Shown: positions 1-64,000 of the stretch, piece after piece
Layout of the letters: the number at the start of each line of letters is the position of its first letter
Position numbering within the stretch: position 1 is the stretch's first letter
Source: Eledone cirrhosa
Taxonomy: Eukaryota
Length of the DNA: 64,000 bases
Reading direction: 5' to 3'
NCBI GenBank assembly: GCA_964016885.1
Contig: OZ024747.1
Location: 73,594,001-73,658,000 of the forward strand
The notes under the pieces: model-generated
Database searches by the model: none
Told to the model about the DNA's origin: nothing
What the model saw: the letters and a program-made list of their open reading frames with translations, nothing else
Translations under genes and position numbers: made by a program

Positions 1-394
1 ACATGTACATACATATACGTACATCGATATACATATATATATATATATATATACACACACATAGACATATAGATACATACACACACAACTTACATACACA
101 CATATATATATACATGTATATTCATACATAGAATTAGATATATAATCATACATACATATGCACTTACTTATACTCATATATACAAATACATACGCATCTA
201 TATATGCGTATATACATAAAAAACCACTACAACCTCACCTAACTCAGACATACAAATAAAAATAATAATAAAAAGGCATATGTATATACATACACACACG
301 CATTAATAGAGATATATATATACACACATACATACACATATATATATATATATATATACACATATATATATATATATATACACACACATACACT

Positions 395-432
<38 letters not shown>

Positions 433-678
433 GATATGCACACACTCATACCACCATAAATACACATACAAACACCCACATATACATATATATACACACG
501 TATATATATATATATATATATACACACACATAAAAAACAGACATGCACATATATATATATTTTTTTACACTTATATATACACATATTATATACACATACA
601 CAACCTCACTTATACACACATACACATAAGTTATATTATAATAATAAAGAATAATATATATATATATATATATATATA

Positions 679-1134
679 CATGGTGGCTGCCAACTCGTTT
701 TCGAGTACGGCCACTACTTTATATCCATGTAGGAGAACCCCTACTGATGCGCTGAACGAGTGTGACTTTTTAGTCCAGCCAGCGACTTGAAAGTTCTGGT
801 ACAAACACTACACTTGTGACAATTATTGACACATAGTGCTGGGCCCATGGTACCATGTGACGACAAATGCAGAGAGATCTCCAGATATAAAGCAATGCCT
901 GTGCCGTGAAGCTTTTATAGTGAGCAAAGGCACTGCACAAAGCCAGTCCCACTCTCTTAACCAAGATGATATTTACCAAAAAGAAGAACAAGTCAACATC
1001 ATTGGATACCATCAGGGTTGCAGGTGTTATATCAGAGTTTTCCTTCTCCTAGAATTCTGCCTTGACAAAGGCTAAGGGGTCATCTCTCCCGGTGATTTTG
1101 GATGGCCATTGACTCTTAAGAGCTCCTTTGCCTC
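679..1134 (-). mobile_element. Non-autonomous bipartite RTE-LINE derivative nested in the PLE 3' region
   Basis: Reverse complement of 7580-8035. Confidence 0.7.
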
Positions 1135-1253
1135 ATATATATACATACACATATATATATACATATACATACATACACATACATACATACATATAAACAT
1201 ATACATACATAAATACACACATACGAATATAGACATATATTCACACATAGACA

Positions 1254-1314
<61 letters not shown>

Positions 1315-2437
1315 ATATACACAGACACATATACACACTCACATATATATATATGTGTGTGTGTGCACACACACATATATACACACACACACACACATAC
1401 ACATAAACACATACATATGCATACATGCACACACACACACATATATCACATAGATACGAAGATAAACATATAAATAGAGAGACATACATATATATACAAC
1501 ACACATACACACACATACATACACACGCATATACATATACATATATATATACATATATATATTCCTATATATACATGCATACACATATATACACATATAT
1601 ACACATACATACACATATACGTACACACATTCACATACACATACATATATAATGCATATATACACATATATACATACATATACACACTCATATATACACA
1701 CGCAATCTTACATTCATATTTGCATGCGCATATATGTATTTTTATATTTAGATATAAATACCCAAACCTATATAGACACCTACCTACATATATATTCATA
1801 CATAGACGCTTACAAATACAGATGATAATAGTATGGGGGAAAGGGGGGGTTTGGAGAAGGGGATCAAAGTAAATATATGTTTCAAGAAACAGAATATTTT
1901 CCGTATCTTTATCCAATGTATGTTCTTACATATTTTCAGTGTTAGGAAATACAACAAACAAGAACTAAGGCAAAATCTATGCATCTCAAAATAAACAAGT
2001 ATACCATTAATCATATGTTAACTAAACCAAAGATAGTCAACATATTGATTTCTAAGGTGTAAATTAGTTAGGTTTATAATATTTGAAGCAGAATTTTGAA
2101 GTTAAACAGTAGTAGATTATTAATTACAGTATAACTAAATTAAAGTTAAAAACGTTATGGTATCAATATTAGGAAATGAATTTAGTAATAGGGAAAAAAA
2201 ACACAAATAAAAATAAAATAAAGTATTACATCGGTAGTAGAATATAAATTATATGTTAACTAAATTAAAAATTATAAATTTATTTCAATAGTATATGTTA
2301 ATTAGGTATACAATACATAAAGCAGATATTGTATTTCATCAATAGCATAATATAATTATATGCAAATAGAAATCAAAATTAATACGCATACATATACACA
2401 TACATACACATACATATATACATATATATACACACAT

Positions 2438-2476
<39 letters not shown>

Positions 2477-2995
2477 TACATACACATATACATACACACA
2501 CACACATACACATACACATATACATATACATATCTTTTTCAAAAAATTGCATAGAATATATTAACTAGGTATATATCCAAAACACATCCCATTCTATGAT
2601 TACATGACATTCTGCAATTCGTCTGTATAAGGATACTAATTTTAAGCAAATTAAAATTAAAATTTTTAGGTTGATTAAAACTAAAACCAAATAATAAATA
2701 TATTTCTAAAATGTATATTAATTAGGTCTATAATACTAAAAATTATTTCTCTGTCATTGGATACACGATATTATTTTGTTATATTTTATCTGTAAAAGAA
2801 TTATAATAAAAGGTTTAAATAAATTAAAATTAATCTATAAATTTAATTACTAAGTATATATTAGTAATATTTAAAGGTTTTTCACAATTTATGATTACAT
2901 AATATTTTATATTCTCATCTGTAAAAAAATATTAATTAAATTAAATTTATAGGTTAACTAACATTTAAATTAAGTTAATTTCTAAAATAATGTTA

Positions 2996-5437
2996 TTAAT
3001 TAGGTTTATAATATTTAAATGTTTTTTTTAGTTTATGATTACACGATATAATTAATTCCTGTCGTTTATTTAATAAGATATCCTTAGACTTCATTATTTC
3101 AAATAGTTCTTGGGAACATAATCTACATTCATTTCTATTATTTTGATAAGGGGTGGCTCTTTTGAGCACACTCCAGGTCAAATCATATTTTATATTCTTA
3201 TTTTTATAACTATTGATTTTTTCTGCTAGAGATGTTGTATTAGCCAGTGCGGCATTTTTAAAACTATGCTTGTGGGTATTAAACCTTGTCTTTAAATTGT
3301 TAGAGGTAGCTCCTATATATGAGCAAATAGAATCTTTAGTTTTAACATTACATTTATAGACTATGTTGTTAACAAGACAATTCCCTTTTAATGGGCAGTT
3401 TGCTTTGTTTCTACAGTTACATCCTTTCGTTAATTCTGTATTTGAGGAGATATTATGGTTAATTTGATGTACTGGTGGTATACTTATGGTTTTCTTACAT
3501 TTATATGCATTATATGCACTTATATTTTGTTTTATGTTATTTGTTGTAGAGTATGAGAATTTAACTGTAGACCTATTTAAGATTTGATGGTATTTGTGGT
3601 TTGGCGGGAAGTTTTTCTCAAGGATATAAAAAAATTTTTTAGCAATATTATCCTTAACTTGTAAATTAAAAGGAGCATTATACCAAGTAACCCGTCTATT
3701 ACGGTTTCTATGTTGTTTATTATTTTTATTATTTTTATAGGTTGTATCGTGATTTTTACTAGGAGGATTAATGTTAATGATCTCACCACAACTATTTTTA
3801 GTTATATTTGTAGATTTAGGTGTTTTATCCTTTTTATTAGGAGTTTTATTATTAATATTTATTATAGTTGTATGATGAGTAGTTTTTTGAGAGTTACTAT
3901 ACTTTATATTAGAAGATTTAGTATTTTGGGGTATAGTGTGGGTGGCATTTAGGTGTGTACTTTTCATTTGGTGTTTGTTGGTAATATTATGTTGTATGCT
4001 TTCAGTATTTTTAGTAGAAGGTATATACTCTAATCTATTTTTGTGGCCACTTCTATCTAGAGCTTCGTTATAGAAGGTCGCATTTTTATCAAATACATCT
4101 TGGTTAGAAGAAAGGTTAGAAATTCTAAGTGATATATTATATGCAAGGTTTTTAAGGATAGATTTAGGGTGATTAGATTGTGAGTGTATGTAATGTAAGT
4201 TTTGGTTAGGTTTATGGTAAGGTTGGTAGATACCCGTAGCTAAATCTAAAGTTATATCTAGGAAATTTACTACTTTACTTGTTTTTTCAAAAGTAATATT
4301 AAGATTATAATAGTCTTTAAGGAAAGTTCTAATATGTTTTTTGTTTTTTTCGATTTCTGAAAGGCTAAGGTTGTTAGAAAGAAGAAGACAGTCATCACGA
4401 TATAAACCACCTTTGAGGTGGGGAAAAGAGGCATTTATGTTGAAAAGGAGAAAGAGGCCCACAAGATCAGTAATTTGGGCGGAATCGCTTGAACCCATAG
4501 TAATATCAAAAAGATTACTGTATGTGTTTCTGGTCCAGTATTCATTCTGAAATTCAATAAGTGTTAGTCTAGCATGTGTAATAATGTTAATGTCATCCAA
4601 AGTTAAGTTAGATCTATTTTTAGCAAATATCAATGCTTTGTTCAGGAGTATAGGTGATATAGAAGAATAGTAATTATCTATATCAAATTGTAGGAAAGAA
4701 GCAGAAGATTTACACCTAATATTTTTAAACCAGTTAATTACCTGGGAGGTGTTTTCCCAGAGTGGTAAAATAACGTGTTTTCTTATTTGTGGGATGACTC
4801 TATCTAAAATTTTTTTGCTAATTATTCCAATATCTGATTTGGAGGGACATATAAGTCTAATAGAAGGATTTGAGTTAAAGTTAGATTTGTGATCTTTCAG
4901 GTTGAAGTGTGGTCTTTTCAATGCCAAAGGTTCAGTTCTATCTTCAATGTTTAGTTTTTTTACTATGTTGTGTGTTTTGTTGTTGATGTTGGTGAGTGAC
5001 ACATTATTAGATTTTTTATAATTTTTTCTGAGTTCTTTATATATGAACTCGTTATAATGTTCAATATCCATATGATACAAGTTACCAGTTTTGTCCGAGT
5101 GGACATGGATTTTTTTAGACTTTTTTAGGTCCAATAGGGTAGAATCAAGGTCCTTTTGAAAGACGGATTTATACTTTTTAAATTTGAGGTGTTTAATTAA
5201 ATTAAAAAGGTCTTTCTCGAAGTCTTCAAGTAAAAAGTTGTGTGGTGGATTCTTGTAAGTATTGAAATCATACATATATTTCCGATCTGCTTGTTTAGAT
5301 TTTCTATCGAAGTGGTAGGCTCTCCATCTAACCCTTCTGATAAAATTATTAGTTTTCTGAATCATAAGGAGTAAGAAGTCGTCCTTAGAAGGTATTGGTA
5401 TGTTTTTTAAGGAGGTTCCTAAATATTGTTTTTCCAT
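2996..5437 (-). CDS. Penelope-like (Naiad-like) reverse transcriptase + GIY-YIG endonuclease, intact, 813 aa from the first ATG
   Basis: N-term SLKNIPIP..RRVRWRA; RT motifs FDIDNYYSSI, FDITMGSSDSAQITDLVG, GLYRDD, VNFLDITL; CNCRNKANCPLKGNC knuckle; IVY..YIG..R..H nuclease; CRLC. Track start 5458 is TTG, first ATG is 5437. Confidence 0.92.
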   Translation of the reverse strand: MEKQYLGTSLKNIPIPSKDDFLLLMIQKTNNFIRRVRWRAYHFDRKSKQADRKYMYDFNTYKNPPHNFLLEDFEKDLFNLIKHLKFKKYKSVFQKDLDSTLLDLKKSKKIHVHSDKTGNLYHMDIEHYNEFIYKELRKNYKKSNNVSLTNINNKTHNIVKKLNIEDRTEPLALKRPHFNLKDHKSNFNSNPSIRLICPSKSDIGIISKKILDRVIPQIRKHVILPLWENTSQVINWFKNIRCKSSASFLQFDIDNYYSSISPILLNKALIFAKNRSNLTLDDINIITHARLTLIEFQNEYWTRNTYSNLFDITMGSSDSAQITDLVGLFLLFNINASFPHLKGGLYRDDCLLLSNNLSLSEIEKNKKHIRTFLKDYYNLNITFEKTSKVVNFLDITLDLATGIYQPYHKPNQNLHYIHSQSNHPKSILKNLAYNISLRISNLSSNQDVFDKNATFYNEALDRSGHKNRLEYIPSTKNTESIQHNITNKHQMKSTHLNATHTIPQNTKSSNIKYSNSQKTTHHTTIININNKTPNKKDKTPKSTNITKNSCGEIININPPSKNHDTTYKNNKNNKQHRNRNRRVTWYNAPFNLQVKDNIAKKFFYILEKNFPPNHKYHQILNRSTVKFSYSTTNNIKQNISAYNAYKCKKTISIPPVHQINHNISSNTELTKGCNCRNKANCPLKGNCLVNNIVYKCNVKTKDSICSYIGATSNNLKTRFNTHKHSFKNAALANTTSLAEKINSYKNKNIKYDLTWSVLKRATPYQNNRNECRLCSQELFEIMKSKDILLNKRQELIISCNHKLKKTFKYYKPN

Positions 5438-5780
5438 TGTGATATGGATGATGGACAATTGAAAGAGCTCAACTAAATGTATATGGGTTTACAAAATCAT
5501 ACATATATATATGTTTATACATAAATATAAAATTAATACACACATACAGTACAAAAATACGAATATTTCCGTGAAAATAGGAGCAAAATTATGTAGATAA
5601 ATCTACCAAGAGTTTACGGTAGTGTCCAATCCGTATGAAGAACTCAATGTATTCCGGATATCATGGAAAGAAGAGATGTAATGAAAAACCACTTTCGGTG
5701 AAAGATAAACGGTATACAGAGTCAAGATAAAATATTAAACAAATAATGAATAAACAATTCCTTATATTAAACAAAAAAAG

Positions 5781-5935
5781 TTCATTATTTAACGATCGTT
5801 TCTAGGATATATATGTGTTAGAATTGGTATGCATATTCAACAGATCTATGTACAAAATTATACAAAATTATACAAATTATCAAGATTAAATATACATACC
5901 AAACACATATATACGCCGTCTTCAGAAATAATGAA
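5781..5935 (-). ncRNA. Hammerhead ribozyme, inverted copy
   Basis: Reverse complement of 16466-16620. Confidence 0.85.
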
Positions 5936-6239
5936 GTATATTTATTGATAATAACAACAATTCAAAATTTCAGTTCAAAATTGACCAATGAAAACACAAA
6001 GGGTTAAATGCAGTTCGGTGTGTGTATATACATGTAAAACCCTTACACATATTTTACAAAAATGTATGTATAATTTGTATACGCATACTAAAAGGATGGA
6101 TGCAAATGTCATGTAATCATAGAATGGGATGTGTTTTGGATATATACCTAGTTAATATATTCTATGCAATTTTTTGAAAAAGATATGTATATGTATATGT
6201 GTATGTGTATGTGTGTGTGTGTATGTATATGTGTATGTA

Positions 6240-6278
<39 letters not shown>

Positions 6279-7399
6279 ATGTGTGTATATATATGTATAT
6301 ATGTATGTGTATGTATGTGTATATGTATGCGTATTAATTTTGATTTCTATTTGCATATAATTATATTATGCTATTGATGAAATACAATATCTGCTTTATG
6401 TATTGTATACCTAATTAACATATACTATTGAAATAAATTTATAATTTTTAATTTAGTTAACATATAATTTATATTCTACTACCGATGTAATACTTTATTT
6501 TATTTTTATTTGTGTTTTTTTTCCCTATTACTAAATTCATTTCCTAATATTGATACCATAACGTTTTTAACTTTAATTTAGTTATACTGTAATTAATAAT
6601 CTACTACTGTTTAACTTCAAAATTCTGCTTCAAATATTATAAACCTAACTAATTTACACCTTAGAAATCAATATGTTGACTATCTTTGGTTTAGTTAACA
6701 TATGATTAATGGTATACTTGTTTATTTTGAGATGCATAGATTTTGCCTTAGTTCTTGTTTGTTGTATTTCCTAACACTGAAAATATGTAAGAACATACAT
6801 TGGATAAAGATGCGGAAAATATTCTGTTTCTTGAAACATATATTTACTTTGATCCCCTTCTCCAAACCCCCCCTTTCCCCCATACTATTATCATCTGTAT
6901 TTGTAAGCGTCTATGTATGAATATATATGTAGGTAGGTGTCTATATAGGTTTGGGTATTTATATCTAAATATAAAAATACATATATGCGCATGCAAATAT
7001 GAATGTAAGATTGCGTGTGTATATATGAGTGTGTATATGTATGTATATATGTGTATATATGCATTATATATGTATGTGTATGTGAATGTGTGTACGTATA
7101 TGTGTATGTATGTGTATATATGTGTATATATGTGTATGCATGTATATATAGGAATATATATATGTATATATATATGTATATGTATATGCGTGTGTATGTA
7201 TGTGTGTGTATGTGTGTTGTATATATATGTATGTCTCTCTATTTATATGTTTATCTTCGTATCTATGTGATATATGTGTGTGTGTGTGCATGTATGCATA
7301 TGTATGTGTTTATGTGTATGTGTGTGTGTGTGTGTATATATGTGTGTGTGCACACACACACATATATATATGTGAGTGTGTATATGTGTCTGTGTATAT

Positions 7400-7460
<61 letters not shown>

Positions 7461-7579
7461 TGTCTATGTGTGAATATATGTCTATATTCGTATGTGTGTA
7501 TTTATGTATGTATATGTTTATATGTATGTATGTATGTGTATGTATGTATGTGTATATATATATGTGTATGTATATATAT

Positions 7580-8035
7580 GAGGCAAAGGAGCTCTTAAGA
7601 GTCAATGGCCATCCAAAATCACCGGGAGAGATGACCCCTTAGCCTTTGTCAAGGCAGAATTCTAGGAGAAGGAAAACTCTGATATAACACCTGCAACCCT
7701 GATGGTATCCAATGATGTTGACTTGTTCTTCTTTTTGGTAAATATCATCTTGGTTAAGAGAGTGGGACTGGCTTTGTGCAGTGCCTTTGCTCACTATAAA
7801 AGCTTCACGGCACAGGCATTGCTTTATATCTGGAGATCTCTCTGCATTTGTCGTCACATGGTACCATGGGCCCAGCACTATGTGTCAATAATTGTCACAA
7901 GTGTAGTGTTTGTACCAGAACTTTCAAGTCGCTGGCTGGACTAAAAAGTCACACTCGTTCAGCGCATCAGTAGGGGTTCTCCTACATGGATATAAAGTAG
8001 TGGCCGTACTCGAAAACGAGTTGGCAGCCACCATG
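7580..8035 (+). mobile_element. Non-autonomous bipartite RTE-LINE derivative nested in the pLTR
   Basis: RTE-like 5'UTR (ctaggagaaggaaaactctga) joined to a C-terminal C2H2 remnant CSVCTRTFKSLAGLKSHTRSAHQ* (7902-7973) and a 3' hairpin ctcg-aaaa-cgag; related free copy at 50690-51231. Confidence 0.7.
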
Positions 8036-8281
8036 TATATATATATATATATATATATATTATTCTTTATTATTATAATATAACTTATGTGTATGTGTGT
8101 ATAAGTGAGGTTGTGTATGTGTATATAATATGTGTATATATAAGTGTAAAAAAATATATATATATGTGCATGTCTGTTTTTTATGTGTGTGTATATATAT
8201 ATATATATATATACGTGTGTATATATATGTATATGTGGGTGTTTGTATGTGTATTTATGGTGGTATGAGTGTGTGCATATC

Positions 8282-8312
<31 letters not shown>

Positions 8313-8764
8313 GTATGAGTGTATGTGTGTGTATATATATATATATATATGTGTATATATATATATATATATATGTGTATGTATGTGTGTATATATATAT
8401 CTCTATTAATGCGTGTGTGTATGTATATACATATGCCTTTTTATTATTATTTTTATTTGTATGTCTGAGTTAGGTGAGGTTGTAGTGGTTTTTTATGTAT
8501 ATACGCATATATAGATGCGTATGTATTTGTATATATGAGTATAAGTAAGTGCATATGTATGTATGATTATATATCTAATTCTATGTATGAATATACATGT
8601 ATATATATATGTGTGTATGTAAGTTGTGTGTGTATGTATCTATATGTCTATGTGTGTGTATATATATATATATATATATGTATATCGATGTACGTATATG
8701 TATGTACATGTATGTACATGTATGTGTGTATGTATGTGTATGTATATTTAGGTGTATGTGTATG

Positions 8765-8803
<39 letters not shown>

Positions 8804-9621
8804 ATATATATATATATGTATATATCTTTATTATTTATTTTTTATATATATGTGTATGTGTGTATGTGTTGCGTGTGTGTGTGTGTATATATATATCTTT
8901 ATATATGTGTATGTGTATGTTCGTGTAGGTGTATGTGTGTGTATGACTGTATATGTATGTGTGTATGTGTGTATGCGTAAATATTTCTATGTGTGTGTAC
9001 ATGTATGTATGTGTATATATCTGTATGTGTATGTATATTATATTATATTTATTATATTTTATTGTTTTATTTTTTTATTTTTCTTAATTTATAGATACAT
9101 TTATATTAGGCAGTCTGCTCAGACAGTTGAATACTGACCCCTTCCCCTCCCCTCCCACCTAATTTCTGTATCTTGATCTAAAAATGTGTGTGCCAGTGTT
9201 TTATGTGAGTGAATTAATATCCATGTGCTTATGATTTTATATCCACATATATAAATGTGAGTGGGGGTGTGTGTGTGTTTGTATGTTCGTGGTTATGTGT
9301 ATATTTATGCATATACGTGCGTGTATGTGTGATTGTACTGATATGTGTGAGTATGAAAAAATATATTTATATACTTGACTTCATATGTATCAATGCGCAT
9401 CTTATCTGCGCATTGTAAGCTTACAGAGACATTAACCTTGAAATTTTGTATTTGCATCCATCCTTTTAGTATGCGTATACAAATTATACATACATTTTTG
9501 TAAAATATGTGTAAGGGTTTTACATGTATATACACACACCGAACTGCATTTAACCCTTTGTGTTTTCATTGGTCAATTTTGAACTGAAATTTTGAATTGT
9601 TGTTATTATCAATAAATATAC

Positions 9622-9776
9622 TTCATTATTTCTGAAGACGGCGTATATGTGTGTTTGGTATGTATATTTAATCTTGATAATTTGTATAATTTTGTATAAT
9701 TTTGTACATAGATCTGTTGAATATGCATACCAATTCTAACACATATATATCCTAGAAACGATCGTTAAATAATGAA
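9622..9776 (+). ncRNA. Type-I hammerhead ribozyme with extended stem II and palindromic mini stem III
   Basis: TTCATTATTT-CTGAAGA-[116-nt hairpin region]-GAAAC-GATC-GTT-AAATAATGAA; perfect 10-bp stem I; predicted cut after 9766. Confidence 0.85.
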
Positions 9777-10119
9777 CTTTTTTTGTTTAATATAAGGAAT
9801 TGTTTATTCATTATTTGTTTAATATTTTATCTTGACTCTGTATACCGTTTATCTTTCACCGAAAGTGGTTTTTCATTACATCTCTTCTTTCCATGATATC
9901 CGGAATACATTGAGTTCTTCATACGGATTGGACACTACCGTAAACTCTTGGTAGATTTATCTACATAATTTTGCTCCTATTTTCACGGAAATATTCGTAT
10001 TTTTGTACTGTATGTGTGTATTAATTTTATATTTATGTATAAACATATATATATGTATGATTTTGTAAACCCATATACATTTAGTTGAGCTCTTTCAATT
10101 GTCCATCATCCATATCACA

Positions 10120-12543
10120 ATGGAAAAACAATATTTAGGAACCTCCTTAAAAAACATACCAATACCTTCTAAGGACGACTTCTTACTCCTTATGATTCAG
10201 AAAACTAATAATTTTATCAGAAGGGTTAGATGGAGAGCCTACCACTTCGATAGAAAATCTAAACAAGCAGATCGGAAATATATGTATGATTTCAATACTT
10301 ACAAGAATCCACCACACAACTTTTTACTTGAAGACTTCGAGAAAGACCTTTTTAATTTAATTAAACACCTCAAATTTAAAAAGTATAAATCCGTCTTTCA
10401 AAAGGACCTTGATTCTACCCTATTGGACCTAAAAAAGTCTAAAAATATCCATGTCCACTCGGACAAAACTGGTAACTTGTATCATATGGATATTGAACAT
10501 TATAACGAGTTCATATATAAAGAACTCAGAAAAAATTATAAAAAATCTAATAATGTGTCACTCACCAACATCAACAACAAAACACACAACATAGTAAAAA
10601 AACTAAACATTGAAGATAGAACTGAACCTTTGGCATTGAAAAGACCACACTTCAACCTGAAAGATCACAAATCTAACTTTAACTCAAATCCTTCTATTAG
10701 ACTTATATGTCCCTCCAAATCAGATATTGGAATAATTAGCAAAAAAATTTTAGATAGAGTCATCCCACAAATAAGAAAACACGTTATTTTACCACTCTGG
10801 GAAAACACCTCCCAGGTAATTAACTGGTTTAAAAATATTAGGTGTAAATCTTCTGCTTCTTTCCTACAATTTGATATAGATAATTACTATTCTTCTATAT
10901 CACCTATACTCCTGAACAAAGCATTGATATTTGCTAAAAATAGATCTAACTTAACTTTGGATGACATTAACATTATTACACATGCTAGACTAACACTTAT
11001 TGAATTTCAGAATGAATACTGGACCAGAAACACATACAGTAATCTTTTTGATATTACTATGGGTTCAAGCGATTCCGCCCAAATTACTGATCTTGTGGGC
11101 CTCTTTCTCCTTTTCAACATAAATGCCTCTTTTCCCCACCTCAAAGGTGGTTTATATCGTGATGACTGTCTTCTTCTTTCTAACAACCTTAGCCTTTCAA
11201 AAATCGAAAAAAACAAAAAACATATTAGAACTTTCCTTAAAGACTATTATAATCTTAATATTACTTTTGAAAAAACAAGTAAAGTAGTAAATTTCCTAGA
11301 TATAACTTTAGATTTAGCTACGGGTATCTACCAACCTTACCATAAACCTAACCAAAACTTACATTACATACACTCACAATCTAATCACCCTAAATCTATC
11401 CTTAAAAACCTTGCATATAATATATCACTTAGAATTTCTAACCTTTCTTCTAACCAAGATGTATTTGATAAAAATGCGACCTTCTATAACGAAGCTCTAG
11501 ATAGAAGTGGCCACAAAAATAGATTAGAGTATATACCTTCTACTAAAAATACTGAAAGCATACAACATAATATTACCAACAAACACCAAATGAAAAGTAC
11601 ACACCTAAATGCCACCCACACTATACCCCAAAATACTAAATCTTCTAATATAAAGTATAGTAACTCTCAAAAAACTACTCATCATACAACTATAATAAAT
11701 ATTAATAATAAAACTCCTAATAAAAAGGATAAAACACCTAAATCTACAAATATAACTAAAAATAGTTGTGGTGAGATCATTAACATTAATCCTCCTAGTA
11801 AAAATCACGATACAACCTATAAAAATAATAAAAATAATAAACAACATAGAAACCGTAATAGACGGGTTACTTGGTATAATGCTCCTTTTAATTTACAAGT
11901 TAAGGATAATATTGCTAAAAAATTTTTTTATATCCTTGAGAAAAACTTCCCGCCAAACCACAAATACCATCAAATCTTAAATAGGTCTACAGTTAAATTC
12001 TCATACTCTACAACAAATAACATAAAACAAAATATAAGTGCATATAATGCATATAAATGTAAGAAAACCATAAGTATACCACCAGTACATCAAATTAACC
12101 ATAATATCTCCTCAAATACAGAATTAACGAAAGGATGTAACTGTAGAAACAAAGCAAACTGCCCATTAAAAGGGAATTGTCTTGTTAACAACATAGTCTA
12201 TAAATGTAATGTTAAAACTAAAGATTCTATTTGCTCATATATAGGAGCTACCTCTAACAATTTTAAGACAAGGTTTAATACCCACAAGCATAGTTTTAAA
12301 AATGCCGCACTGGCTAATACAACATCTCTAGCAGAAAAAATCAATAGTTATAAAAATAAGAATATAAAATATGATTTGACCTGGAGTGTGCTCAAAAGAG
12401 CCACCCCTTATCAAAATAATAGAAATGAATGTAGATTATGTTCCCAAGAACTATTTGAAATAATGAAGTCTAAGGATATCTTATTAAATAAACGACAGGA
12501 ATTAATTATATCGTGTAATCATAAACTAAAAAAAAACATTTAA
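10120..12543 (+). CDS. Second copy of the Naiad-like RT/GIY-YIG ORF with a +1 A frameshift in the last codons
   Basis: Same protein except three substitutions (SKKIH/SKNIH, SEIEK/SKIEK, NNLKT/NNFKT) and the end KLKKNI* instead of KLKKTFKYYKPN* (A-run ~12528-12537). Confidence 0.92.
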   Translation: MEKQYLGTSLKNIPIPSKDDFLLLMIQKTNNFIRRVRWRAYHFDRKSKQADRKYMYDFNTYKNPPHNFLLEDFEKDLFNLIKHLKFKKYKSVFQKDLDSTLLDLKKSKNIHVHSDKTGNLYHMDIEHYNEFIYKELRKNYKKSNNVSLTNINNKTHNIVKKLNIEDRTEPLALKRPHFNLKDHKSNFNSNPSIRLICPSKSDIGIISKKILDRVIPQIRKHVILPLWENTSQVINWFKNIRCKSSASFLQFDIDNYYSSISPILLNKALIFAKNRSNLTLDDINIITHARLTLIEFQNEYWTRNTYSNLFDITMGSSDSAQITDLVGLFLLFNINASFPHLKGGLYRDDCLLLSNNLSLSKIEKNKKHIRTFLKDYYNLNITFEKTSKVVNFLDITLDLATGIYQPYHKPNQNLHYIHSQSNHPKSILKNLAYNISLRISNLSSNQDVFDKNATFYNEALDRSGHKNRLEYIPSTKNTESIQHNITNKHQMKSTHLNATHTIPQNTKSSNIKYSNSQKTTHHTTIININNKTPNKKDKTPKSTNITKNSCGEIININPPSKNHDTTYKNNKNNKQHRNRNRRVTWYNAPFNLQVKDNIAKKFFYILEKNFPPNHKYHQILNRSTVKFSYSTTNNIKQNISAYNAYKCKKTISIPPVHQINHNISSNTELTKGCNCRNKANCPLKGNCLVNNIVYKCNVKTKDSICSYIGATSNNFKTRFNTHKHSFKNAALANTTSLAEKINSYKNKNIKYDLTWSVLKRATPYQNNRNECRLCSQELFEIMKSKDILLNKRQELIISCNHKLKKNI

Positions 12544-13081
12544 ATATTATAAACCTAATTAATAACATTATTTTAGAAATTAACTTAATTTAAATGTTAG
12601 TTAACCTATAAATTTAATTTAATTAATATTTTTTTACAGATGAGAATATAAAATATTATGTAATCATAAATTGTGAAAAACCTTTAAATATTACTAATAT
12701 ATACTTAGTAATTAAATTTATAGATTAATTTTAATTTATTTAAACCTTTTATTATAATTCTTTTACAGATAAAATATAACAAAATAATATCGTGTATCCA
12801 ATGACAGAGAAATAATTTTTAGTATTATAGACCTAATTAATATACATTTTAGAAATATATTTATTATTTGGTTTTAGTTTTAATCAACCTAAAAATTTTA
12901 ATTTTAATTTGCTTAAAATTAGTATCCTTATACAGACGAATTGCAGAATGTCATGTAATCATAGAATGGGATGTGTTTTGGATATATACCTAGTTAATAT
13001 ATTCTATGCAATTTTTTGAAAAAGATATGTATATGTATATGTGTATGTGTATGTGTGTGTGTGTATGTATATGTGTATGTA

Positions 13082-13120
<39 letters not shown>

Positions 13121-14241
13121 ATGTGTGTATATATATGTATATATGTATGTGTATGTATGTGTATATGTATGCGTATTAATTTTGATTTCTATTTGCATAT
13201 AATTATATTATGCTATTGATGAAATACAATATCTGCTTTATGTATTGTATACCTAATTAACATATACTATTGAAATAAATTTATAATTTTTAATTTAGTT
13301 AACATATAATTTATATTCTACTACCGATGTAATACTTTATTTTATTTTTATTTGTGTTTTTTTTCCCTATTACTAAATTCATTTCCTAATATTGATACCA
13401 TAACGTTTTTAACTTTAATTTAGTTATACTGTAATTAATAATCTACTACTGTTTAACTTCAAAATTCTGCTTCAAATATTATAAACCTAACTAATTTACA
13501 CCTTAGAAATCAATATGTTGACTATCTTTGGTTTAGTTAACATATGATTAATGGTATACTTGTTTATTTTGAGATGCATAGATTTTGCCTTAGTTCTTGT
13601 TTGTTGTATTTCCTAACACTGAAAATATGTAAGAACATACATTGGATAAAGATACGGAAAATATTCTGTTTCTTGAAACATATATTTACTTTGATCCCCT
13701 TCTCCAAACCCCCCCTTTCCCCCATACTATTATCATCTGTATTTGTAAGCGTCTATGTATGAATATATATGTAGGTAGGTGTCTATATAGGTTTGGGTAT
13801 TTATATCTAAATATAAAAATACATATATGCGCATGCAAATATGAATGTAAGATTGCGTGTGTATATATGAGTGTGTATATGTATGTATATATGTGTATAT
13901 ATGCATTATATATGTATGTGTATGTGAATGTGTGTACGTATATGTGTATGTATGTGTATATATGTGTATATATGTGTATGCATGTATATATAGGAATATA
14001 TATATGTATATATATATGTATATGTATATGCGTGTGTATGTATGTGTGTGTATGTGTGTTGTATATATATGTATGTCTCTCTATTTATATGTTTATCTTC
14101 GTATCTATGTGATATATGTGTGTGTGTGTGCATGTATGCATATGTATGTGTTTATGTGTATGTGTGTGTGTGTGTGTATATATGTGTGTGTGCACACACA
14201 CACATATATATATGTGAGTGTGTATATGTGTCTGTGTATAT

Positions 14242-14300
<59 letters not shown>

Positions 14301-14419
14301 TGTCTATGTGTGAATATATGTCTATATTCGTATGTGTGTATTTATGTATGTATATGTTTATATGTATGTATGTATGTGTATGTATGTATGTGTATATATA
14401 TATGTGTATGTATATATAT

Positions 14420-14875
14420 GAGGCAAAGGAGCTCTTAAGAGTCAATGGCCATCCAAAATCACCGGGAGAGATGACCCCTTAGCCTTTGTCAAGGCAGAAT
14501 TCTAGGAGAAGGAAAACTCTGATATAACACCTGCAACCCTGATGGTATCCAATGATGTTGACTTGTTCTTCTTTTTGGTAAATATCATCTTGGTTAAGAG
14601 AGTGGGACTGGCTTTGTGCAGTGCCTTTGCTCACTATAAAAGCTTCACGGCACAGGCATTGCTTTATATCTGGAGATCTCTCTGCATTTGTCGTCACATG
14701 GTACCATGGGCCCAGCATTATGTGTCAATAATTGTCACAAGTGTAGTGTTTGTACCAGAACTTTCAAGTCGCTGGCTGGACTAAAAAGTCACACTCGTTC
14801 AGCGCATCAGTAGGGGTTCTCCTACATGGATATAAAGTAGTGGCCGTACTCGAAAACGAGTTGGCAGCCACCATG
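14420..14875 (+). mobile_element. Third nested copy of the RTE derivative
   Basis: Near-identical to 7580-8035. Confidence 0.7.
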
Positions 14876-15121
14876 TATATATATATATATATATATATAT
14901 TATTCTTTATTATTATAATATAACTTATGTGTATGTGTGTATAAGTGAAGTTGTGTATGTGTATATAATATGTGTATATATAAGTGTAAAAAAATATATA
15001 TATATGTGCATGTCTGTTTTTTATGTGTGTGTATATATATATATATATATATACGTGTGTATATATATGTATATGTGGGTGTTTGTATGTGTATTTATGG
15101 TGGTATGAGTGTGTGCATATC

Positions 15122-15159
<38 letters not shown>

Positions 15160-15606
15160 AGTGTATGTGTGTGTATATATATATATATATATGTGTATAT
15201 ATATATATATATATATGTGTATGTATGTGTGTATATATATATCTCTATTAATGCGTGTGTGTATGTATATACATATGCCTTTTTATTATTATTTTTATTT
15301 GTATGTCTGAGTTAGGTGAGGTTGTAGTGGTTTTTTATGTATATACGCATATATAGATGCGTATGTATTTGTATATATGAGTATAAGTAAGTGCATATGT
15401 ATGTATGATTATATATCTAATTCTATGTATGAATATACATGTATATATATATGTGTGTATGTAAGTTGTGTGTGTATGTATCTATATGTCTATGTGTGTG
15501 TATATATATATATATATATATGTATATCGATGTACGTATATGTATGTACATGTATGTACATGTATGTGTGTATGTATGTGTATGTATATTTAGGTGTATG
15601 TGTATG

Positions 15607-15647
<41 letters not shown>

Positions 15648-16465
15648 ATATATATATATATGTATATATCTTTATTATTTATTTTTTATATATATGTGTA
15701 TGTGTGTATGTGTTGCGTGTGTGTGTGTGTATATATATATCTTTATATATGTGTATGTGTATGTTCGTGTAGGTGTATGTGTGTGTATGACTGTATATGT
15801 ATGTGTGTATGTGTGTATGCGTAAATATTTCTATGTGTGTGTACATGTATGTATGTGTATATATCTGTATGTGTATGTATATTATATTATATTTATTATA
15901 TTTTATTGTTTTATTTTTTTATTTTTCTTAATTTATAGATACATTTATATTAGGCAGTCTGCTCAGACAGTTGAATACTGACCCCTTCCCCTCCCCTCCC
16001 ACCTAATTTCTGTATCTTGATCTAAAAATGTGTGTGCCAGTGTTTTATGTGAGTGAATTAATATCCATGTGCTTATGATTTTATATCCACATATATAAAT
16101 GTGAGTGGGGGTGTGTGTGTGTTTGTATGTTCGTGGTTATGTGTATATTTATGCATATACGTGCGTGTATGTGTGATTGTACTGATATGTGTGAGTATGA
16201 AAAAATATATTTATATACTTGACTTCATATGTATCAATGCGCATCTTATCTGCGCATTGTAAGCTTACAGAGACATTAACCTTGAAATTTTGTATTTGCA
16301 TCCATCCTTTTAGTATGCGTATACAAATTATACATACATTTTTGTAAAATATGTGTAAGGGTTTTACATGTATATACACACACCGAACTGCATTTAACCC
16401 TTTGTGTTTTCATTGGTCAATTTTGAACTGAAATTTTGAATTGTTGTTATTATCAATAAATATAC

Positions 16466-16620
16466 TTCATTATTTCTGAAGACGGCGTATATATGTGTTT
16501 GGTATGTATATTTAATCTTGATAATTTGTATAATTTTGTATAATTTTGTACATAGATCTGTTGAATATGCATACCAATTCTAACACATATATATCCTAGA
16601 AACGATCGTTAAATAATGAA
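16466..16620 (+). ncRNA. Hammerhead ribozyme, downstream pLTR copy
   Basis: Same motif as 9622-9776; predicted cut after 16610, 64 nt before the element 3' end. Confidence 0.85.
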
Positions 16621-16665
16621 CTTTTTTTGTTTAATATAAGGAATTGTTTATTCATTATTTGTTTA

Positions 16666-16875
<210 letters not shown>

Positions 16876-18485
16876 GAGTGGGTAACAAACTTTTAATATA
16901 TTAACATGTAAACATTCCAGAAAATATGAATTTCTCCCTAAATTGAAATAAATAAACACTTTAATCGACTTTTAACATAGTTGAATCCTCCACAGATGGT
17001 GTGTACATCATCGAGACAACCAAAAGGAAACACGTATTTTATGGGCCTTTATGCCGATTCCCTCCTAGTAGTATTCTGAAATGGGCGTACTAATTTACAT
17101 ATAATTAGCACTCGTGTTAGTAGTTAATTAAGTTATATGTGTATAATAGTTTTTCAATAATTTATATATATATATATATATAACGTATACGCAAAGAGAT
17201 GTCAGTTCGAAGCAGAATTTAATTCATTCACCTTATTACTGACTTCCTTTGACATAACTGTCAGTGGTAGTATTTACCAATTACATATAAAAGTATTATT
17301 CACATTCAGTTCTACCATTTCTATTGTTATTATAATCATATGAATGTATTCTTCCATCCCACCCCACTAAAATCTCTTCCATTGAATGTTATTAGAACAA
17401 TATTAATTACCAAAAGGGTAATCATTAGAACAATATATCAAAATACTATTGAAGCGTAACTATATATTTCAATTGCTTATATAATGCAAGTAGAATTATG
17501 TTGTTGTTTCGTTATACATTATTCTAATCAATTTGCTGTGGGGGGTATTTTATCAGTTCTCAGTAGATCTCTTCTGACGAGAAAGAGTCGCAGATAGTTT
17601 ATAGCGATACAGCCATCAGATATGGTAGTTAGTTGCGATATAAGTTGGTGCCTGTCAGAGCAGTAATGTTTGTAATTGAACATGTGGCAGTAGAGAATTC
17701 TCCCGCTCTTGGCCTCTTGCTGTTATCGGAGGGGGAGTTGACTGCCCATAAATGCGAGCCCCGGGAAGTGGACTAGCTGTTCTAGTAGGTTTCTCTTGCC
17801 ATCCACCAGGGCAATATATTCTCCATTCCCGTTGGCTAGGACCACCAAGGGGACTGAACCCAAAATTTCATTTATGATAGTGGCGTGTTGATTTGATTTA
17901 CTTTCATAATCATATATACGTACATATACGCATGAATGAATACATACATACCTGTGATGAATATGAATGCGAATCTGATGGGAAAAAAGTCATAGCTTAA
18001 TATATTAAAACAGCTAATTTACTTTCGCTGAACAACTGTAGCATTGTTTTCTGGGAAACTACTAAGATCTCAGATTTTCAAAGTTAAACATAAATCTAAA
18101 TTGCAGAATTACATACCCCATTTACGACATGAGTTTTATTTCTTCATTTCTCAAGAGATATTGCCAGTCGACAGAATTCTTTATCACGTTTAACATTCCA
18201 TTATTAATAGTAAATAATTGATATCGCAACGCTGACATTACTTCCAAATCTTTTAAGATAAATCGTTAATAGTAAATTGAAAGGTAGGTAGTAGTGAAGG
18301 ATAATTGAACATTTGACGAGACAGCCGGTTGCGTGCACAAGCTGTAGCCAAATAGTTAACGAATATAACGTGACAAAGGATTTGGCTGTCTGCTACGGTT
18401 CCTTTTTATTCATCGGAAATAGAATAAATCCTTCTCGCCAGCTGGCAGAAAATCTTACCTTTATATTTACATATATCTATATACA

Positions 18486-18557
<72 letters not shown>

Positions 18558-18807
18558 GCACACACATACACACACAAGCACACACACACACACATATATA
18601 ATGTTTATGCATGGATATGATGTGTGGGTGTATGTATATGCATGTGTGTGTGTATTTGTGTGTTTGTGTAATTTGTGTTTCTAAATTGTGTATCGGTATG
18701 GTAGCTTTACTTACCCGTAATTTCTAAAATATTTCTGCAGATAATGATATTGTTAAATCAACACGAATCATTGTGAGATATATAATAAGCTGGTACAATT
18801 CAGATAG

Positions 18808-19140
<333 letters not shown>

Positions 19141-19156
19141 TATATATATATATATA

Positions 19157-19828
19157 AGTTATAAGAATCAAAGTTCTGATCAAATCATTTATATGCTTAC
19201 AATTGTTTCCTCCAAACCGAGGTTTGGATCTTCGGAGCAATTTATTAATGGATGATCACATATATGACCTCATTTTCAACCCAAGAGACATACAGATACA
19301 TATGCAAACATTGTTGCTTGGTAGGTCGACAACCAATATAATATTTAGTGCGGCAGTATACATTTAAAGGTTGCATTCATATCCAAAGAGGATAAAATCA
19401 AAAATTAAGGTTAAAGATATCGCATTAATTTCATGTATTTTAACCTTAATTTTTGATTTAACCTCTTTGGATATGAATGTAACCTTTAAATGTATACTGC
19501 CGCACTAAATATTATATTGGTTGTCGACCTACCAAGCAACAATGTTTGCATATGTATCTGTATGTCTCTTGGGTTGAAAATGAGGTCATATATGTGATCA
19601 TCCATTAATAAATTGCTCCGAAGAATCCAAACCTCGGTTTGGAGGAAACAATTGTAAGCATATACATGATTTGATCAGAACTTTGATTCTTATAACTTAT
19701 ATATAACTGCTCTGTTAAACATCTGATGTTAGTACATTGAGCTATTTAACTTACTGGTAATAAGGTAGTAATATATTACTGCCTATCACTATTTAGGGTT
19801 TGTAAAAATATATATAACTACAAAAGGT
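19157..19828. mobile_element. Large fold-back element (~260-bp arms, ~16-nt spacer) with an HHR in each arm, in (TA)n
   Basis: 19157-19419 is the reverse complement of 19436-19697 with few mismatches; unpaired tail to 19828. Confidence 0.85.
19614..19660 (+). ncRNA. Minimal hammerhead, CCGAAGA core variant (mirror copy 19194-19239 on -)
   Basis: TGCT-CCGAAGA-a-TCCAAACC-tc-GGTTTGGA-g-GAAAC-AATT-GTA-AGCA. Confidence 0.7.
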
Positions 19829-19863
19829 TTTTGTATTTGCATAACCATAAATAGTATCCTTAA

Positions 19864-19929
<66 letters not shown>

Positions 19930-20034
19930 GTGTGTGTGTGTGTGTATAAAGGTAATATTTGAGGTAATATTTGACAAATAAAACAATAAAAATAATGTTG
20001 GTTTTTTTACCAATTATATTTCATTATAATACTG

Positions 20035-20184
20035 TGGATTGGCATAGAGTTATGGCCCTTTCCATTCTGATTTCAAATCCCACCGAGGCTAACTTTGCCT
20101 TTCATCCTTACGGAGTCGATAAAATAAAGTACCAGTAATGCACTGGTTAATTGCTGGCCTTGTGCCAAACGTAGAAACAATTAT
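20035..20184 (+). mobile_element. tRNA-derived SINE with Deu/Nin-like core
   Basis: B-box-like tttcaaatccc, core ctttgcctttcatccttacggagtcgataaaataaagtacc, tail ggccttgtgccaaacgtagaaac; many relatives in the window. Confidence 0.7.
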
Positions 20185-20877
20185 AATACTGTAGAAGCAA
20201 GAGGTCGAGATCTCTAACACATTTGCCAGTTGGTGGTTTTGAGGAGAGTTTTGTACACCTTTCTCTTTCTCTCTCTCTATCTCTCTTTCTTTCTCTGTTT
20301 CACCCTCTCTCTCTACACACACACGCACACACACACATATCTATATCTATATGTATATATATATTTGAGTCGTGCTATCTGTATATCTATCTATCAATCT
20401 ATCTCACCCCACCCTCTTTATCGCCCACGAACACATACATGCATATACACACATATTAGACATAAAGTCAGGCTTTCTATCTTGGATATATATCCGGACA
20501 CTGGACAGACACGTTGTAGATAAAGAGATAGACTATTTTCCTTACATCAGTATAGATGGAAGTGTCTACCGAAGCCATCTTAGTGAGATGTTTCATATGA
20601 ATAACAGACTGAATGGACAGAGTGTGGCAGTGGCAATGCAGAATGGTGTGTTTGCAGCAGTTGCTCTAAGATATGTAGAGAAATAATAGGTTTTATTATG
20701 ATGACCTTGAGAATATTAAAGCAATAATTTCAACATGATACCGTCTATTGTTGAGAATAAGAATGAGAATCACTATTAGCAGGATTGCTCGGTTTCAATG
20801 TAAACAGGGAATAATCAAATATACTTGGTTGTCATTTGAATAAGAGATATGAGATCTTGCAACAAGTGAATATGTTA

Positions 20878-21068
<191 letters not shown>

Positions 21069-21734
21069 GAGAAACATCGGTTATGAAAATATTATTTATT
21101 TAGAAAACCATTGAAATTATTTTAGCAACGTGAAAAATAAGAATCAATATTTTTTTCGAAATTTGATTTGAATATTTAACTGGTTCTTGTGCGCCTCCTC
21201 CCACACATGGAATCGTATTTTCTTTAAAATCTTAGCAGAGAAGAATACATACTTCAACAGTGTGTCCATATTTAACTAGGAATTAAGTTCACACGTTTGT
21301 TGCCAGTTTATCTGTGTTTCAATCAGAATTGCACTATTCCGCAATTTCAAAAGATTTAATTCACGGGATTGTGTCATTTTTCTTTATTATTTGGTAGTTA
21401 TACTGGCAGGGGTGGTATAAGTGGCTTTCTCTGTCCTCGGAGACTGAAGAGTCTGTTATTTTTAAATTGCAGTAGTTTTATTCCTCTGCTAAAAGAAAGT
21501 TTCAAACCGTTGACCTTCTGAACAAGAAGGACAGGACATTCATGCGGAGCATTGTGGGTGGTAATGAACATAAGTTAGTGAGAGGAGGAGAGAGTATATT
21601 AACTGAGTGCTTGTAGCATGATGTTCTGCAGAGACAATTGTATAAATGATAGAGGAGACAGGGAATCCAGAGAAGGATCGAAAGTGAGAAGATGGAAAGT
21701 CAAAGAGGCACAGAGAACGAATCAACAGCCAATA

Positions 21735-21873
21735 TTTGAGTGGTACTTATCGATCTGGTAAAAATGAAATCAAAGTTGACCTCGGTGCGATTTGAACTCA
21801 AAGAACAGAGAGCCGGTACGAATACCGCAAATCATTCTATCAGACATTCTAACGATTTTGTCAATTCGCTGCC
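21735..21873 (-). mobile_element. SINE, degenerate (similar copies 39585-39715 -, 23487-23602 +, 44855-44970 +, 49600-49820 +, tail at 55845-55902 +)
   Basis: gacctcggtgcgatttgaactc = reverse B-box plus core. Confidence 0.6.
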
Positions 21874-24016
21874 TGAGAGCCATGGCTGATCTGTCTTTAA
21901 TCTTAGGGTTACTTTAACAGGGCTGACTAAACAATAAACACAAAAGCAACAGTAAAATAATAGCAACAGCAAAAGTATAAAAAAGTATAACAACAACAAC
22001 AACAATAAATAAATGTATAAATATAACGTCAAATAGTCTTTAGTAGGTCTCTAATCCCAAGTGAGTGATAGATATCAGGAAGAGGAGTATGAGAAGAAAG
22101 GGATTATCACTTTTGCAAACGATTTGTATTTGATTTAAAGCTGTTGATTGTTTGATATCTAACATCTGCAGCTACGATCAATTTCTTTATAGTAAAAACA
22201 TGCCATAAACATATTACGTGGAGTATTCCAACTGAACCAAACATATATATACACACATACACCTTCCTGCTTTAGCACACATACACAACCATAATCACGA
22301 ACATACACTACGTTGACAATCACAGCTTCAAATAATAGCTCTAGGAAAGCCATGAAGGAAAGCACATTTTTCTTACTTTGATTTTGAAAGTAGGTTTATA
22401 ATTATTCATTTTCATCATACTTTTGTAGCAGTCTCGGTGGCCTAGTTGGACGAATTATAAACGGTGGTGATTCTTGGGCGGGTGTAGGGTCCCTGGACAA
22501 ACTTTTCAGTTTTTTTTCCTATGGGTTGTAAAATAAAAGCTGATATCGATTGCATGTACTTCTCGACTAGGATTGAACCCAATACCATGATCTCCACCGT
22601 CTATAGTACCTACCACTAGCCCACAGAGACAACTACAAAAATGTTGTGCTTTAGCAAAGGATATCTTAAAATATCGCATGTGATTGTATTTCGTGTGAAC
22701 CTCATTATTTTAGAATTTCTTGAAGTGGTCATGTTTGTGTAGTTTTCTTGTTGTATACTGAAGTTTGTAAAATAATAAGAATGTGGTGTTGACGTGGATA
22801 GAGAAGCATTGCTTAATTACGTAGCTTATAGCTGTCAGTGATACGACCCGACCCTGCTATCTCTTTACACGATGAAAGCTATATATCTTGGAAAGGAACA
22901 GAGCTCAATTTATGAGGACGTTTCTTTATATATTTATTCATCGCTATCTATCTAAATTTATTTATTCATTTATTTAAAGCAATATATTTGTCAATGAAGG
23001 AGAAACAGTGACTTTGACATATTTTAAATGAGTAATATTTAAAACAGATGTAACTCCTCTGAAAATATTCAAGGACGACATGGTGATATTAGATCCTTGT
23101 GTTAGTGTGCATGTTATATCTCTGTGTCTCTGTATGAGTGCGTATATGTGCGTATGTATGTGTGTGCTGAATGTATATATGCAAATAATTGAGTCAGTAA
23201 GAGAAGTAGGTAATGCAGTCCCACCAATTCCCTACATTGGTGACATTCATGTAGTTGATATATATATATCCTTGAAATATGCAGACAAGCGATGATGGAA
23301 AGGGTAATGATGGCCTAACGTAAATCCTTTCAACATATTAAACACTTTAGATTGGCCTTAGGCAACATGTTAGGTCTTCAATTCAAAAAGTAAGACCCAA
23401 TCGAAACTTTAGTTGGCGCTTTAACATCGATTAATCTCAGTCATCTGTAACACTACATTACAAACGTGAGATATTTATTTGTATGAGGCCACGAATTGGC
23501 AGAGTCGCTAGAATATCAGATAGATTGCTTTGCGACAATGATCCCGCCTCTCTGAGTTCAGAGATAAAATCACGCCGAGGACAATTTTGCCTTTCATCCT
23601 TCTTCTATTTCTCTCTTTTTCTTTCTTTTTTTTTCCTCTGAGGAGCATCGGCTCTGCTATGACATGGAGATAGATATGCTCCACTTGGTTTCACATATTC
23701 GATACATCGTTTGTTAATACGGCGACTTTGTAGTTCTATCATGTCGTATTCACTAATGTAGAGAATCCCTGATATAATGTCTGACAAAACAACCAATATT
23801 TACCTTTCCATTGAGCTTGTTTGAACTAGTCTAGTTACAATTATCCGTTTCCTATGGTTATGTAAACACTATACATGTAGACAAATATAATTTAGCTTTA
23901 GAACAATTATGCATAGAACTGCAAGTTAAATGGCATAATTATCGAATAAAACACAATACGTTTAATATAATCAGGTGATCAGTGTTTAAGTATATACACA
24001 TGTTACATTATGTGTG

Positions 24017-24047
<31 letters not shown>

Positions 24048-24062
24048 ATGTACGTATAATAA

Positions 24063-24330
24063 CAGGTCGCTCTTCAGCGTTACTGATAACATGTAACCCA
24101 GTATAACCTTGGCATGGTCGAGTCGTAGGCGACTAAATCAGCAACCCCACTAAACATGCTTGGTGAGGAGGGTGAACTTGGACACACTGCCGGATGAAAA
24201 ACAAAACCCGTCAAAGGACGGAGGAACTCAGGCGAGTCAACGGCCATCTAATAAAGTTTTACTTATTTAAGCTCATGGTTAAGTATCAAGCGATGGCATT
24301 ACTCGAAATCGAGCTGCAGCTATCATCATG
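24063..24330 (+). mobile_element. Short bipartite RTE-derived element (5' head + 3' tail)
   Basis: 24129-24248 aligns with 50690-50810; 24295-24328 (actcgaaatcgagctgcagctatcat) matches the tail actcgaaaacgagttggcagccaccat. Confidence 0.6.
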
Positions 24331-24359
24331 TACATATATTTGTATGTTTGTATGTATTT

Positions 24360-24708
24360 ATGTACGTGACGTATTATCTTCGTTTTTTTCGTTCATTGCC
24401 AGAGAACGTCTCTATGAACCACCTATGAGAACATTAGTCTACGACCTCTTATACCATAAACGTGATTCTGTCTGCGCGTAAATGTTTTTCACCGCTCCTA
24501 TTAATGACGTATTATATTCGGTTTTTTTCCCGTTCTTTGACAGCGAACGTTACCACGAACCAAAATATCGTCTTCCTGTCTTCCTCCGGTTGCAACGTTT
24601 TTGAAATATCCACTTCTGCGTTTACAGATTGACTTTGTTAGTTTCATAAGATCCCGTTAAGGGTGAAAGCAGCGATTCTTTGCTTAAACTTTAATCTGTT
24701 ATTTTAAT
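24360..24708 (+). mobile_element. PLE 3'-end fragment with a degenerate HHR (24640-24690, core CATAAGA) ending in (TA)n
   Basis: AGTTT-CATAAGA-tCCC-gttaa-GGGt-GAAA-GCA..TGC-TT-AAACT; internal ~55-bp degenerate direct repeat at 24366 and 24504. Confidence 0.6.
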
Positions 24709-24732
24709 ATATATATATATATATATATATAG

Positions 24733-24788
<56 letters not shown>

Positions 24789-25990
24789 ATGTTCAGTTTT
24801 GTTCTAAAAGTTTGTCAAAGCTAGAGATAGAATTATTCTAACACAGAGACCAGACTCATTCATTTCTATTTACACATCAACTAAACAATTATCTTTGTAT
24901 GTCTGTAAGTGTTTCTTTATCGTTACAACATTATAACTGTTGCTATAAATTCTTTAATATATTCTGTCCACATTATAGCAGTATTTACTATACATAGTGT
25001 AAAGTGTGCCAGCACTATAATCCCACTGATGTGGCATGATATTTTCTTTTACTAATTAACACAGAAACTTATCAAGATGCTTAAATGCTAACTTACGGTT
25101 GCATGATATGAACAGATTAAACTAAAACGTGGGTATGAGACATTTCTTTTACTGAATAAAAAGCAACCTTTATTTGTTCCTTGTTGCTGCCAATTTATCA
25201 CAATTTAGAGCAAGGAATAGGCCTTCTCTGATACATCCCTGGTGGGACCTAGTATAGCCACGTGTAGCGCAACTTAGTTCAGTGTCAAATAAAAGAATAC
25301 TTTTGGTCTAGAATATATCGGTATCTGTGTTCGTATTCTCTAATTAGGTCAAATTCCCGTAGTTTAATATATATTGTTTTTATTTTAAACCCTGACATTG
25401 CTCCATTTTAATTTGGTCATTTGTGCTCTATTTATTGTCTTTTATTAATAGAATATACAGCTTGTACGTGATTAGTACATAATTTACAATATAGTATTAA
25501 AGAGAATATAATTCCTTAATGGAAAAACCTGGGAGACTTAGAACTAAATTATAATAGAGATGTAAAACCAAAATAACATGAAGTAACTATTCTCCGATTT
25601 ATATTCTCAACAAATAATTCAAAGGCAGAACATTTCAAATGTATTATGAGTATGTCACATATGTCCCCAGCATGGCATTTTTTGTTTACATTTTCACTAA
25701 AGTTTTTACTGCGGAAATATGATATACCGATCCATAATTCAATTTGTTTGGTGCCTCTTGGTTTGCATGTGAATTGATTGTAAATAAAGCTTGGTCTAAT
25801 AACGTGACTTCGTTGTTTAGCCGACAGATAAGCCTCATGTAATGGTGTTACCGTAAAAGCTCACCTCTGCATGTTTCCTGTATTTCAAAGACACACAAGA
25901 AATAGATAGATATTTTAGATGTGTAAAAGCAGGTTTAATGCATTATCATATATCTCTCTAGGATGTGACCTGTATTGCTAAACAGTTTAC

Positions 25991-26233
<243 letters not shown>

Positions 26234-27981
26234 CAGCTTGTACGTGATTAGTAGTACATAATTTACAATATAGTATTAAAGAGAATATAAATCCTTAATG
26301 GAAAAAATCTGGGAGACTTAGAACTAAATTGTAATATAGATCTAAAACCATGTGTGTCTGTGTATGTGTGTGTGTGCGTGTGTGTGTGCGTGTGTGCGTG
26401 CATGCGTGTGAGTGTGTGTGTGTATGTGTATGTGTATGTGTGTGTGTGTGTGTGTGTGTAAATTGTTTAGCAATACAGGTCACATCCTACAGAGATATAT
26501 GATAATGCATTAAATCTGCTTTTACACATCTAAAATATCTCTATATTTCTTGGGTGTCTTTGAAATACAGGAAACATGCAGAGGTGAGCTTTTACGGCAA
26601 CAACATTACATGGGGCTTACCACACACACACCCACACAATCACACAGACGAGGAAGTAACAGGAAATAGATTAAGACAAATCACGTATTATATTCTGTCA
26701 GTCATTTTGGAGAAATTAACTATTTGTTTGCGGTTTATGAGATGAGAAATGATTTACCTAATCCAGCTTTTCATACAATAACTACTTGTTCATTTGCGAT
26801 ATTTATTTCATAATTATTTCACAGAAGGGGAAAAAGTCCTACTTTAGAGTGGAATAATACATTCCGAATTCAGAAAAAAATGTTCAGACTAACAATGATG
26901 CCTGAAGTATTTCGGAGTGAGTTACTGAAAGAGAGAAGAAGAGACGAAGGGAGAAAATGAGAGAGATACTTTCTAAGATTTACAGTTCTGTCTTTTGAAT
27001 TTGAAAAGAAAATGTCGGTAGTTTTCAGGAATGTTGTTCAAGAATAGACAAAAACCTCTCAAGAGCTACGAAGAAGGAAATAGTTGTTTGGTGGTTGTGA
27101 GAAAGATTGCAACAATAAAACTAAGTATGAAAAAAATATCAGCAAAAATTGTAGAAATAGAATCAAATACCAATACCAACTGCAAGAAATTACAATTACA
27201 AATAAAACATAAAAGATTTTTTGAAAATCTAGTGATATTTTTCTTGCATGTTGGAAGCGTAATTCCATTGTTTCTAGAAATGTCTAGAAAGTTTTGCAGA
27301 AAAATAATTGTGGAAGTTATACAACTCTATATAACTCCTGAAGTTTTGTAAGTATATTCGATAGTTTTCTTTTTGAAATTTATTTCTATATATCGTCTTT
27401 TATGTCAATAAAAACAAAGCGATATCATTCCAATCAAAACCAAATTACAGCAAATATAAAGAAATACCGGCTTCATTTCAACACATCCTTTTTCTTTAGT
27501 TTATAAAACCCTCAACTTCGAGAACAAATTTGAATTATCTTTTTTAATGAAATTCAAAGTACATTACAAAATAATGCCAGAAAGATAAAAAAATAAAAAA
27601 TAAAGATATAACATTAAATATAACAGAAAAGAATCCAAAGATTCTTTAAACCCGATTGAAACGAATTCATGAGATTTCATATTTTTTTCTTCGTCTTCAT
27701 TTTAAAGTAGTAGTTAATTTATCGATTTTGCTTGGTTAACTGATCGATAGTATTTGGCTACAATGTGACATGAGGATTACATCAGCAGAGCAATGTTGTT
27801 TTTACTTTATTTTATTCGATGTAATTATACGAACTAAAGCTGAAGGAAAGAAGTACAAAGCCTGATTTAACATTAATTTACTGCGATCTGTCCTGAACAG
27901 CTTATCTATATTGCCTATTGTCTACGTTGTGATATTGTTCTTGTCTTCAGGAAGAATACATACATACTTACATACATATAT

Positions 27982-28047
<66 letters not shown>

Positions 28048-28139
28048 TAATATATATGTATATATATGTATGTGTGTATGTGTGTGGGTGTATATATATA
28101 TATATATATATATATGTTTATATATATATATATATACAT

Positions 28140-28255
<116 letters not shown>

Positions 28256-28284
28256 ATGTATATATATATATATATATATATATA

Positions 28285-28337
<53 letters not shown>

Positions 28338-28428
28338 CCACACACATACACACATACATATATATACATACATATTAATATATTAAATTAAAATATTAAC
28401 AAAATAGATATTCTTGTTATCAATTAAA

Positions 28429-28492
28429 TTTCATTATACATATTTCAGAGGTACTTGAATCAGGTTCAACAGTACATCCTCATCAGATAAAA
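28429..28492 (-). ncRNA. Type-I hammerhead ribozyme
   Basis: Minus strand: TTTTAT-CTGATGA-ggatGTACtgTTGAAcctgaTTCAAGTACctct-GAAA-TATGTA-TA-ATGAAA. Confidence 0.65.
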
Positions 28493-28549
28493 TAAAATGA
28501 TACATGACATACCCTGACATGTTAGATGGTTAAGATTTAATCAAGGTAG

Positions 28550-28581
<32 letters not shown>

Positions 28582-28785
28582 CATATATATATATATATAT
28601 GTATGTATATATATAATGGATACATAAATACATACATATATATCTACATACATATATATACACACACACACATACAAACACGAATACATTCATACATACC
28701 AAATACATATATACATATATATATATATCATTATGAACATACATACACAATACGCTGATACTCAAACAATTACACTGTATCAAAT

Positions 28786-30159
28786 GTGGTGGTACAGTGT
28801 TTAAGTTGACTGACGAGGTGGTACCGTGTTTAAGTTGACTGACGAGGTGGTACCGTGTTTAAGTTGACTGACGACGTGGTACAGTGTTTAGGTTGACTGA
28901 CGAGGTGGTACAGTGTTTAAGTTGACTGACGACGTGGTACAGTGTTTAAGTTGACTGACGACGTGGTACAGTGTTTAAGTTGACTGACGACGTGGTACAG
29001 TGTTTAAGTTGACTGACGACGTGGTACAGTGTTTAGGTTGACTGACGAGGTGGTACCGTGTTTAGGTTGAGTGACGAGGTGGTACCGTGTTTAGGTTGAG
29101 TGACGAGGTGCTACCGTGTTTAGGTTGAGTGACGAGGTGCTACCGTGTTTAGGTTGACTGACGAGGTGCTACCGTGTTTAGGTTGACTGACGAGGTGGTA
29201 CCGTGTTTAGGTTGACTGACGAGGTGGTACCGTGTTTAGGTTGACTGACGAGGTGGTACCGTGTTTAGGTTGACTGACGAGGTGCTACCGTGTTTAGGTT
29301 GACTGACGAGGTGGTACCGTGTTTAGGTTGACTGACTTGGTGGTACCGTGTTTAGGTTGAGTGACGAGCTGGTACCGTGTTTAGGTTGACTGACGAGGTG
29401 GTACCGTGTTTAGGTTGACTGACGAGGTGGTACCGTGTTTAGGTTGACTGACGAGGTGGTACCGTGTTTAGGTTGACTGACGAGGTGGTACCGTGTTTAG
29501 GTTGACTGACGAGGTGGTACCGTGTTTAGGTTGACTGACGAGGTGGTACCGTGTTTAAGTTGACTGACGAGGTGGTACCGTGTTTAAGTTGACTGACGAG
29601 GTGGTACCGTGTTTAGGTTGACTGACGAGGTGGTACCGTGTTTAAGTTGACTGACGAGGTGGTACCGTGTTTAGGTTGACTGACGAGGTGGTACCGTGTT
29701 TAGGTTGACTGACGAGGTGGTACCGTGTTTAGGTTGACTGACGAGGTGGTACCGTGTTTAGGTTGACTGACGAGGTGGTACCGTGTTTAGGTTGACTGAC
29801 GAGGTGGTACCGTGTTTAAGTTGACTGACGAGGTGGTACCGTGTTTAGGTTGACTGAGGTGGTGGTACCGTGTTTAAGTTGACTGACGAGGTGGTACCGT
29901 GTTTAGGTTGAGTGACGAGCTGGTACCGTGTTTAAGTTGACTGACGCGGTGGTACCGTGTTTAAGTTGACTGACGAGGTGGTACCGTGTTCAGGTTGACT
30001 GACGAGGTGGTACCGTGTTTAAGTTGACTGACGAGGTGCTACCGTGTTTAAGTTGACTGACGAGGTGGTACCGTGTTTAGGTTGACTGACGAGGTGGTAC
30101 CGTGTTTAGGTTGACTGACGAGGTGCTACCGTGTTTAGGTTGACTGACGAGGTGCTACC
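28786..30159. repeat. 29-bp minisatellite, ~47 copies (GAGGTGGTACCGTGTTTARGTTGACTGAC)
   Basis: Exact 29-bp period, no spacers. Confidence 0.97.
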
Positions 30160-30238
30160 CTCCGTTTTTCCGTTGCTTCTATTTGTATTTTCTTTGTACT
30201 GTACTATTTGAAAGACTTAGCCATGCAGGAGTTTTTGA

Positions 30239-30281
<43 letters not shown>

Positions 30282-30282
<1 letters not shown>

Positions 30283-31627
30283 TCTCTGGCGCCCGGCTAG
30301 ATATACCGGCATTTTATCTTTTCAGGAATCCCCCCTACACTCTAGTGCAAAGGTACCGCACGTCCTCTCAAGTCAGCGGGGTGGGGGCAGGGAGCGGTAA
30401 CGTGCTCTGATGTTAGGTTTGAATAGTTTTTAGCATTCCCCAGATCAGCAGCCAGTACGTTAAAGCAAATTGATAGTTACAACAATAAAGGCTGAACAGA
30501 GAACACATTTTTTAACAAACAATAATTTGTACAACCATAATGGAAATTCCAAGTAACAGAAAATATTTAAATTACATTGTTAGAGCCTCAGAGTATACAA
30601 TATTTTTTGTTCGGCCGTCCGGGCAAAGATGAAGATATTGTTTGGTGAACTCACCCTAGAGCATCCTACATACAATTGATCATGGCAGAATCATTGATGT
30701 AGACGTTGACCTCTGGACACTCCTGTCAGGAGCAGGTAAGCTGTAGTGACTTAGAGGCCTATCGCCAATCTCCATGACACTGTTTTCAACACAAATGAGC
30801 GCCTCATTGTAAACGACATCGTATTTTACGTTCGGATTGTGTCTGCGTGTGCGGGGAAGGATGCCCTCAGCTAGACTTTCGTGGTGGTTGTTCCACATTG
30901 CGAGAGGGTCGGCGAGATCGCAGTTGTGCAGCATAATAGCAAAAGGTTTTCGCAGCTGAGAAGGGACTTTAGCAGTTGCTGCATCTTGCAGGGTGAGGTA
31001 CCAATGGCTGTCATCGTGTAACATACCACGCATCTAGCAAGCCAAATGGTAAGTGGAAAATTGATGTCCATTGATGATTCTCAGATCTTGGAGAGACTGT
31101 GATCCTCTAACCTCGAACAGTAACAATGACGATAAGCCATCTGTGCTTTCGTGAAATGAATAGGTTTTTGTTTTTGTGTATGCAAAACTATCTGTACACG
31201 AATATATATATATTAAAATTACAGATTAAAGTTTGAGCAAAGAATCGCTGCTTTCACCCTTAACGGGATCTTCTGAAACTATAAAAATCAGTCTAATGAA
31301 GGCACTCAGACATACAGAGACATATTATAAGGGCGCTACGTTATAGCTATGTATCTATCTAAAAAGACAGACTAAAAAAAAGAGGGGAATGGTGTGCGAC
31401 GTCATAAGAAAAAGTGAGGAATGACGTATAACCGGAAGTGTTGCATTTGAAATTTTAAAGAAGTGAATATTTAAATAATGTCTTTAATCTTTTAACAAAA
31501 TTCAGTAGACAAAAGTACCCTCACTTTTTTACTTGGAAAAAGTTACATCTATGGTGCAAATTTGGTGGTATTTGAGCCAACCGTTTGGCGGAAAGTTTGT
31601 TACCTACATACGGCCGTCAGCTTTATA

Positions 31628-31635
<8 letters not shown>
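30282..31635 (-). mobile_element. Internally deleted, degenerate Helitron
   Basis: Minus-strand RepHel remnants LLLFEVRGSQSLQDLRIING..C*MRGMLHDDSHW..PSQLRKPFAIML..C..ADPLAMW (31125-30720) joined to the helicase end HDQLYVGCSRV..RTKNIVYSEAL (30685-30580); GC hairpin near 30286-30310; tatactataaagctga-type 5' end near 31630; boundaries approximate. Confidence 0.8.
31230..31280 (-). ncRNA. Hammerhead, CAGAAGA core variant, in a PLE 3' fragment nested in the Helitron
   Basis: Minus strand: AGTTT-CAGAAGA-tCCC-gttaa-GGGt-GAAA-GCA-gcgattctt-TGC-TC-AAACT, then a short (TA)n. Confidence 0.65.
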
Positions 31636-31674
<39 letters not shown>

Positions 31675-31677
<3 letters not shown>

Positions 31678-33230
31678 TAAAGATACTTTTTATGGTTATG
31701 TATATACTAAAACCTTTTATAGTTATATATATTTTAAACCCTAAATAGAGAAAGACAGTAATTTATTACTACCTTATTACCAGTAAGATAAATAGCTCAA
31801 TGTAATAACATCAGTTGTTCTACAGAGCAGTTATATAGAAATTACATGAATCAAAGTTCTGTTCAAACCATTTATTCGCTTACAATTGTTTCTTCCAAAC
31901 CGAGGTTTGGAGTCTTCGGAGCAATTTTTCAATGATTGTTTACATACATGACCTCCTTTCCAACACAAGAGACATACAGAAACATATATATATATCGATG
32001 TACAGTGGGGTGACATCCATTATAATAATATAGCATGGTAATTTACATTCAAAGATTAAAGTCATATTAAAACACATTGTAAGTGAGAATTGATCTCTGG
32101 TCTACCCTAGTGATATTTAACTTTGCCATGCAATCAGACATGCACTGACCCAGAGCTTACCAGGAGTTATATATATAGAAGTGATTCTAATAAAACCCTG
32201 CCAGATTCTGCGGGTAGACTACACTTACAAAGATCATTGATTTGGGGATCTGACTCTTCAAGTGGAATATTCACTTGTGGCACTCTATGATAGAGGGTAA
32301 TCATCCTAATATGAACACCTTTAGTACTTCTTGATAGACTACACTGTAATTTATAGATAGGATACTTACATTTTAGAAACTGTTTATAACCTTATATGAT
32401 AGGGACTCATTTGAGACACCATTTAATGTACATTAGGATAATAAATTTAGTTATAGAAATCAGCTAGTTACCTCCCCTCACGCATTAACTCCCCTTAATC
32501 ACACACACACTTCCGGAAAATAATACGATGTCAATTCTCGCAACAAAAACAACCTGCTCTATAAAATTGGATTAAAGAACAACAAGCTGTAATATTCTAA
32601 CATAATTCATCAAGCATCAAATACTGAATCATCGTAGATTATGTGAAGGACATATAATCTATATATTACGTTTCCTGGATTGTGAAAATGGTGGTGTATA
32701 CGAAAACCATAACATTGTTTTGCTTCTCATTTTTAATATTTTTAATATTTCTCTGCACACAAGCTTCTATATCATACATATAAAAAAATACTTTACCAAT
32801 ACAACCCCCATAATACTATTGATTGCCTGCTTAAAGTGCTTGTATTACATATAACAGCCTGCCGCACCATAATCTTATATAAATAAGACACATGTGCATG
32901 CCCCATGTGTATCTATTGCATACACTAACTACTTCTAACTATCCTCTTGCATTATCTTCGTAAACTGCCAATGTTGTATCTTAACTTTAATTTTGTTTTC
33001 TTTTAATATGACTTTAATCTTTGAATGTAAATTGCCATGCTAAAATATTATAATGGATGTCAACCCACTGTGCATCAATATATACATATGTTTCTGTATG
33101 TCTCTTGTGTTGGAAAGGAGGTCATGTATGTAAACAATCATTGAAAAATTGCTCCGAAGACTCCAAACCTCGGTTTGGAAGAAACAATTGTAAGCGAATA
33201 AATGGTTTGAACAGAACTTTGATTCATGTC

Positions 33231-33232
<2 letters not shown>
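31675..33232. mobile_element. PLE-derived element with ~229-bp inverted arms (31844-32072 / 33001-33229), 928-bp spacer and outward-facing CCGAAGA HHRs (31877-31923 -, 33149-33197 +), between (TA)n tracts
   Basis: Mirror ORF-track peptides 31831-32016(-) and 33057-33338(+); arms and tail homologous to 19157-19828. Confidence 0.8.
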
Positions 33233-33273
<41 letters not shown>

Positions 33274-33948
33274 TAAAAGGAAAAGAAAATGCTGACAATT
33301 TTTTCCAAGTGAAAAATAGTTTAATTAGGAATAAGTAAAAATTAGTAATAAGTATTGGTTAGTATTCAGTTTTAGTTTTAAGTATTTACCGGTTGCGCAT
33401 TTCTAATACTTTTCAAAAATAATTTTGAGATAGAACGCCCGTGATGTTTGCTCTAATCTGATCTGTTTTGGAAGTTCTACCTGTTTTATGTGAAAAAAGT
33501 GACTCCAGAGGTATTAAGATTCGGTTGGTTGTTGAATGTCACGTGAATGAGTACTATAGGTTTCGCGCCAATTTGTGTTGCAAAAATTCTTGTAGGCAAA
33601 ACAATTTTGATTGGTCGGTAGAGGTCACGTGAATGTTAAAAATTGATTTTGCGCCAAATGTAGGTTTGTCGAAGAGTGTCCTTTTTCGCCTGATTGAGAA
33701 GTCACTGAAAAATAAGTCTTTTAAGACAAATATGTGTGTGTGTGTGTAGCAGAGTGATTCGTGGTAGAGGGATTCGGTCAGTAGAAATGTGTCTGCACGT
33801 GTGTGGGGGATATTTTAACATGTTGAAAGATATTTTTCAGCTCTTGTCTTATACGGAGAAGTGTGTGTGCGTGTGTGTGTGTGTATGTCTGTTTGTATGT
33901 TAGTGTACGCGTGTGTATGTGTGTGTGTATATGTGTGTGTGTATATGT

Positions 33949-34041
<93 letters not shown>

Positions 34042-34497
34042 TGGACCAGTATTTTTGTGATACTGGTAAAAATGATGTACATTATTCGATATATTCAGTA
34101 ATTTGCAAAAACGATTCTCTCAAAAGAACATCAAAAACATTAATAATAAAAGGGGTGAAATGATATATAGTATTGTCATAACACCAAGGTGTGTGTGAGT
34201 GTCCAGATTGTACGTACTGCAAGGAGGATCCATTAGGCCCTGCCGTATGGGAATACTTGTGTACAAATATGTATGTGCCCATCAGTGTGCAATGCATGTG
34301 TGCGTACATGTATGTGTGTGCGTCGGCACGTTTATATCTATAGACATCAAAAGGTATGCAAATTTGTGTATATTTGTGTTGCACCATAGAACATGTGTGT
34401 TTACGTATGTCATTGTGTTTATATGTGGATAGAGTTGTATGTAGGATGTGTGCTGATGTAGGTATGTATGTTGACGTGTGTATGTTGTGGGTTAGTC

Positions 34498-34747
34498 TTA
34501 GGGAGAAGTGTTTAGACGGGTTCCGTATTTGTTAATAAAGTGAGATTCCTTGCTGATGCGTTGGGTGTGGGTGGCATTATCTTTAAATTTGTAGAGGGGA
34601 AAGATTCTAAAGTTGGGATGATTTGGGGCTGCACAGGTATCAATGTGTTCACTCAGTAGTATTTTCCTGTATTCCCGTATTTTGATTTGGGATCTATGGA
34701 CAGTCATGCGTTGGCGGAGGTCGTTTTTGGTCTGGCCTATGTATTGA

Positions 34748-34749
<2 letters not shown>
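34498..34749 (-). pseudogene. 5'-truncated GIY-YIG endonuclease C-terminus of a second PLE family (Penelope/Neptune type)
   Basis: QYIGQTKNDLRQRMTVHRSQI..LSEHIDTC..R..KESHFINKYGTRLN*. Confidence 0.85.
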
Positions 34750-34824
<75 letters not shown>

Positions 34825-34829
<5 letters not shown>

Positions 34830-35020
34830 AAAAAGTATGACCCCGACGGTAGAGCTCAAGCCGTTTCGACGGCTATTTCTCGACGAGTCCAGAAATAGCC
34901 ATCGAAACGGCTTGAGCTCTGCCGTCGGGGTCATACTTTTTCCTATTTCCCACTCTACTACCCTAAGTATTGAGTACTCTGGTGCGTTATGGTCCATCTG
35001 GTTCCTTACCACAATTCCTT

Positions 35021-35027
<7 letters not shown>
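34825..35027. mobile_element. Fold-back half-hammerhead element in (TA)n
   Basis: 56-bp arms 34825-34880 / 34891-34946; each arm reads GAAAC-GG(C/T)..(G/A)CC-GTC-GGGGTCATAC, the 3' half of an HHR; ~80-nt tail. Confidence 0.75.
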
Positions 35028-35112
<85 letters not shown>

Positions 35113-35420
35113 ATGTATGTGTATTTATGTGTGTGCTTATCACTTGTAGAAGACCCTACTGTCTTATATGAATATCAGGTAACGTCTGGTAATGCGGGGT
35201 ATTTCTCATATTTCATCCGAATCCCTTCTAAGTTTATTAATATAAAATACAACCACTGCCTTATACTTTAAATCATGATGCATTGTACATATGTAAACAC
35301 ATATGAAGCGATAAGTATGTACAATTTCCCATATGTGGTAGCTTTAAATATAAGAATAGAGCATTGAAAATATCGTTAAGGTATGTTATAATGTCATAGT
35401 GTAGAATACTATATGATTAC

Positions 35421-35683
35421 TCAGGAGATAGAGTTATATATTTTCTGACAGCTGAAAAGTTTAATTTTGAGAGTTGTCTTTGTCTGGTGCGGAAAGGAGA
35501 ATGGCATATTTCACCTCCAATGCCTTTTGCATTTCTGAAAATGGAATCTGCTTTCGATCCATCAATTTGCCGAATAGGAGTCCAAGCCATGTTTCCAACA
35601 TTTACTCTATTGATATATAGTGTTCCTTCAAGTAATATAATGCACAGGAGCAATGGACAAAAGTGTGTAGAATTTCGTTTCAT
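35421..35683 (-). CDS. Possible isolated coding exon with a signal-peptide-like start
   Basis: AG|ATG start, hydrophobic PLLLCIILLEG, ends at GA|GTAATC; weak polypyrimidine tract and no recognisable domain. Confidence 0.22.
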
Positions 35684-35772
35684 CTATTTATTCGCCAAGA
35701 TTTCTATCAACACGAACAGAGTTCCTCCATCTATCATAATTTTGAAAAAAGAAAAAAAAAAAAAAAAAAAAG

Positions 35773-35803
<31 letters not shown>

Positions 35804-36513
35804 ACAGATTCACACTCACAGAGTATATAGCGAAGTTGGGTTTAATAGCTAACTTATACAAAAACCTATGTTGAAGCATTCCATCATAAATATGTATTCT
35901 TCGCCATCACCCAGGTACATAAATAAACATGACAGAAATATATGACTTTTACTTAACACTCTATTTACCGTGTACTCGAGGATGGCTTCATTAATCATGC
36001 TATTCATCACCTACTGACATGCATATCTTAGAATTCTCCATTAAGGGAAGCAATAAATGGGAAATTATGACAGATGGGAAGAAATTTCATTGGAGATGTA
36101 CTTTGCCATTTTTGTGAAGCCATTGTGCTTTCTCGGGATTGGGTTTACTTAAGAGACAACTGGGGATTAATGATGCTTATATACAACTAAATAGATCCGC
36201 CTCGTATAAATAGTTATAGCAAGATTTGATAACTGATTCATTTCTAATGATACAATATCACAAGTTGACGATAAAAATTCGTCATCTTCTGACTCAAATC
36301 TCAGACATATTTCTACATAACTAGTAGCAACAAGAACAAAGATATCAGTCCTACTACCCCTCACAAAGTTTAGCCCTTATAGACATTTGGGTAAAATGTA
36401 TACCAATATATTAGAGGAAATGGACTTGGAAAGGGTAAAGATCGAATATTCAGGAGCAAAATACTTTCGAAGCTCATATAATACTAAATGTGGCGTAGGT
36501 GTTTTTCACAAAT

Positions 36514-36703
36514 AATTGTTTCTACTTTTGGCACAAGGCCAGCAATTATCCCAGTGTATTACTGGTACTTTATTTTATCGACCCTGTAACGTAAGGATGA
36601 AAGGCAAATTTAACCTCGGCGGGATTTGAACTCAGTCCGTAAAGGGACTTAACTGTGCTGCAAAGCATGGCGTCCGACCCTCTACCGATACTGCCAATCC
36701 CCC
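36514..36703 (-). mobile_element. Full-length tRNA-derived SINE
   Basis: Minus strand: A-box tggcagtatcgg, B-box gagttcaaatccc, Nin-like core; flanked by the direct repeat tgtttttcacaaataat (36501-36517 / 36704-36720), a probable TSD. Confidence 0.8.
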
Positions 36704-36929
36704 TGTTTTTCACAAATAATATTAGCACAAGTACACCAGTAGTAGATTGTTCAACATTGAAACGATCGTATGGAATAGCATTTCTAATGATGTACGATTT
36801 TTACACTCCACTGGTGTGTTAATAAATGCAATTACTTAACACATCAAGCATTGTTCTCCGATTTAATACTAGTCCGTTTGTTCTATGTTTCTATGTATTT
36901 AGAATACCAATAATATATCTCTCTCTATA

Positions 36930-36960
<31 letters not shown>

Positions 36961-37475
36961 AGTGAGTGTGTGTGCGTGTGTGTGCATGTGTGTGCATATG
37001 AGTATGTGTATATATATAGATAGATGCTTGTATATACTTCAACACATCCATGCAACTACACACTCCTATATAATTATGTATCTAGTTCATTCAATCGCTC
37101 CTAGATTGCATGTAGCAAACGATAAGAGTAATGCTTCCGCTTTATTTCTATACGCGCCTTAATGAAGCAGGATTGGATGTTGTTAGCCAAGCAGAACATT
37201 TTTCATATTGCTTAGATTATTGATTAGCCATGTCCAGTAAGAGCAGTTCACATTGTAAACTAGACGCTGCATGTGTTAAATGTTCATTGAAAGCACGTGA
37301 AACTGTGTTAGGTTGTGTAGTGACTCCAGGTTTCTAAAATAAACAGTAACAGCAGGACGGCTGTAGATCATTCGAGATCATTCAATTAAATTATTTCATG
37401 TTTATTACATTTATCTTGTACATAATTGAATCTATTTATCCATATCCTTTTTCTTTCTGTCTGTATTGTTATTTC

Positions 37476-37554
<79 letters not shown>

Positions 37555-37919
37555 GTCTGTAAATAGCCTCAATATCACCGGGTATCTCTCCTGTCACCAT
37601 AGCCAATACTTCACCTCGAAGTCCGGTCTTCTACGTATTGATGATAATTACTAACAAACTACAAAGTCTAGTCGCAACAGAGAATGTTTTCTTCCACGAG
37701 ACGCTTCTATACAAACACACCGTCAACCCTATGCCAGCCAGTTCCCTCGTCTGATTGGCATGACGTCATCCAGAAATACTAACCTCTAACTTACAGATGT
37801 ACTATTTCCTTCCTCTCACTATTATACAGCAGTTGGGGGTAGGTTTCTGTTGTTCGGAGTATGGTAGTCTCGTATTCCCTTCTCTTGGGCATTAGAACAA
37901 ACGTATTACTCCCCGAGTT

Positions 37920-38335
37920 CCTAAACCTGAAACTAGATTATTAACCATCTTGCAAGCAACAACCCTGAGCACCCTTTTGAATTCCATGTGTCTAAGACTC
38001 GTGTACATGCGTATAAAGTCAGAAAACAGCACAGCTCCCGTGACTTTCGGAAAATACTTTTTCACGCTCAGAGTTGTTGAAGCATGGAACAAACTACCTG
38101 CATCAGCTGTTAGCTGCTGAGACACTGCATCCTTTAAAACCTCCATGCTTCCTGAGATTCACCAACACTATAACTGATATTCCCCTTCCATACACACACA
38201 CACATGTATATCATGACTCGTACACTGTTCACTTTCCTGACATTTGTACATTATTCTATGTACTATACATGCACCTTTGATGAGTTGTAGTGCACCTGAG
38301 CACTGTACACAATCATTTCATTATTATTATTATTT
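37920..38335 (+). mobile_element. CR1-clade LINE 3' end
   Basis: TRVHAYKVRKQ..RK/YFFTLRVVEAWNKLPASAVS..SFK, typical CR1 ORF2 C-terminus; 3'UTR ending in (ATT)n. Confidence 0.8.
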
Positions 38336-38660
38336 ATTAAACTCTACATCATTTCTTCCTCCCTATACTGAGATCTTTCTGAAATCATCACTCTGTACAT
38401 TTACTTCCTCCAGTCGTCTTCTTATACCATTGATCTCCGAGGGCATGTGATGCCCATGCGCACAGCTGTTTAGCAAATGAAACTATTGAATAAAAACTCC
38501 TACATTTTCCCCTCCCTCTGATTATTTTACGCAACTCACTTCCTTATTCATTTAATTAGTCACTCCAATACTCAGTCCCTCACACAGTTTTGTCATTCAT
38601 TTATTCAGTCAGATACGATAACGCGTGCACACACACAGACACATACACACACATAAACAT

Positions 38661-38691
<31 letters not shown>

Positions 38692-39874
38692 CATACAGAC
38701 ATATTACACATATACACATACACAAACACATACATACACAAACACAGGCGCACCAATCACATCAACCGCACGCCCTACACCCTCTTTCTCCATCTTCAAC
38801 TTACAAACTAATCCACACACATCGAGGTTTTACATTGTTTTCTACCTTCAATATATGTTTATTGAAATCTATATCGATCGCTGCTATTCAATGTTATTGT
38901 GGAGACGGCGTTACTAAGGGACGCCATATCGATGTATCTACATTGTAAACATCCATTATATGAATGTATACTGCACTAGCTAACCTGCTAGCGGAAAAAG
39001 TAGGACTGATCTCGCTGTAGGAGGTCCCGGTTGATATGCCCCACATGAAGATGTAGTCTTGCTTCAAGGACATCACACATTCATATCAATAATATCAATA
39101 ATCGAGTGCAGAGTTGAGTAAATATTGTTCTAGGTTCGTGTGATCATTGCTCTCTATATGTCAATGTTGACTCAAATATTAGTTGCTCATTCCTACACAA
39201 TACCAGTATTTCATTGATATAACCTGTATTGTTAATATTGGTTTTCTCTCATCGATACAATACTACAACAGTGTAAGGGAGTAGCATATTAGATGGATCT
39301 GAGCTTGGTATATTACTGACAATATTTGAACCAAGGCAGGAAAAATATTAAGTTGACTGCGGTGGTGTTTGAACTTGGAACGTATTAATGAGCAGGGTTC
39401 CATAATGTCTGGTGGGGTCGTTGGGAGGTCGTCTTGATATTCTACATTTCTAGGACAATTTGAAACCTGGTGGAGCCCAGTACTCTCCAGGTCTGAATAT
39501 AGCAGATTTCTTCCAGAGAGGGATAACTAGTGAGGGAATGGAGGTGGAATATAGAGAAAGAATCGACCTCAGTTCTGCTACTTTTTTTCTCGACCTTGAA
39601 TGGATGAAAGGTAATGTTTACCGTGATGGGATTTGAACTCAAAGAACAGAGAGCCGGAACAAAGGTCGTAGATCATTCTATCTGACGTTCGAACGACTCT
39701 AACAATTTGCCGCCTTATTAAAGTGAAATTAAATAGTGCAAAGATTGGTCTGCTGTTGGTTTGTGTCGTTTCATTGCCTTAAAACCATAAATGTTACAAT
39801 CTAGTAGTCTCACTTGTAAAGATGCGAAGAAATTTAAACATCTCTCTCCACATAGAATTCGAACCTGTTAAAGC

Positions 39875-40282
39875 TATTAATCTTATAATTGTTTGTACTT
39901 TTGGCACAAGGCCAGCAATTATCCCACTGCATTACTAGTACTTTATTTTGTCGACTCCGTAAGGATGAAAGGCAAAGTTAACCTTGGCAGGATTTTAACT
40001 CAGATCATAAAAGGCCGTAACTCTATGCTGCAAAGTTATTAATCTTATAATTGTTTCTACTATTAGCACAAGTCCAGCAATTACCCAGTACATTACTGGT
40101 ACTTTATTTTATCGACCCCGTAAGGATGAAAGGCAAAGTTAACCTCGGCGGTTATTAATCTTATAATTGTTTCTACTTTAGGCACAAGGCCAGCAATTAC
40201 CCAGTACATTGCTGGTACTTTATTTTATCGACCCAGTAAGGATGAAAGGCAAAGTCAACCTCGGCGGGATTAATCTTATAAT
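39875..40282 (-). repeat. Tandem triplication of a SINE 3' part
   Basis: attaatcttataat anchors at ~39876, 40038, 40153, 40269. Confidence 0.85.
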
Positions 40283-40458
40283 ACCTGTTAATTATATTTG
40301 ATATAATTATGCATAAAATTAAATAATTTGCGGTAAAATGCAATGTAATGGCAACAGTTGATTCGATCCTCTGAGTTATGTAATAATATAATACATTCCC
40401 TACTTCACTAATATATTTTCGTCTCTGCAATATCTGAAGTATCCAATTTTATAATATA

Positions 40459-41038
40459 CTAGCAGTGGTACCTGGCGTTGCACGGGATAAGCTATTTTGG
40501 AACGCGGGCCGCCAACAGACCTATTCGTGGAAAAACTGCATGCCTGGACAATATGTAAAGAAAATAAACCGAATACTCTGATGGTTGGATAATCTTTAAG
40601 ATTTTCCTCGATGAAGCAGGAAAAATGCAGGTTTTCACCCAATGAGGACCCTAGGGGATCAAGAAAATGAATTCTTTTTATGTGCATAATATGCCTTTAA
40701 ATTTCGGGAAGATCGGCTAGACGTAACGCCTCCAAAAAGCCATAAAAAGCTGAAAAAATTAAGTTTTTCACCTAATGCGGGTCCTAGGCTTTAAAAAAGT
40801 TGGTTTTTCTTTGCTCCCGGTATGAAGAAGAGAGTGACTAATACATAGTTACAATTTCAAGGAAATCGGTCTGACGTAACGCCTTAAAAAACCTCTAAAA
40901 AGCAAAAAAAAAACGCAGTTTTCACCTAATGCGGGCATAAGAACCCCTGAACATAAGTAATATACATGTAAAGTTTGAAAAAAATCGGTTGGGTACTTCT
41001 CGAGTTTTAGGGATTCAAACCCACAGAAACGCGCGCGT

Positions 41039-41136
<98 letters not shown>

Positions 41137-41212
41137 ACACACATACACACGCACACACACACACACGCACACACACACACACATACATCCTCAGGTTTAT
41201 ATATATAAATGA
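40459..41212 (-). mobile_element. Non-autonomous Helitron
   Basis: Minus-strand 3' end cccgtgcaacgccaggtaccactgCTAG|T; 5' TCatttatatatataaa; internal ~150-bp degenerate repeats (ttttcaccyaatg at ~40631, 40765, 40919) and a (CA)n tract. Confidence 0.7.
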
Positions 41213-41923
41213 AAATAAGGCCGTTATTGTTCCAATCAGTCCACAAAACACTGTGCAAAAAGGAAACGCCATCCTGTACGCATGACCGCTGCTAAACCAA
41301 CCTTCGACCCACACACTGCATTCGGCATATCGGACTATATGATATAGTATAATATGAATTTTGGTTAGGTACAAATTCTTTAATTTATAGGAAATGTGAA
41401 GACAGAAGACAAATCAAATATAGGAACCCGAAATATCCATGTCATTTCCAAATGTACTCAGTAACATGAGACCATGATGGACATGTGAGGGAAATTAAAT
41501 ATTAGGATGTTGGATTTAAGATGTGGTCGTAGGTTTACTTCCAGACATGCGAAAAATGTCATCAATCATTCGAATTAAAAATCACCACTTTGAACTTGGG
41601 ATCATGTTCGGAAGTAATTCTGTTGCAAGTGCCCCTGTCTGGTCACATGTTTGAGGCCCTTTTCCTCCCTACATTACATCTGCCAGGGAAGCCCCGAAAA
41701 AGTCTTGTACCCTGTTGTTCCATCACCGAAGGAACAGTAACAATATGTAATGCATTAATTCAGCTCTGTAGTAACTCGGTTGTAATCAATATCCTATCTC
41801 AAAATATTTGTGATAAATAGCATATTGAACGATATATATATATAACTATCATATAACATTGAATACATTAATACCTTCTACTCAGAATATAGATTGCATT
41901 CTCACTGGAGAAAATCACACACA

Positions 41924-41960
<37 letters not shown>

Positions 41961-44900
41961 GTATACATTAAAAGACACACAAAAACACATATACTCACGA
42001 TTGCTTATACGAAGTTACTAGCAAACACGAAGAAATGCACAAACAAACGGTTCTGTGTGTGTGTGTGTGCCTCTACTTCTGCATGGATTGATGGATGCAT
42101 GTGTGCGCTACTGTCAGACGTGTGCATGTGTGTATATGTGTGTATGTTATAAAGCTACAAACAGCAAAGTTATCACATTTCAAACTCATTAATATCAACT
42201 ATTCGATATCATTATGGTCAAATATTTACAGCAGACCAATAATGAACAGCGTTGCCATATAAAGCTCTATTAGCTTTTAGCACATATGATATAAAATCCA
42301 TTAGTAATATATTATATATAGACCAACTGGAAGTGGTTAAATTTAAAGTAAACAATCGCTTAGATGAGAGTCGGAGTTGGCAATTTCATTCAGAAAACTG
42401 CATTCACTGTCACCGACCTGAGCCATTCATCCCTCTTCTATTGTTTCTCTCTGGCACTTAGTCCTACCCATATATTTAGCTTCCGCCATGTCAACCCCTT
42501 TCTTTTACTCCACTCAGCATATCTACAACACATCCGAAATTAGCTCCGTATTTACTAACTTACAGCGAAGGAAATAACCACCATGTTTTTTTTTCTCACC
42601 AAGATCAAAATTTTATATATGTATATACCCTCTAGGTTTTATGTCAATTAAGCATATTAACATATTCTGTGGCTTAGTTGTGCTTCGGCATACCATCAAC
42701 ATTGTCTCTGGATCGCTGATAATACTGTAGATCTTGGTGTATTTGTTATTGTTGTTGTTTAACAGCATGTAGCCACTGATCGTGATGTGTCATAATTCAG
42801 CAAAACACTTTCACTCTACGTTTCATTCAGTTTCAGCTGGGAGTTACGTTTAAGAACGACTGCTTTCTTGTCCAGGTGCGAGTCGTGTAAGCTTGGTCGA
42901 TTGATGCTGAGTTAATCAATATAAGCACCGATCTGGTGAGTCTCCCGGCTTGGGAGTGACTACGGAATTTTTGTGGAGATTTAGATCTGTGACTGCACCT
43001 TCCAATGAACCCGTTTTCCAAGACAGCTAGATGAGATTTCGTAATTATTTAGCTGGTGGTTCTAGGCTGTCGATCGACTGTACAGGCGAATACTTGATAG
43101 CTTATCAAACTGCAGATTGAATAGAAACCTGACCAAAAACAACTCATTAGCAAAACAAATAACACCAACCTAAAAGTAACAACCTCAATGAGTTACATTA
43201 TGAGGTAGAGTGAGAGATTCCGATGTTTCGGACAATTTGTCATTTGTCAAGATAAATTATAGATAGGTAGGGTGAGGAGAAGAGAAAAAGTATTTGAATA
43301 AAGAACGTGTGCAAGTTATCCAGGCAACATTGCAAACATCGACACTCTGTAAAGAAGAGAGCGTGTGACGTATGGGGGCTTACGCAGAAGGAAAAATAGT
43401 AAAAAGCCTAGAGTGTATGAGTGTGTGTAGTATATAGTAGCAATATGATGTGAGGTGATATACATATGATAATATGTATGTCTGTATAAGAATGTAAAGA
43501 GTGAAAATTGCTTCGGTGTAAACAAAATATGTGTGAGTTAGGGGACAGAATCCTTCGAGCTATGACCAATCCCACTTTAAGTTTCCAGCATTTGTATTGC
43601 CCAATACGTCGCATGCTTTTAAATGTTTTTTATATTAGCATATTACTACTATCTTTAGTAAGTTGAGTGACTGCGTAATGTTTTCCGACTAGCTCATAAA
43701 CTGTTATGTTTTTACGTTGTTGTGTTTGCGTCAAATGATTATGAGAAGGATGTCTGTAGGGAAAATTATATTATATTTTAATATCGGTTCCAATCTGAAA
43801 TAATTCAGAATATTTCTCCTTCATTCCTCACACTCTCTATGTTTCCTCCATTTCTAATCAATTTGATGGCCTTCAAGTGTAATATTATAGCGTAATCAGT
43901 GTCATGACCTACAATGCTTATTTCAATAAGTTTGATTGTTATCACTAATGTTATGCATTGTATCGAAGACAAAAAAAAAATCAATACTGAAATACCAGAT
44001 ATTTATCAACTGCAATGACCATCGACGATATTATAACTTTTAATAATATAATTCGCGAGGAACGTATGCATGATAGTATATTATCACATCAACTACCGAT
44101 AGAAACAATTCTGCTATGCAGTTACATCCATTTGTATTCTAATCTGAGATCAAATCCTACTGGAGTAAAGTTTGTATTTTATTTTTCTGGAGTCCAAGCA
44201 ATGGATTGCTGGAATCAAAATCTACTCTACTCTGTCACTCCAGTCCTTGTGTCTCTGATAAAAATCAATATTATATTCCAGAAAGGGAGTCAATTTGATA
44301 AGACCGGTGAGAGGAAATCATTGCAGTATTTAGTTAGGTCATTTGTATTCTGATTTAAAATCCCACTTGGATTGATTTTATCTGCCTTGTTTTGAAGCCA
44401 ATGTGTTTAGTATGAATGAAGTATTCGGTTTATTTCAATTCCCAGCTTCACCCGACACATGTGGCTATGTACTATTGATAAAGATCAATATTATTATAAT
44501 TAACAAAGATGACAGTAGATTTCCAGATGAAATGGTTTGCAATATTAAGTTATATCATTTTTACCCAGAGTTGTCGTATGATTTCGAAGACTATGATTCT
44601 GGTGTAATACTGAGGTATACTGAGGTATATATTATCGAGTAATTTTATTTTAGCAATTGACATTTCTTGTGACTATGTTAAAAATGAATATAATTGTTAT
44701 TTGGTGATTAGTATTACGAATAGAAATTATTTTTCTTACCCTAGAAAGACTCGATAAAGATGAGTGTAGTATTTATTTGCTGTAGTCACTTAAATCAAAT
44801 TATAAGCCTTCCCGAAAGTTTATGCGTTCGTGGACATTTACAAATATTTAAAGTAATGAATGGTCGAATCGGTAGTGTTGAAAGACATAGAATGTAGCAT

Positions 44901-45089
44901 TTGAGTACATATTTATGTCATATTCCAACCAAGTTGACTTCATTTTTCATCCTCTAGGGATCAAGAAAATAATTGATTGTTTAGTAATATTCGGTTTTTC
45001 GCCCCTTCAATATTCGAAATCTGGTAACGAATTATATATCAAACTCATGTAACATGCCTGCGCTTGGAGTTATGATTTGCAGGGGAAAA

Positions 45090-45245
45090 TCGATTAAATC
45101 GGCCTCAGCGCATTACTGGTACTTTATTTGATGAGCCCGTAAGGATGAAAGGCAAACCTCGGCGTGATTTGAACTGAGAACTTAAAGGGGTGTAACTCTA
45201 TGCCTCAAAGCAGGTTGTCCGACTCTCTATCGATACAACCAATCG
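45090..45245 (-). mobile_element. SINE copy
   Basis: Aligns with 36550-36700. Confidence 0.7.
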
Positions 45246-45927
45246 GTATTCTTTCCATCTGCCCCCAAAATGTATTATTTAGTTGCAATAACATAATGAA
45301 TAGGTTGTGATATTGTGATCAGTTGCCTTCTATAGTAACAAGAAATGTAAAGTAATTCCGTTAATGTCAGAGCCACTGTTAACAACTTCGGTAAAGAATG
45401 CAAGTAGCAGTCTAACTCTTGCATTATGACGAGTTGTGGCGTTGCTCTTTAGTAAGAAACCAGTTTTATTACGTAACACGGCTATCAGATATTGCGTAGC
45501 TATCAAATTCCTATGACAATAATAATACTGACAATGGATATGAACACCTTTCCAAGAGAGAAAGTCAATCTAATTATTTTAGTGCCTCCATTTCCCCTAG
45601 ATGTTTAAAAACTGAGTATTTCACAAAAGCTCACAAGACATTTTATGTGTTTTTGTCTGATGTATATAAAATCAACATGGAGTCTATGTCGACCAACATT
45701 GACACTAGTGTTAAATATAAGTTACACCAGCTATAGTGCTTGCTTCCTTTATTATTGTGAATTATAGTGAACCGAAATGAAACTACACAGTTAATCCGAG
45801 ACAATATGTCGGCAATTTAGTTTATCGACTGACTAACATATAACTCACACGCCAATGAATACACATACATAAAGCCACACATGTAGATATATCTACACAG
45901 ATACACACATATTTTCACACACGACCC

Positions 45928-46076
<149 letters not shown>

Positions 46077-46139
46077 TTATTTATATATATATATGTATTT
46101 ATATTTATATATGTGTATATGTATTCGTATATGCGTGTG

Positions 46140-46216
<77 letters not shown>

Positions 46217-46892
46217 ATGTGTGTGTGTGTGTGTGTGTGTGTATCTAAGTTTATTTAAAGTGTATGTTTGTGTTTGTATGTATATACATGTATACATGAA
46301 CGTTGGGTGCGAGCACACACTGGGATCTGAAGTGTAGATCTCATGTATAAATAAATCTTTAGTAACAGTGAGGTTGTGAAAGCGGAAATTAATAGAGCGA
46401 TGCTGTCTTTCCGATATAGTTTTAACGTCTGCAACAATACAGTCGATACAATACTGTTCAATACCTACTTTATAATTGTTCTTAACCCTCTCTAATATCG
46501 AACAACCTATAACGTACGTTATTTTATTTGTTGCAATGTGTATTTTTATGTTTCACCTTCTGGTTTAATATTCGTATCTGACAGCAATGGAGAGAGTACC
46601 AATTGACAGACCGACCGAATAAACTCCCTTAAAGAGGAATGTAGAAATGAAATATGAATGGATGGATGTGCGTATGTATATATGTATGGATGGATGGATG
46701 CATGCATGTGTGTGTGTATGTATGTATGTATGTGTATGTATGTATGTATATGTAAACATGTTTATGTGTATGTTTCTTTTCAATCTATCAATAAATCGGC
46801 AAACGTTCCTACATGTAATGGATATATACATACATAAATGCGTACATACACATTTACATACACATATACATACATACATGCATACATACATG

Positions 46893-46938
<46 letters not shown>

Positions 46939-47330
46939 CAAGTGTACATACAAAAAAGTCTAGATCAACACAATCTGTGTGTGTGTGTGAATGTTTGTGT
47001 GTGTATGTGTTTTTGTCTAAGTGTTTGAAGGCATGTCATTTATGATTAGGCTGTCCGACTCTATAAATATATATAAAGTGTGGATTTGTAAGCATAATAC
47101 TTATTCTGTGAGGCTGTTTCTCTTAGCCTAATTATATTTTTCACTGCAAAATATAAGATATGTGGTTTCCTGTGATATTGATAAACTGAAACATGTCTGA
47201 GGTCCTGAATTTTAAGATTCTATTATTTAATTGAACGATCATAGATTCGTAGAGTCGCATGTTCGCGTTACATATTATATATCGATTTCTTTTGATATAT
47301 GTATATAAACATATATATATATATATATAT

Positions 47331-47500
47331 GTAAAAGTAAACAGAAATAACAATACAATCGGTACAGTATATGGAAGGGATATATTAGGTTAACGCTTGA
47401 TATAGCTGGAAGAGGGTCTTAAATTTTCGGACGCTAGTCCTTCATCAGAAGAAAGAATGAGAAATAAGATAGATTGAGGGGACGGGTGGGTTGGAATTGG
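47331..47500 (-). mobile_element. PLE 3'-end fragment with a minimal HHR (47417-47452)
   Basis: Reverse-complement homolog of 52948-53122; stem III mutated (GAAAATTT); ends in (TA)n. Confidence 0.75.
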
Positions 47501-48032
47501 AAAAAATGTCTTTAGATAAAATATATTTATATAGTTCAAGTAAACGAGAAAACAGATATACAATAAGTCTTATTAGTTTCCCGTTTTACATCGAAAAAGT
47601 ATTATATATAATTGATTTAGTAAATGGAGCTAAATATATTGTTAGGATTTCGTATTGGCTTTGAAATTAAGAACAGGAAGATGGAATATGTTCCTATTCT
47701 GTGGCTGCTCATGTAAGGAATAACTTTTCACATTTCTAATATTTGCAATCTATGGAATATGTTCAATTTTTCTTTCCTGAACATGCAATAGAAAAAATTA
47801 CATTAGAACTTATATACTATAACGATTCCAGTTGAAATATAAAAGACGACGGGAGGAAATCACGTCGGAGTTGCATCCTGTCAACATATTAAACCTATTT
47901 CTAGACAACGTACACAGTTTATTTCTAAGTCTTTTCAATATGATATCTCGCGACATCTCTTCTCTGTTCTGTACTTTTAGTCTCTCTCTGTCTCTCTGTC
48001 TCTCTCTCTCACTCTCTCTTTCTGTCCAACTC

Positions 48033-48077
<45 letters not shown>

Positions 48078-48078
48078 G

Positions 48079-48156
<78 letters not shown>

Positions 48157-48646
48157 CTTACTCTCTCTATTTCAATATATTTATCTCTCACTGCCTATCA
48201 CTATATATCTACATCTTTTCCTTTTCCTCGGGGCTTTTATGCCTCTTCCACAATTCGTGTTTCCTCTATTCTGCCACTCCAATTTTTATGTCTATTCTTT
48301 ACGATAAAGAGAACATCCGTCTTACACCTATTTCACATGATTTCTTCAGTTATCCCTGTATATAAGTGCATAACGGCCTATGTATGAGTGTGTGTAAATA
48401 TGCCTGAGTTCATATACACACATAGAACTCAGTGCAGCGTTGTAGTGGTATTGTTTATGAGGAAGACGGTGTGATTGATCTAGAACATCGGCGCTATTAA
48501 TAGATGATGACGTAGTTACTACCTGTTGTTCGATCATGCGTTTTACCATGATCAATCAGCTCGCTGATACGATCTTGAAAGTATGAAATACTCTTAAACT
48601 CCTCCTACAACTAACTTTTATTTTATTCTCAGTCTTCAAATTAAAC

Positions 48647-48726
<80 letters not shown>

Positions 48727-48767
48727 CGAAACATAAGTCAATTGCATGAACTCATAATCCTTCATTT

Positions 48768-48823
48768 ACTGCTATATATATTTCGATGATAGCCATTGAA
48801 TGGCTATGACCTCATCAGGCAGT
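48768..48823 (-). ncRNA. Type-I hammerhead in a ~170-bp insert between (TA)n tracts
   Basis: Minus strand: ACTGC-CTGATGA-ggtcATAGCCAttcaaTGGCTATcatc-GAAA-TATATA-TA-GCAGT. Confidence 0.8.
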
Positions 48824-48886
48824 TAGTCAGTTATTAGATATGCCAGCTCTCTGTTTATAGTGTTGATGATATCAGAGCATTGGTAC

Positions 48887-48943
<57 letters not shown>

Positions 48944-48998
48944 AATAATATATGCCGGCACCTGTTTTTACCAAATAATTTCTACTGAACACACACAC

Positions 48999-49141
<143 letters not shown>

Positions 49142-50357
49142 CACACACACATACGCCCCCCCCACATATATATATATATATATATAGATGTATGAGCTAT
49201 TTGACATAAAACGCATTGTTTAAAGTTTCACTGGCAGGACACAATGGACTCTTGATCAACCAGATGACAGGTTCTATCTGTGAATGATTTAACAACTTTT
49301 AATTTTGATATTCAATTGACCTCTACTATTGACTCATTCACATAACCTGTGGATCATAGCTTGATTCAAATCGCGTGAAAATGATAGGCTAATCCAGGTC
49401 ACGTGCACTCAGTAGCGTCAAACAAAATGTGAAGGAAACATTTGATGTCAAGCTGTTTTAATTTTATATTATCTCCTTGAATCAGGCAATGTTGTCTGGT
49501 TTCGGGTTAATTCAGAGTGTGTGGTATCTTGTCAGTCATTGCTAACTAATATATCATGTTTGTCAGGTTGGTAGATTGGTGGATTGGTAGTATTAGTAGA
49601 TTTGTAGTATTTGTAGAGTGGTAGTATTAGTAGAGCGTTGGACAATATAGTTAACGGCATAGAATTACAACCTTTTACATTCTAATTTCAAATCTCGCCG
49701 AGGTTGGCTTTTCCTTTCATCCTTAAAAATCAAATAACAGTAACGTACTGGGGTGGTAATAATTGACTTGTCCTGCTCTCACAATTGTTGGCCTTGTGCA
49801 TGAATCAGAATCCATTATATTGTGTATGTACTGGTAACACATGAATATAATTGGGAGAACATGTATAGCTATTAACAGCTAAACACAGCTTAACAATGTT
49901 AAAGGCCGCTCAACAGCTACGTATAGACCAGACATTTTACCTTGAAATATAATACTTCTGATAAAGTAATTCTGACTGAATTCGACTGACTATTAACATA
50001 CGGTCGTTGTACATGTTTGTATAGAAGAGGCCTCAGAGATCGAAATGTACATTATAAAAGCGGTGAAGAATCCATTGTTAAACGTGAATACTACGTTATC
50101 TTCTGATTTTATCATTTTAAGAAAGGAAATATTTGTATATGCAGAATTTAGAAAGAGAGAACAAATATCTCGGGGGTATGCTCTCTGTCTTTTTCTCTCT
50201 TACTCTCTGTTTTTCTATCTATCTATCTCTTCCCCTGTCTATCTCACTCCTCGGCAGTAAGTTGATAAAATAGGATTATTCGTTCTGTCGTTCTCCTCTC
50301 ATTTATATATGTATGTATACATGTATGAATGCGTGTATACCTAAACGCATATATACG

Positions 50358-50448
<91 letters not shown>

Positions 50449-50625
50449 CTATTTTACTCTTTTACCTGTTCCAGCCCTCCGGCTTTATATATACATATAT
50501 ACAAACACATACACATATAAGTTTTAAATTAATATATATCACCATTGTATGTATTGTTATCCTGTGTTGTTTTTCCTTGCTGACTTCCCTCATACACATA
50601 CACACACAATCCCACACATATATAC

Positions 50626-50656
<31 letters not shown>

Positions 50657-50689
50657 TGTATGTATGTATGTATGTATGTATGTATGTAT

Positions 50690-51231
50690 GCGACTAAACT
50701 GGCTACCCCACCAAGGTTTCTTGGTGAGGAGGGTGACTTTGGACATCCTGCAGGACTAAAAACAAAACCTGTCAAAGGGCAAGGGAGCTCTTAAGAGTCA
50801 ATAGCCATCCAATATCACCGGGAGAGATGACCCCTTAGCCTTTGTCAAGGCAGAATTCTAGGAGAAGGAAAACTCTGATATAACACCTGCAACCCTGATG
50901 GTATCCAATGATGTTGACTTGTTCTTCTTTTTGGTAAATATCATCTTGGTTAAGAGAGTGGGACTGGCTTTGTGCAGTGCCTTTGCTCACTATAAAAGCT
51001 TCACAGCACAGGCATTTCTTTATATCTGGAGATCTCTCTGCACTTGTCATCACATGGTACCACGGGCCCTGCACTATGTGTTAATAATGGTCCCAATTGT
51101 AGTGTTTGTACCAGAGTTTTCAAGTTGCTGGCTGGACTAAAAAGTCACATTCGTTCAGCGCATCGGTAGGGGTTCTCCTACATGGATATAAAGTAGTGGC
51201 CGTACTCGAAAACGAGTTGGCAGCCACCATG
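50690..51231 (+). mobile_element. Free-standing, longer copy of the bipartite RTE derivative, within (TATG)n
   Basis: Closely similar to 7588-8035 with an extra ~95-bp head. Confidence 0.75.
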
Positions 51232-52994
51232 TATGTATGTATGTATGTATGTATGTATGGGATTAAGCACTTTTGATTGTTGAATGGAAGTTTCCGTTCA
51301 ATAATTGATTCGACTTAAAACTGAGTGTTGTACTTAGATGTAATAAATTTCTACTCTATACATTAAAGTATCAAGTACTGAATTGAATAAGGTATTTCTA
51401 GTAATTTAACTTGTGTTATCTTATCTATGTATATATGTGTGTGTGTGTCATTGTCTATTTCTGTATGTGTTTAACTGGCTGAATATTTCGTGTCTACGAA
51501 ATTATCTCCCTTCAGTTATCTTATGTCAATATTTCGTTCTTTCGTATTCTTTCTAAACATCTTCCATTCACACATTATCTCTTTCTTCTCTTACTCTTTT
51601 GCTATATTCCTCCCTTTCACTCTCTATTTTTCTCCTCCCACTCTCTCCTTATATTTCTCCCTTTCACTCTCTCCTATATCTCTCATAAGCATTCTATCTC
51701 CACATTTCTTTCATCGCTTTATTTCTGTTTCCTTGTTTGATCCCTTACACGTTCTTTATATCAGGTCTCTTCGCATTTTAAATATTACTAATAGTTTCCC
51801 CTGTAGCAACATGCTGCATTTAGCATCTGACTTAGACTCTGTAACCCGTCAAACTGATGATTACATGCTGTCAATGTATTGTTTTTAATAGACTTAACAT
51901 TGAACCCATATTACTTAAAATCTGTGGATTTCTAAATCCCCGAAACAATTCTATTTTTTACTGCTATCAGGACTGAGCTGGCGGTCCGCAAGAATGAGCA
52001 TCGCTCGTTGGAATGGTTGTCTCCGTGCATCTCACATGTTATGTTCTGAAAGCCAGCTTTTACAATTCTGTCAACAGGAGGCACAACCATTATAATGGAC
52101 GTGAGATGTGAACATTCTCAATTTTGGTATTTTACACAGTTTCATTTTAAGGAATAGATGACTCGAGTTTCGACATATTTACAGCTTTATTTCTCACTAT
52201 GACACTTTTCAGTTCTTTACTTATGTTACTCGTCCTGACAAAAATATTTGTAAACAAACACACGCACGCGCGTACACATGACCCATATATACATGCATAA
52301 ATATAGCATCACAAACACACAGGCATACACATAACCTTCAAATACTTGCATAAACACACAAACATACACACGTACACATGACCCAAAAATATTAGCATAC
52401 ACATACACACACATACGTACTTGCACACACACAACGATCATACATACACACTTACAAACATACGCATACAAGCGCGCGCCCAGACACAAACGTAGATACA
52501 ACACGTGATATTTCTCAGTTGCCCTCACTAATTCAACAGTTGTCTCCTTTCCCATAATGCACTTTCATATTTTCAATCTCTCACCAACTTCCTGTCCGTT
52601 TCTCTCTGTTTCTCACTCTTTCTGTCAATATGTACGTACTCACACAGATACACAAATACACCCCCCACACACACAGACACACACATACACACACACACAC
52701 TCACACACGCACTCACACAGACACACACAGACACGTATATATGAAAGATATATGTATATTGGTTATGTGTGTGTCTGTATATATATATATTTTATATATA
52801 TATAATATATATATGTATATATATATGTATATATAAAATATATATATGTATATATATATGTATATATATATATATATGTATATATATGTATACATATGTA
52901 TATATATGTATATATAAGCATTTATGTATATGTATATATATATATATCAATTCCATCCCGCCTGTCCCCTTAATCTATTTTAGTTCTCATTCTT

Positions 52995-53030
52995 TCTTCT
53001 GATGAAGGACTAGCGTCCGAAACGTTAAGA
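52995..53030 (+). ncRNA. Canonical minimal hammerhead in PLE fragment 52948-53122
   Basis: TCTT-CTGATGA-a-GGAC-tagc-GTCC-GAAAC-GTT-AAGA; palindromic AACGTT stem III. Confidence 0.85.
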
Positions 53031-53516
53031 CCCCTTCCTGCTATATCAAGCGTTAACCTAATATATACCTTCCATATACTCTACTGATCCGATTGTGTTG
53101 TTATTTCTGTTTACCTTTTACATATGTATATATGTGTGTGTATATATATATAATAGAAAGCGAAAAATCAGTGATGCATCTGAACTCAATTTATTGTGTG
53201 TTACAATTGTTTCCCCGGCGGACAGCTCGAGACGCGATCATTGTGTGGATCTGTCTGATTCTGGAGCCGCAGATTCGACGGACACGTCTAATGATTTCGG
53301 AGCATATTCACTCACTGGGGTATCTGACCCTTCTGGGCCAGTACCTTCAAAAACTTCATCCACTTCGCGAGTCCTGCAATTGGCCGCTGGTTGTCGACGT
53401 CATCATAATTCTGACCATAGGTACCAGTTTGCTGACCATCAGGGCGTTAGCTGTCCCATGTCTGCTACACTTCAATAAATTTGTTTAGCAGATATGGGAC
53501 AGCTAACGCTGTGTGA

Positions 53517-53635
53517 AGGCGTGTGGCTGAGTTGTTAGAGAATTGGGTTCAAAATCTTGAGGTCGTGAGTTCGATTCCTGGACTGGGCGATGCGTTATGT
53601 CCTTGAGCAAGACACTTTATTTTACGTTGCTCCTT
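53517..53635 (+). mobile_element. Second tRNA-derived SINE family (CORE-like)
   Basis: A-box tggctgagttg, B-box gagttcgattcc, then tgtccttgagcaagacactt. Confidence 0.7.
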
Positions 53636-53928
53636 CTACTTGGAGTTGCGATCTATAACTAGTACTAGCAACTGGAAAGACCGACTAAAAACATTGTTTC
53701 CTCGGTCCGATTTGACGAAAGTCGATCGATCCACACACACACACATATATATATATATACACGTTCTACCTCATTCCCTGCATGCCTCACATACAAGAGG
53801 ACGTCTTAGAAATATTATGTCGAGGGTGAAAAGTAAATCTATTTCGACACTTCACATTCCCCAAAGGTAACTTGTCAAATTGGAATATATTCCAACCCAC
53901 ACACATTGTCCCCTCTTTCCTTTTCCTC

Positions 53929-53981
<53 letters not shown>

Positions 53982-54353
53982 TCACTCTCTCTCCCCCTCT
54001 CCCTCTCTCTCTCATCTCTCTCTACGATTCTTTACTTTTGTCTACATCCCTCAGGCTCCTTTTCTATTAAAGTTTCTGTCATCTTTCTAACTTTTCATCT
54101 TTTTTTTACTGACATGAATTGATCACTTACTATGTTTTCTATCCTGGACTTACACACACTCTCTCTCACTCCTTTTTCTCTCACCCTCTCGCTCACTCTT
54201 TCTCACTGTTTTCTCTCGCCCTCTCTCTCACTCTTTTCTCTCACCCTCTCTCTCACTCTTTCTCACTGTTTTCTTTCGCCCTCTCTTCCTCTTTTTCTCT
54301 TTCTCCCTCACTTTCAGTGTACATGTATATCTTCTGACTTGTACTTCATTATA

Positions 54354-54397
<44 letters not shown>

Positions 54398-54561
54398 CAT
54401 ACATGTGTGTGTGTGTGTGTGTGTGTGAGTGTGTGTCTGTGTGTATGTGTGTTTGTTTGTGTGTTTGTGTGTGTATGTGCGTCTGATTGTGTTTGCATCT
54501 ATGTGCGCCTTTATGTGTGCGTGCAGACTCACACATTCATATATAACATCATTGTGATTTA

Positions 54562-57500
54562 TCACACACGCGCGAATCGTATTATCATGTAGCAAAGTAT
54601 CTCAGCGAGAGATATTTTGAAATACAGGAAAAGAATATTGACAAAGCCAGAGACGGTTCTATATACTTCGACACCGGTTCTAAGGTTGTCTAAGACCCTG
54701 CTGAGAAAGCGCAATCGGCTGTTTCTTATCAGATTACAATTAAACACGGGAAATGTATACATAGCTAAATATTTAGGAAGTGAATTCGAAATATATGTTA
54801 CACGTACTATATAAAAAGTTACTACACAAATTCTACACATATATTCAGATGAAAAAAAAGCGTGTTTTAAAATATCTGTAGGAATGTTTGAATTAATATA
54901 TATATTCCATGGCGTCGATGTATGAAGAATGTTGACTACTTTTTCCGTTTGGTATATATGAGACTTCTGGGATACGACCGTTCAAATTTCGGCAAGATTT
55001 AAGAGTATTTCAAACAGACGGTCTGAGTGTTGTTGTCTCTTGATACTTACAACTGTATTATGTTCTACTACTTGTCTGTTAGAATATGTTTGATGCTTTG
55101 TCGGATAAAGGGTTTAACTGTCTTTAGTGATAGTAGGTGTTCCCTCATATCTGTTGTGTTGAGAGTGTTAATGTTCAGATTGAATTTTCACAGATAAATG
55201 TCTGTAGGGAATAATTGAGTATAAAGAATGTCTCCGAGAGATGCAAGTCAATAAAAGAGAATGCTTAATAGGTTTATTGAGTAAGAAATAGTGTTAATGA
55301 TGTAAAGGAAAAAAACGGCTACATCAAATAAATATAGGATGGAGTTTTGCAAAAGATTACTCGGTCAGAATCGTATTGAAACCATATTTTATTGAATTGT
55401 ATTGTCTTGCAAACTCTCAAAATTGCATATTTATAAAATACACCACTAGTCAAGTTACTGCCTCTCGGGTGGTGTTAGTAACATGCAGACAGAGAAAGGC
55501 ACTCATCTCCATAAATTCTATGACAGTTCTAAACAACTGAACGACTCAATAATACCTCAGGGAAGAAACGGCGACAAACTAAGTAAATTGATACACAAGA
55601 CCAATAGTTTCCACTGATGAAACACTTGTGATTTGATGTATAAAGTGATTTGGGTGGCAACATTTTAGTATTGGTTAGAAGACTCAATTTTAATTGTCTT
55701 ATTCTTTCCTAACACATTCCAGAATTTGGATTGGACTATATATCGACGTTGCTGTGACTATCATTCAAAGTTTAAAAAATCAACCTTATATGCTACCTCT
55801 ATATAAAGAAAATTTGCACGTTTCAATAACATGCTTCGCCCTTTAAGCACCAGTAATGCACTGGGGTAATTTCTGGCCTTATGGTAAAAGTAGAAACAAT
55901 TATATATGGACACATTTTGAAGCATACATACATCTTTACGGAACTCGCTTCCAGGCTGCATTATTTACATTTACATTAAAGGATTTAATTTTGGAAAATA
56001 TCGTTACATAACGGAAATTTTACATCCATGTACGAATATGAATACACAGAATAATGATAACTAATAATTCATAAAACACGAATTGTAATCTTCTTCGACA
56101 TAATAATCGAGCATAGGCTGTAGCAAACAGTTTTACATTTGCTTCATTTGATTGATAAAACTGCCTAAATACATGTCAGTCTTATTCGTGTACAGCACAT
56201 TGGCTTTTATGTATTGGTGTATTCCAAACGTAATTATAAATACTGAACAACACACGTTGACATATTGACATCTACATTCCTTATGCCAAGATATATTATA
56301 TGTGAACATTCTCTTGTACTGCATTAAATGTATTCTGTATTCAAAAAGTTACTGGATGTAGAGTTAAGGTGAATGAATGCTTGAAATGCAAGAGTAGTTA
56401 GAACTACTATGTCATACAAAGTATATTCAAAAGAGATATTAATTATAGCTTGGACGTTACTCATTCAAACATGTGGAACCCAAGTCAATGTTTATAGTTT
56501 ATAATGTAGTATTTAAAATTCATGGGTTTCTTGTGAATTAGGCTAAAATTCCTTTCCTTTTCAGGTCTTGGTTCATAATCAATAAAATCATGGTGGACTA
56601 ATGTATGAAACATTAACGGCATATGTTTCAAACTGTAGCTACATACCAAACTATTCCACAGGTGTGTGATGAGGTATGCAAGGCGCATAAACGTCTAAAC
56701 AGTGTAATCAAATACAAAATATAAAATTTGTATAGGTAATCAATATTTCCAAACATGTGGTAATCAAACATGTGTTTTCATTGCACCAAGGAGCATCAGG
56801 AGGACAGCTACTTCATTAAGTTTATATTCTTTTTCGACTGGTAAAAATCTACCAAATTATTCTTCGGGCGTCATGTGAACAATCTTATTAAATGAATGAC
56901 AATAGTACTCCTAACTCTATTAAATGATCATTGAACATAATCTGTGCTCTCTAGCTTTGTTCATATGGCAAATGATATCACTAATTGCATACAAGAGATA
57001 CTAGATGCGCTTGCTTAACCTGATTGAAACATTTAAAAAAAAAACTTTTTGAATCACGCGATACTATCGAACAAAAAAAATAACCTATAAGATATTCTTG
57101 TCTTAGATATTCTGTGTCTGAAAATAAAGAAAATAGGATAATCATGATCAGAACATATTTGATCGTGGATCAGCATGATCACAGCTGACCTATGGTGAAA
57201 TAAGAAACACTCTGAAAATAAGGAGCATGATTTAGTTGAATGTTTTATCCTTCGCTGTTTCTATAATGATTTTCCTTCACCTCTGACTTAGTGAAGTATA
57301 ACAACACCCTACAGTCATTAGCAAATCAGTGTGCTTTTTACTGCCTCTAGCCGGTTTCAATACAATATACAATTTTGAGAGCTTACAGGTCATGAAAGGA
57401 TAGATATGTTCCAGTGTATAGTGATATATGTAGGTTACACTCATAGAGGTATTGAAACAAACTCACATTAGTTAAGACCCGAACGTGAAACTTTGAAATA

Positions 57501-59911
57501 TCAATGCTTTTTTATTTAACAGAATTTAAAGTAAACAACGTGAAATGAAAATAAATTTAGTGATATATTTCATACTATTTCTCTATTTTTGTATTACGTT
57601 TTAGAAGAATGTGCTTTTATTCGATTACTGAATTAATTATTAAATGCAATCTGTTTATATTTCGAAAGAGTGTAGGATATATGCAAAATTAATAGGTCAC
57701 ATTGTAAAGAATAATGACTATTATGAATGGACGAATGATTATATTGTCGTCAATTTAAAAAGGACAGCTGAAAATCAGAGAATCAGCTTCAGAGAAATAA
57801 ATAGATATACCAAGTTTGATAAGGAGAGTGAAACGTACGAATTACAAAAAAGGCCTTTATATGTAGAAATTCTACGTAATTCTTTTAAAGAAACTCACAA
57901 AAGTAGAATGGAGAAAAATCTTCTTTCTGCACAAATAATTGTACAGTTTGGCTTCTTGGCCAAAATAAGAGAAACAAAACTGAAAAATTAATAACTGATA
58001 AAGAATTTGAAAAGAAACAATATAGTTCAAGAATTTCTGTCGACAGTACGATGAAAGAAAAAAATATGACAACTTCTTGCAATATTTTTCAATTTCTAGT
58101 ATTTTATTTCTTCTGATTTGTCATATCTTCATTTTTCTCTCTTTTTATTCTATGAACAAACAAGTGATGAAGTTTTATCTCATTTTTATTTCTAAATAAC
58201 AAACATATCTTGTAGTTTTATTGTTTCGTAAAATTTTGCTCTTTATACCTGACGCCTGATATCTTCCATAACATTCTTTTTGTCATTTTTAATACGGTCT
58301 TTTCTATTTCGTCTTATCTCATTTATAATCCTTCACATTGAATCACTGTCTAATCACTACTGTTCTCTTCTTTTTCTTTTCGTCTGCATATTCTATATAA
58401 TATTGTAGATATTTTATTTTCTGTGTGTCTAGAGCTCTTTCTGTTTACGCATTCTCGCTTTCATTCTCTCGACAAAACTTCTTTATTATAATTCGTTCAA
58501 GGCTTTATCATATTTCCAGGTCGCTCTCATTTCTGTTTCTATATTCAAGAGTTTTCAATTTTAGTGCTCTACCTCACAATTTATTTCCACTTACGTTGTC
58601 TTTCACAGAATGTGAAATGTATTTTTATTTGTTCTTCTCACTTTTCCTCCTCCTGAATATATCGTACTCTCTTTCATTCTATATCAATATGAATTTCAAT
58701 GTATTATCCTCTTTCCTACACGCATTATTTTCTTCTTTCATTCTCCTCATACGAATTGTAAAATTTCATGTTCCAAACAAAAATGAACAACAATATAAAA
58801 CTAAAACAAAAGAGAGCATGGGTTAATGTTGGTATGATATATGGATATATATTTAAAAATTGTATAATATTTTATAAGTCTAGTTATTTCCAACGAAGAA
58901 TTACAAAAACAAAACGATCTAGTATATTTTAAATATTTCCTCTGATATATCATTAAAGAGACAGTTGTGCCAACAGGATACTAAATATGCAGTAAAATGA
59001 AAATAAAATGATAAGCTTACTCTTTTTAAAATATGATGAATTGCGTATGAAATCTGAGATATTTCGATAAAGGAATGAAAAGATGAGTGTCAATTACTTA
59101 ATAATTGAAGGAATTATTTTAGTAAATGAAACTATTTCTGACATATCTTTGTTGAGGATCATAAAGTGTATAAGTCAAAATCCGTGAATTAATCAAATGA
59201 TTTCAAAATTCAAAATTCATTTCTTTTCTGTCTTTTTTTTTTTTTAGTCTAGATTGATGGTGATGCAATTATTAAAAGGAAATACGTTTATAACAGTAAA
59301 TCCCATGAATGAGTCATGCGCATGGATGCCGGTATACCAAGTACACATTGAAATTGTTGACGGTGGTGAAACATGCAAGTTTTAGTACTTAGTTATGACT
59401 ATGAAACCGGGATAATCCAGAGTTAAATGCCCATAACATAAACTGGATAGTACTTTTAATAGCTTTGAAACTGCTATTTTTGAGATTGTTTGGTGTTTAA
59501 TTGAGTAAATATTCAGCACGTGTTTTTTTTTCCTAGACAAAATGATTTATTTGTAGAGCTAAAAGATACGGCGACTAAAATCTACTCATGCATACTGCTA
59601 AATAATACTTTATACACCACTTGAGTGATTTGCAATAAAGTTGATATGTAGTGGATTAAATGTGAGAAAGAGGAGGTGACGAACATTACCCTGTAATATA
59701 TCGAATGTATCAGATTATAATCAGTCTGTCTCGTTTTGTAAATTAGACACATGAGTAGGACTAGAGATGTTACCCGTTGTTTATGAAGGTTCTTCGAGAT
59801 AGGAAAGTTGGGCGCATCAGCGGACCAGCTAGGATATCTAAACCCTAATATGGATATGAAAAATATTATACTGTATAAAACGAAAAGGCGACGCCCGAAT
59901 CCTTGCAGCAT
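54562..59911 (-). pseudogene. Three further possible GT31 relics (~54562-55000, ~56000-56700, ~59250-59911)
   Basis: LIRNSRLRF..VSGFVNIL; KPMNFKYYIIN and SVFI..DMYLGSFIN; MLQGFGRRLFVLYSIIFFISIL, FNPLHINFIANH, DFSRR, VMGI; heavily degenerate. Confidence 0.3.
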
Positions 59912-60659
59912 TGATTGCCAACACTGTTAAATATATTAATGAGTTATCGGTTAATCAGTATATAACTTCAAAGACACGGTTGTAAAATATTGTTTCATCA
60001 AACTTACTGTACCAAGCTTGCCCCTTCTGATTATCCTTTATTTAAGAGTTTACAAAATCATTTTTTTGAACTGACGTTGATATCAAGGAAGGAGATGTAA
60101 TCTTACACTGTCTGTTATATCTCATTAAACCTCATGGAAATCTTTCTTTTATATACGATGCATATATAATATTGGTGACAGATTGAAAACTTTTATCGAA
60201 GTCAATGGATAAAATATAGAGGACTTTCAACGACAGAACCTCGACCTACTAGAAATAGTAATCACATCTCCATAAATATCGATCTCTTATCTGAAAAAAA
60301 AAAAGATTGATTAATATAGTGCGTTGTATATAGAAAATATAAAAGAAATTTTGTCATGGCAGAAACACTTTCGATCTTAGAGGTTAGCGATGAAGATGAC
60401 CTTGATGTTACACCACAACAAATCTGTAGAACATTACTCCAGTATATATATATATATATATATATATATACTGTTATTATGCAGTTGAAATAATGGTTTC
60501 ATACAAATTAAAGCTAGACAAGAAAGCAATTACATTATCACATTATCATAAAAAATCTTCAGATTCTAATAGCCTTTTCGATTATACTTATTGGAAAGTA
60601 ATTAAATTTACCATAAAGTGATAAACGATCATATAAAATTCATAAAACCAAGTAAATAT

Positions 60660-61700
60660 AAGCAGCTGATTTTGTATTCAAATATATTTGGTATGGCCAT
60701 TTTAAAATAGCCGTTTGGGATACTGAAAAAATAATTCCAGCTTTACTATCTCAGTCAAGCCAGGAGATATGTTAATATGTTAATATAGGCTGCGTAATGT
60801 TTGCAGAATGTTGGTATCATAAAACGCATGCAACGGGGAGTTAGATGTTTTAATATTGATGACAATATTGTGATAGTTGTGAGAGTTATTAATGCTGCTG
60901 ATTATCTGTGATCAAATTAGATGTATCATCAAAATTATTCCATGTATGATCATCTCCTCAGTTTAGTGTTACGTAGGACTGCCTATGCAATGTGGCATTT
61001 TCACCCAAAATGAGAAGCAGGGATTTAGAGGAAATTTCACTGATATTCCTTCAAGTTGAGTCACCCGGAGAAGCTTCCCCGTTGTAGCTAGTTTCTTGTA
61101 TTTAACACGGATTTATAAATCTACGACTTCACACAGAACATTCTTGTTTCTTAGAATCACGTTTTATAAAGCGCCATTAATTCCTCTAGTCTTTGTATTT
61201 CAGTTCAAGAATTATCGTACATCGTTTGGCAAACGGCACGGAACACTACACGAATTCATAGGGGAAAGTGCATACGATATTAGGAAGAAAACAAACATTT
61301 TCTATAACCGATTGAAATCTTGGCTGTATCAACATTTGAGAGCTTAACCATGATACAAGTGTTGATTACAATACATTTTTGTTTGTTTTTACCAACATGG
61401 ATGGAAGAGTAAGGAGAGATAAGATGATTTTCGGATATACTGATGATATTCTAGTGTTGTGTTTAATAAAGCTTGCCTGATGAGGAGGAATGTATTCCTC
61501 GAATGGTTGGAATATATGCCAGGCAAACTGACTAAACATGAACCTCATTGATTTCACTTCAAATCTTAATAGTTGTTTAAACCGATAAACTGTTCCAATA
61601 CATAGATATTTATACAAATATAATGGTAATAAAGTCAAAACATAGATAAACAATGCAATCTTTCTGCACGGAATTTTAATCAGAGCTGCAGTCTCCAATA
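60660..61700 (-). pseudogene. Decayed GT31 (beta-1,3-galactosyltransferase-like) gene
   Basis: Frame-hopping remnants in the expected order: TM RKIALFIYVLTLLPLYLY; LISPYSS..KNKQKC..IMVK; LLILGENATLHRQ..GD..NFDDTSNL (~61025-60910); GYFKMAIP. Confidence 0.42.
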
Positions 61701-61808
61701 AATTGTTATTGAAAATCAAGTATGCTTGCAACGAACAAAGAACGGTGGCCCTTCAACTGAATAATAAAACTGAAACAACATTTTGTTTAATTAATCTTTA
61801 AATCTGAA

Positions 61809-61903
<95 letters not shown>

Positions 61904-61937
61904 ATATTATATTAATATATATATATATATATATATA

Positions 61938-62116
61938 GGAAAAGATTCAGGACCCCGACGGCTGAGCTCCGGCCGTTTCGACAGCTATTTCTGAAATAGC
62001 TGTCGAAATGGCCGGAGCTCAACCGTTGGGGTCCTGACTCTTTTCATATTAGCCACTCTGATGCCCGATGTATCGAGTACTTATGGTCCACCAAGTATCT
62101 TAACACACTTTCTCTG

Positions 62117-62118
<2 letters not shown>
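61938..62118. mobile_element. Fold-back half-hammerhead element in (TA)n, relative of 34825-35027
   Basis: Arms 61938-61991 / 61993-62046 with a 1-nt centre; left arm on minus reads GAAAC-GGC-cggagctca-GCC-GTC-GGGG. Confidence 0.75.
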
Positions 62119-62171
<53 letters not shown>

Positions 62172-62219
62172 TTGTAATAAAATGAAAACGAAATTTCATT
62201 TCTCACTCTTAGTACTTAC

Positions 62220-62295
<76 letters not shown>

Positions 62296-62300
<5 letters not shown>

Positions 62301-62553
62301 TATTGAAGTTTGCTTGAAGCATTGTGGAATAATAAATAAATATCTTTAAGTCGTTTGGAAGCCTCGACAATGCAAATGGGTAAATCTGCGGGTAACAAGA
62401 TCCGGTGGTGGAGTGAGAGATGTAAGTGGGTGTGTCTTTACATACCACGCATCTCAACGTACATCCACTTACATCTCTCTCTCTCCACCACCGGATCTTC
62501 TTACCCGGAGATTTACCCATTTGCATTGTCGAGGCTTCCAAACGACTTAAAGA

Positions 62554-62560
<7 letters not shown>
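62296..62560. mobile_element. Fold-back element in (TA)n without a recognisable HHR
   Basis: ~98-bp arms 62336-62433 / 62461-62560; mirror ORF-track peptides MEASTMQMGKS. Confidence 0.75.
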
Positions 62561-62603
<43 letters not shown>

Positions 62604-63465
62604 AAGTTGGTTTGATTACAAATGGGTAGAATTGGTGGTTCTGGTTGGCAAATCCTGCAAATCACTCTACGTCATGTAAGTCATCCATCGTAGATGTGGT
62701 ATCCAGTGGTTGCTGCAGTAACGGAGTAAAGTATTTATTAAACAACAACAGATGGCGAGAAAATATTCTTTAAAATTTTAAATCCGTGAAATATTCGTCA
62801 GATTTTTCGATGGCCCAGCTCCATCATCTAAATATATGGCCAGACAGGACGATCCCATCAGGCAACATTCGACAGAATTACATAACAGGGTTACATTGAA
62901 GCTAAAGAATTTGGGTACTGCCTCTTCCCAATACAAGAGTTTATTTTACAGGCAGTTCCCGAATTTATAATTTTCAGTTTCGTATTCTCTTTTTCCTATC
63001 TTCGATTACATGTTGATCTTGTTGGAATTGTAGTAAGAAACTGTATCATAAAATTAAATATTGAAAAGGATCTGTTCTGTCCCATTAAACATTAGCACGC
63101 GCTCACACACGCCCACCCACACGTACGCACGCATGCACGCGCATACACACGCCTGCACATGCACACACATAACCCACATACCAACACTTATCTATCCTAT
63201 AACCCTGTTATGTAATTCTGTTGAAGTTGTCTGATGAGATGTTCCTGTCATGCATTATTTTCGGACGATGAAGCTTAGCTATTGAAATATTTATAGTGAT
63301 TTCACCGAATTAACCTTTTAAAGCATATTATCCAGTGGCATTCTTAGTTTAGTAAACATAAATATATATTAATATTGTATGGCTCCTATAAATATTAATA
63401 TATAGGTAAGCTAGAAAATATCGAAGGAATTGTATAAGATTCCAAGAAAATACGCAGTAGGGAAT

Positions 63466-63637
<172 letters not shown>

Positions 63638-63951
63638 TATATATATGGTAAACAGTGTACAAAAGAATAAGAATTGTCAAAGACAATCAGGGAAACTTTC
63701 AAAAAAGTTTAATAGGGATAATATATTAAATAGTTGGATATAAAAGCTTTTACACTGTGGAGAGATGTGTGGAATACAAAATAGTTAGAAATGATATAAT
63801 GCAATTGTTAGAAACGTCTATTGAATTTCTCCGAATAGCTTCCAACAATACACGGAGGTAGGAGGGAATTATGGAGAGTGGGACTTCGTTTACTCAGTTA
63901 TAAGATGCCATATGCATATGTAATATGGGCATTTATATACACAGACGTTGC

Positions 63952-64000
<49 letters not shown>

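Follow-up and report, generated by a model that had tools for sequence, protein, structure and literature searches.

A (TA)n-flanked inverted insertion in Eledone cirrhosa read as two head-to-head, 5'-truncated pieces of a Hydra-clade Penelope-like element

Structure of the insertion

The window, a stretch of 64,000 nucleotides from contig OZ024747.1 of Eledone cirrhosa (assembly GCA_964016885.1), carries at positions 31675-33234 an insertion set between a left (TA)n target array at 31629-31674 and a right one at 33234-33270. As the original prediction had stated, its inverted arms surround a 928-bp spacer; the arms, at 31832-32072 and 33001-33241, are 241 nt long, 96% complementary and 928 nt apart. 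The left part of the insertion is an inverted (minus-strand), 5'-truncated copy of 398 nt at 31675-32072, which corresponds to positions 3821-4215 of a full-length reference locus at 95.7% identity and whose outer end, a long (L) 3' end, adjoins (TA)n. The right part is a direct (plus-strand), 5'-truncated copy of about 1160 nt at 32074-33234, which corresponds to positions 2901-4061 of the same reference at 96.0% and terminates in a short (S) 3' end. The two pieces meet head-to-head at position 32073 with one extra base and, in this copy, without microhomology. Relative to the parent open reading frame (ORF), the insertion has a 3' end on either side, facing outward into (TA)n, as predicted; the two are not equivalent, however, since the left arm is 157 nt longer than the right (31675-31831, minus strand), so that the two ends of the insertion are different ends. 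These 157 nt form a tail between the short- and long-end sites, as judged from loci L036, L037 and L042.

The spacer (32074-33000, plus strand) is the part of the 3' untranslated region (UTR) present only in the longer arm. It is indeed non-coding: in full copies this sequence begins about 430 nt past the ORF stop, and its longest stop-to-stop frame, which lies after that stop, amounts to 82 amino acids, so that a coding spacer was rejected. The claim that this middle is unique did not survive a search of the same genome, in which it returned 3159 candidates, the best 40 of them scoring at 91-100% over nearly all 928 bases. In 29 of 29 other fetched loci, family sequence extends upstream of the middle, and in about half of them for at least 1.5 kb. 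As the middle is multicopy and continues to an ORF, both pieces of the locus come from the 3' UTR of a 4.2-kb element and are 5'-truncated, and a unique spacer or captured host DNA was rejected for the same reason. A miniature inverted-repeat (MITE) or terminal-inverted-repeat DNA transposon was discarded because the inner breakpoints vary between copies over 4 kb, with no fixed length or internal sequence; a non-autonomous retrozyme was likewise rejected, since in long copies the middle runs into the ORF. From its sequence, the feature at 31675-33234 is thus read as a single insertion of two head-to-head, 5'-truncated pieces of a Hydra-clade Penelope-like element (PLE) inside (TA)n.

An empty site for this insertion was sought and not found, the left flank being another repeat. 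This left neighbour (30282-31628; 1448 candidates) has ends that look Helitron-like; at this locus and in several further copies, (TA)n stands in place of the bases with which it normally ends. Further to the left, positions 28788-30159 hold a 29-bp unit repeated in tandem, its 47 copies being 96% alike.

The parent element

In 10-kb stretches around the copies, an ORF of about 830 codons lies upstream of the family sequence and is 42% identical to an intact ORF elsewhere in the window (10120-12540), over residues 3-794 of the latter. In the two loci where the parent ORF was read, L036 and L037, each with one frameshift, it encodes a reverse transcriptase core with RDD together with a GIY-YIG endonuclease at the C-terminus (IIYSCTV...YIG). 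Pfam gave no match above cut-off for the ORFs, and the assignment of the domains to an endonuclease-bearing (EN+) PLE therefore rests on motifs. The DKT motif is present (HADKTNN in L037, HSDKTGN in the window ORF); both proteins have RWR where the Hydra clade has RWK, a conservative change; the CxCX5C linker reads CNCRSNRTC, CxxC is CNLC and CxH is SCRH, while CCHH is absent and a single cysteine lies in the GIY-YIG core. The family inserts into (TA)n, as does the Hydra clade. By these motifs the parent is an autonomous Hydra-clade PLE; the Naiad clade was rejected because the endonuclease is C-terminal. The N-terminus of the protein differs by eye from that printed for Hydra-1_Obim, so this looks like another family. 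The parent unit measures about 4.2 kb with a 1.6-kb 3' UTR, and a pLTR precedes the ORF in L036, L037 and L042, which are partial tandems.

A minimal type-I hammerhead-like motif was read by eye at 33149-33197 on the plus strand (TTGCT-CCGAAGA-stem II-GAAAC-AATT-GTA-AGCGA), and arm symmetry places its mirror copy at 31876-31924 on the minus strand. In its core, C replaces the usual U4, a substitution kept in a sister family, and the motif is the majority form among about 81-87 arms. For stems I and II, the fold has a z-score of -1.1, which is not significant, and the Rfam scans returned no hammerhead, the matches listed (150 of 187 in the first scan) being low-complexity or chance hits; the hammerhead accordingly stays a candidate.

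Two fixed 3' ends

The family has two end sites, which lie 158 nt from each other, and copies stop at one or the other. The short end reads ...CATGTAATTTC followed by TA and the long end ...CCTTAATAC followed by TA, with a target homology of 6 nt at S and of 3 nt (TAT) at L. The tail at 31675-31831 continues into the 5' UTR and ORF of a next unit in L036, L037 and L042; because the sequence past L enters the ORF in such full-length tandems, the tail represents the 5' UTR of the unit that follows. Two side observations concern this region: at L102:1493-1657 the insertion consists of nothing but the tail, with a (TA)n run on either side, and at L096:1724-2890 both arms of a sister-family insertion carry the first 177 nt past the L end, a tandem read-through to the ORF start.

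Just downstream of the short-end site, a bulged hairpin (GCTC-TGTA...TACA-TT-GAGC) is predicted at 31795-31828 on the minus strand, and full copies have a twin of it after the long-end site (consensus RCTC...TT-GAGY). Predicted folds return the bulged hairpin at S of this family and at both S and L of the family at 1-16674; at L of the present family, they give the outer GCTC/GAGC stem only. In the sister family, the motif is visible by eye and the hairpin appears at neither site in one fold and at S in another, and a Neptune-like family is without it.

A (CT)n stutter occurs at 8 of 45 terminal S ends and at none of 39 internal S sites (p=0.006), and another four S ends reiterate their last 9-10 nt. 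Between the S end and (TA)n, the stutter can exceed 20 units; it or the 9-10-nt reiterations are seen, for example, in L084, L095, L109, L045 and L044. Breakpoints of L arms also cluster near S, with 6 of 18 falling within 31 of 271 nt (p=0.012, for a window picked post hoc). Given the fixed ends at TA and the stutter at S ends, both ends look as if they had been primed on the target.

Survey of insertions

Three genome searches, with the middle, the arm and the tail as queries, yielded 90 loci, of which 76 distinct insertions, this locus included, were left once 14 duplicate rows had been dropped; they were classed by eye from BLAST tables. In each search, the best 40 of 1181-3159 candidates were scored, so that the sample leans to young, query-like copies; moreover, two-armed copies are counted twice with the arm as query, and copies with S only escape a search with the tail. 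Two outward 3' ends were present in 51 of the 76 sampled insertions (67%, 95% CI 55-77%). The searches with the middle, arm and tail gave 18/28, 14/25 and 22/29 two-tailed insertions, respectively, this locus excluded. Six more insertions are inverted with one end lost or atypical, which brings all inversions to 57 of 76, and the other 19 are single-tailed (8 S and 11 L). Nearly all ends adjoin (TA)n. The two-tailed inverted insertion, announced as the normal product at all scales, is thus the commonest form in this sample, its arms measuring between 33 nt and about 4 kb, and the finding opposed to that claim, a rarity of inverted two-tailed copies, did not materialize.

The pairing of ends is nearly invariant: 50 of the 51 two-tailed insertions combine a long with a short end, one (L033) is long/long and none is short/short (p about 2e-14 against 50:50). 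Among 48 insertions, the S arm reaches further 5' in 24 and the L arm in 19, and the two are equal in 5; truncation is thus independent of end type. Breakpoints of the two arms are equal in L087 and L090, where they lie at the stem II palindrome, and in L106. Overlaps of 1-16 nt occur at the inner junctions of 24 of 49 insertions, and in 6 insertions the L arm stops within the tail and has no sequence in common with the S arm.

Related families in the same genome

Another insertion in the window, at 19149-19866, has its short end on the left and its long end on the right. The original prediction had placed it (as 19157-19828) in the same family as the insertion studied here; the two are homologous, but with 79-85% identity this is a sister family, the 157-nt tail at 31675-31831 matching its right end at 85% and the remainder matching at 79-82%. 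Similarly, the locus had been called a miniature of the element at 1-16674, and the architecture is indeed the same, while there is no match at the DNA level and the ORFs are 42% identical. The 1-16674 element shows the same long/short pairing, with S on the right, L on the left and a tail of about 137 nt; its left end, the long one, lies about 1.25 kb before the window. Together with L049:8646-9901, it represents a young Hydra-type element with two intact ORFs and arms that are 99.8% identical.

In a Neptune-like family that also inserts into (TA)n, the two ends are 60 nt apart; 13 of its 30 loci are two-tailed with both ends typed, and all 13 pair L with S. At L132:940-1130 (G000:C2, about 340512050-340512240), a short S arm of the Hydra family is joined head-to-head to an S arm of the Neptune-like family, with a 13-nt inverted piece of Neptune-like sequence at the junction; a two-RNA event or a later deletion are possible origins of this join. 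A search for a non-palindromic target among the PLE-like ORFs of the fetched loci found none: the 30 loci of the Neptune-like family terminate in (TA)n, and so do one Nematis-like copy and the 1-16674 element. The window further contains short inverted repeats, most of them beside (TA)n, at 18926-19135, 24626-24727, 25453-26619, 34828-34946, 61935-62049 and 62332-62564, which are probably the ends of other PLE families.

Variants shared between arms

The two arms of one insertion differ at 393 of 16533 sites (2.4%; 38 insertions with an overlap of at least 60 nt), compared with 5.2% between insertions. At polymorphic sites, agreement within an insertion is 497/528 versus 61%, and non-majority bases are shared in 61% of cases within insertions versus 8% between them; in the insertion at 31675-33234, the arms agree at 6 of 7 sites. 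Even where the arms have diverged most (18 insertions), they still agree at 100/116 of these sites versus 56%, and recent conversion is therefore not the whole cause. Gene conversion, fold-back copying or two RNAs of one source can nevertheless also yield shared arm variants.

In L045, L046 and L100, both arms carry a dense block of sense-strand A>G changes at reference positions of about 3389-3587, and 16 private A>G changes are common to both arms of L100. The blocks may stem from RNA editing of the sense template, and an unsampled parent copy would look alike; the pattern in these three loci resembles RNA hyper-editing that became fixed in a subfamily.

Origin of the inverted layout

The near-obligate long/short pairing, the independent truncations and the shared variants together narrow the mechanism of PLE insertion. 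We favor, with a probability of roughly 60%, a scheme in which both strands of the cut target served as primers for reverse transcription, from two distinct fixed sites on the element RNA, whence the pairing of a long with a short end. The GIY-YIG endonuclease would cut (TA)n on both strands; of the 3' ends set free, one would then start at L and its counterpart at S, in either case a few bases ahead of a bulged hairpin; both cDNAs would stop early at independent points and be joined head-to-head by end-joining. With two independent cDNA stops, arm length and spacer length would merely reflect two truncation points. The cut, the priming and the single source molecule are what we infer from the finished copies, and the template may have been a single RNA or a pair of RNAs from the same source locus; as most long arms extend past S, a single RNA would require strand displacement. 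Counted against priming at two sites are the 19 single-tailed insertions among the 76, the one long/long insertion (L033) and the two-family join in L132; against the assignment of one site to each strand stands the in vitro work on Poseidon, which found no difference in start site between strands (PMC11167929).

The original prediction had offered another cause: (TA)n being self-complementary, either target strand would pair with one and the same RNA 3' end, priming would be symmetric, and the palindromic target itself would produce the inversion. This is in keeping with the 51 two-tailed insertions among 76 and with nearly all ends adjoining (TA)n, and for the Chlamys elements, whose targets are (C)n/(CA)n, head-to-tail arrays are described, in an account that gives, in the part consulted, no count of inverted copies. 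Symmetric priming, however, predicts long/long and short/short insertions, whereas 50 of 51 pairs consist of two different ends; several ends show only 2-3 nt of target homology, and Poseidon primes without homology (PMC11167929). Moreover, the consulted parts of the accounts of Adineta and Drosophila virilis report, respectively, inverted copies with target duplications of 8-10 bp (PMC3846280) and the inverted form as the most frequent (PMC2377424). We therefore hold this cause to be highly improbable, although a palindromic target could still permit a cut of both strands.

Shared variants are also expected if only one strand primes and the cDNA then folds back, or self-primes on an antisense template, with the endonuclease trimming at an internal TATATA so that just one side keeps a tail, along the lines of proposals in the consulted parts of PMC3846280 and PMC8557442. 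The S site is itself TATATA and hence a plausible nuclease site, 24 of 49 insertions have a 1-16-nt overlap at the inner junction, and the equal breakpoints at the palindrome in L087 and L090, as well as those in L106, are explained by folding back equally well. Such copying nevertheless predicts an L arm that reaches further 5', whereas it is the S arm that does so in 24 of 48 insertions, this locus among them; it sits poorly with the 6 insertions whose L arm ends inside the tail and has nothing in common with the S arm, and the stutter at terminal S ends suits initiation better than trimming. We regard it as improbable. A shade less so, although still doubtful, is priming at the two sites on two RNAs held in one complex, for instance as a hammerhead dimer, and having in most cases one source locus or one multimeric transcript as their origin. 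Overlapping arms would then arise without strand displacement, dimers have been proposed for those PLE hammerheads whose helix III is palindromic (PMC4209133, in the part consulted), L132 joins two families and the long/long arms of L033 are 7.4% apart; but two free RNAs offer no obvious cause for the strict long/short pairing, the arms agree at subfamily sites far above the level of the pool, and the 16 private A>G changes of L100 are found in both arms.

If priming from the two cut strands at two fixed sites is extended to PLEs at large, twin priming could be a programmed step, in which a dimeric enzyme cuts the target on both strands and initiates one cDNA at each of two hairpin-marked sites of a single RNA, with a telomerase-like stutter at S. 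To this broader proposal we give somewhat less than even odds; if true, a single step would explain, across clades, both why the pLTR is inverted and why the tail is one-sided.

Comparison with known systems

In the twin priming of L1, a 5' inversion results when the second target strand primes at an internal site of the same RNA; there this site is variable and the pieces do not overlap, whereas here the site is fixed and the arms usually overlap. As for PLEs themselves, a search of the literature for numbers of inverted copies on different targets found none, and the texts of the papers cited here contain no count of long/short pairing. The inverted, 5'-truncated copy, often with a tail at one end only, is already described in the consulted part of PMC8557442, which calls the origin of the tandem and inverted PLE layouts undefined. 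The insertion at 31675-33234 is an ordinary dead PLE copy among thousands in a published layout, and its mechanistic value is modest; for annotation, such TA-flanked palindromes are retrotransposon ends and not MITEs.

Compared with the Hydra clade, as set out in the same part of that source (PMC8557442), the present family shares DKT, CxCX5C, CxxC/CxH, the absence of CCHH, the C-terminal GIY-YIG, (TA)n and the one-ended tail. It differs in its unit of about 4.2 kb, where the clade generally has less than 3 kb; in its 158-nt tail, where PLEs generally have 30-40 bp; in RWR for RWK; and in the C4 of the hammerhead-like core. The Penelope elements of Adineta vaga and Drosophila virilis likewise have inverted pLTRs, a one-sided tail and palindromes at some inverted junctions, the tail of the Adineta element lying on one of two inverted pLTRs next to 8-10 bp target duplications; in the consulted parts of both accounts, no microsatellite target is reported and the authors favor self-priming on an antisense template (PMC3846280, PMC2377424).

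The closest parallel is Poseidon of Anolis carolinensis, for which both target strands are cut and extended in vitro without a need for RNA-DNA homology, two internal start sites bound the tail and a protein dimer is predicted (PMC11167929). The two systems have in common a pair of start sites whose interval is the tail. Poseidon, however, belongs to another clade, has an ATT target and starts at sites within the ORF that are 30-40 nt apart (PMC11167929), whereas the sites here are in the UTR, 158 nt apart, and would be used one per strand in 50 of 51 insertions. The long/short pairing points to RNA sites and hairpins that could be mutated in the existing in vitro system.

Follow-up and report, generated by a model that had tools for sequence, protein, structure and literature searches.

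The stretch of DNA analyzed here (the window; 64,000 nucleotides of Eledone cirrhosa, contig OZ024747.1, positions 73,594,001 to 73,658,000) contains a short fold-back element lying between two (TA)n runs (Table 1). Its palindromic part (34825-34946) is 122 nt long and 93% self-complementary, and its RNA is predicted to fold at -115 kcal/mol (z = -16), a value equaled by 0 of 200 shuffled sequences. Each arm contains only the 3' half of a hammerhead, with helix III of the tailed arm bearing a palindromic GAGCTC loop. Neither CTGANGA nor the variant core described below occurs on either strand of the element or of its relative at 61938-62117 (71% identical to it), and with both strands checked the window element itself holds no complete hammerhead core; it also lacks the 33-nt insert that interrupts helix II in the parent. 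These observations agree with the first-pass annotation, which had read from the letters two half-hammerhead arms devoid of CTGANGA, a tail on one arm, (TA)n at both ends and the same geometry in the relative. That annotation had also placed the palindrome axis on the helix II hairpin; the fold-back is real, but the left-arm 'ggctatttct' taken for one strand of that hairpin is the reverse complement of the right arm.

Table 1 Features of the fold-back element and its relative in the window
Feature	Position	Strand	Interpretation	Basis
(TA)n target, left flank	34796..34827	.		sequence
Tail-less arm, inverted, end A at hammerhead stem I base	34828..34884	-		
Extra G, parent has T	34885..34885	+	candidate RNA cap copy	family statistics
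Tailed arm, first part, up to end A at 34943	34886..34943	+		
Helix II 3' strand, in tailed arm	34893..34900	+		
GAAAC, in tailed arm	34904..34908	+		
Cleavage triplet GTC, in tailed arm	34924..34926	+		
Stem I strand, in tailed arm	34927..34931	+		
80-nt one-sided tail between end A and end B	34944..35023	+		
(TA)n target, right flank	35026..35094	.		sequence
Sister-family insertion, head-to-head tail-less/tailed layout as in window element	61938..62117	+		

Elsewhere in the window, an unrelated palindrome of about 220 bp (62339-62557; 88% self-complementary) lies between (TA)n runs, has a short one-sided extension and is possibly another head-to-head stub of a Penelope-like element (PLE). 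Two copies of one insert in TA-rich repeats (52940-53120 on the + strand and 47330-47510 on the - strand) hold a complete minimal hammerhead (CTGATGA, short helix II and GAAA) and are likely pseudo-LTR fragments of another PLE family. An insert at 48723-48891 (- strand), also between (TA)n runs, carries a hammerhead-like motif (CTGATGA, long helix II and GAAA), and a diverged fold-back at 18913-19136 (77% over 135 nt) has one-sided extra sequence and the same type of flanks. The first 16,700 nt contain large near-perfect inverted duplications (for example, 3022-6107 versus 9450-12535; 3,086 nt, 100% identical), which represent either a recent nested inversion-duplication or a feature of the assembly.

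The 3.0-Gb genome contains 10,480 exact matches to a 31-letter arm motif (control, 0) and 2,478 to a 30-mer of the sister-family insertion at 61938-62117. About nine in ten motif matches are stubs ending at one place. Some matches belong to a longer element that continues upstream; a motif taken from its upstream portion has 1,183 matches, and such parents make up about 11% of arm matches in both families, a rough figure obtained with different patterns. In eight longer stretches, ORF pieces encode a reverse transcriptase (RT) region, a CxCx5C linker and a GIY-YIG nuclease, and a hammerhead lies just 5' of the ORF in the same orientation; in L084-L089 the pieces show an RT YRDD region followed by VIY...YIG. 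All parent copies read are broken by frameshifts. Their motifs comprise RWR (with R for K), DKT, CxCx5C (CNCPDRSLC), CxxC (CNLC) and CxH (CKH), and the ORF looks, by eye, like the Hydra proteins in the available part of the supplement of PMC8557442. Pfam returned 0 families for three of three ORF pieces, a search of solved structures with the pieces returned nothing and the six homologs recovered are unnamed or uncharacterized. On these motifs, the parent is an EN+ PLE with RT and C-terminal GIY-YIG in one ORF, and it is best assigned to the Hydra type by comparison with the clade definition as given in the available text of PMC8557442 (section 11).

One locus, L086, has the classic layout, with a direct pseudo-LTR repeat (3390-3780 and 6984-7373) plus an inverted copy; its tandem unit of 3,593 bp includes an unrelated, extremely high-copy short repeat near 5864-6050, where sequencing depth is about 1,000-fold above the rest. 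A partial tandem, an inverted 5'-truncated copy and a one-sided tail are thus all present (the first two in L086, and tail versus no tail in 70 of the 73 pairs described below), and the latter two belong to standard PLE anatomy as far as the accessible portions of PMC8557442 and PMC3846280 describe it. In the parent, the 80-nt tail region runs on into the ORF (L086 and L089), and at L086:3720-4020 the frame is open from the putative RNA start through the half hammerhead and the tail, about 300 nt with no in-frame ATG. Unrelated LINE-like RT fragments adjoin several parent copies (L084:8147-9001, L085:7761-9399, L089:457-1078 and L090:1531-2137).

The sequence upstream of the arms in the parent is predicted to fold, together with them, into stems I, II and III (z = -2.2), helix II being interrupted by the 33-nt insert. 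In 17 sequences from the two families, 89% of cells are paired and helix II differs between families by three double-sided changes, which represent few independent events. A parent bearing a full hammerhead, as the first-pass annotation had predicted, was reached by motif search from the arm, and it is the same element that encodes RT and GIY-YIG. The predicted CTGANGA core did not materialize: among 30 family-1 parent loci, 20 read TTGANAA, 7 CTGAGAA and 0 CTGANGA, and by hand count, 91 of the first 100 rows listed for family 2 also read TTGANAA. Searching the genome with the CTGANGA pattern gave 23 matches, two of them parent-like by eye and the others mostly chance matches or mutated arms. 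No hammerhead was present among the 150 of 320 Rfam matches listed for the window, and Rfam returned none for one parent copy, with three weak unrelated matches, so the assignment rests on motif, fold and covariation. By these three lines, the parent appears to carry a full type I hammerhead with a mostly U3-A8 core, a variant described for schistosome PLEs in the accessible text of PMC4209133.

We then mapped 180 arms in 84 stretches against a natural copy, setting end A to 0. The stretches came from 100 listed motif sites (first 41 Mb of one contig), neighboring copies and the window element, with five duplicate loci removed (L009, L011, L014, L024 and L028) and alignments shorter than 18 nt or not reaching -25 dropped; all samples in this study were drawn within the first 76 Mb of a single contig and required an exact motif match. 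The 3' ends of the arms fall at two fixed points, one at the foot of stem I (A) and the other 80 nt downstream of it (B), and TATATA adjoins 171 of the 180 (76 of 82 tail-less and 95 of 98 tailed arms), revealing an insertion preference for (TA)n as in the Hydra clade. Together with the PLE parent, these fixed ends at (TA)n support the earlier proposal that a retroelement primed in (TA)n made the structure. Arms of the two kinds are matched, in that 70 of 73 head-to-head pairs are A+B, with two A+A and one B+B (P = 7e-18 versus free choice). The window element is one such head-to-head pair of very short copies, one ending at A and one at B.

The upstream ends are also concentrated. Positions -62 to -49 hold the ends of 131 of the 148 arms that reach -45, while the next 48 nt hold only seven and 18 of the 180 arms end between -44 and 0. 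The palindrome axes accordingly cluster within helix II, as the first-pass annotation had anticipated for stem II. In both types the modal end is -57 (17 A and 16 B arms), a single A inside the helix II insert, and unpaired arms behave likewise; in the window element the tailed arm starts at this A, while the tail-less arm is exact to -52, or to -56 with one substitution. The number of arms falls from 74 reaching -57 to 30 reaching -59 and 17 reaching -63, and across the genome, the base immediately preceding -57 differs from the parent in 4,062 arms, while 2,133 reach -62. Insertions in which the two arms both match exactly to -57 number 874; of the first 50, about 24 (by eye) have an arm to -59 or beyond, and the stop edge is therefore a cluster of positions instead of one base. 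The sister family behaves similarly, with 45 of 46 arms ending at the homologous A, before it or at most 2 nt beyond (the exception is the reference parent) and a few ending about 12 nt further upstream, although most of the insert sequence differs between families. Few tailed arms (two or three of 98) end at the start of the cleavage product (-16/-17).

In three sequencing runs of unrecorded kind, all derived from one sample, opposite-strand joints were found at -57 of L086 and depth was about 100-fold greater just downstream, which argues that the junctions are not an assembly artifact, although the runs may be the assembly's own source and thus non-independent. Two oddities of individual arms were also seen: helix III is missing from arms of L005 and L029 (family 1) and of L173 (family 2), the skip falling between two short repeats on either side of it, and at L006:1460-1481 and L101:1051-1075 long T runs lie directly upstream of arms ending at -60, which suggests that RT stutters on a U tract at the end of its template.

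These maps bear on whether the palindromes propagate by themselves, either as a miniature inverted-repeat element (MITE) moved by a DNA transposase or as a tailed arm that is re-transcribed and moved by PLE protein. The 10,480 exact motif matches would fit such a family, as would one junction type that recurs in about nine of the 73 pairs, and the internal promoter of D. virilis Penelope, as described in the accessible text of PMC2377424, means that tailed arms might be transcribed. Against this, the ends are A and B with no symmetric terminal repeats, junctions mostly differ between copies while the recurrent one is found in both arm orientations, and arm lengths grade continuously up to full ORF-bearing copies. 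Any target-site duplication would be masked by the (TA)n runs. We consider self-propagation highly improbable. The asymmetric ends, the variable junctions and the grading into ORF-bearing PLE copies led us to reject the DNA-transposon MITE in particular, in line with the retroelement origin proposed in the first-pass annotation. Non-LTR retrozymes were rejected as well: as described in the available part of 10.64898/2026.07.22.740005, these consist of tandem units that each contain a complete hammerhead, whereas the arms here are inverted half-hammerheads.

The first-pass annotation had further proposed that a single cDNA snaps back at stem II and copies itself. In its fullest form, a cDNA primed at the tail end would be copied to helix II, self-prime and be copied to end A, where TAT pairs with (TA)n. 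Such a route predicts both the A+B asymmetry (70 of 73 pairs) and variants common to the two arms, and it has precedents in the self-priming proposed for palindromic PLE junctions (available text of PMC3846280) and in snap-back after full-length cDNA synthesis described for R2 (available text of PMC11371274). It also requires the tailed arm to extend further than its partner, since the snap-back arm must be nested, and this was found in 24 of 70 A+B pairs. The A arm, however, extends further by at least 2 nt in 34 of the 70 (the remaining 12 agree within 1 nt), by at least 10 nt in 17, and in six pairs the arms share no sequence; snap-back of a single tailed cDNA cannot yield the 34. A arms moreover end at -57 as often as B arms, which leaves no loop, and spacers of zero or one base between complete arms occur in 13 of 50 insertions. 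The junction expected from helix II-primed snap-back had 0 exact matches in the genome and 0 fuzzy matches in 128 loci, and end A also closes multi-kb ORF-bearing arms (L084 and L086).

Minor variants common to both arms number 32 in 41 pairs, against a shuffled mean of 4.9 and maximum of 15; the other 29 of the 70 pairs had arms too short or gapped for this test. These variants fit one template RNA or one source, and they also fit snap-back for part of the class with the longer B arm: 22 fall in 21 such pairs versus 3 in 13, a concentration that leaves room for some true snap-backs, possibly up to 24 of 70 pairs. Later flipping of the center or deletion within the palindrome could also have turned some B-further junctions into A-further ones. 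Snap-back as the general route is nonetheless largely refuted and, as the explanation of the family, is in our judgment quite unlikely; rather than self-priming, the junction counts favor a pair of cDNAs, each primed by the target at its own internal start site.

If two cDNAs are made, their common stop needs a cause. The A at -57 belongs to TTAGTC (TTAGTT in family 2), which we take to resemble an initiator element, and the parent has T at -58. Arms that end here often carry an untemplated base, which in family 1 was G in 12 of 18 cases in the first sample. A second sample took 42 arms from 40 further places, chosen in the order of listing; here G made up 14 of 23 cases, and the five C cases comprise four re-copies of one recurrent junction word and one base shared between arms. 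Pooled, G precedes -57 in 26 of 41 cases; in control arms ending at -56 to -49 the adjoining base is G in only 3 of 28, or 3 of 12 with T left out, and against the latter the excess gives P = 0.024. Counted by hand in the first 50 of the 874 insertions noted above, in which each arm is exact to -57 (about six of which overlap the earlier samples), 11 of 11 single-base spacers are G:C, three spacers read C-x-G and two are empty. The base before -57 in the first 100 rows listed is G in 50, C in 43 and A in 7, with the C class mostly one recurrent junction. The G excess holds for family 1, while the sister family shows none in its counts (6 G, 7 C and 2 A among 15 cases).

The extra G and the common stop together favor run-off at a capped RNA start, by analogy with L1 insertions, whose extra 5' G is attributed to copying of the mRNA cap in the accessible portion of PMC11702581; D. 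virilis Penelope RNA likewise starts within the pseudo-LTR from an internal promoter (available text of PMC2377424). Two other signals were considered and set aside. A TATA-like word lies 31 nt upstream of -57 in family 1 and is not kept in family 2. The word TTTAG at -60 to -56 resembles a splice acceptor, with a branch-point-like word upstream, but a spliced or trans-spliced template was ruled out, as the bases upstream of the stop share one G and no exon or leader sequence.

Alternatively, both primings could occur on a longer RNA, with RT stalling at a hairpin or bound protein in the helix II insert and adding an untemplated C. The stop falls within a hairpin helix of 4 bp (CTAA/TTAG), on its 3' strand, and both families keep these pairs, which makes a structural stall possible; the spread of arm ends over -62 to -49, the passage of long arms through -57 without a scar and the sister-family base counts all fit this reading. 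The same G would also result if RT added a C, untemplated, wherever a template ends. By contrast, few arms (the 18 of 180 noted above) stop in the strands of stem I, helix III and the 9-bp helix II, although these structures are stronger, and stalling accounts poorly for the hard upstream edge at a pyrimidine-A step and for the single-base spacers that are uniformly G:C. We regard stalling as unlikely, and run-off at the RNA start as the better account of the stop.

Taken together, the window element is probably a stub of a Hydra-type PLE in which both nicked target strands primed at two internal sites, both cDNAs ran off a capped RNA and the products were end-joined. The GIY-YIG nuclease would cut both (TA)n strands, as occurs in vitro for another PLE; priming from one target 3' end would occur at site A and from the other at site B, which lies 80 nt downstream. 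To judge from the stop, transcription would begin within the helix II insert, chiefly at the A at -57 and less often around -60 to -62, and copying would end after about 57 and 137 nt, often with one C added opposite the cap. End joining of the two cDNAs at their 3' ends would follow, accompanied by trimming of 0-6 nt, by microhomology or by short insertions of templated sequence. On this scheme the position of the RNA start leaves only half of the hammerhead in the copies, as a side effect and not as the hinge of the mechanism, and most stubs are probably new products of parent RNA that give rise to no further copies. The structure itself is of a known kind and probably without function; what is added here is statistical, namely the A+B rule, the common stop and the extra G. 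Thousands of junctions can separate models of PLE insertion, forming a genome-scale natural record of insertion intermediates, and they point to the likely start of the element's RNA within a few bases from DNA alone.

The same scheme might be extended, tentatively and with considerable doubt on our part, by viewing the stubs as the strong-stop DNA of a PLE. [quoted passage not shown] If true, the PLE hammerhead gains a job, and pseudo-LTRs, tail and inverted copy are explained in one scheme. Strand transfer should carry the cap G over into long arms, but the 31 of them whose base at -58 had changed showed no such carry-over: 21 had C, 7 had A and 3 had G, a distribution that ordinary mutation would give. 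Long arms are scarless at -57, which implies either priming at the downstream A/B copy on a longer RNA or a clean jump. In LTR elements, minus-strand strong-stop DNA is primed near the RNA 5' end by a tRNA and runs off at the cap, yielding a short product of fixed length that is later transferred to the RNA 3' end. In the PLE the primer would instead be nicked target DNA, and the transfer is hypothetical.

Penelope-like elements are the closest retroelement relatives of telomerase. In the open-access literature we found no report of the common 5' stop, the cap signature or the A+B rule in PLE insertions, and the origin of inverted copies and tails is called unresolved in the available parts of three studies (PMC8557442, section 15; PMC3846280, Discussion; PMC11167929). 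Based on the accessible text of Craig et al. 2021 (PMC8557442), one of the closest known systems is the Hydra clade of PLEs with a C-terminal endonuclease, which shares RW(K/R), DKT, the CxCx5C linker and the CxxC and CxH motifs in the nuclease, as well as a hammerhead, a (TA)n target, an inverted 5'-truncated copy and a one-sided tail. Unlike that clade, whose members are generally <3 kb with tails of 30-40 nt, the present element is about 3.6 kb (from one tandem copy, including a foreign insert), has an 80-nt tail, a U3-A8 core and a 33-nt helix II insert, and is represented mostly by stubs.

The in vitro system PAc (Poseidon, Anolis; Frangieh et al. 2024, PMC11167929) offers a biochemical parallel, as far as the available text goes. 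Both strands are cut and extended, as proposed here, uncleaved RNA serves as the template, and the tail is delimited by two sites, internal to the RNA and downstream of the hammerhead, at which RT starts. PAc shows no strand difference in start site, in contrast to the A+B arrangement of 70 of 73 pairs here, and the common 5' stop, the cap signature and the joining of inverted copies are not addressed in the portion of that paper available. The PLEs of Arkhipova et al. 2013 (PMC3846280, accessible sections) have an inverted pseudo-LTR, an optional tail and palindromic junctions like those in E. cirrhosa; that study invokes self-priming on an antisense template, whereas the counts here favor two cDNAs from sense RNA. 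L1 twin priming, as presented in the available part of PMC11702581, is alike in that the second target end primes internally, the products are joined through microhomology and an extra cap G appears. The L1 segments are adjacent and barely overlap, while in the present family two fixed internal sites usually lead to copying of the same 50-57 nt, resulting in a palindrome.
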